A stretch of DNA of 64,000 bases from contig CBDCTH010000012.1 in the NCBI GenBank assembly GCA_965222155.1, positions 3,264,001 to 3,328,000 of the forward strand, given 5' to 3'. This DNA is from Gammaproteobacteria bacterium (GTDB lineage: Bacteria > Pseudomonadota > Gammaproteobacteria > Eutrophobiales > Eutrophobiaceae). Below the pieces are notes generated by a model. It did not search any database, had not been told where the DNA came from, and was given only the letters and a program-made list of their open reading frames with translations. Below are positions 1 to 64,000 of this stretch, piece by piece (the first letter of the stretch is position 1; every line of letters starts with the position of its first letter). The position numbers were made by a program, and so were the translations under genes.

Positions 1-2
1 CC

Positions 3-638
3 CGCAACCGCTGGAACAAGCGGCAGCTTGAACGACAGATCAACACCTTGCTCTTTGAACGCCTGCTCAAGAGCCGCGACAAGGACGGTATGCTGCAACT
101 CGCCAATGAAGGACAGGCGACCGAACATCCTATCGACATCATAAAAGATCCTTATGCCTTGGAGTTCTTAGGGCTTCCTGAGTCACATCGATTGCTCGAA
201 AGCGATCTGGAAACGGCCCTTACGAACCACATGCAGGAGTTTCTGCTGGAATTAGGATCTGGATTTGCCTTCGTGGCCCGACAGAAGCGACTCACGTTGG
301 ATGGGGACCATTTCTATGCGGACCTGGTCTTCTATCACGTACACCTCAAGTGCTATGTGATCATCGACTTGAAAACAGAAAAGCTCACTCATGGCGACAT
401 CGGCCAGATGCAGATGTACGTTCACTATTTTGATCGTGAAGTATCCACCCAGGAGGACAACCCTACGATTGGCTTGATCCTCTGCACCGACAAGAACGAC
501 GCCGTCGTCGAATACGTGCTCGACAAGGGCAACGAACGTATTTTTGCCAGTCGTTACAAGCTGGAATTTCCGCCCAAGGAAGAACTGCGCAGACTACTTC
601 TGGAATGGCGCTCCGAGAACGAAGAAGACAAGTCATGA
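3..638 (+). CDS. YhcG/DUF1016 family PD-(D/E)xK nuclease domain protein, 5'-truncated by the window edge
   Basis: The frame is open from position 3 (WNKRQLERQINTLLFERLL). Family motifs: IKDPYALEFLGL, FLLELGSGFAFVARQKR, ADLVFYH..LKCYVIIDLK, GQMQMYV, NPTIGLILC. Confidence 0.9.
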   Translation, partial: RNRWNKRQLERQINTLLFERLLKSRDKDGMLQLANEGQATEHPIDIIKDPYALEFLGLPESHRLLESDLETALTNHMQEFLLELGSGFAFVARQKRLTLDGDHFYADLVFYHVHLKCYVIIDLKTEKLTHGDIGQMQMYVHYFDREVSTQEDNPTIGLILCTDKNDAVVEYVLDKGNERIFASRYKLEFPPKEELRRLLLEWRSENEEDKS

Positions 639-2659
639 ACAAGACCATTATGGATCGAATGCCGACCACGCCGAATGTGAACCAGGAACGTCTGGAACAT
701 CTCCGAGCGCTTATGCCGGATCTGTTTACCAACGATGGGGTTCTCAACCCGGACGAGTTGAAACGCCTCATCGACCCCGACTTGGCGCCGTCGTCCGAGC
801 GCTTTGAATTCCGTTGGTTTGGGAAGGCCAACGCGAAGCGCAACGCCTTCACGCCGACGCTCGCAACGTTGGAGTACGATCACGAGCGCTCTGTGAATCC
901 AGAGCTTGCTGAGGGGAACGCGATCATTGAGGGAGAGAATCTCGAAGTCTTGAAATGCCTGCTCGCCTCGTACCGCAATCAGGTCAAATGCATCTACATT
1001 GATCCGCCGTACAACACAGGAAATGACTTCGTCTATTCTGATGCTTGGGATGAGGACAAAGAGTCCTATTGGGAGCACGTTGGCATCACGGAAGGCGGTG
1101 TCAAAGTAGACACCAATACAAAGGCCGATGGACGCTTTCACTCAAATTGGCTAAGCATGGTCTATCCGCGACTCCTTATGGCTCGCCAACTACTTTCTCA
1201 GACAGGCTATATCGTCGTTAGCATTGATGATGCGGAACTACACAATCTCAGACGGGTACTCGATGAAACGTTTGGCGAGGATAATCACATTGCTACACTT
1301 GTCTGGGATCGTAACAGAAAGAACGATGCGAAGTTCTTCTCCGTTGGACATGAATACATGGTTGTTTACGCGAAGGATAAGTACCTTTTGCGAGATCAGG
1401 GAGTGGCCTTGCGCGTAGAAAAGGACGGGGTGGGTGAGGTACGCACGCTATTTGAAGGTCTACGTGCGAAACACGGTGACGATTGGGGCAAGGTGCGAGA
1501 GGAGCTCCAGGCTCTCTATGCTTCATGGAGCGATGACGACATCAGAAAGCCTCTTACCAGATTCAGCAAGGTCGATGAGTGTGGCCCCTATCGCGACGAT
1601 GGAAACATAAACTGGCCAGGCGGGGGTGGTCCTCGCTACGAGGTTCTGCACCCTCGCACACAGAAGCCATGTAAGCTCCCCGTTAGCGGCTGGCGTTTTC
1701 CTACGCCTGAACGTTTCTGGGAGGAATATGAACACGGGCACATCGTTTTTGGGCCAGATGAAAGAACTATCCCCAGTATTCGAACCAATTTGTTCGAGAA
1801 AACCACTCAGGTAATGCGGAGCGTTTTTTTCAGCTACGCACAGACTGCATCCAATGAATTTGTGGAACTCTTTGATGGCAAACGCGTATTTGACAACCCC
1901 AAGCACTACGCCGATATCCGAAGGATCGTGGAATATCTAACCGAGCCAGGAGACATTGTCCTGGATTTCTTTGCTGGATCAGGAACAACCGGCCACGCGG
2001 TGATACAGCTGAACTCTGAGACCGATACACAGCCACGTCAGTTTATCTTGGTTCAGATTCCCGAAGCAGTTTCGAGCAAAGATACTGCTTTCAAGGCGGG
2101 GTTCAAACATATATCGGACATCACCATTGAGCGGAACAAACGTGTAGTCGCCCGCATGGACGAAGCGGCAGATGCAGCAGAACGCGAGGCTAAACAGCAG
2201 TTGCCTGGAATCGCCCTTCAGCAGAGCCCCGCCTATCGCTCGGGCTTCAAGGTCTACAGACTCGCCAAGTCTCGCTTTCCGCGTACCGAATTTGAACCAG
2301 ACCCCGAGAAGACGGATGAGGAAAACCTTGAAGCGCTTGATGCTTACATCCGAGAGAAAGAAGCAGCATTTCTGATGACTTTCGACCGGGATGACATCCT
2401 TCAGGAAGTCCTCCTCAAGAACGGTTTCATGCTCGACGTCCAGACGGAAGCCCTTGTCAACTTCACCGAGAACGCAGTCTTCCGCGCATGGGATTCGCTG
2501 AAGGAGGTGACAGTCTGCCTCGATTACAATCTGAAGGAGCAGACCATCGCCAAACTCAAAGGCATGGAAGGCATCTTCATCTGTCTTGAGCAAGCGCTCA
2601 ATACCACGAAGAAATGGAACCTCCGCGCTGAATTCGGAGAGAGACTGGTGGCATTCTGA
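635..2659 (+). CDS. mod: Type III restriction-modification Mod-like N6-adenine DNA methyltransferase (beta class)
   Basis: IIEGENLEVLK, catalytic IYIDPPYNTG, HSNWLSMVYPRL, FDNPK and SAM-binding VLDFFAGSGTT, with DPPY before FxGxG. The ATG at 635 overlaps the upstream stop. Confidence 0.88.
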   Translation: MNKTIMDRMPTTPNVNQERLEHLRALMPDLFTNDGVLNPDELKRLIDPDLAPSSERFEFRWFGKANAKRNAFTPTLATLEYDHERSVNPELAEGNAIIEGENLEVLKCLLASYRNQVKCIYIDPPYNTGNDFVYSDAWDEDKESYWEHVGITEGGVKVDTNTKADGRFHSNWLSMVYPRLLMARQLLSQTGYIVVSIDDAELHNLRRVLDETFGEDNHIATLVWDRNRKNDAKFFSVGHEYMVVYAKDKYLLRDQGVALRVEKDGVGEVRTLFEGLRAKHGDDWGKVREELQALYASWSDDDIRKPLTRFSKVDECGPYRDDGNINWPGGGGPRYEVLHPRTQKPCKLPVSGWRFPTPERFWEEYEHGHIVFGPDERTIPSIRTNLFEKTTQVMRSVFFSYAQTASNEFVELFDGKRVFDNPKHYADIRRIVEYLTEPGDIVLDFFAGSGTTGHAVIQLNSETDTQPRQFILVQIPEAVSSKDTAFKAGFKHISDITIERNKRVVARMDEAADAAEREAKQQLPGIALQQSPAYRSGFKVYRLAKSRFPRTEFEPDPEKTDEENLEALDAYIREKEAAFLMTFDRDDILQEVLLKNGFMLDVQTEALVNFTENAVFRAWDSLKEVTVCLDYNLKEQTIAKLKGMEGIFICLEQALNTTKKWNLRAEFGERLVAF

Positions 2660-2700
2660 AGATACAAGGAGGATGCAACGGCTGAACCGCTCTGCCGTGC

Positions 2701-4956
2701 ATGACAGAACATCGAATGAACATTGCCTTTGTTGAGATACAGAATTTCCGGAAGCTGAAGGCATGCCGCGTCGAGATCGCGCAACAGGAGACGATCTTCG
2801 TCGGCGCGAATAACAGCGGCAAGACATCCGCAATGGATGCTCTAATCCTCTTTCTCAAGCGGAGCCGCCGCAAGGACTTTGCGACTACGGATTTCACCCT
2901 TTCGAACTGGCTATGTCTTGATCAACTCGGAAAACAGTGGGTAGCTGCCGCCGATAATGAAGAACCAGAGCTCGCCGTTGATGCCTTGCTACCTCTGCTA
3001 CCCTCTATCGATGTTTGGCTCAATACCGACGAAAAAGACCTTCACCGTGTCGCGCATCTTCTCCCCACACTGGATTGGACACCCAAGGAATTGCTGGGAG
3101 TCAGGCTTGTGTTAGCACCAAAGAAGATGGAGCAACTTTACAAGGACTTCCGAAGTGCCTACAAATCGGCGCGTGACGCCGAGTCGGCTTCCACCAATGC
3201 AGAGTCGCCGCCGTCTCTATGGCCAAACTCAATGAGGGACTTTCTGGACAGACGGCTTCACAGCCAGTTTGAAGTCCAGTCCTACATTCTCGACCCTACG
3301 CATCGCCAAGATCCTGTGCAAGGAATCGCCAAGCCTCAGTCGCTGCCGCCCGACAGCGACCCGTTCAAGAAGGATCCATTCGATGGTCTCATCAAGCTTG
3401 ACGTAATCACTGCCCAGAGAGGCTTTTCCGATCCCAAGACAGAGGATGAGTCACACAGTGGCTTTGCGAGCCTTTCGACCCAGCTGCGCCGTTACTTCTC
3501 CAAGCACTTGAATCCATCAGAAGCCCCGGAGGCGAGTGATATCGAGGCGCTGGAGGCGATCGAAGCGGCGAAAACGGTATTCAACGAGACGTTAAAGACG
3601 AGCTTCAAGCCTGCCATTGGAGAACTTGAAGGTCTCAACTATCCGGGATTCAGTGACCCGAAAATCTCCATAACAAGCAAGATCGATCCACGCGACAGCC
3701 TTGATCACGAGGCCGCAGTACAGTTCGACCTGCCTGGAGCAGACTCGCTGTCCTTGCCCGAGAAATACAATGGACTGGGTTACCAGAACCTCATCTCGAT
3801 GGTATTCAACCTGATCCGATTCAGGGACGAATGGATGCGGATTGGGAAAGCGGCCGAGAGTCAAGACACCAAGGGTGCTGCTATTGAGCCCTTGCACGTC
3901 GTACTTGTTGAAGAACCCGAAGCTCATCTGCACGCGCAGGTTCAGCAGGTATTCATCAAGAAAGCCTACAAAGTGCTCCGGCGCCACGTTGCGCTTGCGG
4001 ATTCTTCCTTCAGCACGCAGATGATCGTCAGCACTCACTCATCACATATTGCTCATGAACTGGACTTCTCTTGCCTGCGCTACTTCCGTCGGGAACCAGC
4101 CAAGAAGAATGGGGAGATTCCCACGGCAACGGTTATCAATCTCTCGCAGACGTTCGACGACCACGATGAGACCTCGAAGTTCGCCACTCGTTATCTTCGG
4201 ACAACCCACTGTGATCTCTTTTTCGCCGATGCTGCCATCCTCGTGGAGGGTTCGGCTGAACGCATGTTGATCCCCCACTTCGTCCGGGAGATGTTCCCCA
4301 AGCTGGACCAAAGCTACATCTCGCTTCTTGAGATCGGGGGCGCCCATGCACATCGTTTGAAACCACTATTGGATACTCTTGGGCTTCTGTCTCTGGTCGT
4401 TACAGACTTGGACTCTATTCACAAAACTGACACTGCCAAGGCCCGTCCGGAGCGCGGCAAAGGCTACCGAACAGGAAATACCACACTCAAGGACTGGGTG
4501 CCCAAGAAGGAACCACTTGATGATCTGCTCGATCTGCCGCATGACGCGAAACAGACAGCGGATGGGCTCGTCAGGGTCGCATACCAGTGCCCTATCACTG
4601 TGGAATACAAGGAGGGTGAAAGTGAAGGAGAGGCGATACCCTATACGTTTGAGGATTCACTGGCCTTGACGAATCTTGCGCTTTTCCGGGGGTATGCAAA
4701 TCCGGCAGGCCTATTGAAAAAGCTCCAAGCGGCTCTCAGAAAGGACACCCTCGAAGATGCCAGCAACGATATGTTCGCCAACTTGGAGAAGGGCAGCAAG
4801 GCTGAGATGGCCTTGGAGCTACTCTACCTGAGTGAGCCGGATGAGCTAGAAGCGCCAGGCTACATCGCTGATGGCCTCAAGTGGCTTGAGAAGAACCTTG
4901 AGGCGAGAAAGGTTGACGCTATCTCGACAGAGGTGGCAGAGGTAAATGATGCCTGA
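2701..4956 (+). CDS. gajA: OLD-family ATP-dependent endonuclease (ABC ATPase + TOPRIM), Gabija GajA-like
   Basis: IQNFRKLK, Walker A GANNSGKT, GLGYQN signature, Walker B LVEEPEAHLH, STHSSH; TOPRIM ILVEGSAE and VTDLD; directly followed by a UvrD helicase. Confidence 0.82.
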   Translation: MTEHRMNIAFVEIQNFRKLKACRVEIAQQETIFVGANNSGKTSAMDALILFLKRSRRKDFATTDFTLSNWLCLDQLGKQWVAAADNEEPELAVDALLPLLPSIDVWLNTDEKDLHRVAHLLPTLDWTPKELLGVRLVLAPKKMEQLYKDFRSAYKSARDAESASTNAESPPSLWPNSMRDFLDRRLHSQFEVQSYILDPTHRQDPVQGIAKPQSLPPDSDPFKKDPFDGLIKLDVITAQRGFSDPKTEDESHSGFASLSTQLRRYFSKHLNPSEAPEASDIEALEAIEAAKTVFNETLKTSFKPAIGELEGLNYPGFSDPKISITSKIDPRDSLDHEAAVQFDLPGADSLSLPEKYNGLGYQNLISMVFNLIRFRDEWMRIGKAAESQDTKGAAIEPLHVVLVEEPEAHLHAQVQQVFIKKAYKVLRRHVALADSSFSTQMIVSTHSSHIAHELDFSCLRYFRREPAKKNGEIPTATVINLSQTFDDHDETSKFATRYLRTTHCDLFFADAAILVEGSAERMLIPHFVREMFPKLDQSYISLLEIGGAHAHRLKPLLDTLGLLSLVVTDLDSIHKTDTAKARPERGKGYRTGNTTLKDWVPKKEPLDDLLDLPHDAKQTADGLVRVAYQCPITVEYKEGESEGEAIPYTFEDSLALTNLALFRGYANPAGLLKKLQAALRKDTLEDASNDMFANLEKGSKAEMALELLYLSEPDELEAPGYIADGLKWLEKNLEARKVDAISTEVAEVNDA

Positions 4957-6832
4957 GGCAGTCGCTCAAGGGGATGAACTCAGAAAGACGATTGCGGCGT
5001 GTCTCGACCTGGAGAAGCCCAAGAGCTTCTTCCTCTATGCCGGCGCTGGCTCCGGCAAGACAAGGGCGGTCATTGAGGCAATGGACATCTTTCGGACCCG
5101 CTATGGCACGCAGTTCCGGCAGTCGGGCCAGAAAGTTGCTGTCATAACCTACACCAATGCCGCATGTGATGAGATTAGGCGCAGAACAGATTTCGATCCC
5201 ATCTTTGCCGTGTCCACGATCCACAGTTTTGCTTGGGAGCAGATCCGCACATACCACAAAGACATCTCTGCTTGGCTCCGCCTACGTCTGTCCAACGAAA
5301 TCACTGAACTTCGTGAGAGGCAAGCGTCCGGGAAGATGGGAACAAAGGCCGCTCTTGAGCGAGAAGTACAAATAGAGTCAAAGCAGAAGCGTCTTCAGCA
5401 TCTCAATATCATCAAGCAGTTCACCTACAACCCAAACGGCGAAAATGTAGGCAAGAACTCATTGAACCATGCTGAGGTCATAGCCATCTCAGCGGCGTTT
5501 CTCACCGATAAGCCACTCATGCGGCAGATACTGGTTCGGAAGTACCCCGTCCTGCTCATCGACGAAAGCCAGGACACACAGAAAGACCTGATTGATGCGT
5601 TCTTCGCCCTTCAGGCGGAGCATCCAGACCAGTTCAGTCTGTGTCTGTTCGGTGACACGATGCAACGCATCTTTGCGGACGGGAAAGTCGGATTGGAGCA
5701 GGCTGTCCCGGCAAATTGGGAGAAGCCTGCTATTGCAGTCAACCACAGGTGCCCCAAACGAATTGTGACGCTTCTCAACCAGATCAGATCGGAAGCGGAC
5801 GGCGCTCGGCAGGAGCCTAGGCAAGACGCGCAAGAAGGTGTCGTGCGACTGTTTCTGATCAATGATTTTGAGGGTATAGACAAACCGAAAGTCGAAGCGG
5901 AAGCGGCCAGGATAATGGCAGAGGCCACTTCCGATGACGGATGGATGAGCGAACAAGCAGCCAAAGTACTTACCCTCGAGCATCACATGGCCGCACGCAG
6001 GGGCGGCTTCGACCGTTTCTTTGAGCCACTCTACAAGGTAGACAAATTCAGGACCGGTCTGCTCGATGGAACTTTGAACGGGGTTGCTTTCTTCGCACAG
6101 CAGGTTCTTCCCTTGGTTCAAGCTATGCGATCCAAAGATAGGTTTGCTGTGGCTCGGGTCGTGAAGGATCACTCCCCGATCGTGTCTCCCGAAAGACTGA
6201 GCGGAAACGCGACTTCATTAGAGGAAATTCGCAAGGCTGGGAGGTCTGTGGAGTCCATGTTCTCCCTGTGGAACGATGGCGCAGATCCCATCCTGTTGGA
6301 TATTCTCGAGGTAGTTGATCACGAGGGCCTGTTCGGTATCCCCGATGTATTTGCGCCCATCCTGTCCGACTCTGATGGGCAGGGAGAAGAGGTAGAGTCA
6401 GTTCCCGCAGCTGCTGAAGACGACAGAAATCCTGAGGTCGATGCTTGGCAGGAAGCGCTTGCTGTCCCGTTCAGTCAGTTCGAAGCCTATGCAGAGTACA
6501 TCTCTGACAGGTCGCCTTTCGGAACACATCAAGGCATCAAAGGGCTGCAGTTCCCGCGAGTCATGGTCATCCTCGATGACAACGAAGCCCGCGGTTTCAT
6601 GTTCAGCTATGAGAAGTTGCTTGGGGCGAAAGCTCCGACGAACACAGATGAAAAGAACCGGCGTGAAGGGAAGGACACATCTGTAGACAGAACCCGACGT
6701 CTCTTCTACGTTACTTGCAGCAGGGCTCAGCGGAGCCTCGCCGTGATTGTGTACACGAAAGAGCCGGAAAAGGTCGCCAGCCATGTGTCCAGTGTTAGCT
6801 GGTTCGAGAACCAAGAAGTGGTCCGAATGTGA
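4949..6832 (+). CDS. gajB: UvrD-like SF1 helicase, Gabija GajB-like
   Basis: AGAGSGKT, ITYTNAA, STIHSF, LIDESQDT, FGDTMQRIF, NHRCP, THQGIKGLQF, RRLFYVTCSRA; overlaps the end of the OLD nuclease gene. Confidence 0.82.
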   Translation: MPEAVAQGDELRKTIAACLDLEKPKSFFLYAGAGSGKTRAVIEAMDIFRTRYGTQFRQSGQKVAVITYTNAACDEIRRRTDFDPIFAVSTIHSFAWEQIRTYHKDISAWLRLRLSNEITELRERQASGKMGTKAALEREVQIESKQKRLQHLNIIKQFTYNPNGENVGKNSLNHAEVIAISAAFLTDKPLMRQILVRKYPVLLIDESQDTQKDLIDAFFALQAEHPDQFSLCLFGDTMQRIFADGKVGLEQAVPANWEKPAIAVNHRCPKRIVTLLNQIRSEADGARQEPRQDAQEGVVRLFLINDFEGIDKPKVEAEAARIMAEATSDDGWMSEQAAKVLTLEHHMAARRGGFDRFFEPLYKVDKFRTGLLDGTLNGVAFFAQQVLPLVQAMRSKDRFAVARVVKDHSPIVSPERLSGNATSLEEIRKAGRSVESMFSLWNDGADPILLDILEVVDHEGLFGIPDVFAPILSDSDGQGEEVESVPAAAEDDRNPEVDAWQEALAVPFSQFEAYAEYISDRSPFGTHQGIKGLQFPRVMVILDDNEARGFMFSYEKLLGAKAPTNTDEKNRREGKDTSVDRTRRLFYVTCSRAQRSLAVIVYTKEPEKVASHVSSVSWFENQEVVRM

Positions 6833-7071
6833 AACACGCAGCATGCACACGGCTTGAAAGCAATTGATCGAATGAACGCAAGACATGAACAGAAGGCGAA
6901 GCAAGCGGACGTGCCAGCTACGCCTCTTGGCCAGTTTCTGTTAAAAAGCTATGCCTATAAGGACAACACGCTCGCTGTGTTCGTGTGAAGGCTGCCAGTC
7001 TGCCCGTGCTCCTGACAAACTGACCCAGCGTAGCGGTTTGACCGCGTTAATCATTCGGATATAATTCGAGC

Positions 7072-7758
7072 ATGGCGACCACACACTCCCATAATACCCA
7101 TAGCGCTCCGATCAGCAAGCGCAGCGCAGAGACTCTCGAAGCATTTGAAGCGATCATCCTTGCCGAGGGGTTCTCGCGGCTCAACGTCTCGGAGATCGCC
7201 GCGCGTCTCAGGTGTTCGAAGCGCACCCTCTATGAGATCGCCCCGAGCAAGAAGATGCTGGTGCTGAAGGCCCTGGACAACTTTTTCAACCGCATCAGGC
7301 AAGAAGCCGACCAGGTGACCGATAACACCTTGGATCCGGAACGTCAGGTCTACGAGTATCTTCAGGTTGGGGCGCGTGCCGCCGAGCGGTTGAACCAGGC
7401 TGTGGTCGCCGACATCCACGAATGGGAGCCGGCGCGAACGCTTTGGCGGGAGCACATCAGCCTGCGCGTCGACGGCATGTGCCGGATTATCGACAACGGT
7501 GTCAAGGCCGGCGTCTTCCGAGAAGTGCTACCGGCGTTCGTCGCCGAAATCGTGTTCGCCAGCATCAACCGATTGCGCGAACCTGACTTCAGCGATTCCA
7601 CGGGCCTGACGATCTCGGAGGCATTCCACGAGCTCTACGAAATGCTCCTGCACTCGCTCATGCATCGCAGCGGGCGGCTTGAGAGGGAGACGTTCAACTT
7701 GTCGCGGTCCGCGCGGCGGCGCATTTATCGGGAAGCAGGCTCGCGCTTGCCACGGTGA
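7072..7758 (+). CDS. TetR/AcrR family transcriptional regulator
   Basis: N-terminal HTH: AEGFSRLNVSEIAARLRCSKRTLYEIAPSKKMLV; C-terminal GVKAGVFR. Confidence 0.88.
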   Translation: MATTHSHNTHSAPISKRSAETLEAFEAIILAEGFSRLNVSEIAARLRCSKRTLYEIAPSKKMLVLKALDNFFNRIRQEADQVTDNTLDPERQVYEYLQVGARAAERLNQAVVADIHEWEPARTLWREHISLRVDGMCRIIDNGVKAGVFREVLPAFVAEIVFASINRLREPDFSDSTGLTISEAFHELYEMLLHSLMHRSGRLERETFNLSRSARRRIYREAGSRLPR

Positions 7759-7812
7759 GATCCGGAGCCGAGTCCTATCGGTGGCGGTTTCTGAATTACC
7801 TGCGATCCAGCC

Positions 7813-10179
7813 CTAGGCAGTGTTTGCCGCTTGAATAGCCGACCAGATCTTTGTGGGTGTTGCCGGCATTGAAAGGTCGGTGACACCGATGGGTTTGAGC
7901 GCATCGAAAATGGCGTTCATGACGGTAATCGGTGCACCAATGGTTCCCGCCTCACCGGCACCCTTAGCGCCCAGTGGATTTGATATCGAGATCGTATCTA
8001 ATTCCGAAACTTCAAATGCTGGTAGATCATCCGCACGTGGCATAGCGTAATCGAGGAAGGACGCGCTCAACGGCTGGCCTGAATCGGCATCGTATACGGC
8101 GTTTTCGAGAAGCGCCTGACCAATGCCCTGAGCAAGGCCGCCATGAACCTGACCGTGTACGACCATCGGATTGATAACCACGCCGAAATCATCGAAGACG
8201 GTGTAACGATCGACCCTAGTCTCGCCGGTCTCCGGATCGATTTCGACCTCGCAAATGTGACAGCCAGCAGGAAAAGTGAAGTTCGGTGGGTCGAAGAAGG
8301 TGGTCTCTTCAAGCCCAGGCTCGAGCTGCTCCAATGGATAGTTTCCCGGAACATACGCTTCGCGCGCAATTTCCTTGAATGACAAGCTATGGACCGCATC
8401 CTTGTGTTTGAAAAACCCGTCGATGAATTCGATGTCGTCGGCATTACTTTCAAGCATATGTGCCGCGATCTTTTTGCCCTTGGCGATGATTTTCCCGGTG
8501 CCTAAAAGCACCGCGCTGCCGCCTGCGCTGATTGAGCGTGATGCGTATGTTCCTATGCCGAACGGCAGTTGATTGGTATCACCGTGGATTACTTCGATCT
8601 CGTCCAGAGGCAGGCCAAGCTGATCCGAAACGATTTGGGCAAACGTCGTCTCGTGACTCTGTCCGTGGCTGTGTGCGCCGGTAAGGACGCGCACCGATCC
8701 ATCCGGATTTACCCGGACCGTCGCAACCTCGAAAAATGCGTTTCCCGAGCCGAAAGCAATCGCCGCCTGGGAAGGCGCCGCGCCGGCTTGCTCGGTATAC
8801 GCGATTACGCCTAATCCACGCAGCTTGCCGGCGGTCTGTGATGCCGCCTTGCGTGCGTCGTACCCTTTCATGTCTGCGTTTTCCAATGCGCCGTCGACGC
8901 ATTGATCGTACGCGCCTTCGGTATAGACGAGTCCCAAGGGCGACTGGTATGGGAAGGCCGACGGCGGAATAAAATTTCGTCGCCTGATCTCGATGCGGTC
9001 GATGCCGGTTGCCTCCGCAGCGAGATCGACCAGACGTTCCACCAAATACGTTGCTTCCGGGCGTCCGGCCCCGCGGTATGCGTCCACCGGCACCGTATTC
9101 GTCATTATGCCGCGCACTCTTATTGTGATAGCCGGGATCTTGTAAACACCCGAAACCATGGTGGCGTAGAAAACGGTAGGAATTGCGGCACCGTATTGCG
9201 ATAGCGCAGCACCCAAATTGGCATCAGTATCGACACGCAGAGCCAAAAACTTTCCATCGGAGTTCAGCGCCAGGGTTGCATGAGTTACATGATCGCGGCT
9301 GTGTGCATCGGAAACGAAGGCTTCGCTGCGTTCAGCCACCCATTTCACCGGTCGACCCAAAGCCTTGGCTGCAAACAAAGCAACCAGGTCCTCTGAGTAC
9401 TGATAAATCTTGGAGCCGAAACCACCGCCAACGTCGGCCGAAATGATCCGGAGCCTGGATTCCGGAACCGGCAACGAATTTGCGCACGTCCAAGTCCGTA
9501 GAAGATGTGGATTCTGGCATGCCGCATGAAGCGTAAATTCATCGTTGTTCGCATCATGAATGGCGATAACAGCGCGCGGTTCGAGCGCATTGGCCACCAG
9601 GCGATTTTGAACGATGTCGGCCTCCACAGTTCGAGCGGCCGACGCGAATGCCTCGTCTACCGCGTCGGTATCGCCGATGATCCACTCGAAGCATTGGTTG
9701 GCGGATATGTGGTCCCAAACCTTCGGGGCATTCGCACGGGTCGCGTCGGCTATGCTCGCAACGGCAGGTAAATCCTCAAGATCGAGTTCGATCAGTTCGG
9801 CTGCGTCTTTCGCAAGAAGACTGGATTCAGCGATCACAGCCGCTACCGGCTGCCCGACATAGCGGACGCGCTCACGCGCCAATGCTTCACGCGGGGCGTC
9901 ATGCATTGGAGATCCATCGGGGTTGTACATGATCCAGCCCGGCTGCATATCGCCTATCCCGCCGGCATCGAGATGCGCGGCAGTGTAGACGGCGACAACA
10001 CCTTGCGCGGCCCGTGCCGCCGACGTGTCGATGTTACGTATCCGGGCATGTGCAGTTTGCGCACGAACGATATAAAGATACGCCTGGCCGGAATAGTTGA
10101 CGTCGCTCGTGTATGTTCCCGCGCCCGTGATGAAGCGCCGGTCTTCCTTACGCCGTACGGATTTTCCAATCGCAGTCAT
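7813..10179 (-). CDS. Xanthine dehydrogenase family molybdopterin-binding large subunit (CoxL form II-like)
   Basis: IGKSVRRKEDRRFITG, VGGGFGSK, active-site loop AYRGAGRPEA, HGQSHETTFAQ, GQVHGGLAQGIGQ, GAKGAGEAG. Confidence 0.92.
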   Translation of the reverse strand: MTAIGKSVRRKEDRRFITGAGTYTSDVNYSGQAYLYIVRAQTAHARIRNIDTSAARAAQGVVAVYTAAHLDAGGIGDMQPGWIMYNPDGSPMHDAPREALARERVRYVGQPVAAVIAESSLLAKDAAELIELDLEDLPAVASIADATRANAPKVWDHISANQCFEWIIGDTDAVDEAFASAARTVEADIVQNRLVANALEPRAVIAIHDANNDEFTLHAACQNPHLLRTWTCANSLPVPESRLRIISADVGGGFGSKIYQYSEDLVALFAAKALGRPVKWVAERSEAFVSDAHSRDHVTHATLALNSDGKFLALRVDTDANLGAALSQYGAAIPTVFYATMVSGVYKIPAITIRVRGIMTNTVPVDAYRGAGRPEATYLVERLVDLAAEATGIDRIEIRRRNFIPPSAFPYQSPLGLVYTEGAYDQCVDGALENADMKGYDARKAASQTAGKLRGLGVIAYTEQAGAAPSQAAIAFGSGNAFFEVATVRVNPDGSVRVLTGAHSHGQSHETTFAQIVSDQLGLPLDEIEVIHGDTNQLPFGIGTYASRSISAGGSAVLLGTGKIIAKGKKIAAHMLESNADDIEFIDGFFKHKDAVHSLSFKEIAREAYVPGNYPLEQLEPGLEETTFFDPPNFTFPAGCHICEVEIDPETGETRVDRYTVFDDFGVVINPMVVHGQVHGGLAQGIGQALLENAVYDADSGQPLSASFLDYAMPRADDLPAFEVSELDTISISNPLGAKGAGEAGTIGAPITVMNAIFDALKPIGVTDLSMPATPTKIWSAIQAANTA

Positions 10180-12101
10180 TATTCGTCGAGTTCGAACATG
10201 AGCAGGACGTTCCCGGGCATCGCGAACTGCGCATAGTCGTTGCCGGATGTCACGAACAACTTATTGTTCACGATGACCGCCCCGCCGTAGCCCAGACCCC
10301 CGCCGTAGCCCTTGATGCCGTTGACGGTTTCATAGTCGGTCGCCGTATCGAAGCTCCACACCAGCTCCCCGGTCGCCTTGTTATAGGCGCGCAACAGGCC
10401 GTCGGCGGAGCCCGTGAAAACGACGTCGTTCGCCACGGTACTGGGCAAGCCGAAGGCATTGCTGCACGGCGGTGCCGGCTTACCCTCACAGTCGGGCGTC
10501 ATTTTCTCGACGCGCCATACTTGTTTTCCGGTCACGAGGTCGACCGCCGTGAACGAGCCGTCCGCCAACATGTCCGCATCCATATCCTGGACGGGAACGT
10601 AAGCATTCTTGCCATCGCTCGCAAAGCCCCACTGGATGCCGCCGACTTCCCCGCCTCTGCCGAGTCGGGTCTGCCACAGGATTTCTCCGTCGGCGTCCGG
10701 ATCCAACGCGTAAAGCATGCCGTCCTTGGATCCGGCCATGAGGACCTCCTTACCGTCCGATCGTTCCACCAGTATCACGGGCGCCACGATATCCCGGTCA
10801 CCCTGTCCCTTCGGGTTCAGGGGCGAGCAGGTTTTCCGCTCGCCATCGACCCACGCCTCGCAGCCCAGGTGGTAGACGTCCTGGCCGCCAAATTGCTCGG
10901 GCGCCAGTCCTTTGACCCAAACCTTGGCGCCAGTTTTCATGTCAAGCGCGATCACGGCGTCGGATTCGGTAATGACCGGCTCGGTCTGCTGGTTCGCGGT
11001 CGGCACGTACAAAAGGCCGCGCTTGTCGTCGACTGTGATCGCCGAGAACACCGTGACGCCGGAGGGGCCGTAGCGATTCACGCCGTTAACCGTCGTGCCT
11101 ATAAACTCAGATCTCTGGTCGATGGTATAGGTTTTCCACTTGCGCTCACCGGTATGCAGGTCAAAGGCGGAGATTGAGCCGCGCGTCGTACAGCACGGGA
11201 ATTCCAGGGTCCTGCCACCCATGTTGAGCACTTCCTGGTAGTTGGATATGGGCACGTAGACGACGCCGTCGTGCACCGTAATGTTACCCGAAACGCGGGA
11301 GGTCGGCGTCCAATCTACTTTATTGCGCCAGAGCAGCCGGCCTGTTTCCGCGTTCACTGCGTAGGCGTTCGCCCCGGTATCGCCGAATACAGCGATACCG
11401 TCGCGCACGGTAACGTTCGATCGAATCCGAAATTCAGCCTGGAATGCCCAGTGTGCGCATCCGGAGTCCGCATCGAACGAGTAGACCCAGTGATTGAGAC
11501 TACCCACGAACACGCGGTCGCCGACGACGGAGACCTTGTGCCCGCCGCTAACGAACGAATGGACCTGCGGAAACCCCACGGCCCACTTGAGCTTGAGGTT
11601 TTTCACGCTGTCGGCGGTGACCTTCGAATTGGTCGCATTCGCGTGGAAGCGGTTGTCCTTAGACCATCCAGGCCAGTCATGCACGGCATCGGCCACCAGC
11701 GGCGTTTTGTCCTTGCACATTTTGGCGCCGTGGCCGCGCGGGTCCCTTTCGCTGTCCTTTTTGAAACTGGTGACGAACTTGGCCAGCTCCCATCGCTCAA
11801 AATCGTCCAGGCCATTGGCGAACTCCATCATGACGCCCCACGTCAACTCCTTGTGCGCCTCTTCCGGGGTCAGGTTCGACATCTGTTGTACGGTCGGCGA
11901 AAAAAAGGCGCGCGCGTGGCATTCAGCGCAACGTTGGGCGTATATCCTGGCGGCGTTCGGTTCCCCCGACGGTCTGTTGAGCACGTTAAATTTGGTTCCG
12001 GGAGGCGGCGGAGGGGCTGCTTCCATATCGGCTGACACCGACGTCGCCGCGAACAGGATCCCAAACAGGGTTAACAGGTGTAACAGGTGCCGATTGCTCA
12101 T
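10179..12101 (-). CDS. Periplasmic quinohaemoprotein dehydrogenase (N-terminal cytochrome c + PQQ beta-propeller; polyvinyl alcohol dehydrogenase/lupanine hydroxylase-like architecture)
   Basis: Signal peptide, CAECH haem c motif, LKLKWA, repeated AxDxxTGxxxW docking motifs, vicinal CC (FPCCTTRG), GGIQWG. Its stop overlaps the CoxL-like start. Confidence 0.85.
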   Translation of the reverse strand: MSNRHLLHLLTLFGILFAATSVSADMEAAPPPPPGTKFNVLNRPSGEPNAARIYAQRCAECHARAFFSPTVQQMSNLTPEEAHKELTWGVMMEFANGLDDFERWELAKFVTSFKKDSERDPRGHGAKMCKDKTPLVADAVHDWPGWSKDNRFHANATNSKVTADSVKNLKLKWAVGFPQVHSFVSGGHKVSVVGDRVFVGSLNHWVYSFDADSGCAHWAFQAEFRIRSNVTVRDGIAVFGDTGANAYAVNAETGRLLWRNKVDWTPTSRVSGNITVHDGVVYVPISNYQEVLNMGGRTLEFPCCTTRGSISAFDLHTGERKWKTYTIDQRSEFIGTTVNGVNRYGPSGVTVFSAITVDDKRGLLYVPTANQQTEPVITESDAVIALDMKTGAKVWVKGLAPEQFGGQDVYHLGCEAWVDGERKTCSPLNPKGQGDRDIVAPVILVERSDGKEVLMAGSKDGMLYALDPDADGEILWQTRLGRGGEVGGIQWGFASDGKNAYVPVQDMDADMLADGSFTAVDLVTGKQVWRVEKMTPDCEGKPAPPCSNAFGLPSTVANDVVFTGSADGLLRAYNKATGELVWSFDTATDYETVNGIKGYGGGLGYGGAVIVNNKLFVTSGNDYAQFAMPGNVLLMFELDE

Positions 12102-12162
12102 GGTTCGATCTCCCAGTTGCGTCTTTTTGGATGGCGACCTCCAGGGTCGTACCGTAAGTATA

Positions 12163-12198
12163 TAACGTTTTTGGTACCAGATCGAATAAAAAATTACC
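12163..12198 (-). promoter_or_regulatory. Conserved operator copy 1 (GGTA-N16-GGTACCAAAA on the transcribed strand), upstream of the PQQ dehydrogenase-coxL operon
   Basis: TAACGTTTTTGGTACCAGATCGAATAAAAAATTACC, near-identical to 18542-18577. Confidence 0.7.
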
Positions 12199-12320
12199 CG
12201 ATGGTCCGATCACTCCACCTTAGATTCGAGAGACCAATTCGAACAGCGGCAGCGCTAACGCACCAGCGCTGAACGTCGGTGTTGTATTCCCCCGGCCGTT
12301 TGTGTTATATTTCAAGACAT

Positions 12321-12355
12321 GGTACTATTTTCATACATTTGGTACCAAAATGTTG
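12321..12355 (+). promoter_or_regulatory. Conserved operator copy 2, upstream of the TonB receptor
   Basis: GGTACTATTTTCATACATTTGGTACCAAAATGTTG has the same GGTA-N16-GGTACCAAAA spacing, with palindromic core TTTGGTACCAAA at 12338-12349. Confidence 0.65.
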
Positions 12356-12411
12356 GTAGGGACCAAATCACTTTTTTTGCCGTTCGGAAGCAACATAGGG
12401 GGTAGCTGACC

Positions 12412-14892
12412 ATGAATCAACAGACATCCGGGCAATCGCGCCCATATTCCGTACCGCTCATCTCAATCCTTGCAGCGACTTTATTGCTGACCGGCATGAA
12501 CGCCGGCGCGCAGGTGTTGGAAGAGATGGTCGTCACTGCGCAGAAACGCTCGCAGAACCTGCAGGACGTCGGTATCGCCATCACCGCCTTGACGGGCGAT
12601 CAGGTTCGCCAACTCGGCATGCTGGATACAACTTGGGTACCCGACATGGCGCCCGGCGTGCAGCTCGTGCAGCCCAACTCCCGCCAGTCATACGGTTTCT
12701 CCGTGCGCGGCGTCCACCAGGTCGATTTCGCCGATCACCAGGAGCACCCGACGGCGGTCTATGTGGACGAGGCGTACGTCAGCCAGGCCTCCGCTTCGGG
12801 TTTCCAGCTGTTCGACCTGGAGCAGGTCGAAATCCTGCGCGGGCCGCAGGGCACGCTGTGGGGCCGCAACGCCACCGGCGGCGCCATATCGTTCACCACC
12901 AACAAGCCGTCACAGGAATTCGAAGCGTACGTCGAAGGCAAATATGGTTCATACGATAACATGGGTATGGAGTTCGGGATCGGCGGTGGTCTTACCGACC
13001 GGATGTCCGTCCGCTTCTCCGGCACAGGGAACTGGCACGACGGCTATGCCACAAACACCATCGGACCGGACACATTCGACGATAACACGGCTTCGTTCCG
13101 CGGTCAGGTCCTGTTCGAGATCAGCGATGACGTGACCCTGCTTGTCAACGGCCGCGGGTCTTCCAGCGAGCTCATCGACGGTGCCCTGTTAATTCTGCCA
13201 GCCAGCTTCGACCCGGACACCGGATTCGGTTATATCCGAGAACCAGACGAGGTCACCACTAACCTCGAGACGGCCAATGCGATAAATTGTCCCGGCTGCG
13301 ATTTCTTCGGTTGGGCGGAGCCGGACGACGGCAGGCGCACGGTAAGCCATGATTTCATCGGCTTCTCCGACCTGCACACCTGGGGCGGCGGCGCCCGCCT
13401 TGACTGGGATGCCGGAAACTTCGATTTCGTTTCGATCACCGACTGGTACCACGTCGATAAAGAGTACATGGAGGACAGCGACGGTACGCCGTTTCCCGTC
13501 CTGGAAACCTACCTGGCGAACAACGTCGAACAATTCTCGCAGGAGATCCGTATCAGCGGGGAGGCGGAGCGCTTTCGCTGGGTGGCGGGGGGCTACTACC
13601 TGCGTATCCGCGGCGACTACGGCACGGGGGTCACGTTACGTTCCGACGTGGAGACGATCGGCGCCGAGCCCAGCCCTCAAGACGTGGGTTCCATATCACC
13701 GGCTGATTCGCTGATCGGCGCCGCCGGCACCGAAATTCCTTGCTTTCTATTTGGTGAGGCCGAAGATTTACCCCAGACCTGCGGCGTGCAGCCCACGTCG
13801 CATGATGCGGGCATCTTCGTCCTGTCCGGGTTCTGGAGACAGGATACGGATTCGTATTCGGTGTTCGCCCAGACCGAGTTCGACCTGACGTCCCAGTTGA
13901 CGCTGACCACCGGCTTCCGCTGGATCGACGAGAATAAAGATATCGACTACATCAACCTGTACGAAACCTGGCCGGCCGGCCGGCCAAGAAATTTCCTGGC
14001 CCCCACTGAACCCGCCGCTTTCGTGACCGTATTTAACAGGGATTCGGCCGGCAACCTCGCCGATTACGACGAGGGCCTGTGGTCGGCCAAGGTAGGGCTC
14101 GACTGGCAGGTCAACGATGACCTGCTGACGTACTTCACTTTCAACCGCGGCGTCAAGGGCGGCGGCTTCAACGGGCCGGCGGTGGGCGAAGTGATGCGGC
14201 CCGAGCAGTTTCCGTTCAAGGAAGAGATACTCAAGGCCTACGAAATCGGCTTCAAGCAAACCCTGGCGGATAACCGCTTACGCGTGAACGCGGCCGCGTT
14301 CTACTACGACTACGATGATTTCCAGGCCTTCATTTTCGAGGGCCAGGCGAACCTGATATCCAACCAGGACGCCGAAATCTACGGCGCCGAACTCGAGATC
14401 GAGGGCTCGCCGGTGGAGGGCCTGAATTTCAAGGGCGGCGTGGGATACCTGCAGGGGGAAGTTTATGACGTCACTTTCCCGTTCACCGATCCACACACCG
14501 GCCGTGAGTTTACCCAGCCGCTTGATCGGGAACTTCCGAGAGCGCCGGAGTGGTCCGTCAACGGCCTGGTGCGCTACCAGTGGCCTGTCGCGTTTGAAAA
14601 CACCGGCTTAGGGGGCCACTTCGCCGTGCAGGCGGATTTCAATTGGCGCAGCGACCAGAACATGCTCTTGTCGGAAGCACCCGCCGGAGAGCAGGACGCC
14701 TACGTGATCGGCAACGCGCGCGCCAGCTATACCAGCAAAGACGGCCGCTGGGAGGCGGCGTTTGCGGTCCACAATATCGGTAACCAGTTCTACTGCACGC
14801 AGATCTACGACGTCGGGGCGGACTTCAACAGCGTCGAGTGCTTCTTTAATCGCCCGAGGTGGTTCGCGGGATCGCTGCGCATCAACTTCTAG
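12412..14892 (+). CDS. TonB-dependent outer membrane receptor
   Basis: Signal peptide, TonB box LEEMVVTAQKR, plug motif VEILRGPQGTLWGRNATGG, C-terminal RPRWFAGSLRINF. Confidence 0.95.
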   Translation: MNQQTSGQSRPYSVPLISILAATLLLTGMNAGAQVLEEMVVTAQKRSQNLQDVGIAITALTGDQVRQLGMLDTTWVPDMAPGVQLVQPNSRQSYGFSVRGVHQVDFADHQEHPTAVYVDEAYVSQASASGFQLFDLEQVEILRGPQGTLWGRNATGGAISFTTNKPSQEFEAYVEGKYGSYDNMGMEFGIGGGLTDRMSVRFSGTGNWHDGYATNTIGPDTFDDNTASFRGQVLFEISDDVTLLVNGRGSSSELIDGALLILPASFDPDTGFGYIREPDEVTTNLETANAINCPGCDFFGWAEPDDGRRTVSHDFIGFSDLHTWGGGARLDWDAGNFDFVSITDWYHVDKEYMEDSDGTPFPVLETYLANNVEQFSQEIRISGEAERFRWVAGGYYLRIRGDYGTGVTLRSDVETIGAEPSPQDVGSISPADSLIGAAGTEIPCFLFGEAEDLPQTCGVQPTSHDAGIFVLSGFWRQDTDSYSVFAQTEFDLTSQLTLTTGFRWIDENKDIDYINLYETWPAGRPRNFLAPTEPAAFVTVFNRDSAGNLADYDEGLWSAKVGLDWQVNDDLLTYFTFNRGVKGGGFNGPAVGEVMRPEQFPFKEEILKAYEIGFKQTLADNRLRVNAAAFYYDYDDFQAFIFEGQANLISNQDAEIYGAELEIEGSPVEGLNFKGGVGYLQGEVYDVTFPFTDPHTGREFTQPLDRELPRAPEWSVNGLVRYQWPVAFENTGLGGHFAVQADFNWRSDQNMLLSEAPAGEQDAYVIGNARASYTSKDGRWEAAFAVHNIGNQFYCTQIYDVGADFNSVECFFNRPRWFAGSLRINF

Positions 14893-14943
14893 CGAAGCCC
14901 GGTGCGAACCGCCAGCGCGGGTACATTTCCGATGCGGCTGAGG

Positions 14944-14971
14944 CCGGGGACAGAATTAATTCTGTCCCCGG
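14944..14971. repeat. GGGGACAGA-type palindrome (REP-like); related copies at 54967-54991 and 57232-57257
   Basis: Perfect 28-bp palindrome CCGGGGACAGAATTAATTCTGTCCCCGG. Confidence 0.75.
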
Positions 14972-15009
14972 AACTTACACAGCAATAACAATAATCCGGA
15001 GGAACCACC

Positions 15010-15411
15010 ATGCCCAAAGCCGACCAGATCTACCACAAGCGCCCCGGTCTTGAGAAAGCCTTCTACTATGCGCAGACCTGCAGGTCCGGAAACACGTTGT
15101 ATGTCTCGGGCTGCGTCAGCTGGGACGCCGAGGGAAACATCATCGGCGCGGGCGACATGAGGGCGCAGGTCGAGCAGGTCTACACCGATCTCAAGGAAAC
15201 GCTGGAAGCGAACGGCGCGACCTTGCAGAACGTGCTCAAGGAAACCGTCTTCACCACCGACATGGATGCGTTGGTGGCCAACAACGACGTTCGCATCGGG
15301 TTCTACCAGGAAGCGGCGTCGGCGCCGCCCGCAGCGACCTGGATCGGCTGCACCCGCCTGGCGGCGCCGGAGATGATGATAGAACTCGAGTGTATCGCGC
15401 TGCTCGATTGA
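15010..15411 (+). CDS. Rid (YjgF/YER057c/UK114) family protein
   Basis: YAQTCRSGNTLYVSGCV, GDMRAQVEQVY, PPAATWIG, MIELECIA. Confidence 0.88.
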   Translation: MPKADQIYHKRPGLEKAFYYAQTCRSGNTLYVSGCVSWDAEGNIIGAGDMRAQVEQVYTDLKETLEANGATLQNVLKETVFTTDMDALVANNDVRIGFYQEAASAPPAATWIGCTRLAAPEMMIELECIALLD

Positions 15412-15501
15412 AGCGCGGATCGAACTTCCGCGCCGGATGCCCGTAACGCGCCACTGAGTAACCAGGATCATCATTTTCCAGTCACAGTCAAGGGAGGTCC
15501 C

Positions 15502-15888
15502 ATGAACAAGAAGCATGTACCCGACACGATCGCGCCGCCGCTCGCAGCCTACAGCCACGGCATCGAGATAGCGCCGAACGCGCGCGTCCTCCACACCGCG
15601 GGGCAGGTAGGCATATTGCCCGACGGCACCACTCCCGAAGGAATCGAGGCCCAGACTGAAGCCACCTGGGTCAATCTCATGGCGATTCTGGAATCCGCCG
15701 GTATGGGGATCGATGACGTCGTCAAGGTAACGACCTACGTGACGAACGAGGATGACTTCTGGCCGATGGCGAAGGTCCGCGCCAGGTTCTTTGGTGATGC
15801 GCGGCCCGCTTCCACGGGCATTGTCGTCAAGGCGCTGGCGAAGCAGGAATGGCTGGTCGAGGTCGAGCTCGTCGCCGCCAAAGCCTGA
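15502..15888 (+). CDS. Rid family protein
   Basis: YSHGIE, LHTAGQVG, DDVVKVTTYV, RPAST, WLVEVELVA. Confidence 0.9.
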   Translation: MNKKHVPDTIAPPLAAYSHGIEIAPNARVLHTAGQVGILPDGTTPEGIEAQTEATWVNLMAILESAGMGIDDVVKVTTYVTNEDDFWPMAKVRARFFGDARPASTGIVVKALAKQEWLVEVELVAAKA

Positions 15889-15928
15889 GCTCAAACCATC
15901 TGAAAAGCATCTATAACGGGAGCGTTTG

Positions 15929-16441
15929 ATGAACCGATTCGCACTGATATTGGCAACTGCAATGCTGTTCGCGACAACCCTCGCGGCGGACGACAATTTC
16001 AACAAGACCGGAGCGGCCGGTGAGGCGATCATAGCCACGAGCCAGGATATGGAGCTCTATGATCAATACCATTTTTCTCCCGCCTACCGTGCGGGCGACT
16101 TCCTGTTTCTCTCCGGCGTCGTGGCCGAGCCTCCGGGGGACAATCCCGCCACGCCGGAAGAGTTCCAGGAAGGGCTCCATAAGGCCTTTTCGGCGATCAA
16201 GGCGACGCTGGCCGCTGCGGGCGCGAGATTCGATCAGGTCGTAAAGCTCACGACCTTCCACGTCTTCGATAGCCCCCATTTCGACGGCGACAAGGGCGCG
16301 CACATCGGCGCGTTCATGGCGGTAAAGGATGAATACTTGCCGGCGCCGTACACGGCTTGGACGGCGATTGGCATCAGCGAATTGTTCCCGGACAGGGGCC
16401 TGGTAGAGATACAGCTCATCGCGCACGCACCCGCCGACTGA
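15929..16441 (+). CDS. Rid family protein with an N-terminal Sec signal peptide
   Basis: Signal MNRFALILATAMLFATTLAA; FSPAYRAGDFLFLSGVV, VVKLTTFH, AWTAIG, LVEIQLIA. Confidence 0.82.
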   Translation: MNRFALILATAMLFATTLAADDNFNKTGAAGEAIIATSQDMELYDQYHFSPAYRAGDFLFLSGVVAEPPGDNPATPEEFQEGLHKAFSAIKATLAAAGARFDQVVKLTTFHVFDSPHFDGDKGAHIGAFMAVKDEYLPAPYTAWTAIGISELFPDRGLVEIQLIAHAPAD

Positions 16442-16459
16442 GACCGGCAGGCCGCTGTG

Positions 16460-16600
16460 AAATGTGGCTCGGGTGTTCCAACAATAATCGCGTGATCGTG
16501 CCGATGCCAGCGCCGAACTCGAGCACCGTCTCCGGTCGCTCCGCGTTCACGACAGTGCTCAGGTGCGCGAGGGCAGACGCGGTCGCGAGTCCGCCGAGAC
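16460..16600 (-). pseudogene. Fragment of a class I SAM-dependent methyltransferase
   Basis: The minus strand reads [32 protein letters not shown] (motif I). There is no start codon and it runs into the convergent Rid gene. Confidence 0.5.
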
Positions 16601-16607
16601 CATTGCT

Positions 16608-17402
16608 CTAGCCTACCGCAGCCACCGCGCGCCTGGCCATCACGTTCACGAGATGGGCGCGATACCCGGAGCTGGCGTGAATGTCCTCGTTGAATTCGGC
16701 GCCGTCCACCGCGATCGACGCGATGGCGTCCGGCGTGAAATCCTTCTCGAGCGCATCCTCCATTGCCGTCACCCGAAACACGCAGGGCGCGGCCCCGGTG
16801 ACCGCGACGCGGATTCCGTCGGGGGCCTCCGCCACCATGACACCGACGATGGCGTAGCGCGAGGCAGGATTGGGAAACTTCATGTAGGCGGCGCGCTTGG
16901 GAATCGGGAAGCGCACGGCGGTGATAATCTCGTCATCCTCGAGCGCGGTTTCGAACATGTCAGTGAAGAAATCGTCGGCCGCGATCTCGCGGCGGTCGGT
17001 GACGACCGTGGCGCCGAGACCGACGAGCCCGGCCGGATAGTCTGCCGTGGGATCGTTGTTGGCGACGGAGCCACCCATCGTGCCGCGGTTTCGCACCTGG
17101 GGATCCCCGATTGCCTCCGCCAGGTCCGCGAGACCGGGGATGCGATCCTGTACGAGCTTCGAGGCGGCGACGTCGGCATGACGCGTCATAGCACCGATCA
17201 CGAGCGCCCGGTTTTTCTCCGTGATCCCGGCGAGCGATCCGATGCGGTTGATGTCGATCAGCACATCGGGACGTGCCAAACGCAGCTTCATCGTCGGCAA
17301 CAGCGTCATGCCGCCGGCGACGATCTTCGCCTCGTCATTCTCGCGCAACGCCGCCAGCGCGGCTTCGATCGAGTCGGGTGCCTGATAATCGAACTGGTAC
17401 AT
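16608..17402 (-). CDS. Molybdenum hydroxylase FAD-binding medium subunit (CoxM-like)
   Basis: [43 protein letters not shown]. Confidence 0.93.
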
Positions 17403-17444
17403 GATTCGTTTCCTCTTGCTTGGCCGTGCGTACGAAGGCGGATA

Positions 17445-17903
17445 TTACCGCGATTCCGCGGCTGTTTGTATCGACTTGACGATGTTGTAATAGCCCGTGC
17501 ACCGGCACAGGTTGCCTTCCAGCCAGTCCCGGATCTCGTTTTCCGTCGGATCTGCGTTGTTCTGCAGCAGGTCGATCGCACTCATGATCATGCCGGGCGT
17601 GCAAAACCCGCATTGCAAGCCGTGCTCTTCGCGAAATGCGGCCTGCATGGGATGCAGCGTGTCGCCGTCGGCCAGGCCCTCGATAGTCGTGACCTGCGTG
17701 CCCTCGGCCTGTACTGCGAGCAGGGTGCAGCTCTTGATGGAGCGGCCGTCCACGTGAACGACGCAGGCGCCGCATTGGCTGGTGTCACAGCCCACGTGCG
17801 TGCCGGTCAGACCGAGGTCGTTGCGGAGAAAATCAACCAGCAGGGTGCGCGGTTCCACGTCCCCGCTGACCTCCGTGCCGTTGACTGAAAACGAGACTTT
17901 CAT
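17445..17903 (-). CDS. Molybdenum hydroxylase [2Fe-2S] small subunit (CoxS-like)
   Basis: [34 protein letters not shown]. Confidence 0.94.
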
Positions 17904-17960
17904 TGTTGTTCCTCCCCCCGGCCAAAGGCCCTGCATTCTCGCAAATTATGTCCGAATGAT

Positions 17961-18422
17961 TTACGCGGTCGCGTCGTCCGCCGCGGCATCGAAGCCCGAT
18001 GAAAAGGCCGCGAAAAACTTGTCGGTGAGCTTGCGCGTGGCCGCCACGATCAGACGCGATCCGACCTGCGCGATGCGCCCGCCCGCATTGAACTTGGCGG
18101 TATAGCGCAACGCCGTTCCGTCGCCGGTTTCCTCGAGCATGACGTCGGCGACGCCTTCTCCGAACCCTGCCACGCCGCCCTGGCCGCGCCCGCTCAAGGT
18201 GTAGGACACGGGCGCGTTGATGTTCGACAAGGTCAGGGTGGTCTTGAATTTCGCCTTGACGGGGCCGTACTTCGCCATGACAGCGCAGTCATAGGCATCC
18301 TCCGACGCCCTCGTCATCGACTCGCATCCGGGGATGCAGGCCGACAGCACGTCGGGGTCGATGAGCCGTTGCCAGACCTCGGTGGGTGACGCCGCTATGT
18401 GGTATTCACCTTGTATGTCCAT
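17961..18422 (-). CDS. CoxG-like SRPBCC domain protein
   Basis: [38 protein letters not shown]. Confidence 0.9.
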
Positions 18423-18541
18423 CGCGTGCGTGGAGTCCTGTGTCGTTTCGCGTTGTGTTCGTTGCGCCGCGGGTGCCGCTCACGCCGCCCGTGAATGCCG
18501 AGCGGCTGCAATGCGTATCAGCGACAAATGTTAGTGTCTAC

Positions 18542-18577
18542 TAACGTTTTTGGTACCAAATCTGGTTAAATATTACC
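18542..18577 (-). promoter_or_regulatory. Conserved operator copy 3, upstream of coxG-S-M
   Basis: TAACGTTTTTGGTACCAAATCTGGTTAAATATTACC. Confidence 0.7.
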
Positions 18578-18791
18578 TGTTTATAAGCAGTATGCAAAGC
18601 TTTTTCGTCCAAATTATATAATTCAGACTAGGCATTACAAACCCTCAGTCACATCAGGACATTGATTAATAAAGGTTTTTTAGCTCGTCAGGGCGCTAAA
18701 CCGCCGAAGTCGAGACAAACGCCGGAAAGGCGCCAAAATGATCTTTATTGTTAACTGACCGTACAGGTGCCGGTAAGGATCGTCCCGCCGC

Positions 18792-18924
18792 CGTCATGCC
18801 GGCGAATGCCGGAATCCAGTAAACAAAATGTTCATTACAACCCCGTATCTGGATAACCGACAATCTTTGTAGTATAACAACATCCTTGTGACCGGGTACC
18901 GGACATTCCCTGTCCGGTATGACG
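18792..18924. repeat. REP-like doublet of the CGTCATxCCGG family; related units near 40886-40978, 53506-53543, 58931-58951 and 61464-61487
   Basis: CGTCATGCCGGCGAATGCCGGAATCCAG with an oppositely oriented partner ending CCGGTATGACG. 18880-18924 matches the reverse complement of 53506-53578 once a 27-bp insert is removed. Confidence 0.75.
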
Positions 18925-18961
18925 ATAATCCGTTGATTCAGGAATGGACCTGGAGAAAGCA

Positions 18962-19408
18962 CAGCAATTCCCGCTAACTCCCGGGACCGAGGGCATCCTG
19001 CCCTAGCCCGGATTTCTCACCAGGTGATGCGATGATCGCGCCGGATTTTTGATGTGCGCCTTCCCTGGCGCACCCCCTACGGGCGCCCTGCGGGCGTCCA
19101 AATCTGCTCCGGGCAGATTTGTGACCGCCAGCGGGTGCCGGAGCCTGCCCCGTACTTGATACGGGGACCGAAAGTATAGCTGTAGCTCTGGTTGAGGGAG
19201 CATGTGCCCGCTGGCGGCAAAAAGACAAGCGAGGGCGCATCAAGCGCAGTCTGTAATGACGGGATATTGAGAATTTTACCATAACTTATTGATAGCACAT
19301 TGACGTTTCCGATAGCAGCTAGCGACCTGGTGAGAAATCCGGGCTAGTGGAGGTCGAGACGCCCTCCCGCCCAGGGAAACATGTCCCTTCATGGTCAAAG
19401 TATGCCCG
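18962..19408. repeat. ~105-bp dispersed repeat interrupted by a MITE; the uninterrupted inverted copy is at 57266-57371
   Basis: Flanks CAGCAATTCCCGCTAACTCCCGGGACCGAGGGCATCCTGCC and TGGAGGTCGAGACGCCCTCCCGCCCAGGGAA...GTATGCCCG align with the reverse complement of 57266-57371. Confidence 0.8.
19003..19347. mobile_element. Non-autonomous miniature inverted-repeat element (MITE), 345 bp
   Basis: Perfect 23-bp terminal inverted repeats CTAGCCCGGATTTCTCACCAGGT / ACCTGGTGAGAAATCCGGGCTAG, with CTAG at both ends and no transposase. Confidence 0.82.
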
Positions 19409-19589
19409 AATCCGGCAATAATCACTGTATTGACCTCGATTTAGCAGGAGCACCCGGAGAAAGCAGGGCAACACAGACTGTACTCATATAATGGTGATAT
19501 ACTGCTGCTTAGAATTAATATGCCTGTCCGTGTCGTAATGATGTTCCTCCAGCAGGTTTCGGGCAGCGCGGTTTGAGTGGAGAGAAGCA

Positions 19590-20663
19590 GTGGCGCAACC
19601 TGGTGGGAAATTCATGAAAGGCAGAGGCACATCCTCGAAGGTCGATGCCCGGTTTCTTGAACATCGGCGTCATGAGGTTGATGACGGTTGGACCCCCGAG
19701 CCGGGTGAAGAGACCGTCGCGACGCAAATCTTCCAGGAGACCGCACGCACGATCATTACCCGCAACCAATCCCCGGATATCCCGTTTGAGACTTCAATTA
19801 ATGCCTACAGGGGTTGTGAGCATGGTTGTGTCTATTGTTACGCCCGGCCCAGCCATGCCTACGTCGATTTGTCGCCGGGAATAGATTTTGAAACAAAGAT
19901 ATTTGCTAAAACCAACGCTGCGGAATTATTGCGAAGCGAGTTGGGGAAACCCCGCTACATATGCAAACCCATCGCTATGGGGACGAATACAGACCCGTAT
20001 CAACCCATCGAACGACAGCTTCATATCACCAGGGACATTATCCAGGTCTTGCATGATTGCCAGCACCCATTATCCATCGTCACCAAATCCTGGCTAATCG
20101 AAAGGGACCTGGATTTACTCCAACCCATGGCGGAGCAAGGCCTGGTAAAGGTATTCCTGTCCATCACGTCACTACGGAATGACCTGTCACGTCGACTGGA
20201 ACCACGGGCTGCCTCTCCAAGTCGCCGCCTGAAAGCCGTGGATACCCTGAACCGCGCCAGCGTACCTGCAGGCGTCATGTTTGCTCCTGTCATCCCCTTC
20301 ATCAATGATGCGGAAATGGAAACCGTACTGGAACAGGCCGCCGCGGCCAGCGCCAGGACGGCAGGATACGTGATATTGCGGCTGCCGAATGAGGTCAAGC
20401 AACTGTTTCGCGAGTGGCTGGAAACCCATGAACCGGGAAAAACGGAGCATGTTTTCAGTATCATCCGCGACCTGAGGTCCGGCCGGGAAAACGATCCTGA
20501 CTATTTCACTCGAATGCGCGGTAAAGGCGTGTTTGCCGATTTAGTCCAAAAACGGTTTCGAAATGCCTGCCGGAAATTCGGGTTAAACAACGGCCGGGGC
20601 GAGTTGAACACCGCGCTGTTCAAACCCCCTGTACTCTCGGACCGGCAACAATCCTTGTTTTAG
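19590..20663 (+). CDS. PA0069-family radical SAM protein (SplB-related, putative DNA repair)
   Basis: KGRG, IITRNQSPDIPF, NAYRGCEHGCVYCYARPSH (CxxxCxxC), GTNTDPYQP, C-terminal QQSLF clamp-binding-like motif. The start may be the ATG at 19614. Confidence 0.9.
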   Translation: MAQPGGKFMKGRGTSSKVDARFLEHRRHEVDDGWTPEPGEETVATQIFQETARTIITRNQSPDIPFETSINAYRGCEHGCVYCYARPSHAYVDLSPGIDFETKIFAKTNAAELLRSELGKPRYICKPIAMGTNTDPYQPIERQLHITRDIIQVLHDCQHPLSIVTKSWLIERDLDLLQPMAEQGLVKVFLSITSLRNDLSRRLEPRAASPSRRLKAVDTLNRASVPAGVMFAPVIPFINDAEMETVLEQAAAASARTAGYVILRLPNEVKQLFREWLETHEPGKTEHVFSIIRDLRSGRENDPDYFTRMRGKGVFADLVQKRFRNACRKFGLNNGRGELNTALFKPPVLSDRQQSLF

Positions 20664-20719
20664 CCGTTTGTAACTTACAATTTATCTGACTGATAATCCG
20701 TTCAGAAAGGGGAGACCAA

Positions 20720-21524
20720 ATGTATATCAACAACCGCCATCATCACGCCCGGCGAGCTTGCTTCCTACTCAGGCGCCGGAGCCAGTGGTTTCAAAGGCTT
20801 CGTCCCTGACGATTCGGGTTCTTTTTCCCGGGAAAACCATGCAATTTACGGTGAACTGGAACTCGAGGTGACCGACAGGATGTTGACTCAGTATGCAGTC
20901 CGCTATGAGGATTTTTCCGATTTCGGCAGCACCATCAACGGCAAGCTGGCGGCGCGTTACGACCTGTTTGACTCCCTGGCTCTGCGTGGCGCCATCTCCA
21001 CGGGGTTCCATGCCCCTACTCCGGGCCAGTCCAACGCCCGGAAAGTCACCACCACCTTTGACGCCAACCTTAACGTATCGGTGGAAGAGGGGACGCTCCC
21101 CCCGGGTCACCCCCTGGTGCAGTCCGCCGGCAGCGGACGTGGAAGATATTGAAAACAGCTATCCGAACGAGCGCTTTGTCGTCAGCGCGTTCACTTCTTT
21201 TTCCGATAAGCTGGACCTGATGATACGCGCCAATTACTATGGGTCGCACTACGACCAAAACGGTACGATTGACGGATCAACTCCTTCCGCCAAAGTCGAC
21301 CCGGTCGTGTTTGTCGACCTGGAACTGGGTTACAATTTCAACGACAACCTGCGCTTCCTGGTGGGCTCGATGAGTTCGTCGGCAAAATCCGCCCGACGGA
21401 TACCTGTGGCAGCAGCGGACTGACCTGCGCCAACCGCTGGAGTCAGGGTATGCCGTACGCGCGCCGCGCCGCGGCGAACTACGAAGGCGGTTCCTGGTAC
21501 GTGCGGGCCGGTTATAGTTGGTGA
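20720..21524 (+). pseudogene. Internally deleted, frameshifted TonB-dependent receptor
   Basis: RBS and ATG are kept. Beta-barrel fragments lie in different frames (AVRYEDFSDFGSTINGKLAARY, RGAISTGFHAPT, VDLELGYNF, terminal GGSWYVRAGYSW). Only ~0.8 kb in total. Confidence 0.8.
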
Positions 21525-21538
21525 GAAATGCGGGCTAG
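21519..21538. mobile_element. Solo MITE end related to 19003-19347
   Basis: TGGTGAGAAATGCGGGCTAG, one mismatch to the right TIR of the MITE. Confidence 0.65.
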
Positions 21539-21657
21539 ATGCCCACCCCTAATCGACACCCATCAAAACCCACGTTTTTGAACAGTTACCAAACTATCCG
21601 CTCAAAAATGCTAATATATGAGCAGAAACTAATTAAAATCTTCAAAAAAGGCATATT

Positions 21658-22737
21658 TTGAGCACATACTCATTAGCATCATTCCCACCTGAGGGCATTC
21701 TGGAGACCCCCGCCGTATTGCGCGAGTTGGTGCAGGCACACCGTTATCTGGCAGAGTTGAAAGGGGTTGCCCGCACCATTCCCAACGAGCGGTTGCTGGT
21801 CTCTACCTTGTCGTTGCAGGAAGCACAGAGCAGTTCGGAAATCGAAAACATCATTACAACGCAGGATTCCCTGTTTAAATACCAAGTCCGGCCGGAAAGT
21901 TCTGATGCAGCCAGCAAAGAGGTTGCACATTACGTTCAGGGGTTGGACATTGGCTTTCGACAGATGCAAGCACACGGACTTTTGACCTTGAATACGGTGT
22001 TATCGGTGCAGCAGACGCTGCTGGGGAATAATGCCGGGTTTCGCAAAGTACCGGGTACGGTGTTGAAGAATGAGCGTAGCGGGAGAATTGTTTTTGAACC
22101 ACCCTCGCCTGAGTTGGTACCGGGGCTTATGGCGAAACTGGACGCCTTCATTCACGCCGATAGCGAATTGGATCCGTTGGTGCGGATGGCGCTGGTTCAT
22201 CATCAATTTGAGAGTATTCACCCATTTTACGATGGCAATGGTCGCACCGGCCGCATTATCAATATTCTTTTTCTGGTCAAGGAAGGTTTGCTGGATATAC
22301 CCATCCTCTATCTAAGCCGTTATATCAGCCAAACTAAAGCGGATTATTATCGCGGGCTGCAAGCGGTGCGCGATAATAACGAGTGGCAGCCGTGGCTGCT
22401 TTATATGTTGCATGGCGTTGCCTTAACCGCTCGCCATACCGCGCACCTCATAGCTGAAATTGGGGAGTTATTGCAACAGTACAAACAGCGCATCCGTGCT
22501 GACTTCAAGTTCTACAGTCAGGATTTGTTGAACAATATTTTTTGGCACCCCTACACCAAAGCCACATTTCTGGCGCAGGACATGAACGTATCGCGGGCAA
22601 CATCGATACGCTATCTGGATACGCTTGCGGCGGCTGGCATATTGCAAAAAAACCGCCTCGGGAAGGAAAATTATTACATCAATCATGCGTTGGTTAATTT
22701 GTTAGCGAATCCTGCGCCGATATGGGAATTTGAGTGA
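21658..22737 (+). CDS. Fic family protein (N-terminal DUF4172-like region, C-terminal HTH)
   Basis: EAQSSSEIEN inhibitory-type motif, catalytic HPFYDGNGRTGR, C-terminal VSRATSIRYLDTL. Confidence 0.92.
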   Translation: MSTYSLASFPPEGILETPAVLRELVQAHRYLAELKGVARTIPNERLLVSTLSLQEAQSSSEIENIITTQDSLFKYQVRPESSDAASKEVAHYVQGLDIGFRQMQAHGLLTLNTVLSVQQTLLGNNAGFRKVPGTVLKNERSGRIVFEPPSPELVPGLMAKLDAFIHADSELDPLVRMALVHHQFESIHPFYDGNGRTGRIINILFLVKEGLLDIPILYLSRYISQTKADYYRGLQAVRDNNEWQPWLLYMLHGVALTARHTAHLIAEIGELLQQYKQRIRADFKFYSQDLLNNIFWHPYTKATFLAQDMNVSRATSIRYLDTLAAAGILQKNRLGKENYYINHALVNLLANPAPIWEFE

Positions 22738-22835
22738 AATCCACAGAACACAAAACTGCCCAGGCCCGCATACTCAAATACGCGCAGGAAATAGGCTGGA
22801 CGTATGTGCCGCGAGAGCAAGCCGAGCAGTGGCGA
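22734..22835 (+). pseudogene. Stub resembling the N-terminus of a type I restriction subunit HsdR
   Basis: A GTG overlapping the fic stop reads MKSTEHKTAQARILKYAQEIGWTYVPREQAEQWR, recalled as an HsdR N-terminal pattern, then breaks off at the convergent FAH gene. Confidence 0.55.
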
Positions 22836-22856
22836 GTGAGCCTGCCAACTTGCTGG

Positions 22857-23690
22857 TCAGGACCGGTCGCCGATGCGGTTTCGTAAAATACCGATGCCCG
22901 CAATTTCCAGTTCGACGAGGTCTTTCTCCTTGAAACGCCGGCCAACGTCGATTCCACTGCCGCCGGACGGCGTGCCGGAACCGAAGACTTCTCCCGGATA
23001 AAGGGTTTGTTCACGGGATGCGTATGCAATAAGCTCTGCAAAGCTGTAGTGCATATTGCTCGATGAGTCCTCGGCCCATACCTCCCCATTGACCCGCAGG
23101 ACCATCCGGAGGTTTTGTGGGTCAAGCTCGTCCGCACTGATGATGCAAGGGCCAATCACGTTTGAGCCGTCCCAATCCTTGGCTTTACCGGGTCCCAAAC
23201 CAATGGGCATTTCCACGCGTTGAACATCGCGCGCCGAGACGTCGTTCCAAATTGTGTAGCCGAAGATATAGTCTGCTGCGTTCTCTGCCGTGATATTCCT
23301 GCCTTGCCGTCCAATCACGGCGGCAAGCTCCAACTCGCAGTCCACATAATCGCTGTAGGACGGCCATGGAATGTCTGTTTCCGGGCCGATCACCGTGTCC
23401 GGCATCCCTTTATAATATACCGGAACCTCGTACCACTCCTTCGGCACCGCAAGCCCAAGGCGTTCGTATGATGTTTTAAGGTGACCCTCGAAGGTAATAA
23501 AGTCTCGCAGGCTCCGTGGTCTGAGCGGCGCTAGCAGGCGTGCATCTTTCACCGGAGTTCGGTTCCCTACGGGCGCTCCTGCCTCAATGAACGCCACCAT
23601 GTCTCCCTCAAATCCTGCGTCGTAGACGTAATCCCCATCTATCACGCCAACGTGGGCGTCAGACTCACTGGTATAGGTAACGAATTTCAT
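22857..23690 (-). CDS. Fumarylacetoacetate hydrolase family protein
   Basis: LRDFITFEGH, PVYYKG, DCELELAAVIG, IFGYTIWNDVSARD, GKAKD, GSGT. Start taken at MKFVTY. Confidence 0.92.
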   Translation of the reverse strand: MKFVTYTSESDAHVGVIDGDYVYDAGFEGDMVAFIEAGAPVGNRTPVKDARLLAPLRPRSLRDFITFEGHLKTSYERLGLAVPKEWYEVPVYYKGMPDTVIGPETDIPWPSYSDYVDCELELAAVIGRQGRNITAENAADYIFGYTIWNDVSARDVQRVEMPIGLGPGKAKDWDGSNVIGPCIISADELDPQNLRMVLRVNGEVWAEDSSSNMHYSFAELIAYASREQTLYPGEVFGSGTPSGGSGIDVGRRFKEKDLVELEIAGIGILRNRIGDRS

Positions 23691-23700
23691 CGTAAGCCCG

Positions 23701-24114
23701 CTACACTGCCACCACGGCGATAGCTTCGATCTCGACGAGGAATTCGTCCTTGAACATAGGCACCAGATCGGAGCGAACACAGGCACGCGGAGGTCGCGGT
23801 TCCGGAAAAAAACGGGCATATACTTCGTTCATTGCGGCATAATCATCGTAGTCCTTGAGCCAGACTGTTACCTTGACAACATCCTTGAATGAAGCGCCCA
23901 GACTCTGCAGCACTCCACCGATGTTCTCCAGGGTCTTCTCGGTTTGCGCACGGATGTCGTTTGCGCCGACTAACTCTCCGCGTTCGTTCAAGGCGGCCTG
24001 TCCGGCAGTGAAGACCAGCGGTCCTGCCCGAACCCCCTGTGAAAAATTTGTCGACACGGCAGGCGATTGGCCCGCGCCACCCCCGAACGACCAGTCTCTG
24101 CTTGCGAAATTCAT
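23701..24114 (-). CDS. RidA family protein
   Basis: FSQGVRAGPLVFTAGQ, DVVKVTVWL, MNEVYARFF, RPPRAC (catalytic Arg kept), VEIEAIA. GGAGG RBS before MNFASR. Confidence 0.9.
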   Translation of the reverse strand: MNFASRDWSFGGGAGQSPAVSTNFSQGVRAGPLVFTAGQAALNERGELVGANDIRAQTEKTLENIGGVLQSLGASFKDVVKVTVWLKDYDDYAAMNEVYARFFPEPRPPRACVRSDLVPMFKDEFLVEIEAIAVVAV

Positions 24115-24206
24115 GTTGCCCTCCATATGTTTCACGGCATCAGCACGCGTTTGCCGCATAATTTTTTTGGAATGCGTTCATCCTCAGCGCACTCTATTGA
24201 GAAATA

Positions 24207-25988
24207 TTACCGGTGGGAAAATCGTTCAGTCAACCACCTCAGGATATCTTCGCTCACCCGGTCCTCCCATCCGATCAGGCTGTGGGGAGCACCGTCGTCG
24301 TACCATTTGTAGTCGGCCGGACCGCCGGCCGCGCTGGTGAAGGTCTGCACGAACGGCAGGTCGACAAAGGTATCCTTGTTACCGGCGATGGCGAAGATGG
24401 GAATATCCAGCAGACGGATTTGCTCCGTATGCACCGTCACGGCATCCGGACCCCATTCGGAGAGGAAGCTCTTCGCCGTTTGATGCCACTGGTATGTAAT
24501 GCCGGGCGGCGCCGGTTGCGGCATCAAACCTTCGGCATAAACAATTTGCCTGTCCCCGTTTCCGGCGGCGACCATGGCTTGCGCTTCTGCCACGAGACGG
24601 TCATAGGCTGATATGCCCAGTCCGCGCCTGGCCCAATCCGGCCCATCCCTGGTTGGCGCCAGGTACACGATCCCGATGATCCTGGGGTCGCCGCTGGAAA
24701 CTTTATAATAAGTTGAACGGATGCCACCCCAGCTATGTCCGATCAATATTACGCGGTTGAAACCCCGGTACTCAAGATAATTGACCCAGCCGGCGGTATC
24801 CCGTGCGACTTCCGGGAAGATGGATTTGTAGATCGCCGCTCCGGCCGCCCGGTTGCGGGCCGCAAGCGCGCTATAACCCGCCTGGGCCAAGCGCACCGGC
24901 AACCATTGGCTGGCCGAGCGCATGTTATCGCCTGAATATCCATACAACACCATGAATGCAGGCTTTGAGTAGTCGCCGCCGCTTTCGGGTTGATAGAGCA
25001 TCCCGGATTGTTCCATACCATCCGTCGCCGTGGTATCGACAACCTGCGTGCTTACGCGGGGCCGCGGCCCGAGACCGATCTCTTCCAGCCAGTCAAAGGC
25101 GTCCTGGGCAGCCCGTTCTCGCGCACCCGTAAAAATATGGTCAACGCCTTCATACCAAAGTGAATCTACCCTCGGGCTCTGCACGGCTGCCGTCTTCAGG
25201 GAGTCTTGATAGTCCTTGGTTACGAATGCGTCCGCATCTCCGGAGACCAATAGCAACGGCATGTCAAGCTCGGCGAACCCAACGCTGTTGCGCGTCCGAG
25301 CGGCAGGCCCCCACCAGTCAAGCCAGGTAGCGGCGCTTTGGAGAAAGCCCCTCGCTATTCCGGGAGGAGCAGGCGGCGGCATCTCAAAAGTATCGAATAC
25401 ATATTCGTCACCCCGGCCTTCGGACACCAGCGTGGACAGTCGTTCGACGATTTGCTTGTAGCGTTCCTCACCGAATCCGGCGCGCGCCCACTTTGGCATG
25501 TCCCGGGTTGGCGCATAATGAATCATGGCCTTGATCCGTGGATCACGCGTGTCTATCCAGTACCGTGTGATACGGATAGACCCCAGGCTGTGACCGACCA
25601 GAATGATGTCTGTCATACCCATCTGGGAGAGCCAGTCCACAGCGGCTTTTACGTCCAGCGTGGCTTTCTCGAAGGGTATATTTAGATGACCGGCAGAGTG
25701 TCGAGACAGGATACTGAGACCCGTATAACCCTTCGCTGCAAGCGGCTCCGCCACGAAGCGTGGAGCACCCAACGCCTGCACGGGACTTCCGCCGATCCCA
25801 TGGTAGTAGATGACCGCCGGTGAATGCGTGTTGATGCCTGCGCTGGGGTAGTTCAATAGCGCGGGGACGCTCACGCCGTCATCGGCCTTGAGTGTCATCA
25901 CTTCCTGGATAAAGCCTCGATTGTCCCCAGCGGCTATCGGCAGACTAACAAGCAGGGCGGCAGCCACAATGAGATGACCCCCATTCAC
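24207..25988 (-). CDS. Exported tandem (two-domain) alpha/beta hydrolase
   Basis: Signal peptide. Two homologous domains, with GHSLG and GHSWG nucleophile elbows, each followed by DPRI..APTRDxPxWAR and an Asp/His segment. Confidence 0.8.
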   Translation of the reverse strand: MNGGHLIVAAALLVSLPIAAGDNRGFIQEVMTLKADDGVSVPALLNYPSAGINTHSPAVIYYHGIGGSPVQALGAPRFVAEPLAAKGYTGLSILSRHSAGHLNIPFEKATLDVKAAVDWLSQMGMTDIILVGHSLGSIRITRYWIDTRDPRIKAMIHYAPTRDMPKWARAGFGEERYKQIVERLSTLVSEGRGDEYVFDTFEMPPPAPPGIARGFLQSAATWLDWWGPAARTRNSVGFAELDMPLLLVSGDADAFVTKDYQDSLKTAAVQSPRVDSLWYEGVDHIFTGARERAAQDAFDWLEEIGLGPRPRVSTQVVDTTATDGMEQSGMLYQPESGGDYSKPAFMVLYGYSGDNMRSASQWLPVRLAQAGYSALAARNRAAGAAIYKSIFPEVARDTAGWVNYLEYRGFNRVILIGHSWGGIRSTYYKVSSGDPRIIGIVYLAPTRDGPDWARRGLGISAYDRLVAEAQAMVAAGNGDRQIVYAEGLMPQPAPPGITYQWHQTAKSFLSEWGPDAVTVHTEQIRLLDIPIFAIAGNKDTFVDLPFVQTFTSAAGGPADYKWYDDGAPHSLIGWEDRVSEDILRWLTERFSHR

Positions 25989-26455
25989 CCATTATTACCT
26001 TCTTCATAGTGCCCTCAGTATTATTTCGGCGTGAAAAGATACAGCAATATAACACCTGTCCATACCAGATTCCTCTATCGCCCGTATCCGGGTGGGCCTG
26101 CCCATGGTCAACGTGACCAGTATCGTCATCGAGACACACACGCCAACCAACACCGGCAGTAAAAAGGCAATGCCGGATATAACAATGACTTTTTTAGTAT
26201 AAAGTACACAATATAAGGGATTTACAGTTGACATTCCCCCCGCATGGCGTGCTGCTGTAGCTTATTCGCATTTTTAATTCTCACCTTTATCTTATGGTTA
26301 GGAGTCCCTGAGACAGCCCAGGCCGCTGCCAGTGCCTGTATTTTTACTCTGACCCCAAATTTCGGAATGGTAACCAGATCGGAATAGTGGTTCTACTTCC
26401 AATCCGAGAAAATAACACCTGTTTTATTTTCTCCTGATTCGTTAAAATTACTCCC

Positions 26456-27685
26456 ATGAAAATATCCATGTTCCACCTTATGCCGTATCGGGAACTGCCG
26501 GAGGGGTTTGAGAAAGTATACCCCTCTGCCTGGTTCACCCTGCCGTTTCCCAAGGTGGCCGATGCCAACAAGGCCGCGCAATACTACAACTGGACGCTGG
26601 ATGAACTTCAGTTTGCGGCAGAGTCCGGGTTTGACGGTGTTTGCACCAATGAGCACCATCAGAATGCGTACGGTTTCATGGTCAATCCCAATATGATGGG
26701 TTCGGTATTGGCGCGGGCGACCCGTGGAACCCGTACTGCCATTATCCAGATGGGTGAAACGGCTGTTTTCCTCAATCCGCCTATTCGCGTCGCCGAGGAA
26801 TACGCCATGCTGGATTGCATCAGCGAAGGTCGTATGGTTGCCGGATTTCCCGTAGGCCTGGGCGGCGACTTTGCCCATAGCTACGGTTTTGCGCCTATGG
26901 AGCAGCGCGGTCGCTATCGCGAAGCCCATGAGTTGATCACAAAAGCCTGGCAAGCTGAGGACGTGTTCGCATGGAATGGCAAATATTATCAATTGCCCAT
27001 GGTCAGTACCTGGCCCCGACCCGTACAAAAACCCCACCCACCCATCTGGGTGCCGGGCAACGCCAGTCCCAGCACCTGGGACTTTGTCCTGCAAAATGAT
27101 TATTGCTATTGCTACCTGACCTATTTCGGCGCCAAGGGGGCTGACAAAACCGTCGGGGGTTACTGGAAACGGGCTGAAGAACTGGGCCGGGACAATAATC
27201 CTTACCGGCTTGGCTACCTGATCCCCGTAGGCGTCGCTGAGAGCGATGCGGTCGCGGATAATATCTACGCAAAACATATCGAATATTTCTATCACAAGCT
27301 GCTGCACATCCCGGAGGCCCTGTTCATGCCGCCGGGCCACATGACCCACAGCAGCCTGAATTACTTGATTACCAAACGACCGTTGCCGCCTTTCGATACG
27401 CTGAAGAAGAACAGCTACAAGGATTTCAAGGAAAACGAATACCTGGTAACCGGCAGCGCCGACCGCGTGACGGAGCAACTACTGGGTATTATCAAACGCC
27501 TGCGTGTCGGTAACCTGATGTTACTACCCCAGTTCGGCTCCATGTCCCACGAAGAGACCATGGAAAATATCGACCGGCTGGCTAAAGACGTGCTGCCCCA
27601 CCTGCGCGGCGTCTGGGATGACGAAGGCTGGGAAAATCACTGGTGGCCGGAAAACTGTAAACAACCAACCCGGCAGGTTGCCTGA
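26456..27685 (+). CDS. Luciferase-like (LLM class) flavin-dependent monooxygenase
   Basis: GFDGVCTNEHHQ, PIRVAEEYAMLD, SEGR, WPRPVQKPHPPIW. Confidence 0.92.
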   Translation: MKISMFHLMPYRELPEGFEKVYPSAWFTLPFPKVADANKAAQYYNWTLDELQFAAESGFDGVCTNEHHQNAYGFMVNPNMMGSVLARATRGTRTAIIQMGETAVFLNPPIRVAEEYAMLDCISEGRMVAGFPVGLGGDFAHSYGFAPMEQRGRYREAHELITKAWQAEDVFAWNGKYYQLPMVSTWPRPVQKPHPPIWVPGNASPSTWDFVLQNDYCYCYLTYFGAKGADKTVGGYWKRAEELGRDNNPYRLGYLIPVGVAESDAVADNIYAKHIEYFYHKLLHIPEALFMPPGHMTHSSLNYLITKRPLPPFDTLKKNSYKDFKENEYLVTGSADRVTEQLLGIIKRLRVGNLMLLPQFGSMSHEETMENIDRLAKDVLPHLRGVWDDEGWENHWWPENCKQPTRQVA

Positions 27686-27696
27686 GGGAAACCGTC

Positions 27697-28497
27697 ATGG
27701 CAGAGATTCGCACCGAAACCATTGCCGTTCTGGGAGGCCTGCTGAATATCAGGGTAGACGTGGCAGGTACGGGTAAACCGCTGGTTTTTTTACATTCTGC
27801 CGGTGGTTTGCAATGGGACCCGTTTCTCGAAGGGCTGGCTGAGAGATACACGGTTTATGCGCCTTATTTCCCCGGCACCTTCCCCGGTGAGCCGAATGAC
27901 ATAGAACACATCGAAGACATGTGGGATGCCGTACTGGCTTATGACGACGTGCTGACCGGCCTCGGTATCGATTCGACCCTGCTCATAGGCCATTCTTTCG
28001 GCGGTATGCTGGCCGCTGAACTGGCGGCCCTGAGACCCGAGCGAATAACAAAACTGGTGTTGATCGCACCGATCGGACTCTGGCACAAAGACTCGCCCTA
28101 TACCGTTGCCGACTGGACTGCCAAAGACGCCGAAGGATTGGCCGCCGTGCTGTTCCACAATACCGATTCCGAACTGGTCAAGGCCGCGTTGACCCCGCCC
28201 GAGGATGAAGACATAGCCGCCGAGGGTCTGGTGCAGTTCCTCTGGACCCTGGGTTGCACCGCCAAGGTGATCTGGCCCATCCCGGACAAGGGATTGAAGA
28301 AACGCATCCACAGGATCAGCGCGCCGGCGCTGGTAATATGGGGTGAGAATGACGCGTTAATCCCGCCCGCTTATGCCGGTATCTTTATAGACTCCCTGAA
28401 ACAGGCCGAACTCTGCATGATCCCCGATTGCGGTCACGTGCCGCCCCTGGAACAACTGGACGCGCTCAACTCTGCGGTGGAACAATTCCTAGGCTGA
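27697..28497 (+). CDS. Alpha/beta fold hydrolase
   Basis: LVFLHSAGG, GHSFGG, VIWGEND, CGHVPPLE. Confidence 0.92.
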   Translation: MAEIRTETIAVLGGLLNIRVDVAGTGKPLVFLHSAGGLQWDPFLEGLAERYTVYAPYFPGTFPGEPNDIEHIEDMWDAVLAYDDVLTGLGIDSTLLIGHSFGGMLAAELAALRPERITKLVLIAPIGLWHKDSPYTVADWTAKDAEGLAAVLFHNTDSELVKAALTPPEDEDIAAEGLVQFLWTLGCTAKVIWPIPDKGLKKRIHRISAPALVIWGENDALIPPAYAGIFIDSLKQAELCMIPDCGHVPPLEQLDALNSAVEQFLG

Positions 28498-28498
28498 C
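28434..28498 (+). repeat. Left copy of a diverged ~64-bp direct repeat (3' end of the hydrolase gene); right copy at 30844-30907
   Basis: ACAACTGGACGCGCTCAACTCTGCGGTGGAACAATTCCTAGGCTGAC vs ACAACTGGACGCGCTCAACACAGCGGTGGATAAATTTCTCGGCTGAC. Confidence 0.85.
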
Positions 28499-28586
28499 AT
28501 ATAAAGCGTTTTTTCTGAGAACACACTCTTTAGAGCATACTACTGTACTCACAGCATTTCTATGGCATACACGATAAAATAGCATT

Positions 28587-29882
28587 ATGGCGAAGATAGA
28601 AGGTTTCAGAGTAAAAAACTTCAAGACCTTGAAGGACATCACGCTGGGCAGGTTATGGAAGCAGCGACAAAATGAGGCGCTCACACCCATGACGGCAGTG
28701 ATAGGTAAAAATGGAGTGGGGAAAAGTGCCCTTTTTGATGCTTTCGGTTTCCTGGCTGATGCACTGAAGCTTGGTGTCGAGGAGGCTTGTGATGCTCGCG
28801 AAAGGGGAGGCTTTGTGAGGATAAGATCACAGGCAGTGACAGGGCCAATTGAATTTGAAATATATTACAGGGAACATGGAAATGCACGCCCTATAACCTA
28901 TGAGGTAGCTATTGATATTGATGGGTCAGGGCGTCCTTTCGTGAGACAAGAGCGTCTCAGGCAAAAACGGTTTCGCCAGAAACAGGGATGGCCATTTTCT
29001 TTCCTTATACTTGAAGGTGGGAAAGGCGTGGCGTGGAAGGGAGATGAGACTGGGCGTCAGATCGATGAAGCAAGAGAGCAACTCGATATTAATGAGTTCT
29101 TACGGATTTTGTTGTCGGAAGAGCCCAAAGAGACCGAGTTTGTCGAGTTGGAGGATCGGCGGAGGCTAGGTATAGCCACTCTCGGATCATTGAAACAACA
29201 CCCGAGAATCTCAGCATTTCGCAGGTTCATAGAGGGGTGGCATCTCAGTTACTTCACGCCGGATGCCGCGCGAGGACTTCCTCTGGCCGGTCCACAGAAA
29301 CATCTCAACGTTCATGGAGATAATCTCGGCAATGTCGTTCAATACATGGAGCGAGAACATCCCGGACGTTTACGGACTGTCTTGAATGCAATAGCCGAGA
29401 AGATACCAGGCATTAACATGATCGATACGGAAAGAACCAATGACGGGCGATTATTGCTCAAGTTCAACGACAAGGGTTTTCAGGACCCATTTTACGCGCA
29501 GCAGATGTCGGATGGGACGCTGAAGGTATTCGCGTACCTGCTGCTTCTGGAGGATCCGGACCCGCCCCCGTTTCTCTGCATCGAAGAACCGGAAAATGGA
29601 TTGTACCACAAACTTTTGGAAACCCTGACCGAGGAATTCAGAACGCATGCCAGTGGGTCCAAAGGCGGCTCCCAAGTGTTTGTCACGACCCATCAGCCGT
29701 ACTTTGTCGATGCGCTAACTCCTGACGAGGTATGGGTCCTGGAAAAAGGTGAAGATGGCTTTTCAACAATACGCCGTGCGAGTTCGGATCCGATCGTGAA
29801 AAACATGGCAGATGAGGGGTTGCCACTGGGGGGACTCTGGTACAGCGATTACCTGGACTCGAGGTCAATGAATGCACTTTGA
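28587..29882 (+). CDS. AAA_15/AAA_21-type ABC ATPase (putative defence-associated)
   Basis: VKNFKTLK, GKNGVGKS, signature MSDGTLK, IEEPENGLYH, TTHQP. Confidence 0.88.
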   Translation: MAKIEGFRVKNFKTLKDITLGRLWKQRQNEALTPMTAVIGKNGVGKSALFDAFGFLADALKLGVEEACDARERGGFVRIRSQAVTGPIEFEIYYREHGNARPITYEVAIDIDGSGRPFVRQERLRQKRFRQKQGWPFSFLILEGGKGVAWKGDETGRQIDEAREQLDINEFLRILLSEEPKETEFVELEDRRRLGIATLGSLKQHPRISAFRRFIEGWHLSYFTPDAARGLPLAGPQKHLNVHGDNLGNVVQYMEREHPGRLRTVLNAIAEKIPGINMIDTERTNDGRLLLKFNDKGFQDPFYAQQMSDGTLKVFAYLLLLEDPDPPPFLCIEEPENGLYHKLLETLTEEFRTHASGSKGGSQVFVTTHQPYFVDALTPDEVWVLEKGEDGFSTIRRASSDPIVKNMADEGLPLGGLWYSDYLDSRSMNAL

Positions 29883-30531
29883 AATACTCGTAGAAGATCA
29901 ATCCGGCAAAAAAGCGCTTGATGTTTTGATCCCGAAAATCATTGGTGATCAACATACTTTCAAAGTTATTGCGCATAGCGGGATTGGTCATATTCCCAAA
30001 AATCTTAAACATATCAAGAATATCAGTACTCGTCTTTTACTAAATAAGCTCCCGATGTTGCTGAATGCTTATGGAAAAACATTTTTCAGTTATCCTGACA
30101 GTTACTCGGCGTCAGTGGTAGTGGTCTGTGATCTTGATGATAAATGTTTAAAGGCATTTCGTAGGGAACTGTTTGACGTTTTGGACGCATGCAGTCCACA
30201 ACCGAAAACGCGGTTTTGTATAGCCATAGAAGAAGGCGAAGCATGGTTTTTGGGTGATCTGGCGGCGATAAAAGCAGCTTATCCAAAAGTCAAAGATAAT
30301 GTGCTGAATGGTTATATCAACGGTTCAATTTGCGGAACTTGGGAACTCCTGGCTGATGCAATATATCCAGGAGGCTCAAGCAGTCTTAATAAAAAGGGAT
30401 GGCAGGGAATCGGTAGAGAAAAATCGATCTGGTCTGAAAATATTACTCCACACATGGATGTAGAAAAAAACGCATCTCCCAGTTTCTGCTATTTCCGGGG
30501 GAAGGTCCGAGAACTTGCTGAGCTAGGATAG
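29872..30531 (+). CDS. DUF4276-like TOPRIM-fold protein
   Basis: ILVEDQSG, VCDLDD, IEEGEAWFLGD, NASPSF. Overlaps the ATPase gene and is AT-rich. Confidence 0.75.
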   Translation: MHFEILVEDQSGKKALDVLIPKIIGDQHTFKVIAHSGIGHIPKNLKHIKNISTRLLLNKLPMLLNAYGKTFFSYPDSYSASVVVVCDLDDKCLKAFRRELFDVLDACSPQPKTRFCIAIEEGEAWFLGDLAAIKAAYPKVKDNVLNGYINGSICGTWELLADAIYPGGSSSLNKKGWQGIGREKSIWSENITPHMDVEKNASPSFCYFRGKVRELAELG

Positions 30532-30843
30532 GGTCAGACCTGCTTAACTATTTGTTTCAGCTCAGTTTATGTGCCATATATGCCGGTTATTTCCCCTTAA
30601 AACATCCTTTTTGCTCTCAAAATCGAGATTGTAAGATCCTCATGCCTGTTTGACGGAATTACTCTCCTGAATCTCTGTGGTCTGCTTGCTCAGCGTCTGA
30701 TACTTCCTCCTTAAAGTCCTATTTTGGGGTATGAAAATCGCCGTTTAAGCCTATGATTACATGCCTATTGCTACAGTTTACCTGTATTATCAGTAACTTC
30801 CGTCAGGCTGGACTGGTCTGACCCGATTCCCGCGATTCCCGAC

Positions 30844-30907
30844 TCACGTCCCGCGACTGGACAACTGGACGCGCTCAACACAGCGGTGGATAAATTTCTC
30901 GGCTGAC
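30844..30907 (+). repeat. Right copy of the direct repeat (displaced 3' end of the hydrolase gene)
   Basis: Encodes QLDALNTAVDKFLG* versus QLDALNSAVEQFLG* in the intact gene. Confidence 0.85.
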
Positions 30908-30914
30908 CCCTCTA

Positions 30915-33329
30915 CTACCAAAGGCTGGCGCGCAGGTCCACGCTCAGCCGGCGTGGTTGCCCAAGCGTTCCGATCACAGGGTCGAAATTCGGCGCCGGGG
31001 TGCCAGGCACGGCATCGCCGGGCCAGACCGACCCGTCCACGTAATAATCCTCATCAAAGATGTTTTCCACGTTGAAGCCCAAAGTCCAGATCTTGCCGAT
31101 GCCGATGGCGATTCGGGCGTTGACAACGTCCCAGCCCGGGTTCTTGGCCGTATTTTCCATATTGAACCAGAACGGGCCTTTACCAAGCCAGTCCAGCCGG
31201 CCCGTGATGGTCATGTTGTTTGAAATCGGGCGCTCATATTGACCGGATAAGGTGTAGCTGTACTTGTTAATCCAGGGTGGAAAATTATCGTTCCCTAACG
31301 GAGTACGCACACTGTTGACATTGATCACAGTGCTGCCCTCCTTGAACTCGGCATCAACCCAGCCGGCGCCACCGGTCACCGTGAGATGCTCATCAACCAG
31401 CCAGCGAAAGTCAAATTCCATGCCGTATTGGGTTGAATCTCCGGCATTAAGAATGTTCTCTACAATGCCGCCGATGGCGATCTGCTGCTGAATCTCAAAT
31501 TGCCGGTCCTTGTAATCAATATAGAATCCGGCCATGTTTACGGCCAGGCTGCCGTCCAGAAGACTCGTCTTCAGGCCAAGCTCATAACTGCTTGCTTCCT
31601 CTTCGGAGAAAGCGTTCAGCAAAGGTGTGCCAAACGGATCGTAAAGATTGTAGCCCCCCGGCTCATAACCCTTGGCAAAGGTGAAGTAAGCCATGTTACC
31701 GTTATCAAAAGTATAGGAAAGCGAAATTTTGGGCAGAAATTCCGTATCACTCTGGTCGAGGTACGGAACCCCAGTGCCGTATAATCCGGCATTGCGGTCG
31801 AGGGTGTCTGACGACCAGTAATCCGCGCGCAGCCCGAGCCCCAGTTCCCAATGCTCCAGTAAAGTGTAATTCACCGAAACAAAAGCGCCGATATGTTCGA
31901 TTTCCCGATACCTGTTCTCAAAAGGAAAATAAATCCGCACCCCCTGTTCCTGCGCGAGGGTTGGCGGCACGGACATATCCCCCAGCACTGTATCCAGGAT
32001 TGCCAATGGCCCGGGGGGCAGGATTGCGCCACCTGGCCCGAACGGTGCGCCGGTCAGGACACTGGTGGCATCGTAAAAATTGGCAAAGGAATCCCAGTCG
32101 TTTTCCTTCTTGGAATTAAATGCACCGACAATCCACTCAAGCGAGCCTTCGTTGTTGGAGGTCACCCGCAGCTCGTGGGTCATGAACTCGGTTAACTCCG
32201 GGCGATACAGGTCGAAGCCTACTTCGCTGGTCACGTCAAGGTCGGTGGTCCTGTAGCTTTCCGTGTCCGTATAGGAGCCCAGGTAGGTAACCGTCACCGG
32301 CCCGGCGTCCCAGTTGAGTTCCCAGGTGCCGGCGTAGGTTTCACGGGTATGTCTGCCGGCAAACGTCAGTTCGCGCTCGCGACTGTAGGTCATGTTGTTC
32401 GGTACTTCGACGCGCCAGTTATTATTGCCGACATCCCATTCGTTATAACGGACTGAACCGAAGAATTCGATAGTGTCCGTAATGTTGCCCAGTACGGAAA
32501 CGCGCACCCCATTCTCTTCGCGCTCATTCGGTCGGCCGCGCCATTTTTCCGCAATGTCAGGAATCATACAGTTGGGAACAAATGGTCCGAACGGCGCAGC
32601 GCAAGCGTTGTCGCTCGGCCAGAATCTGTTCGTTGTTCCCCCTCCCGGCAAGGGAATACTGGTGCTGTCCTCACCATTAAGCCGTGTAGGATCGCTTGCT
32701 TTCAGGAATCCGTCGTCCTCTTCGTGATAACCAAAGATGCGAATCGCGAGTTTGTCCTCTATAAGAGGCATACCGACTGTGCCGGAAAAGTTGCGGGTAT
32801 CCTGCTCACCCAGAGTTACCATCAGGTTCCCCACTTTTTTCTCCAGGTCCGGCCGTTTGGTAATGAACTTGATCGCTCCTCCCACATTGCTTCCTCCATA
32901 CAACGTACCTTGCGGGCCCTTCAGGACTTCCATTCGCTCAAGATCACCGAATTTTGACGAGGCATCGGTAACGACTTGCACACCGTCCACAAAAAATCCC
33001 ACGCCCTGGGTATTGCCAAACGAGCCCACCCCGCGGATGGTTACATTGGGATAGCCGTCGGCGCGGGTCGTGAGGGTCAGGTTGGGTACGCGACCGCCGA
33101 TGTCATTAATCTGGTCGATATTGGCCATCTCAAGCTCGAAGCTTGACAGACTGGTAATCGATTCCGGAATCTCCTGCAAACTCTCTGAACGTTTACGCGC
33201 GGTCACCACGATTTCTTCAAGCGCCTGCGCTATGGCGTAACCGGGTATAAGGGCGCCACATAACGCCGTCAGAATGACAAGTCTGCCCGTCTTCAACAGG
33301 CTTTCGCCTTTATAGTTTTGATAGAACAT
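30915..33329 (-). CDS. TonB-dependent outer membrane receptor
   Basis: LEEIVVTARKR, MEVLKGPQGTLYG, C-terminal GQPRRLSVDLRASLW. Confidence 0.95.
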   Translation of the reverse strand: MFYQNYKGESLLKTGRLVILTALCGALIPGYAIAQALEEIVVTARKRSESLQEIPESITSLSSFELEMANIDQINDIGGRVPNLTLTTRADGYPNVTIRGVGSFGNTQGVGFFVDGVQVVTDASSKFGDLERMEVLKGPQGTLYGGSNVGGAIKFITKRPDLEKKVGNLMVTLGEQDTRNFSGTVGMPLIEDKLAIRIFGYHEEDDGFLKASDPTRLNGEDSTSIPLPGGGTTNRFWPSDNACAAPFGPFVPNCMIPDIAEKWRGRPNEREENGVRVSVLGNITDTIEFFGSVRYNEWDVGNNNWRVEVPNNMTYSRERELTFAGRHTRETYAGTWELNWDAGPVTVTYLGSYTDTESYRTTDLDVTSEVGFDLYRPELTEFMTHELRVTSNNEGSLEWIVGAFNSKKENDWDSFANFYDATSVLTGAPFGPGGAILPPGPLAILDTVLGDMSVPPTLAQEQGVRIYFPFENRYREIEHIGAFVSVNYTLLEHWELGLGLRADYWSSDTLDRNAGLYGTGVPYLDQSDTEFLPKISLSYTFDNGNMAYFTFAKGYEPGGYNLYDPFGTPLLNAFSEEEASSYELGLKTSLLDGSLAVNMAGFYIDYKDRQFEIQQQIAIGGIVENILNAGDSTQYGMEFDFRWLVDEHLTVTGGAGWVDAEFKEGSTVINVNSVRTPLGNDNFPPWINKYSYTLSGQYERPISNNMTITGRLDWLGKGPFWFNMENTAKNPGWDVVNARIAIGIGKIWTLGFNVENIFDEDYYVDGSVWPGDAVPGTPAPNFDPVIGTLGQPRRLSVDLRASLW

Positions 33330-33610
33330 TGTTTTCCCCCTTGCCCCGCTCTTTTGGGACTGATCAGACTATATTTCGCATCAGTAAAATAATATGTGTA
33401 AAGGAATTCAATATCTTGTAGTACAGCGCAAACAGAACTTTCTCCTGATGCAACTAACTCAAGGGTTGGACAGATGAAATCAATTGATTTTCAGGACGGA
33501 GAATTGCGGTATTATCTGATAATTAACGAATGGACGAACTGTTGAATGCAAAGGAGATGGCGGTTATCTTCTGCCTGCAATCATGATCCCCTGAGCTTGG
33601 AGGAAAGCTG

Positions 33611-34078
33611 ATGAATATTCACAGATTAGCGCTTTTGATTATCCTGTTATGCGCATCTTCTCTGTGTGCCGGAGAGAAGCGTCACGGCCCCGAGGCCATT
33701 GAAATCAAGGTGAGTGTCGGTACTGCCGATGAAGAAATGAAGTTTGTCCCGGATACCTTTTCTTTTGAACGAGGCAAATACTACAAACTGGTGCTGCATA
33801 ACCCCAGTTCAGAGGAGCATTACTTTACCTCGGATGCACTCTCGACACATATCTTTACCAGAAAGGTGGAAGTCGCGGACAAGTCCGGCAAGACTGTCGC
33901 GGAAATACACGGCGATATTAACGATATCGAGCTTAAACCCGGCGCCACCGTCGAATGGTTTTTCTATCCCATGACAAAGGGGAGAAACCTGAAACTCTAT
34001 TGTCACAAGGACGGCCATGAGGAACAGGGCATGGCAGGAACGATCAATATCAGCGGCCCACCGCCGTTTAGTAAATAA
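33611..34078 (+). CDS. Exported cupredoxin-fold copper-binding protein
   Basis: Signal peptide, MKFVPD, upstream His (EHYF) and C-x4-H-x4-M loop (YCHKDGHEEQGM). Confidence 0.8.
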   Translation: MNIHRLALLIILLCASSLCAGEKRHGPEAIEIKVSVGTADEEMKFVPDTFSFERGKYYKLVLHNPSSEEHYFTSDALSTHIFTRKVEVADKSGKTVAEIHGDINDIELKPGATVEWFFYPMTKGRNLKLYCHKDGHEEQGMAGTINISGPPPFSK

Positions 34079-34115
34079 TATGTGGCCGGAAATTCGGAAA
34101 CAGGAAGCAAACTAA

Positions 34116-34144
34116 GGAACCTCTGATTAAGTCTCAGAGGTTCC
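34116..34144. repeat. Hairpin GGAACCTCTGA-N7-TCAGAGGTTCC (terminator or collapsed MITE ends)
   Basis: 11-bp perfect stem downstream of the cupredoxin gene. Confidence 0.5.
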
Positions 34145-34224
34145 TGCGATACAGGGATGTATGGTCATGCAGTTGGTTTTACCCGACAAGTGGAAATATC
34201 TTCTACTGTGGAAGTATCTTCTAC

Positions 34225-34269
34225 TTGACTGAAAATCCCAATATGACTATAGTTATGACCATGGTCATA
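34225..34269 (+). promoter_or_regulatory. Sigma70 promoter with overlapping palindromic operators for phd-vapC
   Basis: TTGACT-17 bp-TATAGT. Perfect palindrome TATGACCATGGTCATA at 34254-34269 and an imperfect copy at 34242-34257. Confidence 0.72.
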
Positions 34270-34282
34270 TTAGGGTATTACT

Positions 34283-34510
34283 ATGAAAACTATCAAAGCA
34301 TCGGAATTTAAGGCCAAGTGTTTAGGAATAATGAACGAAGTCGCAGATACGGGGGAACCCGTCATAATTACCAAGAACAGTAAACCGATCAGCAAACTTG
34401 TTCCCTGTTACCAGAAACCCGCGTCATTATTTGGATTGCATCGCGGAATTATTAAAAGCCATGATGATCTGATTGCTCCCTCCGGTGATGTCTGGGATGC
34501 CGACCGTTGA
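34283..34510 (+). CDS. Phd/YefM family antitoxin
   Basis: MKTIKASEFKAKCL..M.EV..TGEPVIITKNSKP. Confidence 0.9.
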   Translation: MKTIKASEFKAKCLGIMNEVADTGEPVIITKNSKPISKLVPCYQKPASLFGLHRGIIKSHDDLIAPSGDVWDADR

Positions 34511-34908
34511 TTATCCTTGATACCCATGCCCTCATATGGCTTGACGAGGGTAGTTCGCGTTTAGGAAAAAAATCCAGGGGGCTAATCGATGAGGGATTGG
34601 ATAACGAAATGCTTGTCGTCTCGGCAATTAGCTTCTGGGAAATCGCCATGCTCATTCAAAAGCAACGTCTCTCCCTGTTGACCCCGCTCTCACAATGGAT
34701 GCGGGACCTGTTGCAACAAGGGCTGCAGGAAGTCCCTGTGACTGGTGAGATTGGGATTATTGCTGCCGGAATACCAGGTTTTCATGGCGACCCGGCTGAT
34801 CGCCTTATTGTAGCGACAGCTATTTCCAATTCAGCAACACTGATTACTGCCGACGAAAACATACTGAACTGGAATGGCAATATACAACGCCACTGTGCTG
34901 CCAACTGA
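34507..34908 (+). CDS. vapC: VapC/PIN domain toxin
   Basis: LDTHALIW, SAISFWEI, HGDPADRLIVATA, LITAD; overlaps the antitoxin stop. Confidence 0.9.
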   Translation: MIILDTHALIWLDEGSSRLGKKSRGLIDEGLDNEMLVVSAISFWEIAMLIQKQRLSLLTPLSQWMRDLLQQGLQEVPVTGEIGIIAAGIPGFHGDPADRLIVATAISNSATLITADENILNWNGNIQRHCAAN

Positions 34909-34917
34909 TGGGTTAAG

Positions 34918-35646
34918 TCAGTTGGTTATATAAAGTTTGCCTCCAATTTCCACGCCCAGGTGGTTCGCCGCGCTGCCTCCGTTCACGGCGATTTCGATCA
35001 GTCCCTGTGAGTTGCGATACCAGAAGGCATTACCATGGGTGACAGATGCAAAAGTGTCGGCATAGGGGATATTGATCCCGTTTATCTGTATCACTCCGGT
35101 GCTTTCCAGCATTACAGCCCTGATCCCGGTCATGCAGTTGCCGAAGTGATCGATATAGATGACCTCGTTCAAATCATCCGGCCAGCCATGCCGGTCTTCC
35201 CAGCGTATTGCCGTACCGGGAATGTCTTTATTCCTGATCATTGCTGCCGTCGGAGCGTATAAATCGCGGCCATGAAAGCTGGCCGATAATGTTTCGGGCC
35301 GCCAGTCCAGACGCCAACATTCTACCTCCGAACTATGCCGACAAACGATATCGAAAAGACCGTTATCCGGCCCCAGATACCACTGCCCGTTCGCCTTGAG
35401 TACCACCGGCCGGTCCTGAAAACTGCCTACGCCGGGGTCAACCACGGAAAAGAAGATCGTCTCCGGTTCCGCGGTAAATGCCCGGCTGAACGCGAGCAGG
35501 AGATACGCCGAAGCCCTGGGGTTGTTACGCGGCGCATCGGCCAGCAGGTTGATCACGTTTTCTGCCGGGAGAATCCTGTGCAATACCGCTTGCACCTGTC
35601 CCAGGTAGGGGCCTTGTAAACCATAGTCCGTAAACAATACGATCAT
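34918..35646 (-). CDS. SAM hydroxide adenosyltransferase (DUF62; chlorinase/fluorinase superfamily)
   Basis: LFTDYG, VVDPGVG..R, GPDNGL, SFHGRDLYAP, YIDHFGN, EIAVNGGSAA. Confidence 0.88.
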   Translation of the reverse strand: MIVLFTDYGLQGPYLGQVQAVLHRILPAENVINLLADAPRNNPRASAYLLLAFSRAFTAEPETIFFSVVDPGVGSFQDRPVVLKANGQWYLGPDNGLFDIVCRHSSEVECWRLDWRPETLSASFHGRDLYAPTAAMIRNKDIPGTAIRWEDRHGWPDDLNEVIYIDHFGNCMTGIRAVMLESTGVIQINGINIPYADTFASVTHGNAFWYRNSQGLIEIAVNGGSAANHLGVEIGGKLYITN

Positions 35647-35756
35647 TATTGTTTTAGCACGTGAGACTGTTCGCAGATAAAAAACCGGGTATCCTATATG
35701 TAAATTTATTATGGGCATATCCCCGCGTTAATTCAAACTGGAGACAGGCAAAACTT

Positions 35757-36371
35757 ATGGCGCAACAAAAAGCGACAAATGTACATTGGCATCACGGTGA
35801 TATTACCCGCGAGGACCGAAACAGGCTTTTGGGGCAGAAGGGGGCGACGCTCTGGTTTACGGGACTCTCAGCCAGCGGTAAGAGCACTATCGCCGTCGCG
35901 CTGGAGGCAGTCCTGTACGAACAAGGGAAGCTATGTTATCGACTGGACGGCGATAATATCCGTTTCGGGATAAATAAAAACCTCGGCTTCTCTGCAGAGG
36001 ATCGCGCTGAGAACATCCGGCGAATCGGTGAAATTGCCAAACTGTTTGTAGATTCGAGTTTGATTGTATTATCGAGTTTCATCAGTCCCTACCGGAAAGA
36101 CCGCGAGCAAGTACGGAAACTGCATGATGACGCCGATTTTAAATTCGTTGAGGTATTCGTCGATTGTTCGCTGGAGACGGCGGAACAACGTGACCCAAAA
36201 GGGTTGTATAAAAAAGCGCGGGCTGGGGAGATTAAGAATTTTACCGGGATTGACGATCCTTATGAAGCGCCGGAAAACCCGGAAATCCACTTGCATACTG
36301 ATCAAATGACGCTTGAGGAAGAGGTTGAAATAATCGTCGAATATATGAAGGAGAAAAGTATTATCAGTTGA
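35757..36371 (+). CDS. cysC: Adenylyl-sulfate kinase
   Basis: WFTGLSASGKST, LDGDNIR, ENIRRIGE, FISPYR, RDPKGLYKKARAGEIKNFTGIDDPYE. Confidence 0.96.
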   Translation: MAQQKATNVHWHHGDITREDRNRLLGQKGATLWFTGLSASGKSTIAVALEAVLYEQGKLCYRLDGDNIRFGINKNLGFSAEDRAENIRRIGEIAKLFVDSSLIVLSSFISPYRKDREQVRKLHDDADFKFVEVFVDCSLETAEQRDPKGLYKKARAGEIKNFTGIDDPYEAPENPEIHLHTDQMTLEEEVEIIVEYMKEKSIIS

Positions 36372-36417
36372 TGTCCGGCGAGTTGCTAAGATATGCCGGT
36401 TAAAAGTACGCTCGCCG

Positions 36418-37104
36418 TCAGACGATAAACTGCAAGACCTTATCCATATATCTATTGATAGTGGAGTAACAGGAAGTATCAACCCCAAGTATCTCCGCCT
36501 CGGTTTGCACGTAACGGGAGGGCTGTAATTCATCCCGGCAGTAGTGGGCAAGTGCGCGGGCGCTCACCGGTGTTGTTTCCAGGTGAAACTGCATGCCGAT
36601 CACCCGCCGGCCCAGTTGAAAAGCCTGGTTCTCACAGGCATGACTCCTGGCAAGCCGTATTGCCCCCACCGGCAGGTCGAAAGTCTCGCCGTGCCAGTGA
36701 AACACAAGCAGTTCTTCCGGGAAGGGGAATAAGTCTCCCGCGCCGCTCGTCGATTCTCCTGCAACAGGAAACCAGCCGATTTCTTTTTCCTTATTCGGGC
36801 GAACGGCGGCGCCCATAGCGTTGGCAATCAACTGCGCGCCCAGGCAAATACCGATAACGGCCTTGTCTTTCTCAATGGCCGTACGTATCAACTCCTTCTC
36901 CGCTACAAGCCAGGGAAAGTCTGCTTCATCGTTCACGCTCATGGGGCCGCCCATAATGACCAGTAAATCAAGGTCATCCACGGCCGGCAACGTCGGGTCC
37001 TCGAAGAGCCTGGTGCCTGTAGTCTCGGCATGGATAGATTGCAACCAGGAATCGATGTTGCCTAAACCCTCGAATGGGACGTGTTGCAGGTAATGGGCGC
37101 GCAT
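36418..37104 (-). CDS. Class I glutamine amidotransferase
   Basis: LQHVPFEGLG, MGGPMSV, GICLGAQL, WHGETF, QFHLE (Cys-His-Glu triad). Confidence 0.92.
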   Translation of the reverse strand: MRAHYLQHVPFEGLGNIDSWLQSIHAETTGTRLFEDPTLPAVDDLDLLVIMGGPMSVNDEADFPWLVAEKELIRTAIEKDKAVIGICLGAQLIANAMGAAVRPNKEKEIGWFPVAGESTSGAGDLFPFPEELLVFHWHGETFDLPVGAIRLARSHACENQAFQLGRRVIGMQFHLETTPVSARALAHYCRDELQPSRYVQTEAEILGVDTSCYSTINRYMDKVLQFIV

Positions 37105-37108
37105 AAGG

Positions 37109-40100
37109 TTAGGAATAGACCCACTCCCGCCAGCCGCGCAGCAGTGGGAAGTACAGACCCAGGCGGATAGGTCTGTCATCCAGTGCGGACATGATGTCGG
37201 CGTATTTCTCTAACTGTTCCCGGTAGCGGTCCTGCTGGAGGTCCAGGAACCGGTCAACGTCCCCGGACTCATGGCGTGAGGTCTTGTAGTCAATAATCCA
37301 GCGGACGCCTTCCTTGTCGACAAAGGTTCGGTCGATGATGATATTCACGACGTCCCCCCGGTGGATGCCGCTGAGGGCGTGTTCGCTGGCTTGTTCCCGG
37401 TGGTAGGCCAGCAACCACTGTCCGCGCGGGTCTGTCAGTAATGCCATCAACGCTTGTTCCACCAGGTCGCAGGCCGTATCCAGTTCCGCATCAGGCACAT
37501 CCAGAACACGCAGGGATTCCCGGTAGTATTGCCGCCAACCGGTGATTTTTCCGGCGTTCCACTGGTCGATTCCCGCCGTTGCCATCACCTGTATGCACCG
37601 GTGTACGACGCTACCCACGTGCATGATGGTGCGTCCGGCCCATTGGTATTCAATCCTGCCGTTTTCAGTTTCGATGTCTCGCCGCTCTGCGCCAGGATCA
37701 GTCGCTTTGATCCAGTGCGCCGCAGGTGGTGGTGCAGGCAACTGCCAATCCGCGCTCAGGCGTCGCAAGGGTGCGGCTTGAACCTCGGCAGGTGACGCCG
37801 TCTCTCCGTCCACCGGCGGCCGGTTTTCCAGGTGTGTCCGGAAACACTCCTCAACGACAGGCCATAACTGCGCCAGCAAGGTGTTGTCCGGGGGCTTTGT
37901 CAAGTCGCCGTCTTTGTTCTCCTCCGCGCTGCCGATCAGGTGCAGTTGTTTACGCGCCCGGGTGGCCGCCACGTACAATAAGCGTCCCTCCTCGTGGTGT
38001 TGCTTTTTCTTCTCCAGACTCCTGATGAAATCGTAGATAGGTGAAAAGTCCTCGTGGCTTGCCTTGACGGGCGCCAGCAACAGGTCGGAGTGATCCTGGT
38101 GTGGGCTTTCCGACCAGAGTAGCAACTGTGTATCGTCACTGCGACTACGCTTGGACAGGCCGGGCAGGATCACATGGTCGAATTCCAGCCCCTTGGCTTT
38201 ATGGATGGACATGACCTGAAGGGAATCATCGGCCCGGACATCGGCGCTTGCATACAGGGTATCCACTCGGTCGATGAACTCATCCCTGCTACCCAGGTCG
38301 CCGCCCACATCCAGTTCATCCAGCAGGTCAAAAAAAGTGTTGGCGTTGTGCAAATCGGTGGCTGAATCCAGGGTGGCCGGGCCACCCAGGTTAAGCCAGA
38401 CACCCTCGACCCAGCGTCGCAGCGGCATTCTGCCCTGCCGTGTGAACGCCTCTTCAAGAACAGGGCATAACCGGTCCAGTTGGCGCTGAGCGTCCGCGCT
38501 TGGTATTTCTCGCCTGCCTTTATCTTGCAGGCAATGCCAGATGGTTTCATCCTTCGCATCCGCCGTCAGGGCCAGGAGGTCCTCCAGGCGCAGCCCGCAC
38601 CAGGGCGCGCGCAGCAGGGCCAGCCAGGCGACCCGGTCGGCCGGGTGGTGCAGGGCGCGGGTCAACGCCATCAGGTCCTGGATGACGGGCCGAGTCGCCA
38701 GTCGCTCAATTTCGATGGCCCGAAAAGGCAGCCCGGACCTGGCCAGCATGGCTGTAATAGATTGCAGGTGGGGGCGGCTCCGTACCAGTATGGCAATGCT
38801 CTCCGGTTTCGGCGCGTTCAACCGGATTGTCTTGACCTGTTCCAGCACCAGCGCCGCTTCCAGCTCGTCATCCCGACCCAATATGGGGTGTATCTGTACC
38901 CTGTTTTCTGCTTTGTGCGGATGATGTGCGTCCGCCGCTGTGAAACTGACCGCGCCGCGGGCCGCGTCCGACTTGTCCGGCAGCGCCTCCCTGAATGCCC
39001 TGTTGACCCAATCCACAAGGTTCTTGTCGGAACGAAAGTTGACCTCGATATTCACCGGTTCAACCGGCACTTGTCCCAGTCGTTGTTGCTCCCAGGTAGC
39101 CAGGAATACGCCCACCTCGGCGTCCCGGAAGCGGTAGATGGACTGCATGGGGTCGCCCACCAGGAACAGGCTGTGACCATCTTCCGGAGCCCAGCCGGCG
39201 GTCAACTTCTCCAGCAATTTACCCTGGTTGATGGAAACGTCCTGGTACTCATCCACCAGGATATGACGGATCCGGTAATCCAGGTACAACGCAAGGTCGG
39301 TGGGGCTGTCCTCATTGCCCAATGCCCGGAGAGCCGCCAGGGAGATCCCGGTAAAATCCACCTGGTTGCGCTCGGCAAACAGCAGGTACAATTGCGCGTT
39401 GGCCAGCACCAGTAATTTGTATAAAGCCTCGAGCACCCGCCATTCCTCGTCGCTGTAGCCGGGCGGAGGCAGTCCGCGTATTTCCAGGAACAGTTCCTGT
39501 AATCGTTCATTATCCGCGCACCGGCTTAACAGGGATTGAAACCGGTGTTTCATGTCCTTGCCGGTATCACCCGGCGGGAATCCTTCGTTGACACTCAGCC
39601 GTTTACGCCAGTCACCTTTCCCGGTCAGACACAGGGAGATTATGAATTGCCAGCGCCGGAGATCAGTGGCGCCGGCGCCGGGTAATTCCTCGATAATGTA
39701 TGGCGACTCCGTAAGGTTCTGCGTGGCGAAACGAAGGCAGTCTGTAAATTCCGGCAAGAATTCCTGGGGCAAAGCCTCCAAAACATAATCCAGTGTTGTC
39801 TCTACAATATGTCTGAGGGCGCCCTCCAGGATCTTGCGGTCAGGACGTTGCCCCACCAGGTGACGGAGCCACTGGTCCCGTTTGCGCAGCATACCAGCCA
39901 GCATGTCCCTGGTCCGTGGCAGGTCGTTATCCAGGTGTTCCAGCAGCGCTTCAACAACATCGCTCCAACCCGCGTTGCTGCCCGGTTGCCCCCCATTCTC
40001 CGAAGCGCCGTCGTCCAGTTGCTTCAGAGTATTGGCCGCCGCCTCCCGATACAGGTCTTCGGCGTCCTCAATGACCTCCGGTTGCCCCCCCAGCTTCGAC

Positions 40101-40516
40101 AACAGGGGCATTTGCCGGGTCAACACGGCGCAGAAGGAATCGATGGTCTGAATCCTCATGCGGGCGGGATTACGCGTCAGTTGCCAACCTAGTTCCTTAT
40201 CTCTGTTCAGTACCAGGATGGCCAGTTGTCGACGGGCCTGTGCATTGGTGTCCTGATTATTGCTGTTACCGGCTTGCGTAGACTCCGCAGATTCCAGCGC
40301 CTCAATAATCCTGTTACGCATCTCGGCAGCCGCCTTGCGGGTGAAGGTGATGGCAACGATCTCTTCCGGCGAATCAACGACTGTAAGCAGGCGCAGGTAA
40401 CGCCGGACCAGCAATTCGGTCTTCCCGGAACCGGCCGGCGCCTGGACGATAAAGGACAGATCCGGGGCTAATACCCGTGTACGGATTTCCTGGTCGGCCG
40501 GCCTGATTTCAGTCAT
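37109..40516 (-). CDS. addA: ATP-dependent helicase/nuclease subunit A
   Basis: QAPAGSGKT, ITFTRKAAAEM, VDEYQD, VGDPMQSIYRFR, SIHKAKGLEF, LYVAATRA, C-terminal IDR..IIDYKT nuclease. Start placed at MTEIRPAD. Confidence 0.92.
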   Translation of the reverse strand: MTEIRPADQEIRTRVLAPDLSFIVQAPAGSGKTELLVRRYLRLLTVVDSPEEIVAITFTRKAAAEMRNRIIEALESAESTQAGNSNNQDTNAQARRQLAILVLNRDKELGWQLTRNPARMRIQTIDSFCAVLTRQMPLLSKLGGQPEVIEDAEDLYREAAANTLKQLDDGASENGGQPGSNAGWSDVVEALLEHLDNDLPRTRDMLAGMLRKRDQWLRHLVGQRPDRKILEGALRHIVETTLDYVLEALPQEFLPEFTDCLRFATQNLTESPYIIEELPGAGATDLRRWQFIISLCLTGKGDWRKRLSVNEGFPPGDTGKDMKHRFQSLLSRCADNERLQELFLEIRGLPPPGYSDEEWRVLEALYKLLVLANAQLYLLFAERNQVDFTGISLAALRALGNEDSPTDLALYLDYRIRHILVDEYQDVSINQGKLLEKLTAGWAPEDGHSLFLVGDPMQSIYRFRDAEVGVFLATWEQQRLGQVPVEPVNIEVNFRSDKNLVDWVNRAFREALPDKSDAARGAVSFTAADAHHPHKAENRVQIHPILGRDDELEAALVLEQVKTIRLNAPKPESIAILVRSRPHLQSITAMLARSGLPFRAIEIERLATRPVIQDLMALTRALHHPADRVAWLALLRAPWCGLRLEDLLALTADAKDETIWHCLQDKGRREIPSADAQRQLDRLCPVLEEAFTRQGRMPLRRWVEGVWLNLGGPATLDSATDLHNANTFFDLLDELDVGGDLGSRDEFIDRVDTLYASADVRADDSLQVMSIHKAKGLEFDHVILPGLSKRSRSDDTQLLLWSESPHQDHSDLLLAPVKASHEDFSPIYDFIRSLEKKKQHHEEGRLLYVAATRARKQLHLIGSAEENKDGDLTKPPDNTLLAQLWPVVEECFRTHLENRPPVDGETASPAEVQAAPLRRLSADWQLPAPPPAAHWIKATDPGAERRDIETENGRIEYQWAGRTIMHVGSVVHRCIQVMATAGIDQWNAGKITGWRQYYRESLRVLDVPDAELDTACDLVEQALMALLTDPRGQWLLAYHREQASEHALSGIHRGDVVNIIIDRTFVDKEGVRWIIDYKTSRHESGDVDRFLDLQQDRYREQLEKYADIMSALDDRPIRLGLYFPLLRGWREWVYS

Positions 40517-40546
40517 CCGGCAGCCTGTCAATATTGTTTTGATAAT

Positions 40547-40912
40547 TACGTGACTCGGCACACTGACGAATACCAGCATCCATACGTGACCCATCATACC
40601 GACGAATACCTGCATCCATACGTGACCCGTCATACTGACGAATACCAGCATCCATACGTGACCCGTCATACCGACGAATACCAGCATCCATACGTGACTC
40701 GGCACACTGACGAATACCAGCATCCATACGTGACCCGTCATACCGACTTGCATCCATACGTGACCCGTCATACCGACTTGCATCCATACGTGACCCGTCA
40801 TACCGACTTGCATCCATACGTGACCCGTCATACCGACTTGCATCCATACGTGACCCGTCATACCGACTTGCATCCATACGTGACCCGTCATACCGACGAA
40901 TGCCTGCATCCA
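40547..40912. repeat. Tandem array: five 36-bp units, five 30-bp units and one 36-bp unit
   Basis: Unit TACGTGACCCGTCATACCGAC(GAATACCA/TT)GCATCCA, no unique spacers. The last unit resembles the CGTCAT REP and faces an inverted REP at 40949-40978. Confidence 0.92.
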
Positions 40913-41017
40913 GTCGATTAAATGATTCCTTATAAGGAAGTGTTATTTGACTGGATTCTGGCATTCTCCAGAATGACGGTTGGTCGCTATACGGTTGGCC
41001 ACGCCTTGATGGTTGTT

Positions 41018-43762
41018 TCATGAAGATACCTCATGAATACGGCACAGGGGTTGTTGGTCGCAGTGGTCGCAGGCGCCGCGCTTCGGGGTGACCGTGGCTA
41101 CGCCCTGACGGAATTCGGTTGCCAGGTCTTGCAACACGATGCGCCAGTTATCGAACAGATCCTCCCAGGAAGGCGCTGTTTCAGCCGGCCCCGCCTCGTG
41201 CTCAGGAATAAACCTTTGCGCCTGGCGGTCCTGCTCAAAAGCCTTGGTTCCCGGCAGGATATCCCCGGTTTCTGCCAGACCTGCGAAACCGAAATCTCCC
41301 CCCCGCTTCAGTCTGGCGAAGGCAACGGCGGCGACGACTCCGGGGTGGGTAACGGCATATAACGGCATTTGCGGCTCATCGGGCCGGTCTGTTGCCCAGG
41401 CATTGACATTGGCCTTGCCGCTCTTGTAATCGATGATCACGCGCCGGCCGTCCTCCAGAGCGTCAACGCGGTCCAAGCGGGCGGAAAATTCCACGTCGGC
41501 AATGGCATACCGGGCTTTTCTCTCCACGTTGACGACGCTAAACGGCGCCCGTTGCAGTTCCAGTTCCAGCCACTCGCGCAGCACCTGCGCCAGCCGCCTG
41601 GTTTCAATGGCGCAAAATCGCTGCGTGAAGATCAGAGGGTTATATCTGCGGGAATCCGTTATCAACTCCTGTACCCGGGATTCGATCAATTGCTCCCGTT
41701 CTTCCATGGTCATGGCTGCGAGCCTGTCCCGGCTTTCCAGTTGCGACCAGATATTTTCCATGAGCTGGTGCAACAGGGTGCCTCGTTGCGCCGCATCCAG
41801 GCCGATGTCTGCTTCGGCCAACTCCCGGGAATGTAAACGATGTCTGGCAAAGGCCCGAAACGGGCATTGGGACTGATCCCGGAACAGGTCCGCGCCGCCG
41901 CCGGCATAAAGGCTGGTGATGGGCGGTGCTGTCGTATCTACAAAGGTTTCCATAGTCCCGTTGTCGAAAATCACCTGCGAATACGGTTTTATCTCCGTCC
42001 CTTGCTTCGACTCGTTGACCGGTGTTGGCCTGTCAATAAGGTTAGCCGCTTCAGTTACCCCTTGTATCGTCACGTCGGTAAGTGTCGGGAGGTCACGCAA
42101 CAGGGGACTCCTCAGGAGTGGCCTGTCCCCCTCATTGCGGGAATGGCTCAGGATAATATTCGGCGTGGAACCGACCAGCGCCTTTTGCAGGCGCTCGGCC
42201 TGTTGCAACGCGTTGTCTGCGTCGGCGCCCGGAATCCCGTACTTTTTCTGCAAGGCGATAGGGATGAAGGGATTGGGTATGGGTCGGGGCGGCCAGGTCT
42301 CTTCGCTCAACCCCAGCATCCAGATATGATCCAAGGCCATGGCCGCAACACCGTGGGGATCAAGGATCTGTACCGGGGTTTCCGCAGTTTCCGGTTGAAA
42401 GCCGAGCCTCGTGGCAATACGGCGTATATGGGACAGCGCCTCAAAGCGGGACATGACCGGGCTCACCTTGCGCAGGGAAACAAAGCTGTCCAACACCGAA
42501 TGCCACGATTGCACCTGCTGATATTCAGCGCTGTCCAGCGTGCGTTCTCCAGGCCAGCCGAACAGCTCCAGGAAAACCGTAAAGCTTTCAGTCCAGGCCT
42601 CCGGTGGTTGTCGTGCCGGCAGTTCCTCCAGGGCTGAACCCGCTTCGCGCAGTATGCTCGTCAGGGTCGGGATGGCTTGTCCTTTGTCAGCGGCCGCGTC
42701 AGCGAAGTAAAGCACATCCGTCAGGGTAAACGTGAGTTGCTTACGGGAACGGAGTTTTTCATCCAGTAATGCGCGTCCGGCGCGTTCCCGGTCGTGGCCT
42801 TTGATAAACGGCGTACGCAACAGGACGCCCAGGGTTTCCAGCGCCAGCGCCGCCTTGTTCAACCCGAGAATGGAGAAGATTACGTGGATAAGCGGATAAT
42901 CCGCCAGCGCTTGTCCCATTGAGATACTGAAGGGCAAGGGCGCCGCTGCCTCCCGATAGCTCAGGTTTCCGGGCGCCAGGATATCCTCAAAGATATAACG
43001 AATGTGATTGCGTAGTTTGCGCAAATCCGGTACGAGAATACCGATAGTGATCTCACCGTTCTCTTCAATGAGCCGGCGCGCCCAGCCGGCTGCAGCCCGG
43101 ATTTCTTGATCTGCGTCTGCAAAATCCGCTACCTGTGCGGAGATGTTCCGATCCTCTATCGGACACTCGTCCACGGGAATCCCGGCGGTCTTCATTCCCT
43201 TGCATAACATTATCTGTTGCGGGGTTAACTGGTCAAACCCGGCCAGAGTCACTCCACGGCCAAAGACACCCGGGTCCGTGGCTGCATCAGGACGCAGTAT
43301 TCCCGCCAGTGACGCGTTATCGATCCAGTTGTTATGTCGGCAGCGCGACTGGAATTCGTCCACCCAGGATTTGAAGGCAAAAATGTCCTCATTCATGGGT
43401 GTGCCTTCGGGGAAAATCGGGACGTTGTATTCTTTCAGGCGTTGCCAGGCGCCGACGGCCTGCTCTGCCACCGAGGATATTTGCAACAGATTGTCCCTAT
43501 AATCGGAATCCTCGATGATTTGTTGCCAGAGTACGCTTTCCTGATCGCTGGACAGCAAGAGTTTGGTGACGCCGTTACGTTCACGGCGGGAATTCCAGCA
43601 GTGCCGCAACCATGCCCGATACGGCAGTATATCCGGGGTCTCCCAGGCGCGCCGACCCTGGCGCAACTGCTCCTGTGCATACAGGTGTTTCAGGCGATGC
43701 GCCAGCCGAACATTGGCGCAGACAACGGTATGACCGCGCTCAATATAATCGTTAACGCGCAT
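41018..43762 (-). CDS. addB: ATP-dependent helicase/nuclease subunit B (PD-(D/E)xK, Fe-S)
   Basis: QCPFRAFA..RL, RGTLLH, RLDRVD..IIDYKSG, PQMPLYA, CDHC-x5-C iron-sulfur ligands; adjacent to addA. Confidence 0.88.
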   Translation of the reverse strand: MRVNDYIERGHTVVCANVRLAHRLKHLYAQEQLRQGRRAWETPDILPYRAWLRHCWNSRRERNGVTKLLLSSDQESVLWQQIIEDSDYRDNLLQISSVAEQAVGAWQRLKEYNVPIFPEGTPMNEDIFAFKSWVDEFQSRCRHNNWIDNASLAGILRPDAATDPGVFGRGVTLAGFDQLTPQQIMLCKGMKTAGIPVDECPIEDRNISAQVADFADADQEIRAAAGWARRLIEENGEITIGILVPDLRKLRNHIRYIFEDILAPGNLSYREAAAPLPFSISMGQALADYPLIHVIFSILGLNKAALALETLGVLLRTPFIKGHDRERAGRALLDEKLRSRKQLTFTLTDVLYFADAAADKGQAIPTLTSILREAGSALEELPARQPPEAWTESFTVFLELFGWPGERTLDSAEYQQVQSWHSVLDSFVSLRKVSPVMSRFEALSHIRRIATRLGFQPETAETPVQILDPHGVAAMALDHIWMLGLSEETWPPRPIPNPFIPIALQKKYGIPGADADNALQQAERLQKALVGSTPNIILSHSRNEGDRPLLRSPLLRDLPTLTDVTIQGVTEAANLIDRPTPVNESKQGTEIKPYSQVIFDNGTMETFVDTTAPPITSLYAGGGADLFRDQSQCPFRAFARHRLHSRELAEADIGLDAAQRGTLLHQLMENIWSQLESRDRLAAMTMEEREQLIESRVQELITDSRRYNPLIFTQRFCAIETRRLAQVLREWLELELQRAPFSVVNVERKARYAIADVEFSARLDRVDALEDGRRVIIDYKSGKANVNAWATDRPDEPQMPLYAVTHPGVVAAVAFARLKRGGDFGFAGLAETGDILPGTKAFEQDRQAQRFIPEHEAGPAETAPSWEDLFDNWRIVLQDLATEFRQGVATVTPKRGACDHCDQQPLCRIHEVSS

Positions 43763-43763
43763 T

Positions 43764-44543
43764 TTACTGGGAAAGTCGGCGGGCCAGGGACTTCAACTTG
43801 GTAATTCGTTCAATCGAAGACGGGTGTGAACCGGAAAACCCTCCGGACAGGTGTTTGGTTTTTTTGAATACCAGTTCCTGCAGACGCACCGCCCCATTAG
43901 GGTCGTAACCGGCTTCAACCGCCCAGATTGCGCCCAGGTAGTCTGCCTCACGTTCATTGTCACGACTGTATTTGGTGTTGGATGCTGTCATTATGTCGGT
44001 TCTGCGCCTGGTCTTATTATCTTCGCCGTGATTTAACTTAAGATGGCCCAGTTCATGACCGATCAGGGCGGCGGCCATGTGTACGTCCAGACCCAGTAAA
44101 TCGAGCATGCCGAAATTGATGCCTACTATGTTGATTTCTACGGCGTTTTCTTCATCGATCGGTTTTGTATCCTTGATAGCTTTTCCCTGCAGGCTTGTTT
44201 CTTCACTGCCTGTTTCGGCTTCACCCTCAACGCCGGCATCTACCGGCACCAGTTCAGCCATGCCCTTGGTGGCAAAGGCATTGGGTGTTTCGCCATTAGT
44301 AATGATCAGTTCCGACCTGAGTTCCGAGACTTCCTCGATGGCCTGCATTACCGAATAAAGATAGATCATCTGCTTTGCGTCTATCCTCTTCAGCAGCCTG
44401 TTTTTATTATCACGTAACTCGACGGTCTCGGCATTTGTCCGGGCGAGGTCTTCAATCTTCCAGGTGTAACTGAACGGCGCGGCAAGGCCGTGGCTTGAGA
44501 TTAGTAGCACCAGACAGGCGCTCAGGACAGTCTGTTTAATCAT
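43764..44543 (-). CDS. Exported M48-family metallopeptidase
   Basis: Signal peptide, PNAFA, IGHELGH, YSRDNEREAD, AGYDP, SHPSSIERI. Confidence 0.88.
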   Translation of the reverse strand: MIKQTVLSACLVLLISSHGLAAPFSYTWKIEDLARTNAETVELRDNKNRLLKRIDAKQMIYLYSVMQAIEEVSELRSELIITNGETPNAFATKGMAELVPVDAGVEGEAETGSEETSLQGKAIKDTKPIDEENAVEINIVGINFGMLDLLGLDVHMAAALIGHELGHLKLNHGEDNKTRRRTDIMTASNTKYSRDNEREADYLGAIWAVEAGYDPNGAVRLQELVFKKTKHLSGGFSGSHPSSIERITKLKSLARRLSQ

Positions 44544-45002
44544 GAATGTTATTTCCCATTGCCAGAAAACCGGTAAACCGACCACCCGTACACATCAATC
44601 TTGACTTTGGATTGGAGAGTAATTTAATTGTATGATCAAATTCAGCAGTAGGTAATTTCGACAGGCTTGCTACCAGCCTATTTTGATGTAACTGGGTAAC
44701 ATAACGTTCTACACGCTTTCTCTGAAGTTTCCGTAGTTGGATTTTTCACAATACATGGTTTTTTCTGCTTAAACACGTAAAAAAACATATTTTAGAATGT
44801 ATTATAGAGAATCATAGCGGTACTGCCCCTGAGGGGCAAATTACAATGAATTAGCCGAAGATATTGTCACAGAACCGCCTATACCCTATTATTACCTGAT
44901 CGGGTGCGGGAACATTTAGCACTGATCCCTATCTAACTTTAACGTGGTATACGCAGTGGATGTTTGAACTATAATTTACTAATCGGGTACGGGGATGAAC
45001 TT

Positions 45003-45887
45003 ATGAATTTCGCTAATGTTGTGGGTGGAGCGCTACGATTCTCAGTCATGATTTCCGTGATGGCGCTTGTCACGGCCTGCAATACGACACCTGCCGTTCG
45101 ATCGTCAGGGGCTCCAGGCTCACCAGGGGCTCCAGGCTCACCAGGCCCATCTGGTTCGCCGGGTTCATCGGGACCTTCCGTTCAGGTAGGGGTATCGGGT
45201 ATGCCGCAAGTGCCGGGGTTACCGGGTCAGCCCACGGCCGGCTCAGGGGGAACACCGGATACTCCCGTCCCCGGCAGGATCTCAATACCCGCTACGCAAA
45301 CCGGCGAGAGTAATTTACCGAACGGGTCAGGATCTACTGCCGAAATGGGACGAGAAAAGACCGATGATGAAATCCTCGCCGAAGCTTTGCAGGAACTCAG
45401 GAAAAGGCGTGAGCCGGGGCAACAGGGCGCAGGCGCTGCCGGGCAAATGCCCCGGGCCGGCGCAGGCGATTCGGCAAAGACTGATACAGAGAAGAAACAG
45501 GCTCTCGGCAATGAACTGGAAGAGGGCTTTTCAGAATTTGACAGCCTGATGCTGAGTGAACAACAGGCCATTAATGAACAAGCCAACCAGGAAGGGTACG
45601 GTGGTTTTCTCGAAGGCGATGATTTTCCCGGAGAGAGCGACCCTGCACAGGGCCTTGGGGAGGAGCCATTGCAGACGGCAATGGTCGACTCTGACCCTGT
45701 GTCTATTAAGGGCGAGGGGAATATCCCGACCAGAAGCCACAGCCAGGTTCCTCCTGATCTTGTTGACGCCAAGGGAGACGATATCATCGCCCGTCAACTG
45801 CGTGAGGCCGCCATGAAAGAACAGGACCCCGAGTTAAGGGATAAACTCTGGGATGAATATCGTAAATACAAGCGAGATTTAAGATGA
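45003..45887 (+). CDS. Gly/Pro/Ser-rich lipoprotein, first gene of the envelope cluster
   Basis: Lipobox LVTAC, GAPGSP repeats, helical C-terminus DDIIARQLREAA..E.DPELRDKLWDEY. Confidence 0.7.
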   Translation: MNFANVVGGALRFSVMISVMALVTACNTTPAVRSSGAPGSPGAPGSPGPSGSPGSSGPSVQVGVSGMPQVPGLPGQPTAGSGGTPDTPVPGRISIPATQTGESNLPNGSGSTAEMGREKTDDEILAEALQELRKRREPGQQGAGAAGQMPRAGAGDSAKTDTEKKQALGNELEEGFSEFDSLMLSEQQAINEQANQEGYGGFLEGDDFPGESDPAQGLGEEPLQTAMVDSDPVSIKGEGNIPTRSHSQVPPDLVDAKGDDIIARQLREAAMKEQDPELRDKLWDEYRKYKRDLR

Positions 45888-47077
45888 AATCAAGTCATGT
45901 AAAGCTGGTTACAGCAGTTGTTTCACTGTGTTTCAGCCTGGTCGGCTGTAACACAACCACGGTAAAGTCGGCCAGTTATGAGAAGGTGGTGCTGGAATCG
46001 GAAGTAACACCGGAAGAATTACTGCTGGACGTGGGAGTTGGTATTTTCAATCCCGGAACTGATGCCTTAAGTGTAGAGGAAGAAGGTGTGTTTCCTAAAA
46101 TACGCGAGGCTGAGGCGCGTTTTATGCCGTACAAGCTGATGGAAACCCTGCAGCATACGGGTAACTGGGGTGTGGTGCGGTTAATCCCGGACCGGTTAAG
46201 CGAAATGGACGTGTGGGTGGATGGTGAAATCCTGAAATCGGACGGTGAAAACCTCTGGTTGCAGGCAACGGTGGAAGACTCTACGGGAAAACGCTGGTTC
46301 AGCAAAAAGTATACGGGATTGGCCGGCAAGTACTCGTATGATGACACTACAGCAAACCGCAGTGAACCGTTCCAGAAGATCTATAACCAGATCGCAAACG
46401 ATATGCTGGCTTATCGCAACCAGTTCGATGCCGCTGGAATCAGTAATATACGCACCGTTGCCGAACTGAAGTTCGCCAGGGACTTTTCTCCGGATGTGTT
46501 CCACGATCACCTGGGTGTGGATAAAAAGGGACGTTATTTCGTTAAACGCCTGCCCGCCGCAGGTGATCCGAGTATGCAACAGATCCGTCAGATCCGGGAA
46601 CGTGACTATATATTTGTCGACACGCTGCAACAGTATTATGCCTCGTTTGTCAACCAGATGGAGGACCCGTACCGGGAGTGGCGCGAAGCCTTCTACCTGG
46701 AAAGTCAGGCTTTGAAGGAAGTCAAATCCGAAGCGAACGCCCGGCTGGTCGGTGGCGCCCTGGCGGTGCTGGCCGGGATACTGGCCCAGGGGGTTGACAG
46801 CCGTACTGCACGGACAGCCGGCTGGGTAGGCATAGGCGCCGGCGCTGCCGCGATCCAAAGCGGCCTGCAAAAGCGTGAAGAGGCCAAGATTCACGTGGAA
46901 GCACTGGAGGAAGTTTCCGCTTCCCTCGATTCAGAGATAGAACCCCACTCCATAGACCTGGAGGACCGCACCGTCACTCTTTCCGGTACGGTAAACGAGC
47001 AATACGGTCAATGGCGCCGGATACTGAAAGAAATTCATGCAACGGAAACCGGGTCAGCCACTGATGCCGGCAAATGA
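45884..47077 (+). CDS. Uncharacterised lipoprotein with a glycine-zipper-like hydrophobic hairpin
   Basis: Lipobox LVGC; segment LVGGALAVLAGILAQG..AGWVGIGAGAAAI; overlaps both neighbours by 4 bp. Confidence 0.75.
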   Translation: MKSSHVKLVTAVVSLCFSLVGCNTTTVKSASYEKVVLESEVTPEELLLDVGVGIFNPGTDALSVEEEGVFPKIREAEARFMPYKLMETLQHTGNWGVVRLIPDRLSEMDVWVDGEILKSDGENLWLQATVEDSTGKRWFSKKYTGLAGKYSYDDTTANRSEPFQKIYNQIANDMLAYRNQFDAAGISNIRTVAELKFARDFSPDVFHDHLGVDKKGRYFVKRLPAAGDPSMQQIRQIRERDYIFVDTLQQYYASFVNQMEDPYREWREAFYLESQALKEVKSEANARLVGGALAVLAGILAQGVDSRTARTAGWVGIGAGAAAIQSGLQKREEAKIHVEALEEVSASLDSEIEPHSIDLEDRTVTLSGTVNEQYGQWRRILKEIHATETGSATDAGK

Positions 47078-48639
47078 CGGATAGCAAGGATTCCGGTTTT
47101 GTTCCCATCAAGCCGGTGGCTGTCGACCTGACTGCCGCCGCAACACCGCAACAGCAAAAAAGCAGGCGCTTCGGCAAACAGCCTTTATTATGGCTGGGAG
47201 CCGGCGCGGCGCTGTTGATTGCAATCAGCGTTATTTTCCTGCTTCCCCATTGGGTGGAGAAGCCTGTCATGGAGCCCGGCAATGCGATCAGCCTGACCCA
47301 TCCTGATGAGTCCGGTCAGGGAATTTCCCCTGGGAGTGCGCCACAAGTGGCAGGGGGTACGTCTCCGACGGGTGATGCTCCGTGGGGAAAAGCGCAACAA
47401 TTCTCTCAGCGTAAAGAGAGCCAGGAAATACTGGGGCAGTTGCTGGAAGCACAGAAAATTCTGCAGGAAAGGGGCGTGACCGTGTGGGGCAAGAAGGAAT
47501 ATGCGCGGGCGATAGAACAGGCCAAGTCGGGTGATGCAGAATACAGCCGGCAAAATTTCTCCCAGGCCCATGACCATTATGCGCGGGCACTGGATATTTT
47601 TACCGGGCTGCTGCAAGGCATGGAAGAGTTGTTTACCGCAACGATGGAAGCCGGCGATATTGCATTATCTGCAGGTGATGTCGCTGCGGCCCGTGAGGCT
47701 TTCAGCATCGCCCTCGCCATTGATCCTATTGACCGGACCGCTCTGCTGGGGATGGAACGAGCCGGGACCCTGACTGAAGTCATAGCCCTGGTTGACAGGG
47801 GAGATGTGTTGTTGCGCGCTGGAAAAGCCGAACAGGCCAAAGCACTGTATCAGCAGGCGCTGGCGCTTGATGGCTACTCGGACCGGGCAAGACAACAGGT
47901 GCAGTTGGCTGCAGACAGAATCAACGAGAACGCATTCAACCTTGCCATGTCTTCCGGCTTCCGGTTGCTTGAACAGGGGAGCTATGCGCAGGCGCAGGAT
48001 GCGTTTTCCAGGGCGCTGAAGATAAAACCCCGGTCGCGTGATGCGCGCAGCGGGCTCGACCAGGCGCAACATCGTATAACCGCTGGAAAAATCAACGCGT
48101 TACTGAAACAGGCCGAAACAGCAGAGCAGAATGAAGACTGGCAGGAGGCCGTATCCGGCTATGACGCTGCCCTGAAACTGGACAACAACCTGGGCAATGC
48201 GCGGGAAGGCAAACGACGAGCAACCCTGCGCAGCGAAATACACAATAAGCTGGAGCAGGTACTAGCCCGGCCTGAGCGGCTGTTTGATCGAAACGCGTTT
48301 AACGAGATCGTCAGTTTCCGTGACAAAATTCAGGCGCTCTCCGAACCCGGGCCGGTGCTGACCGGGCAGTTGGCAAAACTCAACCAGTTACTGAGGTTGG
48401 CCGATACGCCCGTTACCGTACAGCTCAGGTCCGACAACCTGACTCGGGTTACCCTCTACAAGGTCGGCGAACTCGGTTATTTCACCAGCAAAAGCCTGTC
48501 ATTGCGCCCGGGCTACTACGTGGCGGTCGGACATCGTGACGGCTACCGTGACGTGCGCGTTGAATTTTTTGTTGGCCCGGACCAGGCTATGGAACCCGTC
48601 ATTGTCAGCAGTGATGAAAAGATAGCCCTGGGACGTTAA
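47074..48639 (+). CDS. Single-pass membrane TPR-repeat protein with a C-terminal beta domain
   Basis: TM LLWLGAGAALLIAISVIFLLP; TPR-like helices (AFSIALAIDP, LYQQALALD, AFSRALKIKP); PEGA-like tail LRPGYYVAVGHRDGYRD. Confidence 0.75.
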   Translation: MTDSKDSGFVPIKPVAVDLTAAATPQQQKSRRFGKQPLLWLGAGAALLIAISVIFLLPHWVEKPVMEPGNAISLTHPDESGQGISPGSAPQVAGGTSPTGDAPWGKAQQFSQRKESQEILGQLLEAQKILQERGVTVWGKKEYARAIEQAKSGDAEYSRQNFSQAHDHYARALDIFTGLLQGMEELFTATMEAGDIALSAGDVAAAREAFSIALAIDPIDRTALLGMERAGTLTEVIALVDRGDVLLRAGKAEQAKALYQQALALDGYSDRARQQVQLAADRINENAFNLAMSSGFRLLEQGSYAQAQDAFSRALKIKPRSRDARSGLDQAQHRITAGKINALLKQAETAEQNEDWQEAVSGYDAALKLDNNLGNAREGKRRATLRSEIHNKLEQVLARPERLFDRNAFNEIVSFRDKIQALSEPGPVLTGQLAKLNQLLRLADTPVTVQLRSDNLTRVTLYKVGELGYFTSKSLSLRPGYYVAVGHRDGYRDVRVEFFVGPDQAMEPVIVSSDEKIALGR

Positions 48640-48705
48640 CTCGGATGATCACGGCCACAGAGCCTGCCCCTGCACGTCGTAAGCAGGGGGGCACAGACAA
48701 AAACG

Positions 48706-50787
48706 ATGGATGAGAGGACAAAGAATCCGGTAACAAACTCCCGTGCCGGCGCCCGAATTGAAGCGGCGAAGTTTGAACCGCTGAGGTCTGAAAGGACCAC
48801 CTGGACTGTTGCGCTTAATGCGCGGTTTTGCCTGATTATTGTTCTGCTTGCAGTCGGCGTGTTCAGTGCCTGGTTTATGTTGACCGCCAAAGCGGTATAT
48901 ATTGAAACTGAGCCGTTGAATACGAATGTCGATATATCCGGTGCTCTGAAGCTGAAACTGGCCAATCGTTATCTCATACGTCCCGGCACTTATGATCTTG
49001 GTCTGTCTGCACAGGGTTATCGCCCGCTGCAGGAAAGACTCGGTGTCACCGAAGAGGCGGCTCAGCATTATATTTACCGGCTGGAGAAACTGCCTGGACA
49101 CTTACGGATTGACAGCGGCGAAATAACGGGCGCCAAAGTACTTATCGATGGTATGGGCAGAGGAGAAACGCCTGTTACCATCAGGGACCTCCCTCCCGGA
49201 GAATATCTTGTGGAGATCAGGGCGGAGCGACATTTCCCTTTGCGCGCGGAAATTACGCTGGAAGGACTCGATCACGAACAGTCCGTCAGTGCTGAGCTGA
49301 AGCCTGCGTGGGCAAAGATCAGTTTCGCTTCGGAGCCATCTGACGCACAGGTATTCAACGGAGATGAACTGCTCGGCAGGACGCCCCTGACGGCGGAATT
49401 GCTGGAAGGCAAACACAATGTCAGGATTAAGGCAGCAGGCTATAAAGTCTGGCACGATACGATGGCAGTGGTCGCGGGGACACCACAGTCCTTCACCGAT
49501 ATCAAGCTGGAGCCGGCGGATGCCACCTTATTCCTGGTGTCCAAACCGGCACGAGCCAATGCCACCATCAATGGGAATTACCTGGGTTTGACACCGTTGG
49601 AAGTGCCCCTGACGCCGGGACAGACCACTCATGTGCGGTTGTTCAAGCAAGGTTACAAACCAGCGGCCAGGTCCCTGACCGCTGCATCAGGCGAACGGAA
49701 GAAACTGTCTGTCACACTGGAACCGGAACTGGCCTCCGTAGCAGTCAGGGTCGAACCTGAAGATGCATCTGTGTACGTTGACGGAGCACTGGTCGGGATG
49801 GCTGACCGCACCCTGCGGTTATCGACCAGCAAGCATCGTATAGAGATCCGCAAGCAGGGTTACGTGGATTACAAGACCACCCTGACACCGCTTGTGGGGG
49901 TTGAACACGAACTGAACGTGCAACTGAAGACCATCAAGCAGGCAAAACTGGAAACCATCAAACCGGTGATCACGGCGCCGGCCGGACCGGCACTGAAGCT
50001 GTTTTACCCGGGCGCTTTTACCATGGGAGCGTCACGTCGGGAGCCGGGGCGCCGGGCTAATGAGACCATTCGCAATGTCAAGCTGACGCGGCCCTTTTAC
50101 CTGGGATTGAAAGAGGTGACAAACAAGGAATACAGGTTGTTCGACAAGGGCTTTTCATCCGGTATCGTGCGCGGTAACAGTCTTAATGGAGAGACCCAGC
50201 CGGTAGTCAACCTCACGTGGCAACAGGCGGCAAGTTATTGCAACTGGCTGAGCAAACAGGCTTCGTTGAAGCCTTTCTATATTGAAAAAGAGGGCCGGAT
50301 TACAGGTTTTGACAAAACGGCCGACGGCTACCGCCTGCCGACGGAGGCGGAATGGGCCTGGGCGGCGCGGGTCACCAATACAGGTGAGATACTCAAGTTC
50401 CCTTGGGGCGGGGAGTTGCCGCCCGGGAAAAACAGCGGTAATTTTGCCGACCGTAAGGCAGCGGCCTTGTTCGGCAGGATCATCGGCAACTATGATGACG
50501 GTTATGTGGCCAGCGCACCGGTGGGCAGCTTCACGCCTAACGACAAGGGAATATTCGACCTGGGCGGCAACGTCGCGGAATGGGTTAACGACTACTACGA
50601 CGTTGTGATCAACGCCGAGAAAAAAGTTGAGGTTGACCCCGTGGGACCAACAAGCGGAGAGTTCCACGTCATGCGCGGCTCAAGCTGGGCCCACGGCGCC
50701 ATTACCGAGCTGCGCCTGTCGTTCAGGGACTACGGCAGTAAGTCAAGGCAGGATGTGGGCTTCAGAATAGCCCGTTATGCGTATTAA
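48706..50787 (+). CDS. Membrane-anchored multi-PEGA + FGE-sulfatase (SUMF1/PvdO-like) domain protein
   Basis: N-terminal TM; several PEGA repeats (LGRTPL, LGLTPL); FTMGA, KEVTN, PVVNLTW..A..YCNWL, RLPTEAEW, DLGGNVAEW, RGSSW, GFRIAR. Confidence 0.88.
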   Translation: MDERTKNPVTNSRAGARIEAAKFEPLRSERTTWTVALNARFCLIIVLLAVGVFSAWFMLTAKAVYIETEPLNTNVDISGALKLKLANRYLIRPGTYDLGLSAQGYRPLQERLGVTEEAAQHYIYRLEKLPGHLRIDSGEITGAKVLIDGMGRGETPVTIRDLPPGEYLVEIRAERHFPLRAEITLEGLDHEQSVSAELKPAWAKISFASEPSDAQVFNGDELLGRTPLTAELLEGKHNVRIKAAGYKVWHDTMAVVAGTPQSFTDIKLEPADATLFLVSKPARANATINGNYLGLTPLEVPLTPGQTTHVRLFKQGYKPAARSLTAASGERKKLSVTLEPELASVAVRVEPEDASVYVDGALVGMADRTLRLSTSKHRIEIRKQGYVDYKTTLTPLVGVEHELNVQLKTIKQAKLETIKPVITAPAGPALKLFYPGAFTMGASRREPGRRANETIRNVKLTRPFYLGLKEVTNKEYRLFDKGFSSGIVRGNSLNGETQPVVNLTWQQAASYCNWLSKQASLKPFYIEKEGRITGFDKTADGYRLPTEAEWAWAARVTNTGEILKFPWGGELPPGKNSGNFADRKAAALFGRIIGNYDDGYVASAPVGSFTPNDKGIFDLGGNVAEWVNDYYDVVINAEKKVEVDPVGPTSGEFHVMRGSSWAHGAITELRLSFRDYGSKSRQDVGFRIARYAY

Positions 50788-50948
50788 CCCGTATTATCCC
50801 GCATATCACCAAAAGACGCGTTGAGCGTACGTTGGTGCTTTCGGGCACCTGTGTAGAGACTCACGTATTGCCCTTCCACAGCTCGGTTTCGTCCCCTTTT
50901 ATGTGGCAGTGATACAATGTGAAACGTAGAATAATCAGATAAACAGCT

Positions 50949-51719
50949 ATGGGCAGTAAACTCAAGTACACGATGGGAAATCCCGGCGATATCATCAAGC
51001 ACGGTCTACTGGCCGAGTTTGTTGCCTGGTGGGGCGAAGCTCACAACAATCGCATCTTGCGGTTTGCTGACCCGTTTGGTGGCTGTCCGTGGGGTAATAT
51101 TGAAGAACCTGTTAAAAATAGATTGGAGATATTATCAGGAACCATTCTTGCTCAAGCGCAGAATAACGGCGGCAAGGGTAGAAAGTATTTAGGTTCCGGT
51201 CATTTGGTTCAGCAAGCAGCAAAAGATTGCGGGGTTGATGTTTGTGTTCTTGTATCAGATAAGGATGAAGGTGCGCGGTGTGATCTGATAGATTCGGGTT
51301 TGGATCTCATAGAACCCCGCCTGCCGGGTGATGATGGCTATGGAATTCTTGATGCCATGTACCCGCAAAAATATGATTTGATATTATTGGACCCGTACAG
51401 CGATTTTTTATTAAACGAATACCAAAATAAAAACAAGCGGTTTGATCAAATTCAAAATGAAGTAAACAGGAATTCCGAATTGTTTATAGCAGTTTTTGTT
51501 TTGGATATGGATACCAATAATACAATCGGTCGGAATTTTGCCAATTACAAAGAATCCCAATTATCGGATTGGGCTTTTTCCATCCGCTGTCCTAAAATGG
51601 AAAATTCGAAGTACGATTGGGAGATTTTGCTTATCAGCCGACAAATCAAAGAACGTAAATGCAAGCACGTCATCACGAACGTCTGCAAAGTTTTGCCGGG
51701 CAGACTGAAGGTGCATTGA
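50949..51719 (+). CDS. Hypothetical protein with RlmJ-like methyltransferase motifs
   Basis: GNPGDIIKHGLL (cf. RlmJ GNxADVxKH), DPFGG, YLGS, DGY, LILLDPY; AT-rich. Confidence 0.5.
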   Translation: MGSKLKYTMGNPGDIIKHGLLAEFVAWWGEAHNNRILRFADPFGGCPWGNIEEPVKNRLEILSGTILAQAQNNGGKGRKYLGSGHLVQQAAKDCGVDVCVLVSDKDEGARCDLIDSGLDLIEPRLPGDDGYGILDAMYPQKYDLILLDPYSDFLLNEYQNKNKRFDQIQNEVNRNSELFIAVFVLDMDTNNTIGRNFANYKESQLSDWAFSIRCPKMENSKYDWEILLISRQIKERKCKHVITNVCKVLPGRLKVH

Positions 51720-51735
51720 AAACACCATTGGAATT

Positions 51736-52053
51736 ATGGGGCGGATGATTTCGGAAATTGCGAAGCGGGACATAGAGTTGGAGCAGCTTTGTGTCCGTTA
51801 CCATGTACGGCGGCTCGACCTGTTTGGTTCAGCCGTAACCGGTCGGTACAACCCGAAGGAAAGTGACCTGGACTTCGTGGTTGAGTTTCAACCACTGCCT
51901 GCCGGCGAATACGCCGACACCTACTTCGGTTTACTGGAAGCTCTGGAACGACTCTTCGGGCACCCTGTAGACCTGATAATCGGATCGGCCATCAAGAATC
52001 CTTATTTTCTGCAATCGGTTGAAAAAACGAGAACTGCGGTTTATGAGACTTGA
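51736..52053 (+). CDS. Minimal nucleotidyltransferase (MNT) antitoxin
   Basis: LFGSAVTG....SDLDFVVEF, PVDL. Confidence 0.9.
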   Translation: MGRMISEIAKRDIELEQLCVRYHVRRLDLFGSAVTGRYNPKESDLDFVVEFQPLPAGEYADTYFGLLEALERLFGHPVDLIIGSAIKNPYFLQSVEKTRTAVYET

Positions 52054-52381
52054 GGCCAGAAAATACTTGTATGATATTCAGCGCGCCGTCGAATTGCTGA
52101 GGGAATTTACTGCTGGAAAGACACTTTCGGATTATGAAGAAGACGCCATGCTACGTGCAGCAGTTGAACGTCAGTTCGAAATTATCGGCGAAGCTATGGC
52201 ACAACTTGCCAAAGGTGACAAAACAGTAGTTTCCCGGATCAGCAAATACCAACGCATCATCGCGTTTCGCAATATCTTGATTCACGGCTATGCGTACGTG
52301 GATGATAGATTGGTATGGGATGTGGTAGAAACATATTTATCAACTTTAGGCAGCGAAATTGAAGTTTTGTTGGGAGAGTAA
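52043..52381 (+). CDS. HEPN (DUF86) ribonuclease toxin
   Basis: AVERQFEIIGEA, RNILIHGY (R-x4-H), VWDVV. Confidence 0.9.
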   Translation: MRLEARKYLYDIQRAVELLREFTAGKTLSDYEEDAMLRAAVERQFEIIGEAMAQLAKGDKTVVSRISKYQRIIAFRNILIHGYAYVDDRLVWDVVETYLSTLGSEIEVLLGE

Positions 52382-52462
52382 AAGGAGGTAGAGAAGACCA
52401 CAAATTACGTCTCCGAATGGAAAACGCGAAACAGACAAATCTTCAGAAAGGTGTTCAATTTG

Positions 52463-52675
52463 ATGGTTAAAATGATTTTTATTCTTGCGATGTTTGCTGC
52501 TGTTACGGTAGCGGCGCAGCAGCCCCCCGTTGCAGCGGAGCCTGACAGCGTGGAAACGCAGGAGAAAGAGGAAAAGCAGGGCGCGCAGGATGCCGCTGAA
52601 GGCGCTCCGGAAACCTTCGATCCGACTGAGGAGATTTCCGAGGACTATTCCATAGAATTTCCAGTCGATATATAA
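52463..52675 (+). CDS. Small exported acidic protein
   Basis: Signal peptide, low-complexity linker, C-terminal FDPTEEISEDYSIEFPVDI; ends 7 bp before the ExbB-like gene. Confidence 0.65.
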   Translation: MVKMIFILAMFAAVTVAAQQPPVAAEPDSVETQEKEEKQGAQDAAEGAPETFDPTEEISEDYSIEFPVDI

Positions 52676-52682
52676 AGTTATC

Positions 52683-53480
52683 GTGAAATATAACCAGACG
52701 ACAGATTTTTTCTACCAGTTGTTTACGCTGATTGCCGCAATTATCATCGTTCATGCGGCTTATCTCGCCGTGATCCGGCCGAACGCGGAAGCCATCCTGG
52801 AGGAACAGCGCATCCAGCAACAGGCAGGTGAAAACTACGAAGTGAAACGTTCCGTTTTTATCGTGATCAAGGATTTTGAACAGGAAGCCTGTTTTATCCT
52901 GGCCCTCTGGGTCGTTGCCATTATCGGCCTGAAAACCAGGGTAGCGCTGTCCGAAAGACGCCTGCTGAACCGGTCCCTGCTGGAGGTGGCTGCCGGCGCT
53001 GCCATCCTGCCCGAGGATACCCGCCAATATATCAGGCCGTTACAGGCCCTGGCGCAGGATGAACGGGAATACCTGTTGCCGCGTGCCCTGCAGGCGGCAT
53101 TGCAACGATTTGGCTCCACCGCTGATATCCAGGACGTTTCATCAGCCATCCGGGAAATATGTGAGACGCAATCCGACCGGCTGGATTCCGAACTTTCCAT
53201 GATCAGGTACGTTATCTGGGCCATACCCTCCATCGGCTTTATCGGCACGGTGCGCGGTATCGGCGAAGCCCTCGGCCAGGCGCACCGGGCGGTTGAAGGC
53301 GACATCGTAGGGGTGACCGTCAGCCTGGGTGTCGCCTTCAACTCCACCTTCATCGCCCTGATTATCAGTATTTTCATCATGTTCCTGATGCACCAGTTAC
53401 AGCTGATGCAGGAAAGACTGGTGCTGGATACACAGCATTACTGTGACGTAAACCTGCTGCGACACCTGCAGGTCAGGTAG
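52683..53480 (+). CDS. MotA/TolQ/ExbB ion-channel family protein
   Basis: Multiple TMs; IPSIGFIGTVRGI (PxxGxxGTVxG) and LGVAFNSTFIAL. Confidence 0.9.
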   Translation: MKYNQTTDFFYQLFTLIAAIIIVHAAYLAVIRPNAEAILEEQRIQQQAGENYEVKRSVFIVIKDFEQEACFILALWVVAIIGLKTRVALSERRLLNRSLLEVAAGAAILPEDTRQYIRPLQALAQDEREYLLPRALQAALQRFGSTADIQDVSSAIREICETQSDRLDSELSMIRYVIWAIPSIGFIGTVRGIGEALGQAHRAVEGDIVGVTVSLGVAFNSTFIALIISIFIMFLMHQLQLMQERLVLDTQHYCDVNLLRHLQVR

Positions 53481-53611
53481 ATGAGGCAGACAGGAGAGGT
53501 CGGGACGTCATGCCGGACAGGGATTGTCCGGTATCCAGTCACAGAGCCTGCCCCTGCATGCAGTAAGCAGGGGGATGTGAGAGATGCGGGTTCACGTCAT
53601 CGGTGGCATGA

Positions 53612-54931
53612 ATGAGTGACTCTGTTATAGAGCTGAATGACTCTGAGGTGACGATTGTTCAGTCCGGGAACATCGTGGCCAGCAGCCCTGGTATTGCGGT
53701 GCTCAGGCAGGATCGGATCGAACTGGGACAGGCAGCCTTGCAATCCACGCATATCGACCCGAGGAATACCTTCAGCCGCTTCTGGAGCAATCTCAACCAG
53801 GACAGCTTCAAGCAGCGGACGACACTGGCCAGACATAATGCCGACCTGGCCTTCGCCCACCTGTTATCCCTGCACAAGACGGCGGGCGAGGTGGATAAAG
53901 CGGTCTTTGCGGTACCCGGCAGTTTTACCACAGGGCAACTAGCGCTGTTGCTTGGCCTGGTAGAGGCTTCTCCGTTTACCGCAACAGGTCTGGTCGACGC
54001 CGCTGTTGCGGCGACGGCTGCGACGGCCGGCGCAGGCAGGTATAACCACCTGGACATCCACCTGCATCACACCGTCGTCACCTCTCTGGAGGTCTCGGAA
54101 ACAGTGAAGCGTACGGCAGTCAAGGTCATAAATGACGTTGGCCTGCTGGATATTCAAGACAAGTGCGTGAATCATATTGCCGACCTGTTTATTCAGCAAT
54201 CCCGGTTTGATCCGCTGCATCATGCCGCAACGGAACAGGCGCTTTGCAACTGCCTGGCGCAATGCCTGCATGAGTTGGAAAGGGAAGTTGACACGATGGT
54301 TGAGATTGAGTTTGAGAGTACCCGCTACCAGGCCCGGGTAAACAGGGAGCGCCTGGTGGAAGCGCTGCGACCGCTGTACAATAAAATCAGCGCAGTCGTT
54401 GATGCTTCCTGCATCTCTCTGGTAACCAAGCGCCTGGCTAGTCTTCCCGCGTTCACCGATCACCTGGCTGTAGCAAGCAAGAAGGCCGTGGTCCTGGATG
54501 AACGCGCGGTGTTCGTCGGCTGTATGGGCTTTATGCTGGAAGATAAAGCTGCGGATGAAGAGATTTATTTCGTCACCCAACTCAAGGCTGCTGCAGAACC
54601 TGTGATAACCCATGCAGCAACAACGGCAAGCCTGGAACAAAAGCCTGAGCTTGGGGCGACCCACGTCCTGGTGGATGCTAAGGCCCACCCACTCGGACCG
54701 GTTCCGTTATATCTGTCCGCGCAAGGTGTGTTAATGGAGTCCAGGGGGCAGGACTCCTTTTGCTCCCTGATATTGAGGGATTCTTTTGCAAGCCTTGCCC
54801 TTGCAGACGACTCTGTACCTGTTTTTGTCAATGGCCGGGTTGTCACCGGCAACACCGGACTCAATCCGGGTGACGTGATCGGTTTTACCGGCTCGACACA
54901 CGAATTTACCCTTATCAGAGTCCTGACCTGA
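53612..54931 (+). CDS. Hypothetical protein: degenerate Hsp70/actin-like fold plus probable C-terminal FHA-like domain
   Basis: IELNDS..SPGIAV..LGQAA..P.NT, AVFAVPGSF, GLVDAAVAA, HLDI follow the Hsp70 NBD order; tail VFVNG..LNPGDVIGF. Confidence 0.55.
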   Translation: MSDSVIELNDSEVTIVQSGNIVASSPGIAVLRQDRIELGQAALQSTHIDPRNTFSRFWSNLNQDSFKQRTTLARHNADLAFAHLLSLHKTAGEVDKAVFAVPGSFTTGQLALLLGLVEASPFTATGLVDAAVAATAATAGAGRYNHLDIHLHHTVVTSLEVSETVKRTAVKVINDVGLLDIQDKCVNHIADLFIQQSRFDPLHHAATEQALCNCLAQCLHELEREVDTMVEIEFESTRYQARVNRERLVEALRPLYNKISAVVDASCISLVTKRLASLPAFTDHLAVASKKAVVLDERAVFVGCMGFMLEDKAADEEIYFVTQLKAAAEPVITHAATTASLEQKPELGATHVLVDAKAHPLGPVPLYLSAQGVLMESRGQDSFCSLILRDSFASLALADDSVPVFVNGRVVTGNTGLNPGDVIGFTGSTHEFTLIRVLT

Positions 54932-55012
54932 CATGTCGCGCGCGGACAGACATTTCAGAGGCCAGCGGGGACAGATTTGAAATCTGTCCCCTGTCACGGC
55001 GGTAGATGAGAT

Positions 55013-56104
55013 ATGCGGGCTAAGAGACTGCTTACCCCCTTCAGCCTGTCGTTTCTGGACATCATGTCCTGTAGTTTCGGCTCAGTGGTGTTGTTGTTTC
55101 TCATCATCGAGCATAACATTGATACCAACGTCCCCGTCCCCATTCCTATCGATGCCCGCGACCAGACTGCCGAGGTCATGCTGCTGGAGGAGGAGATACT
55201 GGAAGGCAAACGAAATCTCGCGCAGACCCGCAATACCATCTCGGAAATCGATGAGCAACTGGTGGTCGCGCAAGGCCTGGCCCGGCGTATCATGGAAAAA
55301 ATCCGGGAGACCCGGTCCCTGATAGATCAACTGTCAGAGACTACTGATTCCGTCGAACTGGATCGGCTGAAGCTCAATATCAAGAAGCTGGAGGAGCAGA
55401 AACAGCAGTTGCAGGAGGAAATCAAGGAAACAGGGGATGACGCCCGGCGCCTGGTCGGTGACGGGAACCGCGAGTACCTCACGGGCTTGAAACTGGGCGG
55501 CAAGCGAATATTAATCCTGCTGGATATCTCCGGCAGCATGCTGCACGATACCATCGTCAATATCATCCGGTTTCGCAATATGCCGGACGGGAAGAAGCGC
55601 ATCGCGCAAAAATGGGTGCAGACTTTGAAAATGGTGGACTGGCTGACGGCCAAATTTCCCAGGGACAGTCAATATCAAATCTACGTCTTCAATACTGAAA
55701 CGCAATCGGTGCTGCCCGGACTGGACGGAAAATGGCTGGAGATAGGAAACAAGACGGAATTGAATTCGGCTATTGAGGCACTCGGAAGGATTGTGCCGGA
55801 GGGCGGCACCAACCTGGAGAAGGCCTTTGCCGCTATCGGTAAACTGCGGCCGCGGCCTGACAACGTCTACCTGATCACGGACGGTTTGCCCACCCAGGGA
55901 TCCAGAACGATCCGGGGCGCTAAAATTAGTGGCAGACAACGACTCGACCTGTTTACCAGGGCCGTAAAACAGCTTCCGGGCAATGTACCCGTTAATGTGA
56001 TCCTGGCGCCGCTGGAAGGAGACCCGGAAGCGGCCTACGCCTTCTGGCGTCTGGCCATGACTACCGACGGTTCGTTCCTGGTGCCGAGTGAGGACTGGCC
56101 ATGA
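55013..56104 (+). CDS. ExbD/TolR-like TM anchor + coiled coil + von Willebrand A domain protein 1
   Basis: FSLSFLDIMSCSFGSVVLLFLI (intramembrane Asp), heptad region, MIDAS LLDISGSM..GGTN..LITDG. Confidence 0.82.
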   Translation: MRAKRLLTPFSLSFLDIMSCSFGSVVLLFLIIEHNIDTNVPVPIPIDARDQTAEVMLLEEEILEGKRNLAQTRNTISEIDEQLVVAQGLARRIMEKIRETRSLIDQLSETTDSVELDRLKLNIKKLEEQKQQLQEEIKETGDDARRLVGDGNREYLTGLKLGGKRILILLDISGSMLHDTIVNIIRFRNMPDGKKRIAQKWVQTLKMVDWLTAKFPRDSQYQIYVFNTETQSVLPGLDGKWLEIGNKTELNSAIEALGRIVPEGGTNLEKAFAAIGKLRPRPDNVYLITDGLPTQGSRTIRGAKISGRQRLDLFTRAVKQLPGNVPVNVILAPLEGDPEAAYAFWRLAMTTDGSFLVPSEDWP

Positions 56105-57096
56105 GAAAGAAACGGCGGGAAAACGAGGCGTTCAGTATTTCATTCCTGGACGTCATCACCTGCGGTTTCGGTGCAATCATACTGTTGCTCATGATCGCCA
56201 AAACAGGGGACAGTCCCATACTGGAGAGAGCGCTCGAATCCATGCACGGCATCGTGCGGGAATTGCAGGTGCAATTATTTGAAATCCGCGGCGAGGCCAA
56301 AATCCTGGACCGTGAGTTGGACGCCAGGCATGAACAGCGTTCCGAATGGGAGGAGCGGGTTGCGCGACTTGAGGCGGAATTGGCAAAGGAAGAATTACGC
56401 TATAACAGTGTGCGTGACGACTCGGCTGTCGGCGTCATCATCAAGGGGGAATTTGAGCTGGCCCTGCAAAGACTGACGGCAGAAATGAAGCGCCTGTTGT
56501 CACAAAGAGACCCTGTACGGACCGATTTGATAGGCGGCATACCGGTCGACAGTGAATATGTCATTTTTATCATCGACACCTCGGGCAGCATGATCAACTA
56601 TCATTGGGAAAACATGATCAACCAGTTGATTACCACCCTTAACGTCTATCCCCGCCTCAAGGGGATACAGATCATGAGTGACATGGGCGAATACCTGTTT
56701 TCCCAGTACCGGCGCAGCTGGATTCCCGATACGGAAGGGAGGCGCAAAGTCATCATCAGGACCTTGCGTAGCTGGCGCGCCTTCAGTAACAGCAGCCCGG
56801 TGGAAGGCATCACCCAGGCGATTCGCAGCTTTTATGACCCCGGAAAAAAGATCAGTATTTTCGTGTTCGGCGACGAGTTTACCGGCCCTTCAATCAAGGA
56901 AGTCCTGGATACGGTGGAGCGCATCAACCCGAAAGACAAGGATGGGAAAACCCGAGTGCGCATCCATGCGGTCGGTTTTCCTGTTCCCTCCAGTGCAGGT
57001 GAACATTTCCTTTTGACCAACAAACGTTATGCTTCACTCATGCGCGAACTGACCCGCAGCAACGGCGGCGCGTATGTCGGTCTGAATGAAAAATGA
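56101..57096 (+). CDS. ExbD/TolR-like TM anchor + coiled coil + vWA domain protein 2
   Basis: FSISFLDVITCGFGAIILLLMI, heptad region, IIDTSGSM, VFGDE, IHAVGF; overlaps its paralog by 4 bp. Confidence 0.82.
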   Translation: MRKKRRENEAFSISFLDVITCGFGAIILLLMIAKTGDSPILERALESMHGIVRELQVQLFEIRGEAKILDRELDARHEQRSEWEERVARLEAELAKEELRYNSVRDDSAVGVIIKGEFELALQRLTAEMKRLLSQRDPVRTDLIGGIPVDSEYVIFIIDTSGSMINYHWENMINQLITTLNVYPRLKGIQIMSDMGEYLFSQYRRSWIPDTEGRRKVIIRTLRSWRAFSNSSPVEGITQAIRSFYDPGKKISIFVFGDEFTGPSIKEVLDTVERINPKDKDGKTRVRIHAVGFPVPSSAGEHFLLTNKRYASLMRELTRSNGGAYVGLNEK

Positions 57097-57265
57097 ACGC
57101 CATGAATATGTCGGCGGCTCAGCAACTTTTCTTTGTTGAACAGGCTACACCGGGATAGTGGCAAGCGCAACGGTCATAAAGGTTGCCGCCCATCAATACC
57201 CCGCTAAATCGAGGTGAATACAGAAGACAGGGGGGGACAGATTTAAATCTGTCCCCCAGGAGTCC

Positions 57266-57371
57266 CGGGCATACTCTGACCATAAAGGGGCCTATTTCCC
57301 TGGGAGGGAGGGCGTCTCGCCCTCCACGAGGGCAGGATGTCCTCGATCCCGGGAGTTAGCGGGAACTGCTG
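57266..57371. repeat. Uninterrupted copy of the ~105-bp repeat that hosts the MITE at 19003
   Basis: Its reverse complement aligns with 18962-19006 joined to 19348-19408. Confidence 0.8.
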
Positions 57372-57456
57372 CATCAATACAAAGTTTGTGGACTACCACT
57401 CAGTTAAGGTCAATAATACAGGTATATCAAGATACGAAGTACCGGATAGGGCCAGA

Positions 57457-58086
57457 ATGACTAACAGACTCATTTACGCAGTCAGCTTATTGCTAATCCT
57501 GACGGCGTGCGAGCAGTCTATGACCCTCAGGGTGGAAAGTGAAATACCCACCCCGGTGGTAGAACGGATGCCGGTAAAGATCGGTGTATTCTATCAGGAC
57601 GAGTTGCGCAACTACGTCTCAGAGGAAAATTCCGATGAACGACCCAACTGGAAGATCGAGAGCGGTTCCTCCCACGTAGCCTTATTCGAGCAAATTCTTT
57701 CATCAATGTTCCAGGAAGTGACAGAAGTCACCGGTACGACCACTGCTGCAACGGTTGATGCCGTGCTGGCGCCGAGGGTTGCTGAAATGCAATTTGCCCT
57801 GCCGGCGGAAACCAAAACAGATTTTTATGAGGCCTGGGTCAAGTACGATATGGAGCTTTATAACCAGGACGGCAGCCGGATTGCAAACTGGTCGGTGACA
57901 GGGTATGGCAAATCCTCGACCGAATTCATGAAAAGTCGTGATAAAGGACTCAACGCGGCGGTAAACCAGGCCCTGCGGGATGCAGGCGCCAAATTAGCGC
58001 TTGGTTTCCCCAAGGTAGGGGAGATCAGCGTCTGGCTGGAGCAGAAGGACAAAAAATCCGCAGATTACGCAGATGAACGCAGATAA
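57457..58086 (+). CDS. Uncharacterised lipoprotein
   Basis: Lipoprotein signal MTNRLIYAVSLLLILTAC; the last codons come from a repeat. Confidence 0.75.
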   Translation: MTNRLIYAVSLLLILTACEQSMTLRVESEIPTPVVERMPVKIGVFYQDELRNYVSEENSDERPNWKIESGSSHVALFEQILSSMFQEVTEVTGTTTAATVDAVLAPRVAEMQFALPAETKTDFYEAWVKYDMELYNQDGSRIANWSVTGYGKSSTEFMKSRDKGLNAAVNQALRDAGAKLALGFPKVGEISVWLEQKDKKSADYADERR

Positions 58087-58202
58087 GTTATGATATTTTA
58101 TTCAGAGGTACAGCATAAAAACCAATACTGCCATCAGCGGTCACCTCAATCATCTGTGAACCAATAAGTTTTTATCTGCGTTCATCTGCGTAATCTGCGG
58201 AT
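58056..58202. repeat. Perfect 31-bp inverted repeat pair (REPIN-like)
   Basis: ATCCGCAGATTACGCAGATGAACGCAGATAA at 58056-58086 and its reverse complement at 58172-58202. Confidence 0.88.
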
Positions 58203-58250
58203 AAAACATCTATAATCTTCGGATGTAACATAAGCCTTGGTGAGTGGCAT

Positions 58251-58925
58251 GTGAGCATGAATATCCTGTCAGCTATCACGTTGTTAATCGGTCTGTCCCT
58301 GTTGGCGGGGTGCAAGAGCACCACGGTTATAGACGAGTATCGTGAAGCTTCTACAGCGGCGATCGGCCAGGGTGAGGCCATCGTGATACTGGGACGCCGG
58401 CATAGCTCCAGCTACGAGACCGAGGACGATTTCATAAGCTGTGTGGGCAAGTCACTGGGGCAGGGGCAATCCGACATAGACGTGATCCCGGAAAAAGTCT
58501 TCGTTGATGGCATGTATCCTTATTTTGAGACCAGCACCGCGCCCATGGATGTCAGGAACCTGAATAAACTGGTCGAGATCCCCGCTATCGCCGCTAAATT
58601 CAATGAGTTCAACATCCGTTTTTTCGTCTGGATCGACGGCGCCACTGAAAGAACGGATTCATCGGGTTCCGTCTCCTGTGCGGTCGGACCCGGCGGCGGC
58701 GGCTGTTTCGGGTTTGCCTATTGGAAGGATGAAGCCAACTATGAGGCCAGTATATGGGACTTCAAGAAGTTGGCCCTGTCCGGAAAGATCAATGCCGAAA
58801 CCAAAGGCACGTCATACATGCCGGCTGTAATCATTCCAATCCCCATGCTCGCCCGAGTCCAGGAAAACGCCTGTAAATCCCTGGCCAACCAGATCAGGAT
58901 ATTCTTCTCGCAACAACCGGGTTAA
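58251..58925 (+). CDS. Uncharacterised lipoprotein
   Basis: Lipobox LLAGC; paired cysteines including SCAVGPGGGGCFG. Confidence 0.75.
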   Translation: MSMNILSAITLLIGLSLLAGCKSTTVIDEYREASTAAIGQGEAIVILGRRHSSSYETEDDFISCVGKSLGQGQSDIDVIPEKVFVDGMYPYFETSTAPMDVRNLNKLVEIPAIAAKFNEFNIRFFVWIDGATERTDSSGSVSCAVGPGGGGCFGFAYWKDEANYEASIWDFKKLALSGKINAETKGTSYMPAVIIPIPMLARVQENACKSLANQIRIFFSQQPG

Positions 58926-59118
58926 CCTGTCGTCATTCCGGCGAAAGCCGAGTAGTGGCACATGGATGTGCCGTTTACGAACCAAAGGATGGAAATCCAG
59001 TTCAAGCGTCGTGCCGATCCGGAGGCCATATTGGAATTTCTGAAATTACGCACTATATTCCAACGTGTACCAGGTTGTCGAGTTCAGGCAAGGCCATCTT
59101 CCAACCTGCAAATAGTGA

Positions 59119-59145
59119 TAATGTACGGAAAAGTGCTGTACATTA
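59119..59145 (+). promoter_or_regulatory. Palindromic operator upstream of the DUF1778-GNAT TA operon
   Basis: TAATGTAC-N11-GTACATTA. Confidence 0.6.
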
Positions 59146-59202
59146 TAGCCAATGCTGATATGCTTGACAGTAAGTTAAAATATTCGGTGGAGAAGCTAAA
59201 TC

Positions 59203-59472
59203 ATGGCAACATCACGTATAGATATGAGGGTCGATGAGACCATTAAGGCGGCTGCAGAAAAAGCAGCGGCTCTTGAGGGTATGAAGAGTCTGACTGAATA
59301 TGTAGTCCGACTGATTGAGAAGGATTCACAACGGGTAATCAAGGAGTATGAATCGGTCACCCTCAAGGATGACGTATTTGATCGATTTATCCGGGCCTGT
59401 GATGCAGCACAAGCGCCTAATCAAAAACTGCGGGAGGCCAGGGAGCTTGCCCGGCAGAAGAATATCCGGTGA
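59203..59472 (+). CDS. DUF1778 ribbon-helix-helix antitoxin (TacA/AtaR-like)
   Basis: RIDMRV..K..EKAAAL.G..SLTEYV, FDRF..PNQKL. Confidence 0.88.
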   Translation: MATSRIDMRVDETIKAAAEKAAALEGMKSLTEYVVRLIEKDSQRVIKEYESVTLKDDVFDRFIRACDAAQAPNQKLREARELARQKNIR

Positions 59473-59990
59473 TCCCTTCGTCCCAATTCGTTGAATTGGA
59501 TAAAGTCGTTCATGATCGCAAATCTTTTGATTGCGGCGCGGAAGAGTTGAACCTGTTTCTTCAGCAGTTTGCTGTCAAGCACAGAACAGCAGGTATCAGT
59601 ATGACAATGGTGTTGCCGGCCAAAGAGAGCAAAGCCGGTATCTGTGCCTACTACACGCTGTCCCACACTGAGATAAAACGACAGACGTTACCGAAGTCAG
59701 TCGCAAAGAAGTTACCTTATTATCCGATTCCAGTGATGCTGATAGCGCAACTCGCAGTGAATAAGAAAGCTCAGGGTCAAGGGCTTGGTAAAATCACACT
59801 GATTCGTGCATTACAACATGCCGGCGAAATCAATGAGCATTTGCCCTCTTATGCCATAGTGGTTGATGCGTTGGATAATCAAGTTCAGGGATTTTACGAG
59901 CAATTCGGTTTTACAGCTCTCGACACCCACAGCCATCGCAAACGCCTCTACATGACCATGCAAACTGTAGTGCAATTATTCAGTGAATAA
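59469..59990 (+). CDS. GNAT acetyltransferase toxin (TacT/AtaT-like)
   Basis: HDRKSFDCG..ELN.FL, YYTLS, PVMLIAQLAV..QGQGLG, VVDA..FYEQFGF. Confidence 0.9.
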   Translation: MIPSSQFVELDKVVHDRKSFDCGAEELNLFLQQFAVKHRTAGISMTMVLPAKESKAGICAYYTLSHTEIKRQTLPKSVAKKLPYYPIPVMLIAQLAVNKKAQGQGLGKITLIRALQHAGEINEHLPSYAIVVDALDNQVQGFYEQFGFTALDTHSHRKRLYMTMQTVVQLFSE

Positions 59991-60147
59991 GGGGATAATA
60001 ATTTAGGACACCCGTATAATCAAGACGGCCCAGACATTTTTACGATGCAATTCATGGGTGTCCTGAATTCGATGCTGAATTCGTTCGATGGTAGGGACTG
60101 AATGATGGTCTACAAAAACAACCGTAGCACCCAAGTCCGACGGACTG

Positions 60148-61395
60148 CTAGCCTGCAGCCATCTCCAGCATGGCGTGCAGCAGCACGTTGCAACCTGCTT
60201 CCAGGTCTTCCTTGCCGGCGTTTTCTGCTTCATTATGGCTCAATCCGCCCTCACAGGGGACGAATATCATACTGGTCGGCGCCACCTTTGACACATTGAC
60301 CGAGTCGTGTCCTGCGCCGCTGACCATCTCCATGTTGGAGTACCCCAGCGAATCAGCCGCGTTACGGACTGCGGTTATGCAATCACCGTCAAATTTTATG
60401 GCAGGGGCGTTCCACTCCTTTTTGATCTCCGCAACGAGGCGATATTTACTGCATTCATTCACGACGATTTCCCGCATTATCCGTTCCATATACCCTACCT
60501 GCTCCTGGTCGGGATGGCGCATATCGACGGTCATGACCAAACGTTCGGGCACAGTATTGCGTGAACCGGGTTCAGCCCTGATATCGCCGAAAGTCATCCT
60601 TGCCCAGGGTTTGAAATCATCAGCGACCTGGTACAGCTTGTCGAGAATCCCGTATAAGGCCATAAAAGGATCCCGGCGGATTTCCATCGGCGTCGTGCCC
60701 GCGTGACACGGCACGCCCTCGATAATCAAATCGTACCAGCCCATGGCCTGTACCCCGCTCACCACGCCGATCCGGAGGCCCTGGTTTTCCAGGATGGGGC
60801 CTTGTTCGATATGTACCTCGAATGCGGCCTTGACAGGTTTTGGCCGGCATTCCCCAGCGCCGAGATAGCCGATTCGCTGGAGCTCATCCTTTGTGGTCCG
60901 CCCCTCTTTATCCGTTCGACTGTGACCGTATTCCAGGTCGAACGTGCCCGCCCAGACACCTGATCCCAGAATGGCCGGTGAAAACCGCGCGCCTTCCTCA
61001 TTGGTCCAGCAGATCACCTCAATCGGGTGTTCAGTGCCAAGATTGTTATCGTTCAGTGTGCGGATCACTTCCAGGCCGGCAAGTACCCCGTAGACACCGT
61101 CAAATTTTCCGCCGGTAGGCTGGGTATCCAGGTGCGAACCGGCGATGACCGGGGGGAGCGAATCGTCCCTGCCCGGACGCCGGGCAAAGATATTACCCAT
61201 GTTGTCAATGGTGATATCGCAGCCGGCCGCGCGGCACCAGGAAACAAATAAATCCCGCCCATGTTTATCCTCATCGGTGAGGGCCTGGCGGTTACACCCC
61301 CCCCGTGGTGTTCTGCCTATCTCTGCCATTTCCATGAGCGAGGACCAGAGCCTGTCACCGGCTATTCTTATCGAGGATGTGTTTGCTGATGTCAT
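60148..61395 (-). CDS. M20-family Zn-dependent amidohydrolase (N-carbamoyl-amino acid/beta-ureidopropionase-like)
   Basis: GSHLDTQPTGGKFDG, WTNEEGARF, EVHIEQGP, HAGTTPM, SGAGHD, SHNEAE. Confidence 0.93.
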   Translation of the reverse strand: MTSANTSSIRIAGDRLWSSLMEMAEIGRTPRGGCNRQALTDEDKHGRDLFVSWCRAAGCDITIDNMGNIFARRPGRDDSLPPVIAGSHLDTQPTGGKFDGVYGVLAGLEVIRTLNDNNLGTEHPIEVICWTNEEGARFSPAILGSGVWAGTFDLEYGHSRTDKEGRTTKDELQRIGYLGAGECRPKPVKAAFEVHIEQGPILENQGLRIGVVSGVQAMGWYDLIIEGVPCHAGTTPMEIRRDPFMALYGILDKLYQVADDFKPWARMTFGDIRAEPGSRNTVPERLVMTVDMRHPDQEQVGYMERIMREIVVNECSKYRLVAEIKKEWNAPAIKFDGDCITAVRNAADSLGYSNMEMVSGAGHDSVNVSKVAPTSMIFVPCEGGLSHNEAENAGKEDLEAGCNVLLHAMLEMAAG

Positions 61396-61654
61396 GTTGA
61401 AATCCCTGGAAATCACGCACTATATCCCAGCGGGTCAGTATTGCCAATTCCATAAAGCCGCATCGTCATTCCGGCATGCGCTGGAATGCCTGCCCCGGCA
61501 TGTTGTCAGGCAGGGACGGACTGAGTTTACAGTTGGTTTTCTGTCCTTTGAGGCGGAATTTGAAAGTATGCGGTTGCCCTGTGACTTGGAGGCTGACAGG
61601 TCTTGCACAGGATGCTATTGTAAACAACCTGTTAACTGTTCATAGGAAACATAC

Positions 61655-62395
61655 ATGAAACTCTTTTATTCACCTTTTCATTCGCTTATTCACAAAGTCC
61701 TGGTTACGATCCATGAGGTTGGACTGTGGGACGACGTCACCTTTGTGCCAACCTATCCGTTCAATAACCGCGCCGGCGAGGATCAGGGAGATAAGTATTC
61801 TATCGCGCCTGTTAATCCTCTTGATAAGGTACCGACACTGGTTCTCGACGATGGACAGGCCATCTACGCCAGTCAGGCAATAGTGGAGTGCCTCGATAGC
61901 ATGAGCAAATCAGGACAAAGACTGTACCCGGAGAACGGCCCGAAAAGATGGGACGCGATTACTCGCCTGGCCCTGGCCGATACCATGTTCGAATCGACCG
62001 TCATGCTGGCGATGGAAGGCTGGAATCCAATAGAAAAACAACGCATCGAATTTTTTGAGTGGATATGGCCGAAGATCATCAGGGGTTGTGACAAACTGGA
62101 AGCTTATTGCAAACGTGGGTTTGATGACTTTGATATCGGTCAGGCTGCAATGTTGCACGCCGTCAGTTATGTGGACTTCCGGGTGAATTTCTACGAAGCA
62201 AAAGACCCGCTCTATCCTGCCTTCGATTGTTTTGAAAACAGACCAAACCTGGAAGCGTGGTGGAAGGACGCCATTCAGCGTCCCTCCGTTACTAACCACT
62301 ACAATGTCGATTTTGAAGGTGATGATTCTGCCGAATTTTGTCAGAAGCATGTTCGGGAAGTGCTTGAATTACAGAAGAAGAATGGCACCCTATGA
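61655..62395 (+). CDS. Glutathione S-transferase family protein
   Basis: MKLFYSP, NPLDKVPTL, SQAIVECLD, DIGQ capping box. Confidence 0.85.
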   Translation: MKLFYSPFHSLIHKVLVTIHEVGLWDDVTFVPTYPFNNRAGEDQGDKYSIAPVNPLDKVPTLVLDDGQAIYASQAIVECLDSMSKSGQRLYPENGPKRWDAITRLALADTMFESTVMLAMEGWNPIEKQRIEFFEWIWPKIIRGCDKLEAYCKRGFDDFDIGQAAMLHAVSYVDFRVNFYEAKDPLYPAFDCFENRPNLEAWWKDAIQRPSVTNHYNVDFEGDDSAEFCQKHVREVLELQKKNGTL

Positions 62396-63093
62396 TTAAA
62401 CATTACTACTGGCCCACGCCCAATGGCCACAAGACTGCAATTATGCTGGAAGAAATCGGCATTGAATATGAAGTCCACCCCATCGACATACATAAAGGCG
62501 CACAGTTTGATGCCGAGTTTATCAGGATAAGTCCCAACAACCGTATCCCTGCTATCGTTGATACTGATGGCCCTGACGGTAAGCTTTACAGCATATTCGA
62601 GTCAGGCGCCATCCTGCTTTATCTCGCGGAAAAAACCGGCAAGCTCTGGCCGGAGGATTTGCAGTCACGCTATGACGTCATGCAGTGGCTGATGTTCCAG
62701 ATGGGGAACGTTGGTCCCATGTTTGGTCAGAATGGCTACTTTCAGGGTTATTGTCCGGAAGATGTTCCGTTGGCAAAGGAACGCTATCACAATGTCTCAA
62801 AGCAAATTTACGCTGTGTTAGACAAACGCCTTGGTGAATTTGCTTACCTGGCGGGTGATGGTTACTCAATTGCCGATGTCGCGACCTACCCGTGGACCAT
62901 GCCCAAGCAACGAACCATGCACAAGATTGAAATAGACGACTATCCAAACGTAAAAAGATGGGCCGATGAGATTTCACAAAGACCTGCGGTACAACGCGCT
63001 GTTGCCGTACTGGCAGGTGACATGAAAGTCGGCAATCCTACCGAGGAAACCTACAAAAACATGTTTGGCAGCGGGCAGTTCGGCCGAGCTTAG
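62392..63093 (+). CDS. Nu-class GST / disulfide-bond oxidoreductase (YfcG-like)
   Basis: WPTPNGHK, SPNNRIPAI, FESGAILLYLAEK, QWLMFQMG, YSIADVATYPW. Confidence 0.9.
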   Translation: MIKHYYWPTPNGHKTAIMLEEIGIEYEVHPIDIHKGAQFDAEFIRISPNNRIPAIVDTDGPDGKLYSIFESGAILLYLAEKTGKLWPEDLQSRYDVMQWLMFQMGNVGPMFGQNGYFQGYCPEDVPLAKERYHNVSKQIYAVLDKRLGEFAYLAGDGYSIADVATYPWTMPKQRTMHKIEIDDYPNVKRWADEISQRPAVQRAVAVLAGDMKVGNPTEETYKNMFGSGQFGRA

Positions 63094-63100
63094 TTATAGC

Positions 63101-63973
63101 TTAATCTTTAATGGGTTTGCGCGCCGTCTTGTAAGCTACATAGCTGTCCGTACGCGTGACCCAGGGCGCGTCGGATTGGACAAAGCCGGGATTCCTGGAT
63201 TCAACATACTCCAGTACGGCCGGCGAAACATCCGACATATCGCTGATTTTTTTCCCTTGCCCATGCCAGTAGTTCACTCCCGGCTGCTTGCCCATCAGGA
63301 AGAACGGATACCAGGGATTCACGTGATTGATGGTGAGATGCGCAGGTGCACTGACCAGGTCTTCGTTTTCAAGGTCGGAGACCTTACCCCGAAATCCATC
63401 CAGGTAGAGCATATTCAGGAATTCCCCGCTGGATGCCAGCGGCCATTCGTCAGGGTCCAGTTTGTTCACAAACCTGAAATGATTGGGTTCAGTCACCCAG
63501 ATGTCATCTCCCGATCGAGTCCATGGATACTGTTTAGGTGTAACCACCACGTCGAACGGTCCACCTTTAACGTCGATGGGACGATTAATCTTATCGGTAA
63601 ACGGATTTACGAATTCATCAATCCGTACATCGCTTCCGGGTTCGGTGAAGTAAGACAGATCGTAGTTACGAAAGTGAAATGACCCGTTACCCAGGTTGCG
63701 CCAAACCATTTTCAGCAGCCCGGTCCAGCCCACCATCGCCTTGGTAGCGTCATGCGTAACCCCGTATATCGTACCCTGGTACCAGTAATGCACCATCCCG
63801 TTTTCCAGCGTGCCTGCGAGCTTGGCATATGCCCGTACGCTTTCCATATTATTCGAGAAATCTATAGCGACCCTCGGTCCGGAACGGGCAGGGCTGACAC
63901 CCAGAGCGCCGCCGGCTGCGGCAAGGGCGCCCGCCCCCTGCAGCAGGGTGCGTCTGTCAATCTTTGCGGTCAT
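63101..63973 (-). CDS. Tat-exported DUF1838-like protein
   Basis: Twin-arginine signal DRRTLLQG; WYQGTIYG, NPFT, PWYPF..MG pattern. Confidence 0.65.
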   Translation of the reverse strand: MTAKIDRRTLLQGAGALAAAGGALGVSPARSGPRVAIDFSNNMESVRAYAKLAGTLENGMVHYWYQGTIYGVTHDATKAMVGWTGLLKMVWRNLGNGSFHFRNYDLSYFTEPGSDVRIDEFVNPFTDKINRPIDVKGGPFDVVVTPKQYPWTRSGDDIWVTEPNHFRFVNKLDPDEWPLASSGEFLNMLYLDGFRGKVSDLENEDLVSAPAHLTINHVNPWYPFFLMGKQPGVNYWHGQGKKISDMSDVSPAVLEYVESRNPGFVQSDAPWVTRTDSYVAYKTARKPIKD

Positions 63974-64000
63974 AATGCTGAACCTGTACGGTCATTATTC

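Follow-up and report, generated by a model that had tools for sequence, protein, structure and literature searches.

A conserved gammaproteobacterial cell-envelope gene cluster with a putative ion motor of the TolQ-like plus TPH-vWA kind

The motor core closest to the locus studied here has been predicted computationally (PMC12204202; Mol Biol Evol 2025;42:msaf138). As set out in the relevant section of that paper, a TolQ-like pentamer is combined with paired "trans-pore-helix vWA" (TPH-vWA) proteins, the tolQ-like gene adjoining a heterologous pair of genes for TM-tethered vWA proteins without tolR or exbD. The helix Asp and the channel Thr are conserved, an AlphaFold 3 model is provided, the hosts are proteobacterial (seed locus in Idiomarina) and no job is given. 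A comparable set of parts is known to signal in the TagQ/TagR-PpkA-Fha1 system of the Pseudomonas H1-T6SS. According to excerpts of PMC13713981, TagR belongs to the FGE-sulfatase superfamily, binds the lipoprotein TagQ and, according to a model, also binds PpkA at its periplasmic domain, Fha1 being the sole PpkA target; in PMC3224232, likewise in excerpt, this periplasmic domain is a vWA domain. The ExbB-ExbD-TonB and TolQ-TolR-TolA systems share with our locus a PF01618 channel and an Asp-bearing single helix expected in the pore. ZorAB of Zorya, a precedent for a 5:2 motor in defence, shares a MotA-like channel with an unusual partner. PorLM/GldLM with PorK/GldK likewise combine a 5:2-type motor, built on a long dimeric axle in the periplasm, with a TPR protein and an FGE-fold protein that is not catalytic. 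In type IX secretion (T9SS) and in Glt gliding, a TPR protein and lipoproteins stand beside the 5:2-type motor (see also the text of PMC12204202).

In the window (the whole 64-kb stretch of DNA analysed), ORF calls and domain searches displayed 11 conserved genes between 45003 and 58925 on the forward strand, all in one direction (Table 1). About 11 co-directional genes of these classes, with overlapping stop and start codons, had been listed in an earlier note made from the sequence alone; they were present, with overlaps of 4 bases at three junctions (g01/g02, g02/g03 and g10/g11). The inventory was incomplete, as g05 and the MntA/HepT genes (50949-52381), co-directional and lying between g04 and gS, had not been reported.

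Table 1. Positions of the cluster genes and neighbouring features in the window.
Feature	Position	Strand	Description
M48 metallopeptidase	43764-44585	-	Peptidase_M48 3.7e-13; signal peptide, intact HELGH motif
g01	45003-45887	+	Lipoprotein, lipobox VTAC; long Gly/Pro/acidic low-complexity linker
g02	45884-47077	+	397-aa lipoprotein, lipobox LVGC; unnamed family
g03	47074-48639	+	TM-TPR protein, TPR_2 4.4e-18; short cytoplasmic tail, one TM helix, periplasmic TPR array, C-terminal beta domain
g04	48706-50787	+	TM-PEGA-FGE protein; PEGA 4.2e-50 (four stretches), FGE-sulfatase 2.9e-39
g05	50949-51719	+	Inserted gene, 256 aa, cytoplasmic, no signal peptide
MntA	51736-52053	+	Pfam NTP_transf_2 2.9e-11
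HepT	52019-52381	+	Pfam HepT-like 5.6e-21
gS	52451-52675	+	Exported acidic peptide, 74 aa, signal peptide, ends FPVDI
g08	52683-53480	+	MotA/ExbB/TolQ-family channel, MotA_ExbB PF01618 7.2e-15
g09	53612-54931	+	Cytoplasmic, 439 aa
g10	55013-56104	+	Asp-bearing transpore-type TM helix, coiled coil, vWA with DxSxS MIDAS motif
g11	56101-57096	+	g10 paralog, same architecture
Hairpin	57232-57257		Perfect 11-bp stem, g11-g12 spacer
g12	57457-58086	+	Lipoprotein, lipobox LTAC; unnamed family (alignment A4)
g13	58251-58925	+	Lipoprotein, lipobox LAGC; unnamed family

The same genes occurred in a common order and direction across 80 loci of other genomes, so their co-location exceeds chance. All 80 loci harbored g09, while g08 was found in 78, g04, g10 and g11 in 77 each, g03 and g12 in 70 each, and the other lipoproteins in 69 (g13), 67 (g02) and 62 (g01), the gaps falling mostly in loci that end at contig ends. 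This order was also kept in 26 long metagenome loci (each of at least 14 kb), with g10 and g11 in all 26, g04 and g08 in 25, and g02, g03 and g09 in 23. An eight-gene core (g01 to g04, gS, g08, g10 and g11) was present in four out of five regions from other lineages, including Mariprofundus (Zetaproteobacteria). Matches to g11 were obtained in 81 of the 126 genomes of the order and in 21 of the 22 other genomes of the genus, the latter pointing to vertical inheritance of the cluster. That the genes belong to one system, as the earlier note had claimed, was upheld by this co-occurrence and synteny check. Judged by its genes, their synteny, the conserved residues and the domain homologies, the locus is a real, widely conserved cell-envelope gene cluster; Pfam and NCBIfam searches recognised in it no gene for an outer-membrane barrel, a substrate or an effector.

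The g08 product is presumed to be the pentameric part of a 5:2 motor; across 76 orthologs, its TM2 and TM3 motifs, with one Thr each, were at least 95% conserved. The g10 protein matched VWA_3, VWA_2 and VWA in Pfam (VWA_3 at 27.6 bits, cut-off 27), and its residues 18-172 gave coiled-coil-type matches in the Pfam and PADLOC searches. Its MIDAS Asp and both Ser were invariant in a 21-row alignment (A6), where helix Asp16 occurred in at least 90% of the rows; Asp16 reached at least 95% among 79 orthologs. Full-length homology from the TM helix through the vWA domain linked g11 to g10 (hhalign 99.4%, E 7e-22), a direct vWA match in g11 being missing from the Pfam search; helix Asp17 (at least 95%) and the DTSGSM motif were conserved in 70 orthologs. 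A PF02472 search detected no canonical ExbD inside the cluster, and three elsewhere in the genome, each adjoining another ExbB-type gene. Together with the conserved Asp of the N-terminal helix, this bore out the earlier description of an ExbB-like channel with ExbD-like vWA proteins.

In its tolQ-like gene, paired vWA genes, lack of ExbD, helix Asp and channel Thr, the cluster agrees with the section of PMC12204202 on TolQ-like/TPH-vWA systems, and the motor core is thus already known from that paper. The earlier remark that no functional description was known agrees with the literature searches, in which none was found; as a claim of no prior description it has to be corrected for the computationally described core. 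PEGA, sulfatase and FHA partners are not mentioned in the text and one supplementary file of PMC12204202, nor are lipoproteins, the exported peptide or the M48 protease in the text of its section 8. Compared with ExbBD and TolQR, the cluster lacks the ExbD/TolR periplasmic domain and a membrane-anchored TonB or TolA, and its predicted axle itself bears the coiled coil and vWA heads. A further likeness to ExbB-ExbD-TonB was a secreted TPR-TonB_C protein encoded nearby in 43 of the 81 sources, in most cases immediately upstream of g01; the absence of TonB noted earlier holds for the 64-kb window, but not for the neighbourhood of the cluster in those sources.

In the g04 product, a single TM helix with a short cytoplasmic tail is followed by PEGA repeats and an FGE-fold domain. 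This FGE fold is non-catalytic, the catalytic Cys pair being replaced, in line with the scaffold type (PorK/GldK) to which it had been assigned, and it is equally close to PorK and to true FGE.

No Pfam hit was obtained for g09, the family of which counted 1807 representative clusters at E <= 0.001. Of its previous designation as Hsp70-like/FHA, the second part was supported via homologs, the C-terminal ~75 residues appearing FHA-like. In 11 metagenome loci, the g04 protein carries at its N-terminus a cytoplasmic domain homologous to this C-terminal domain of g09 (hhalign 95.2%, E 2.7e-8). The FHA-like domain thus varies in location, on g09 or on the PEGA-FGE protein; inspection by eye showed that g09 does not retain the residues with which FHA domains usually bind phosphothreonine. 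The N-terminal ~315 residues are at most weakly Hsp70/actin-like, the fold being uncertain: an hhalign comparison with the nucleotide-binding domain of DnaK gave a probability of 7.9% and P 0.004. Five of these 11 metagenome loci encoded at the g03 position a Ser/Thr kinase-TPR protein with an N-terminal kinase domain (653-921 aa, versus a median of 521 aa for the g03-position proteins of the 80 genome loci). Pfam and NCBIfam searches of the window's cluster recognised neither a kinase nor a phosphatase, and the FHA module was missing from a minimal variant in four regions of other lineages. The kinase and FHA variants lean somewhat towards the option of a surveillance or regulated function raised in the earlier note.

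Sorting of the four lipoproteins to the outer membrane is suggested by the residue after the lipid-carrying Cys. The C-terminus of g01 displayed a conserved helical motif (..LWDEYRKYK), and distant variants matched g01 over the C-terminal ~50 residues only. In g02, Cys22 was invariant (alignment A2) and a Gly-rich hydrophobic hairpin lay near residues 288-328; Pfam, NCBIfam and PDB sequence searches gave no match, and atlas neighbours were all "hypothetical". The accessory lipoprotein pair g12 and g13 had no PDB sequence match; g12 was missing from minimal variants, and g13 harbored four invariant Cys besides that of the lipobox (alignment A3). An ORF cluster corresponding to gS was found in 72 of the 81 sources, with D65, F70, P71 and D73 invariant in its C-terminus (..D....FP.D[IM]); a 63-aa ORF ending in FPVDI occupied the gS position in one minimal-variant region (L117).

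The three additional genes between g04 and gS, co-directional with the cluster, split the window's operon. Pfam, NCBIfam, PADLOC and PDB sequence searches gave no hit for g05, and MntA/HepT corresponded to a toxin-antitoxin pair (PADLOC PDC-S09 4.2e-33). Among the 80 loci, homologs of g05 were limited to 1, those of MntA to 5 and those of HepT to 3, and the three genes are therefore a lineage-specific insertion; in those loci the MntA and HepT homologs occupied the same g04/gS junction, a recurrent insertion point. The M48 metallopeptidase gene, divergent from g01, had homologs in 39 of the 81 sources, which lay in one of three places with respect to the cluster; its product is a candidate accessory component.

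On these sequence grounds, the cluster fairly likely encodes an ion-driven 5:2-type inner-membrane motor of the TolQ-like plus TPH-vWA kind, probably proton-driven, within a conserved envelope complex. The g08 product would form the channel ring and a g10/g11 heterodimer the axle, with the ion-binding Asp on the N-terminal helices and a coiled-coil stalk of ~110-125 residues raising two MIDAS-bearing vWA heads into the periplasm. These heads may bind an acidic ligand, the candidates being the invariant C-terminus of gS, the C-terminal motif of g01 or the PorK-like FGE domain of g04. With the heads so bound, ion flow would pull or turn partners held by g03 and g04 in the inner membrane and by the lipoproteins g01 and g02. 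The g09, g12, g13 and M48 products would be add-on modules, and the FHA-like domain, beside a Ser/Thr kinase in some lineages, could provide cytoplasmic control or read-out.

A system working mainly as a sensor of envelope damage or state, in the manner of TagQ/TagR-PpkA-Fha1, is possible but unlikely. Lipoproteins and the FGE fold would inform the vWA domains of the condition of the outer envelope, the FHA domain or kinase would receive the signal across the inner membrane, and the channel would be a gate or energiser rather than a force generator. The TagQ/TagR-PpkA-Fha1 precedent has, as far as the excerpts of PMC13713981 and PMC3224232 go, the same lipoprotein, FGE-fold protein, periplasmic vWA and cytoplasmic FHA, and the movable FHA-like domain and the Hanks-type kinase in five related loci add to the likeness. 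However, the window's cluster is without a recognised kinase or phosphatase, its vWA domains are on motor subunits and not on a kinase, and the median length of the g03-position proteins of the 80 genome loci is below that of the kinase-bearing forms. Besides, the minimal variant does without the FHA module, the usual phosphothreonine-binding residues are, by eye, absent from g09, and no output gene (regulator or T6SS) is linked to the cluster. Strict conservation of the ion-binding Asp argues for real ion flow, and so against the sensor. A secretion or surface-motility apparatus like PorLM-PorKN (type IX) or Agl-Glt gliding, in which the axle would set in motion a ring, in the periplasm or the outer membrane, that contains the PorK-like FGE domain, is distinctly improbable. 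It agrees with the TPR protein and lipoproteins beside a 5:2-type motor and with the matches of the g04 FGE domain to PorK chains (7.9e-19) and of g04 to NCBIfam GldK (1.6e-33); but the GldK score (116.6 bits) is far under the cut-off of 350. Moreover, the TM helix of g04 places this protein in the inner membrane, to which the FGE domain is tethered through the PEGA repeats, whereas PorK is an outer-membrane lipoprotein; GldL, GldM, GldN, SprA, barrel and cargo genes, or any other T9SS gene, were not recognised in the cluster by Pfam and NCBIfam; and many carriers are small marine genomes.

Anti-phage defence on a MotA-like channel, as in Zorya, has very little probability, even with that precedent and with a PDC-S09 match inside the window's cluster. 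PADLOC gave only weak coiled-coil noise for the 11 conserved proteins and no Zor match, the toxin-antitoxin pair is limited to 5 of 80 loci, genes for a nuclease or another effector are lacking, and the cluster appears vertically inherited, with its match in 21 of 22 other genomes of the genus. Equally remote is the idea of two unrelated modules, g01-g04 and g08-g13, merely adjoining. The insertion does separate these halves in the window, at a junction that recurrently takes up genes, yet the pairing is retained in Gamma- and Zetaproteobacteria and, at a protein identity of 30-45%, in metagenome loci. The FHA-like domain also crosses the divide, being carried by g09 on one side or by g04 on the other.

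To the known motor core, the cluster adds the invariant C-terminus of gS, a linked M48 protease that changes position, a TPR-TonB_C neighbour, an FHA-like domain carried either by g09 or by g04, and, in five loci, a TPR protein fused to a Ser/Thr kinase. For the ion-driven envelope complex proposed here, the most likely job would be the force-dependent upkeep or monitoring of the outer envelope.

Fourteen co-directional open reading frames (ORFs) were found on the forward strand between 44964 and 58925, of which eleven were conserved cluster genes (g01 to g04, gS and g08 to g13). Stop and start codons overlapped by four bases at g01/g02, g02/g03 and g10/g11. The earlier note had proposed an uncharacterised trans-envelope machine built around an ExbB/ExbD-type motor; the feature is real and the list of conserved parts was essentially right, while three genes lying between g04 and gS were missing from it. 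The lipoprotein g02 had no match in Pfam, NCBIfam or PDB sequences, its Atlas neighbours were 'hypothetical' without exception, and PDB profile searches with g02, g12 and g13 returned nothing meaningful. A 26-nt hairpin with a perfect 11-bp stem was located in the 360 nt that separate g11 from g12; an internal terminator/attenuator, a site of RNA processing and a repeat element are possible identities for it. A search for RNA runs covering 52400-58000 gave none.

Coordinates of the cluster genes and associated features (window positions unless a locus, L, or the window's own genome, G000, is named)
Feature	Position	Strand	Description
AddB-like gene	41018-43762	-	914-aa 'probable DNA repair protein' (TIGR03623, 1.1e-249), adjoins M48 gene
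M48 gene	43764-44585	divergent	upstream of g01; HELGH intact
g01	45003-45887	+	lipoprotein; Gly/Pro/acidic low-complexity stretch; conserved C-terminal helical motif
g02	45884-47077	+	397-aa lipoprotein
g03	47074-48639	+	tail of ~37 residues, one TM helix, TPR repeats (TPR_2 4.4e-18)
g04	48706-50787	+	tail of ~40 residues, one TM helix, PEGA (4.2e-50), FGE-sulfatase (2.9e-39)
g04 tail with motif	48706-48830		I-x-[PA]-x-x-F-x-P
Insertion	50949-52381		splits the operon at g04|gS
g05	50949-51719	+	256 aa, no signal peptide
MntA/HepT pair	51736-52381	+	Pfam 2.9e-11 and 5.6e-21; PADLOC PDC-S09 4.2e-33
gS	52451-52675	+	74-aa peptide: signal peptide, acidic linker, terminus ..EEISEDYSIEFPVDI
g08	52683-53480	+	MotA_ExbB / PF01618 match 7.2e-15
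g09	53612-54931	+	cytoplasmic; without family match
g10	55013-56104	+	TM helix, stalk, vWA domain
g11	56101-57096	+	TM helix, stalk, vWA domain; g10 paralog
Hairpin	57232-57257		g11-g12 spacer
g12	57457-58086	+	lipoprotein, unnamed family
g13	58251-58925	+	lipoprotein, unnamed family
TPR-TonB_C paralog	G000:C12:732534-733778		L082
TPR-TonB_C paralogs	G000:C4:404857-409564		L083, L084
Bat-like operon	L226 11196-18452		follows cluster, same direction
Bat-like operon	L217 11269-19097		follows cluster, same direction
Bat-like operon	L222 12115-19441		follows cluster, same direction

Relatives of g09, sought with a profile of its homologs, turned up in 241 species genomes, from which the best 80 loci were retained with 10-kb flanks. 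Searched by tblastn with the window proteins, these best 80 loci kept both the order and the direction of the cluster genes, so that the co-occurrence of the genes across genomes, put forward as a check on the proposal, was borne out. Besides g09 (80/80), the counts were 78 for g08, 77 for each of g04, g10 and g11, 70 for each of g03 and g12, 69 for g13, 67 for g02 and 62 for g01, the absences falling mostly at contig ends. A match to g11 was obtained in 81 of the 126 genomes of the window's order and in 21 of the 22 other genomes of its genus, and inheritance thus looks vertical rather than island-like. Seven of the 81 matches (G445, G526, G424, G518, G514, G505 and G416) carried one in-frame stop, which could reflect sequencing errors, pseudogenes or recoding.

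The motor genes closely resembled an arrangement already in print. As described in section 8 of PMC12204202, a tolQ-like motor gene is accompanied by paired TPH-vWA genes, their trans-pore helix carries a proton-binding Asp and is placed inside the pentamer by an AlphaFold 3 model, the range is 'predominantly throughout Proteobacteria and Verrucomicrobia', and the function is stated as unknown. The cluster shares with this motor the absence of an adjacent tolR/exbD/motB gene, the paired TM-tethered vWA genes, the conserved helix Asp and the lack of SHLS. The predicted motor further has a ring of pore-lining Thr and a 5:2 assembly with both helices inside; in g08, the TM2 and TM3 motifs contain one Thr each (conserved at 95% or above in 76 orthologs). 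Two heterologous TM-tethered vWA genes indeed lie near the channel gene, and g10 and g11 were paralogous over TM helix, stalk and vWA domain (hhalign 99.4%, E 7e-22), g10 matching VWA_3, VWA_2 and VWA in Pfam. The helix motif ..SFLD.. was kept, with Asp at 95% or above in 79 g10 and 70 g11 orthologs, the SHLS motif was absent from the g10 and g11 sequences, and the MIDAS motif DxSxS did not vary in either 21-row alignment. Between the helix and the vWA domain, coiled-coil-type matches only were obtained (UPF0242, CENP-F, LmuB, JetC).

In the genome of the window, PF01618 matched eight times and PF02472 identified three canonical ExbD genes. Every ExbD gene adjoined another channel gene away from the cluster, which leaves g08 as an additional paralog that has no ExbD to pair with. 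No cluster protein matched ExbD or MotB in Pfam or NCBIfam, and comparison of the N-terminal 50 residues of g10/g11 with two of the three canonical ExbD proteins was uninformative (hhalign E 0.09 and 0.35); the ExbD likeness of g10 and g11 is therefore taken from the helix motif and from PMC12204202. A complex prediction of the g10 vWA, g11 vWA and g04 FGE domains scored 0.01 against a mark of 0.32, which speaks neither for nor against a contact.

The full-text literature search returned no other treatment of the system and no experiment. The remark of the earlier note that it knew of no functional description thus holds with respect to experiments, while the motor itself had been presented in PMC12204202 as a computational prediction. 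PEGA, sulfatase and FHA go unmentioned in its text and text-form supplement, and the accessory parts of the cluster were absent from its section 8, from its searchable supplement and from full-text literature searches. The system is in print as a computational prediction only. The conflict systems of eLife 2020 (PMC7159879) were rejected as a counterpart; they have domain names in common with the cluster, but no MotA, TolQ or ExbD.

The FGE domain of g04 matched true FGE (1.8e-19) and PorK (7.9e-19) about equally. Aligned with FGE chains, the domain has Ala and Ile in place of the two catalytic Cys (C-x4-C) and is consequently regarded as a binding fold; its candidacy as a formylglycine-generating enzyme was rejected on the missing pair.

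The cytoplasmic g09 belongs to a family of 1807 representative clusters. Pfam FHA did not match the window's g09, a PDB profile search with its C-terminus returned FHA chains only (E 0.2-0.5), and one Atlas neighbour cluster was 99% FHA. Pfam FHA matched 2 of 20 close homologs, weakly, and 5 of 32 divergent full-length homologs significantly (1e-11 to 5e-14); the same 32 also gave one YscD-type match and one sub-threshold MreB match. The designation 'Hsp70-like' given to g09 by the earlier note appears plausible, since a profile of 140 homologs aligned co-linearly with the DnaK nucleotide-binding domain (g09 2-314 / DnaK 13-385) and the Hsp70 motifs 'VPAYF' and 'NEPTAAA' aligned with g09, but the alignment is weak (P-value 0.004, probability 7.9%). 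With His/Gln at the position of DnaK GGG, the nucleotide site of g09 looks degenerate from its sequence. Comparison with MreB gave an E-value of 0.37 (hhalign), and the 8000 candidates included no longer fused form of g09, a negative that carries little weight.

The cluster was also examined in five regions from genomes of other lineages. One had the full form followed by M48, while four had a shorter g01-g02-g03-g04-g08-g10-g11 form without g09, g12 and g13, g01 being undetected in one of these four. In L117, a locus of Mariprofundus type, a 63-aa ORF ending in ..ATFPVDI immediately preceded the channel gene. Given this gS-like ORF and the shared genes, the core was taken as eight genes, with gS itself read in a single one of the four minimal forms. 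Across the phylum, g11 matched 20 of 401 sampled genomes, 16 of which belonged to one family of another class, the Mariprofundaceae as judged from named homologs. Further named g11 homologs came from Candidatus Kentrum, an alphaproteobacterial MAG, Sneathiella marina and Desulforhopalus, and 5211 of 8000 scored candidates were g11-type proteins at E <= 1e-10.

The same architecture was recovered from metagenomes, where a scan with the g11 alignment as query gave 562 confirmed relatives. The best 80 were retained, and 26 of these loci reached at least 14 kb. Within the 26, g10 and g11 were each detected in all, g04 and g08 in 25, g02, g03 and g09 in 23, g01 in 21, g12 in 17, g13 in 16, M48 in 12 and the TPR-TonB_C gene in 8. 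The peptide gS, whose shortness and low complexity defeat tblastn, was detected in 7 of 26. Intermediate forms were also present, with g09 in the absence of g12 and g13 in six loci, and with neither in three.

When all ORFs of 70 aa or longer in the 80 loci and the window (81 sources) were clustered against one another, three gene families stood out. The gS family was found in 72/81 sources, in a cluster that includes some overlapping-frame ORFs, the true members ending in FP[VIE]D[IM]. An M48 peptidase family occurred in 39/81 sources by ORF clustering and in 38/80 loci at E <= 1e-3. Its gene was divergent and upstream of g01 in the window and close relatives, and directly after g13 and co-directional in many other loci; a link that outlasts such rearrangement argues that the protease is part of the system. 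The AddB-like gene next to it in the window was kept in the closest relatives only (6/80 loci). Finally, a secreted protein of ~447 aa with TPR and TonB_C domains (Pfam TonB_C 5e-6 to 5e-4) was encoded in 43/81 sources, mostly immediately upstream of g01 in the same direction. It was absent from this position in the window, whose genome carried a 51% identical copy far from the cluster, plus two paralogs.

The cytoplasmic ends of g03 and g04 varied in metagenomes. Some metagenome homologs of g04 start with an additional cytoplasmic domain of ~115 residues, the profile of which resembled the C-terminal domain of g09 (residues 361-432; hhalign 95.2%, E 2.7e-8). In six g04 homologs, Pfam FHA did not match the N-terminal extension at E <= 0.01, and the homology to the g09 C-terminus is thus derived from profile comparison only. 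By HMM, this FHA-like domain was located on g04 in 11 of 165 loci, all from metagenomes, and in none of the 80 genome loci or the five regions from other lineages. In five of those 11 loci (L199, L200, L212, L221 and L227), the protein at the g03 position started with a Ser/Thr kinase domain (Pfam Pkinase 1.7e-29 to 3e-48), followed by TPR repeats in four. These variants indicate that g03 and g04 have, at their cytoplasmic ends, an attachment site for optional FHA/kinase modules.

In the window, the FHA-like domain is carried by g09. The g04 tail motif was conserved in g09-bearing loci and missing from the Mariprofundus form (the one minimal-variant row of the g04 alignment), and we infer that g09 docks on this motif. 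In the three metagenome loci where g04 was fused to FHA and g09 was missing, a Bat-like operon came after the cluster (in L226: MoxR AAA_3, DUF58, DUF4381, vWA, TPR, BatD); this second envelope system with vWA and TPR proteins may have a functional link to the cluster or be a neighbour only.

The insertion at the g04|gS junction bears on a role in defence. MntA (NTP_transf_2, 44 bits) and HepT (HepT-like, 74.9 bits) both scored above Pfam cut-offs and under the NCBIfam equivalog cut-offs, and the nucleotidyltransferase antitoxin adjoins a HEPN RNase toxin as in a type VII toxin-antitoxin system. The neighbouring g05, without match in Pfam, NCBIfam, PADLOC or PDB searches, may belong with the pair as its third partner or be an independent defence gene. 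GC content was 0.50 across the insertion against ~0.55 on both flanks, and homologs among the best 80 loci were few (MntA 5/80, HepT 3/80, g05 1/80). They lay at g04|gS in every case, which makes the junction a recurrent insertion point; one locus carries an M48 gene there. A defence function of the conserved genes themselves is very improbable and was rejected, as they showed no ZorA, ZorB or other defence match in PADLOC, where weak coiled-coil matches alone were obtained (E >= 4e-4), and as their distribution within the genus is vertical. Chance adjacency of the genes is equally improbable beside the synteny of the 80 loci.

Secretion or gliding, for which the PorK likeness of g04 could speak, is improbable too. 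The GldK score of g04 (TIGR03525) was 116.6 bits against a cut-off of 350, and GldL, GldM and GldN matched no cluster protein in NCBIfam. The cluster likewise differs from the Ton system, whose ExbD periplasmic domain and membrane-anchored TonB are both missing from it in the window, and the NCBIfam exbB2 and tolQ scores were far under their cut-offs. A mainly signalling role deserves more weight while still being unlikely. The TagQ-TagR-PpkA-Fha1 sensor is the nearest precedent for the lipoprotein, FGE, vWA, FHA and kinase parts: according to PMC13713981, TagR belongs to the FGE superfamily, binds the lipoprotein TagQ and is modelled to bind the periplasmic domain of PpkA, itself a vWA domain according to PMC3224232.

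From gene content, gene order, conserved residues and domain homologies, the level at which observations were made, the cluster probably encodes an ion motor set within an envelope complex, and the most probable task of such a motor is to maintain or monitor the envelope. The g08 protein would form the channel ring and the g10/g11 heterodimer the ion-binding axle, whose coiled coil (~110-125 residues) would bear two MIDAS heads toward the wall and outer membrane, where the vWA heads may grip an acidic ligand. An inner-membrane frame would be provided by g03 and g04, and outer-side partners by g01 and g02, plus g12 and g13 where present. Both gS and g01 have disordered acidic chains with strictly kept ends, and would be the strongest candidates for what the vWA heads or the TPR array bind, gS as a free periplasmic and g01 as a lipid-anchored form; the M48 protease may process or clear these chains.

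The locus map offers experimental handles, namely the eight-gene core with its add-ons, the invariant-terminus peptide, the linked protease and the mobile FHA/kinase modules, and genetic tests are possible in named carriers (Porticoccus litoralis DSM 25064, Elongatibacter sediminis CH-27, Mariprofundus strains and Sneathiella marina). Of the uses to which 5:2 MotA/ExbB-type motors are put, five or six are understood (flagella, Ton, Tol, gliding and T9SS, Zorya), and the cluster, which is widespread, would represent another. Tentatively, it may even constitute a distinct functional class of 5:2 motor, in which a heterodimeric axle that rotates or pulls and has integrin-like MIDAS heads grips the FPVDI terminus of gS or the tail of an outer-membrane lipoprotein, and the TPR and PEGA-FGE scaffold couples envelope mechanics to a cytoplasmic FHA/kinase switch. 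If true, it would be a force-sensing envelope organ, distinct from Ton, Tol, Mot, Gld and Zor.
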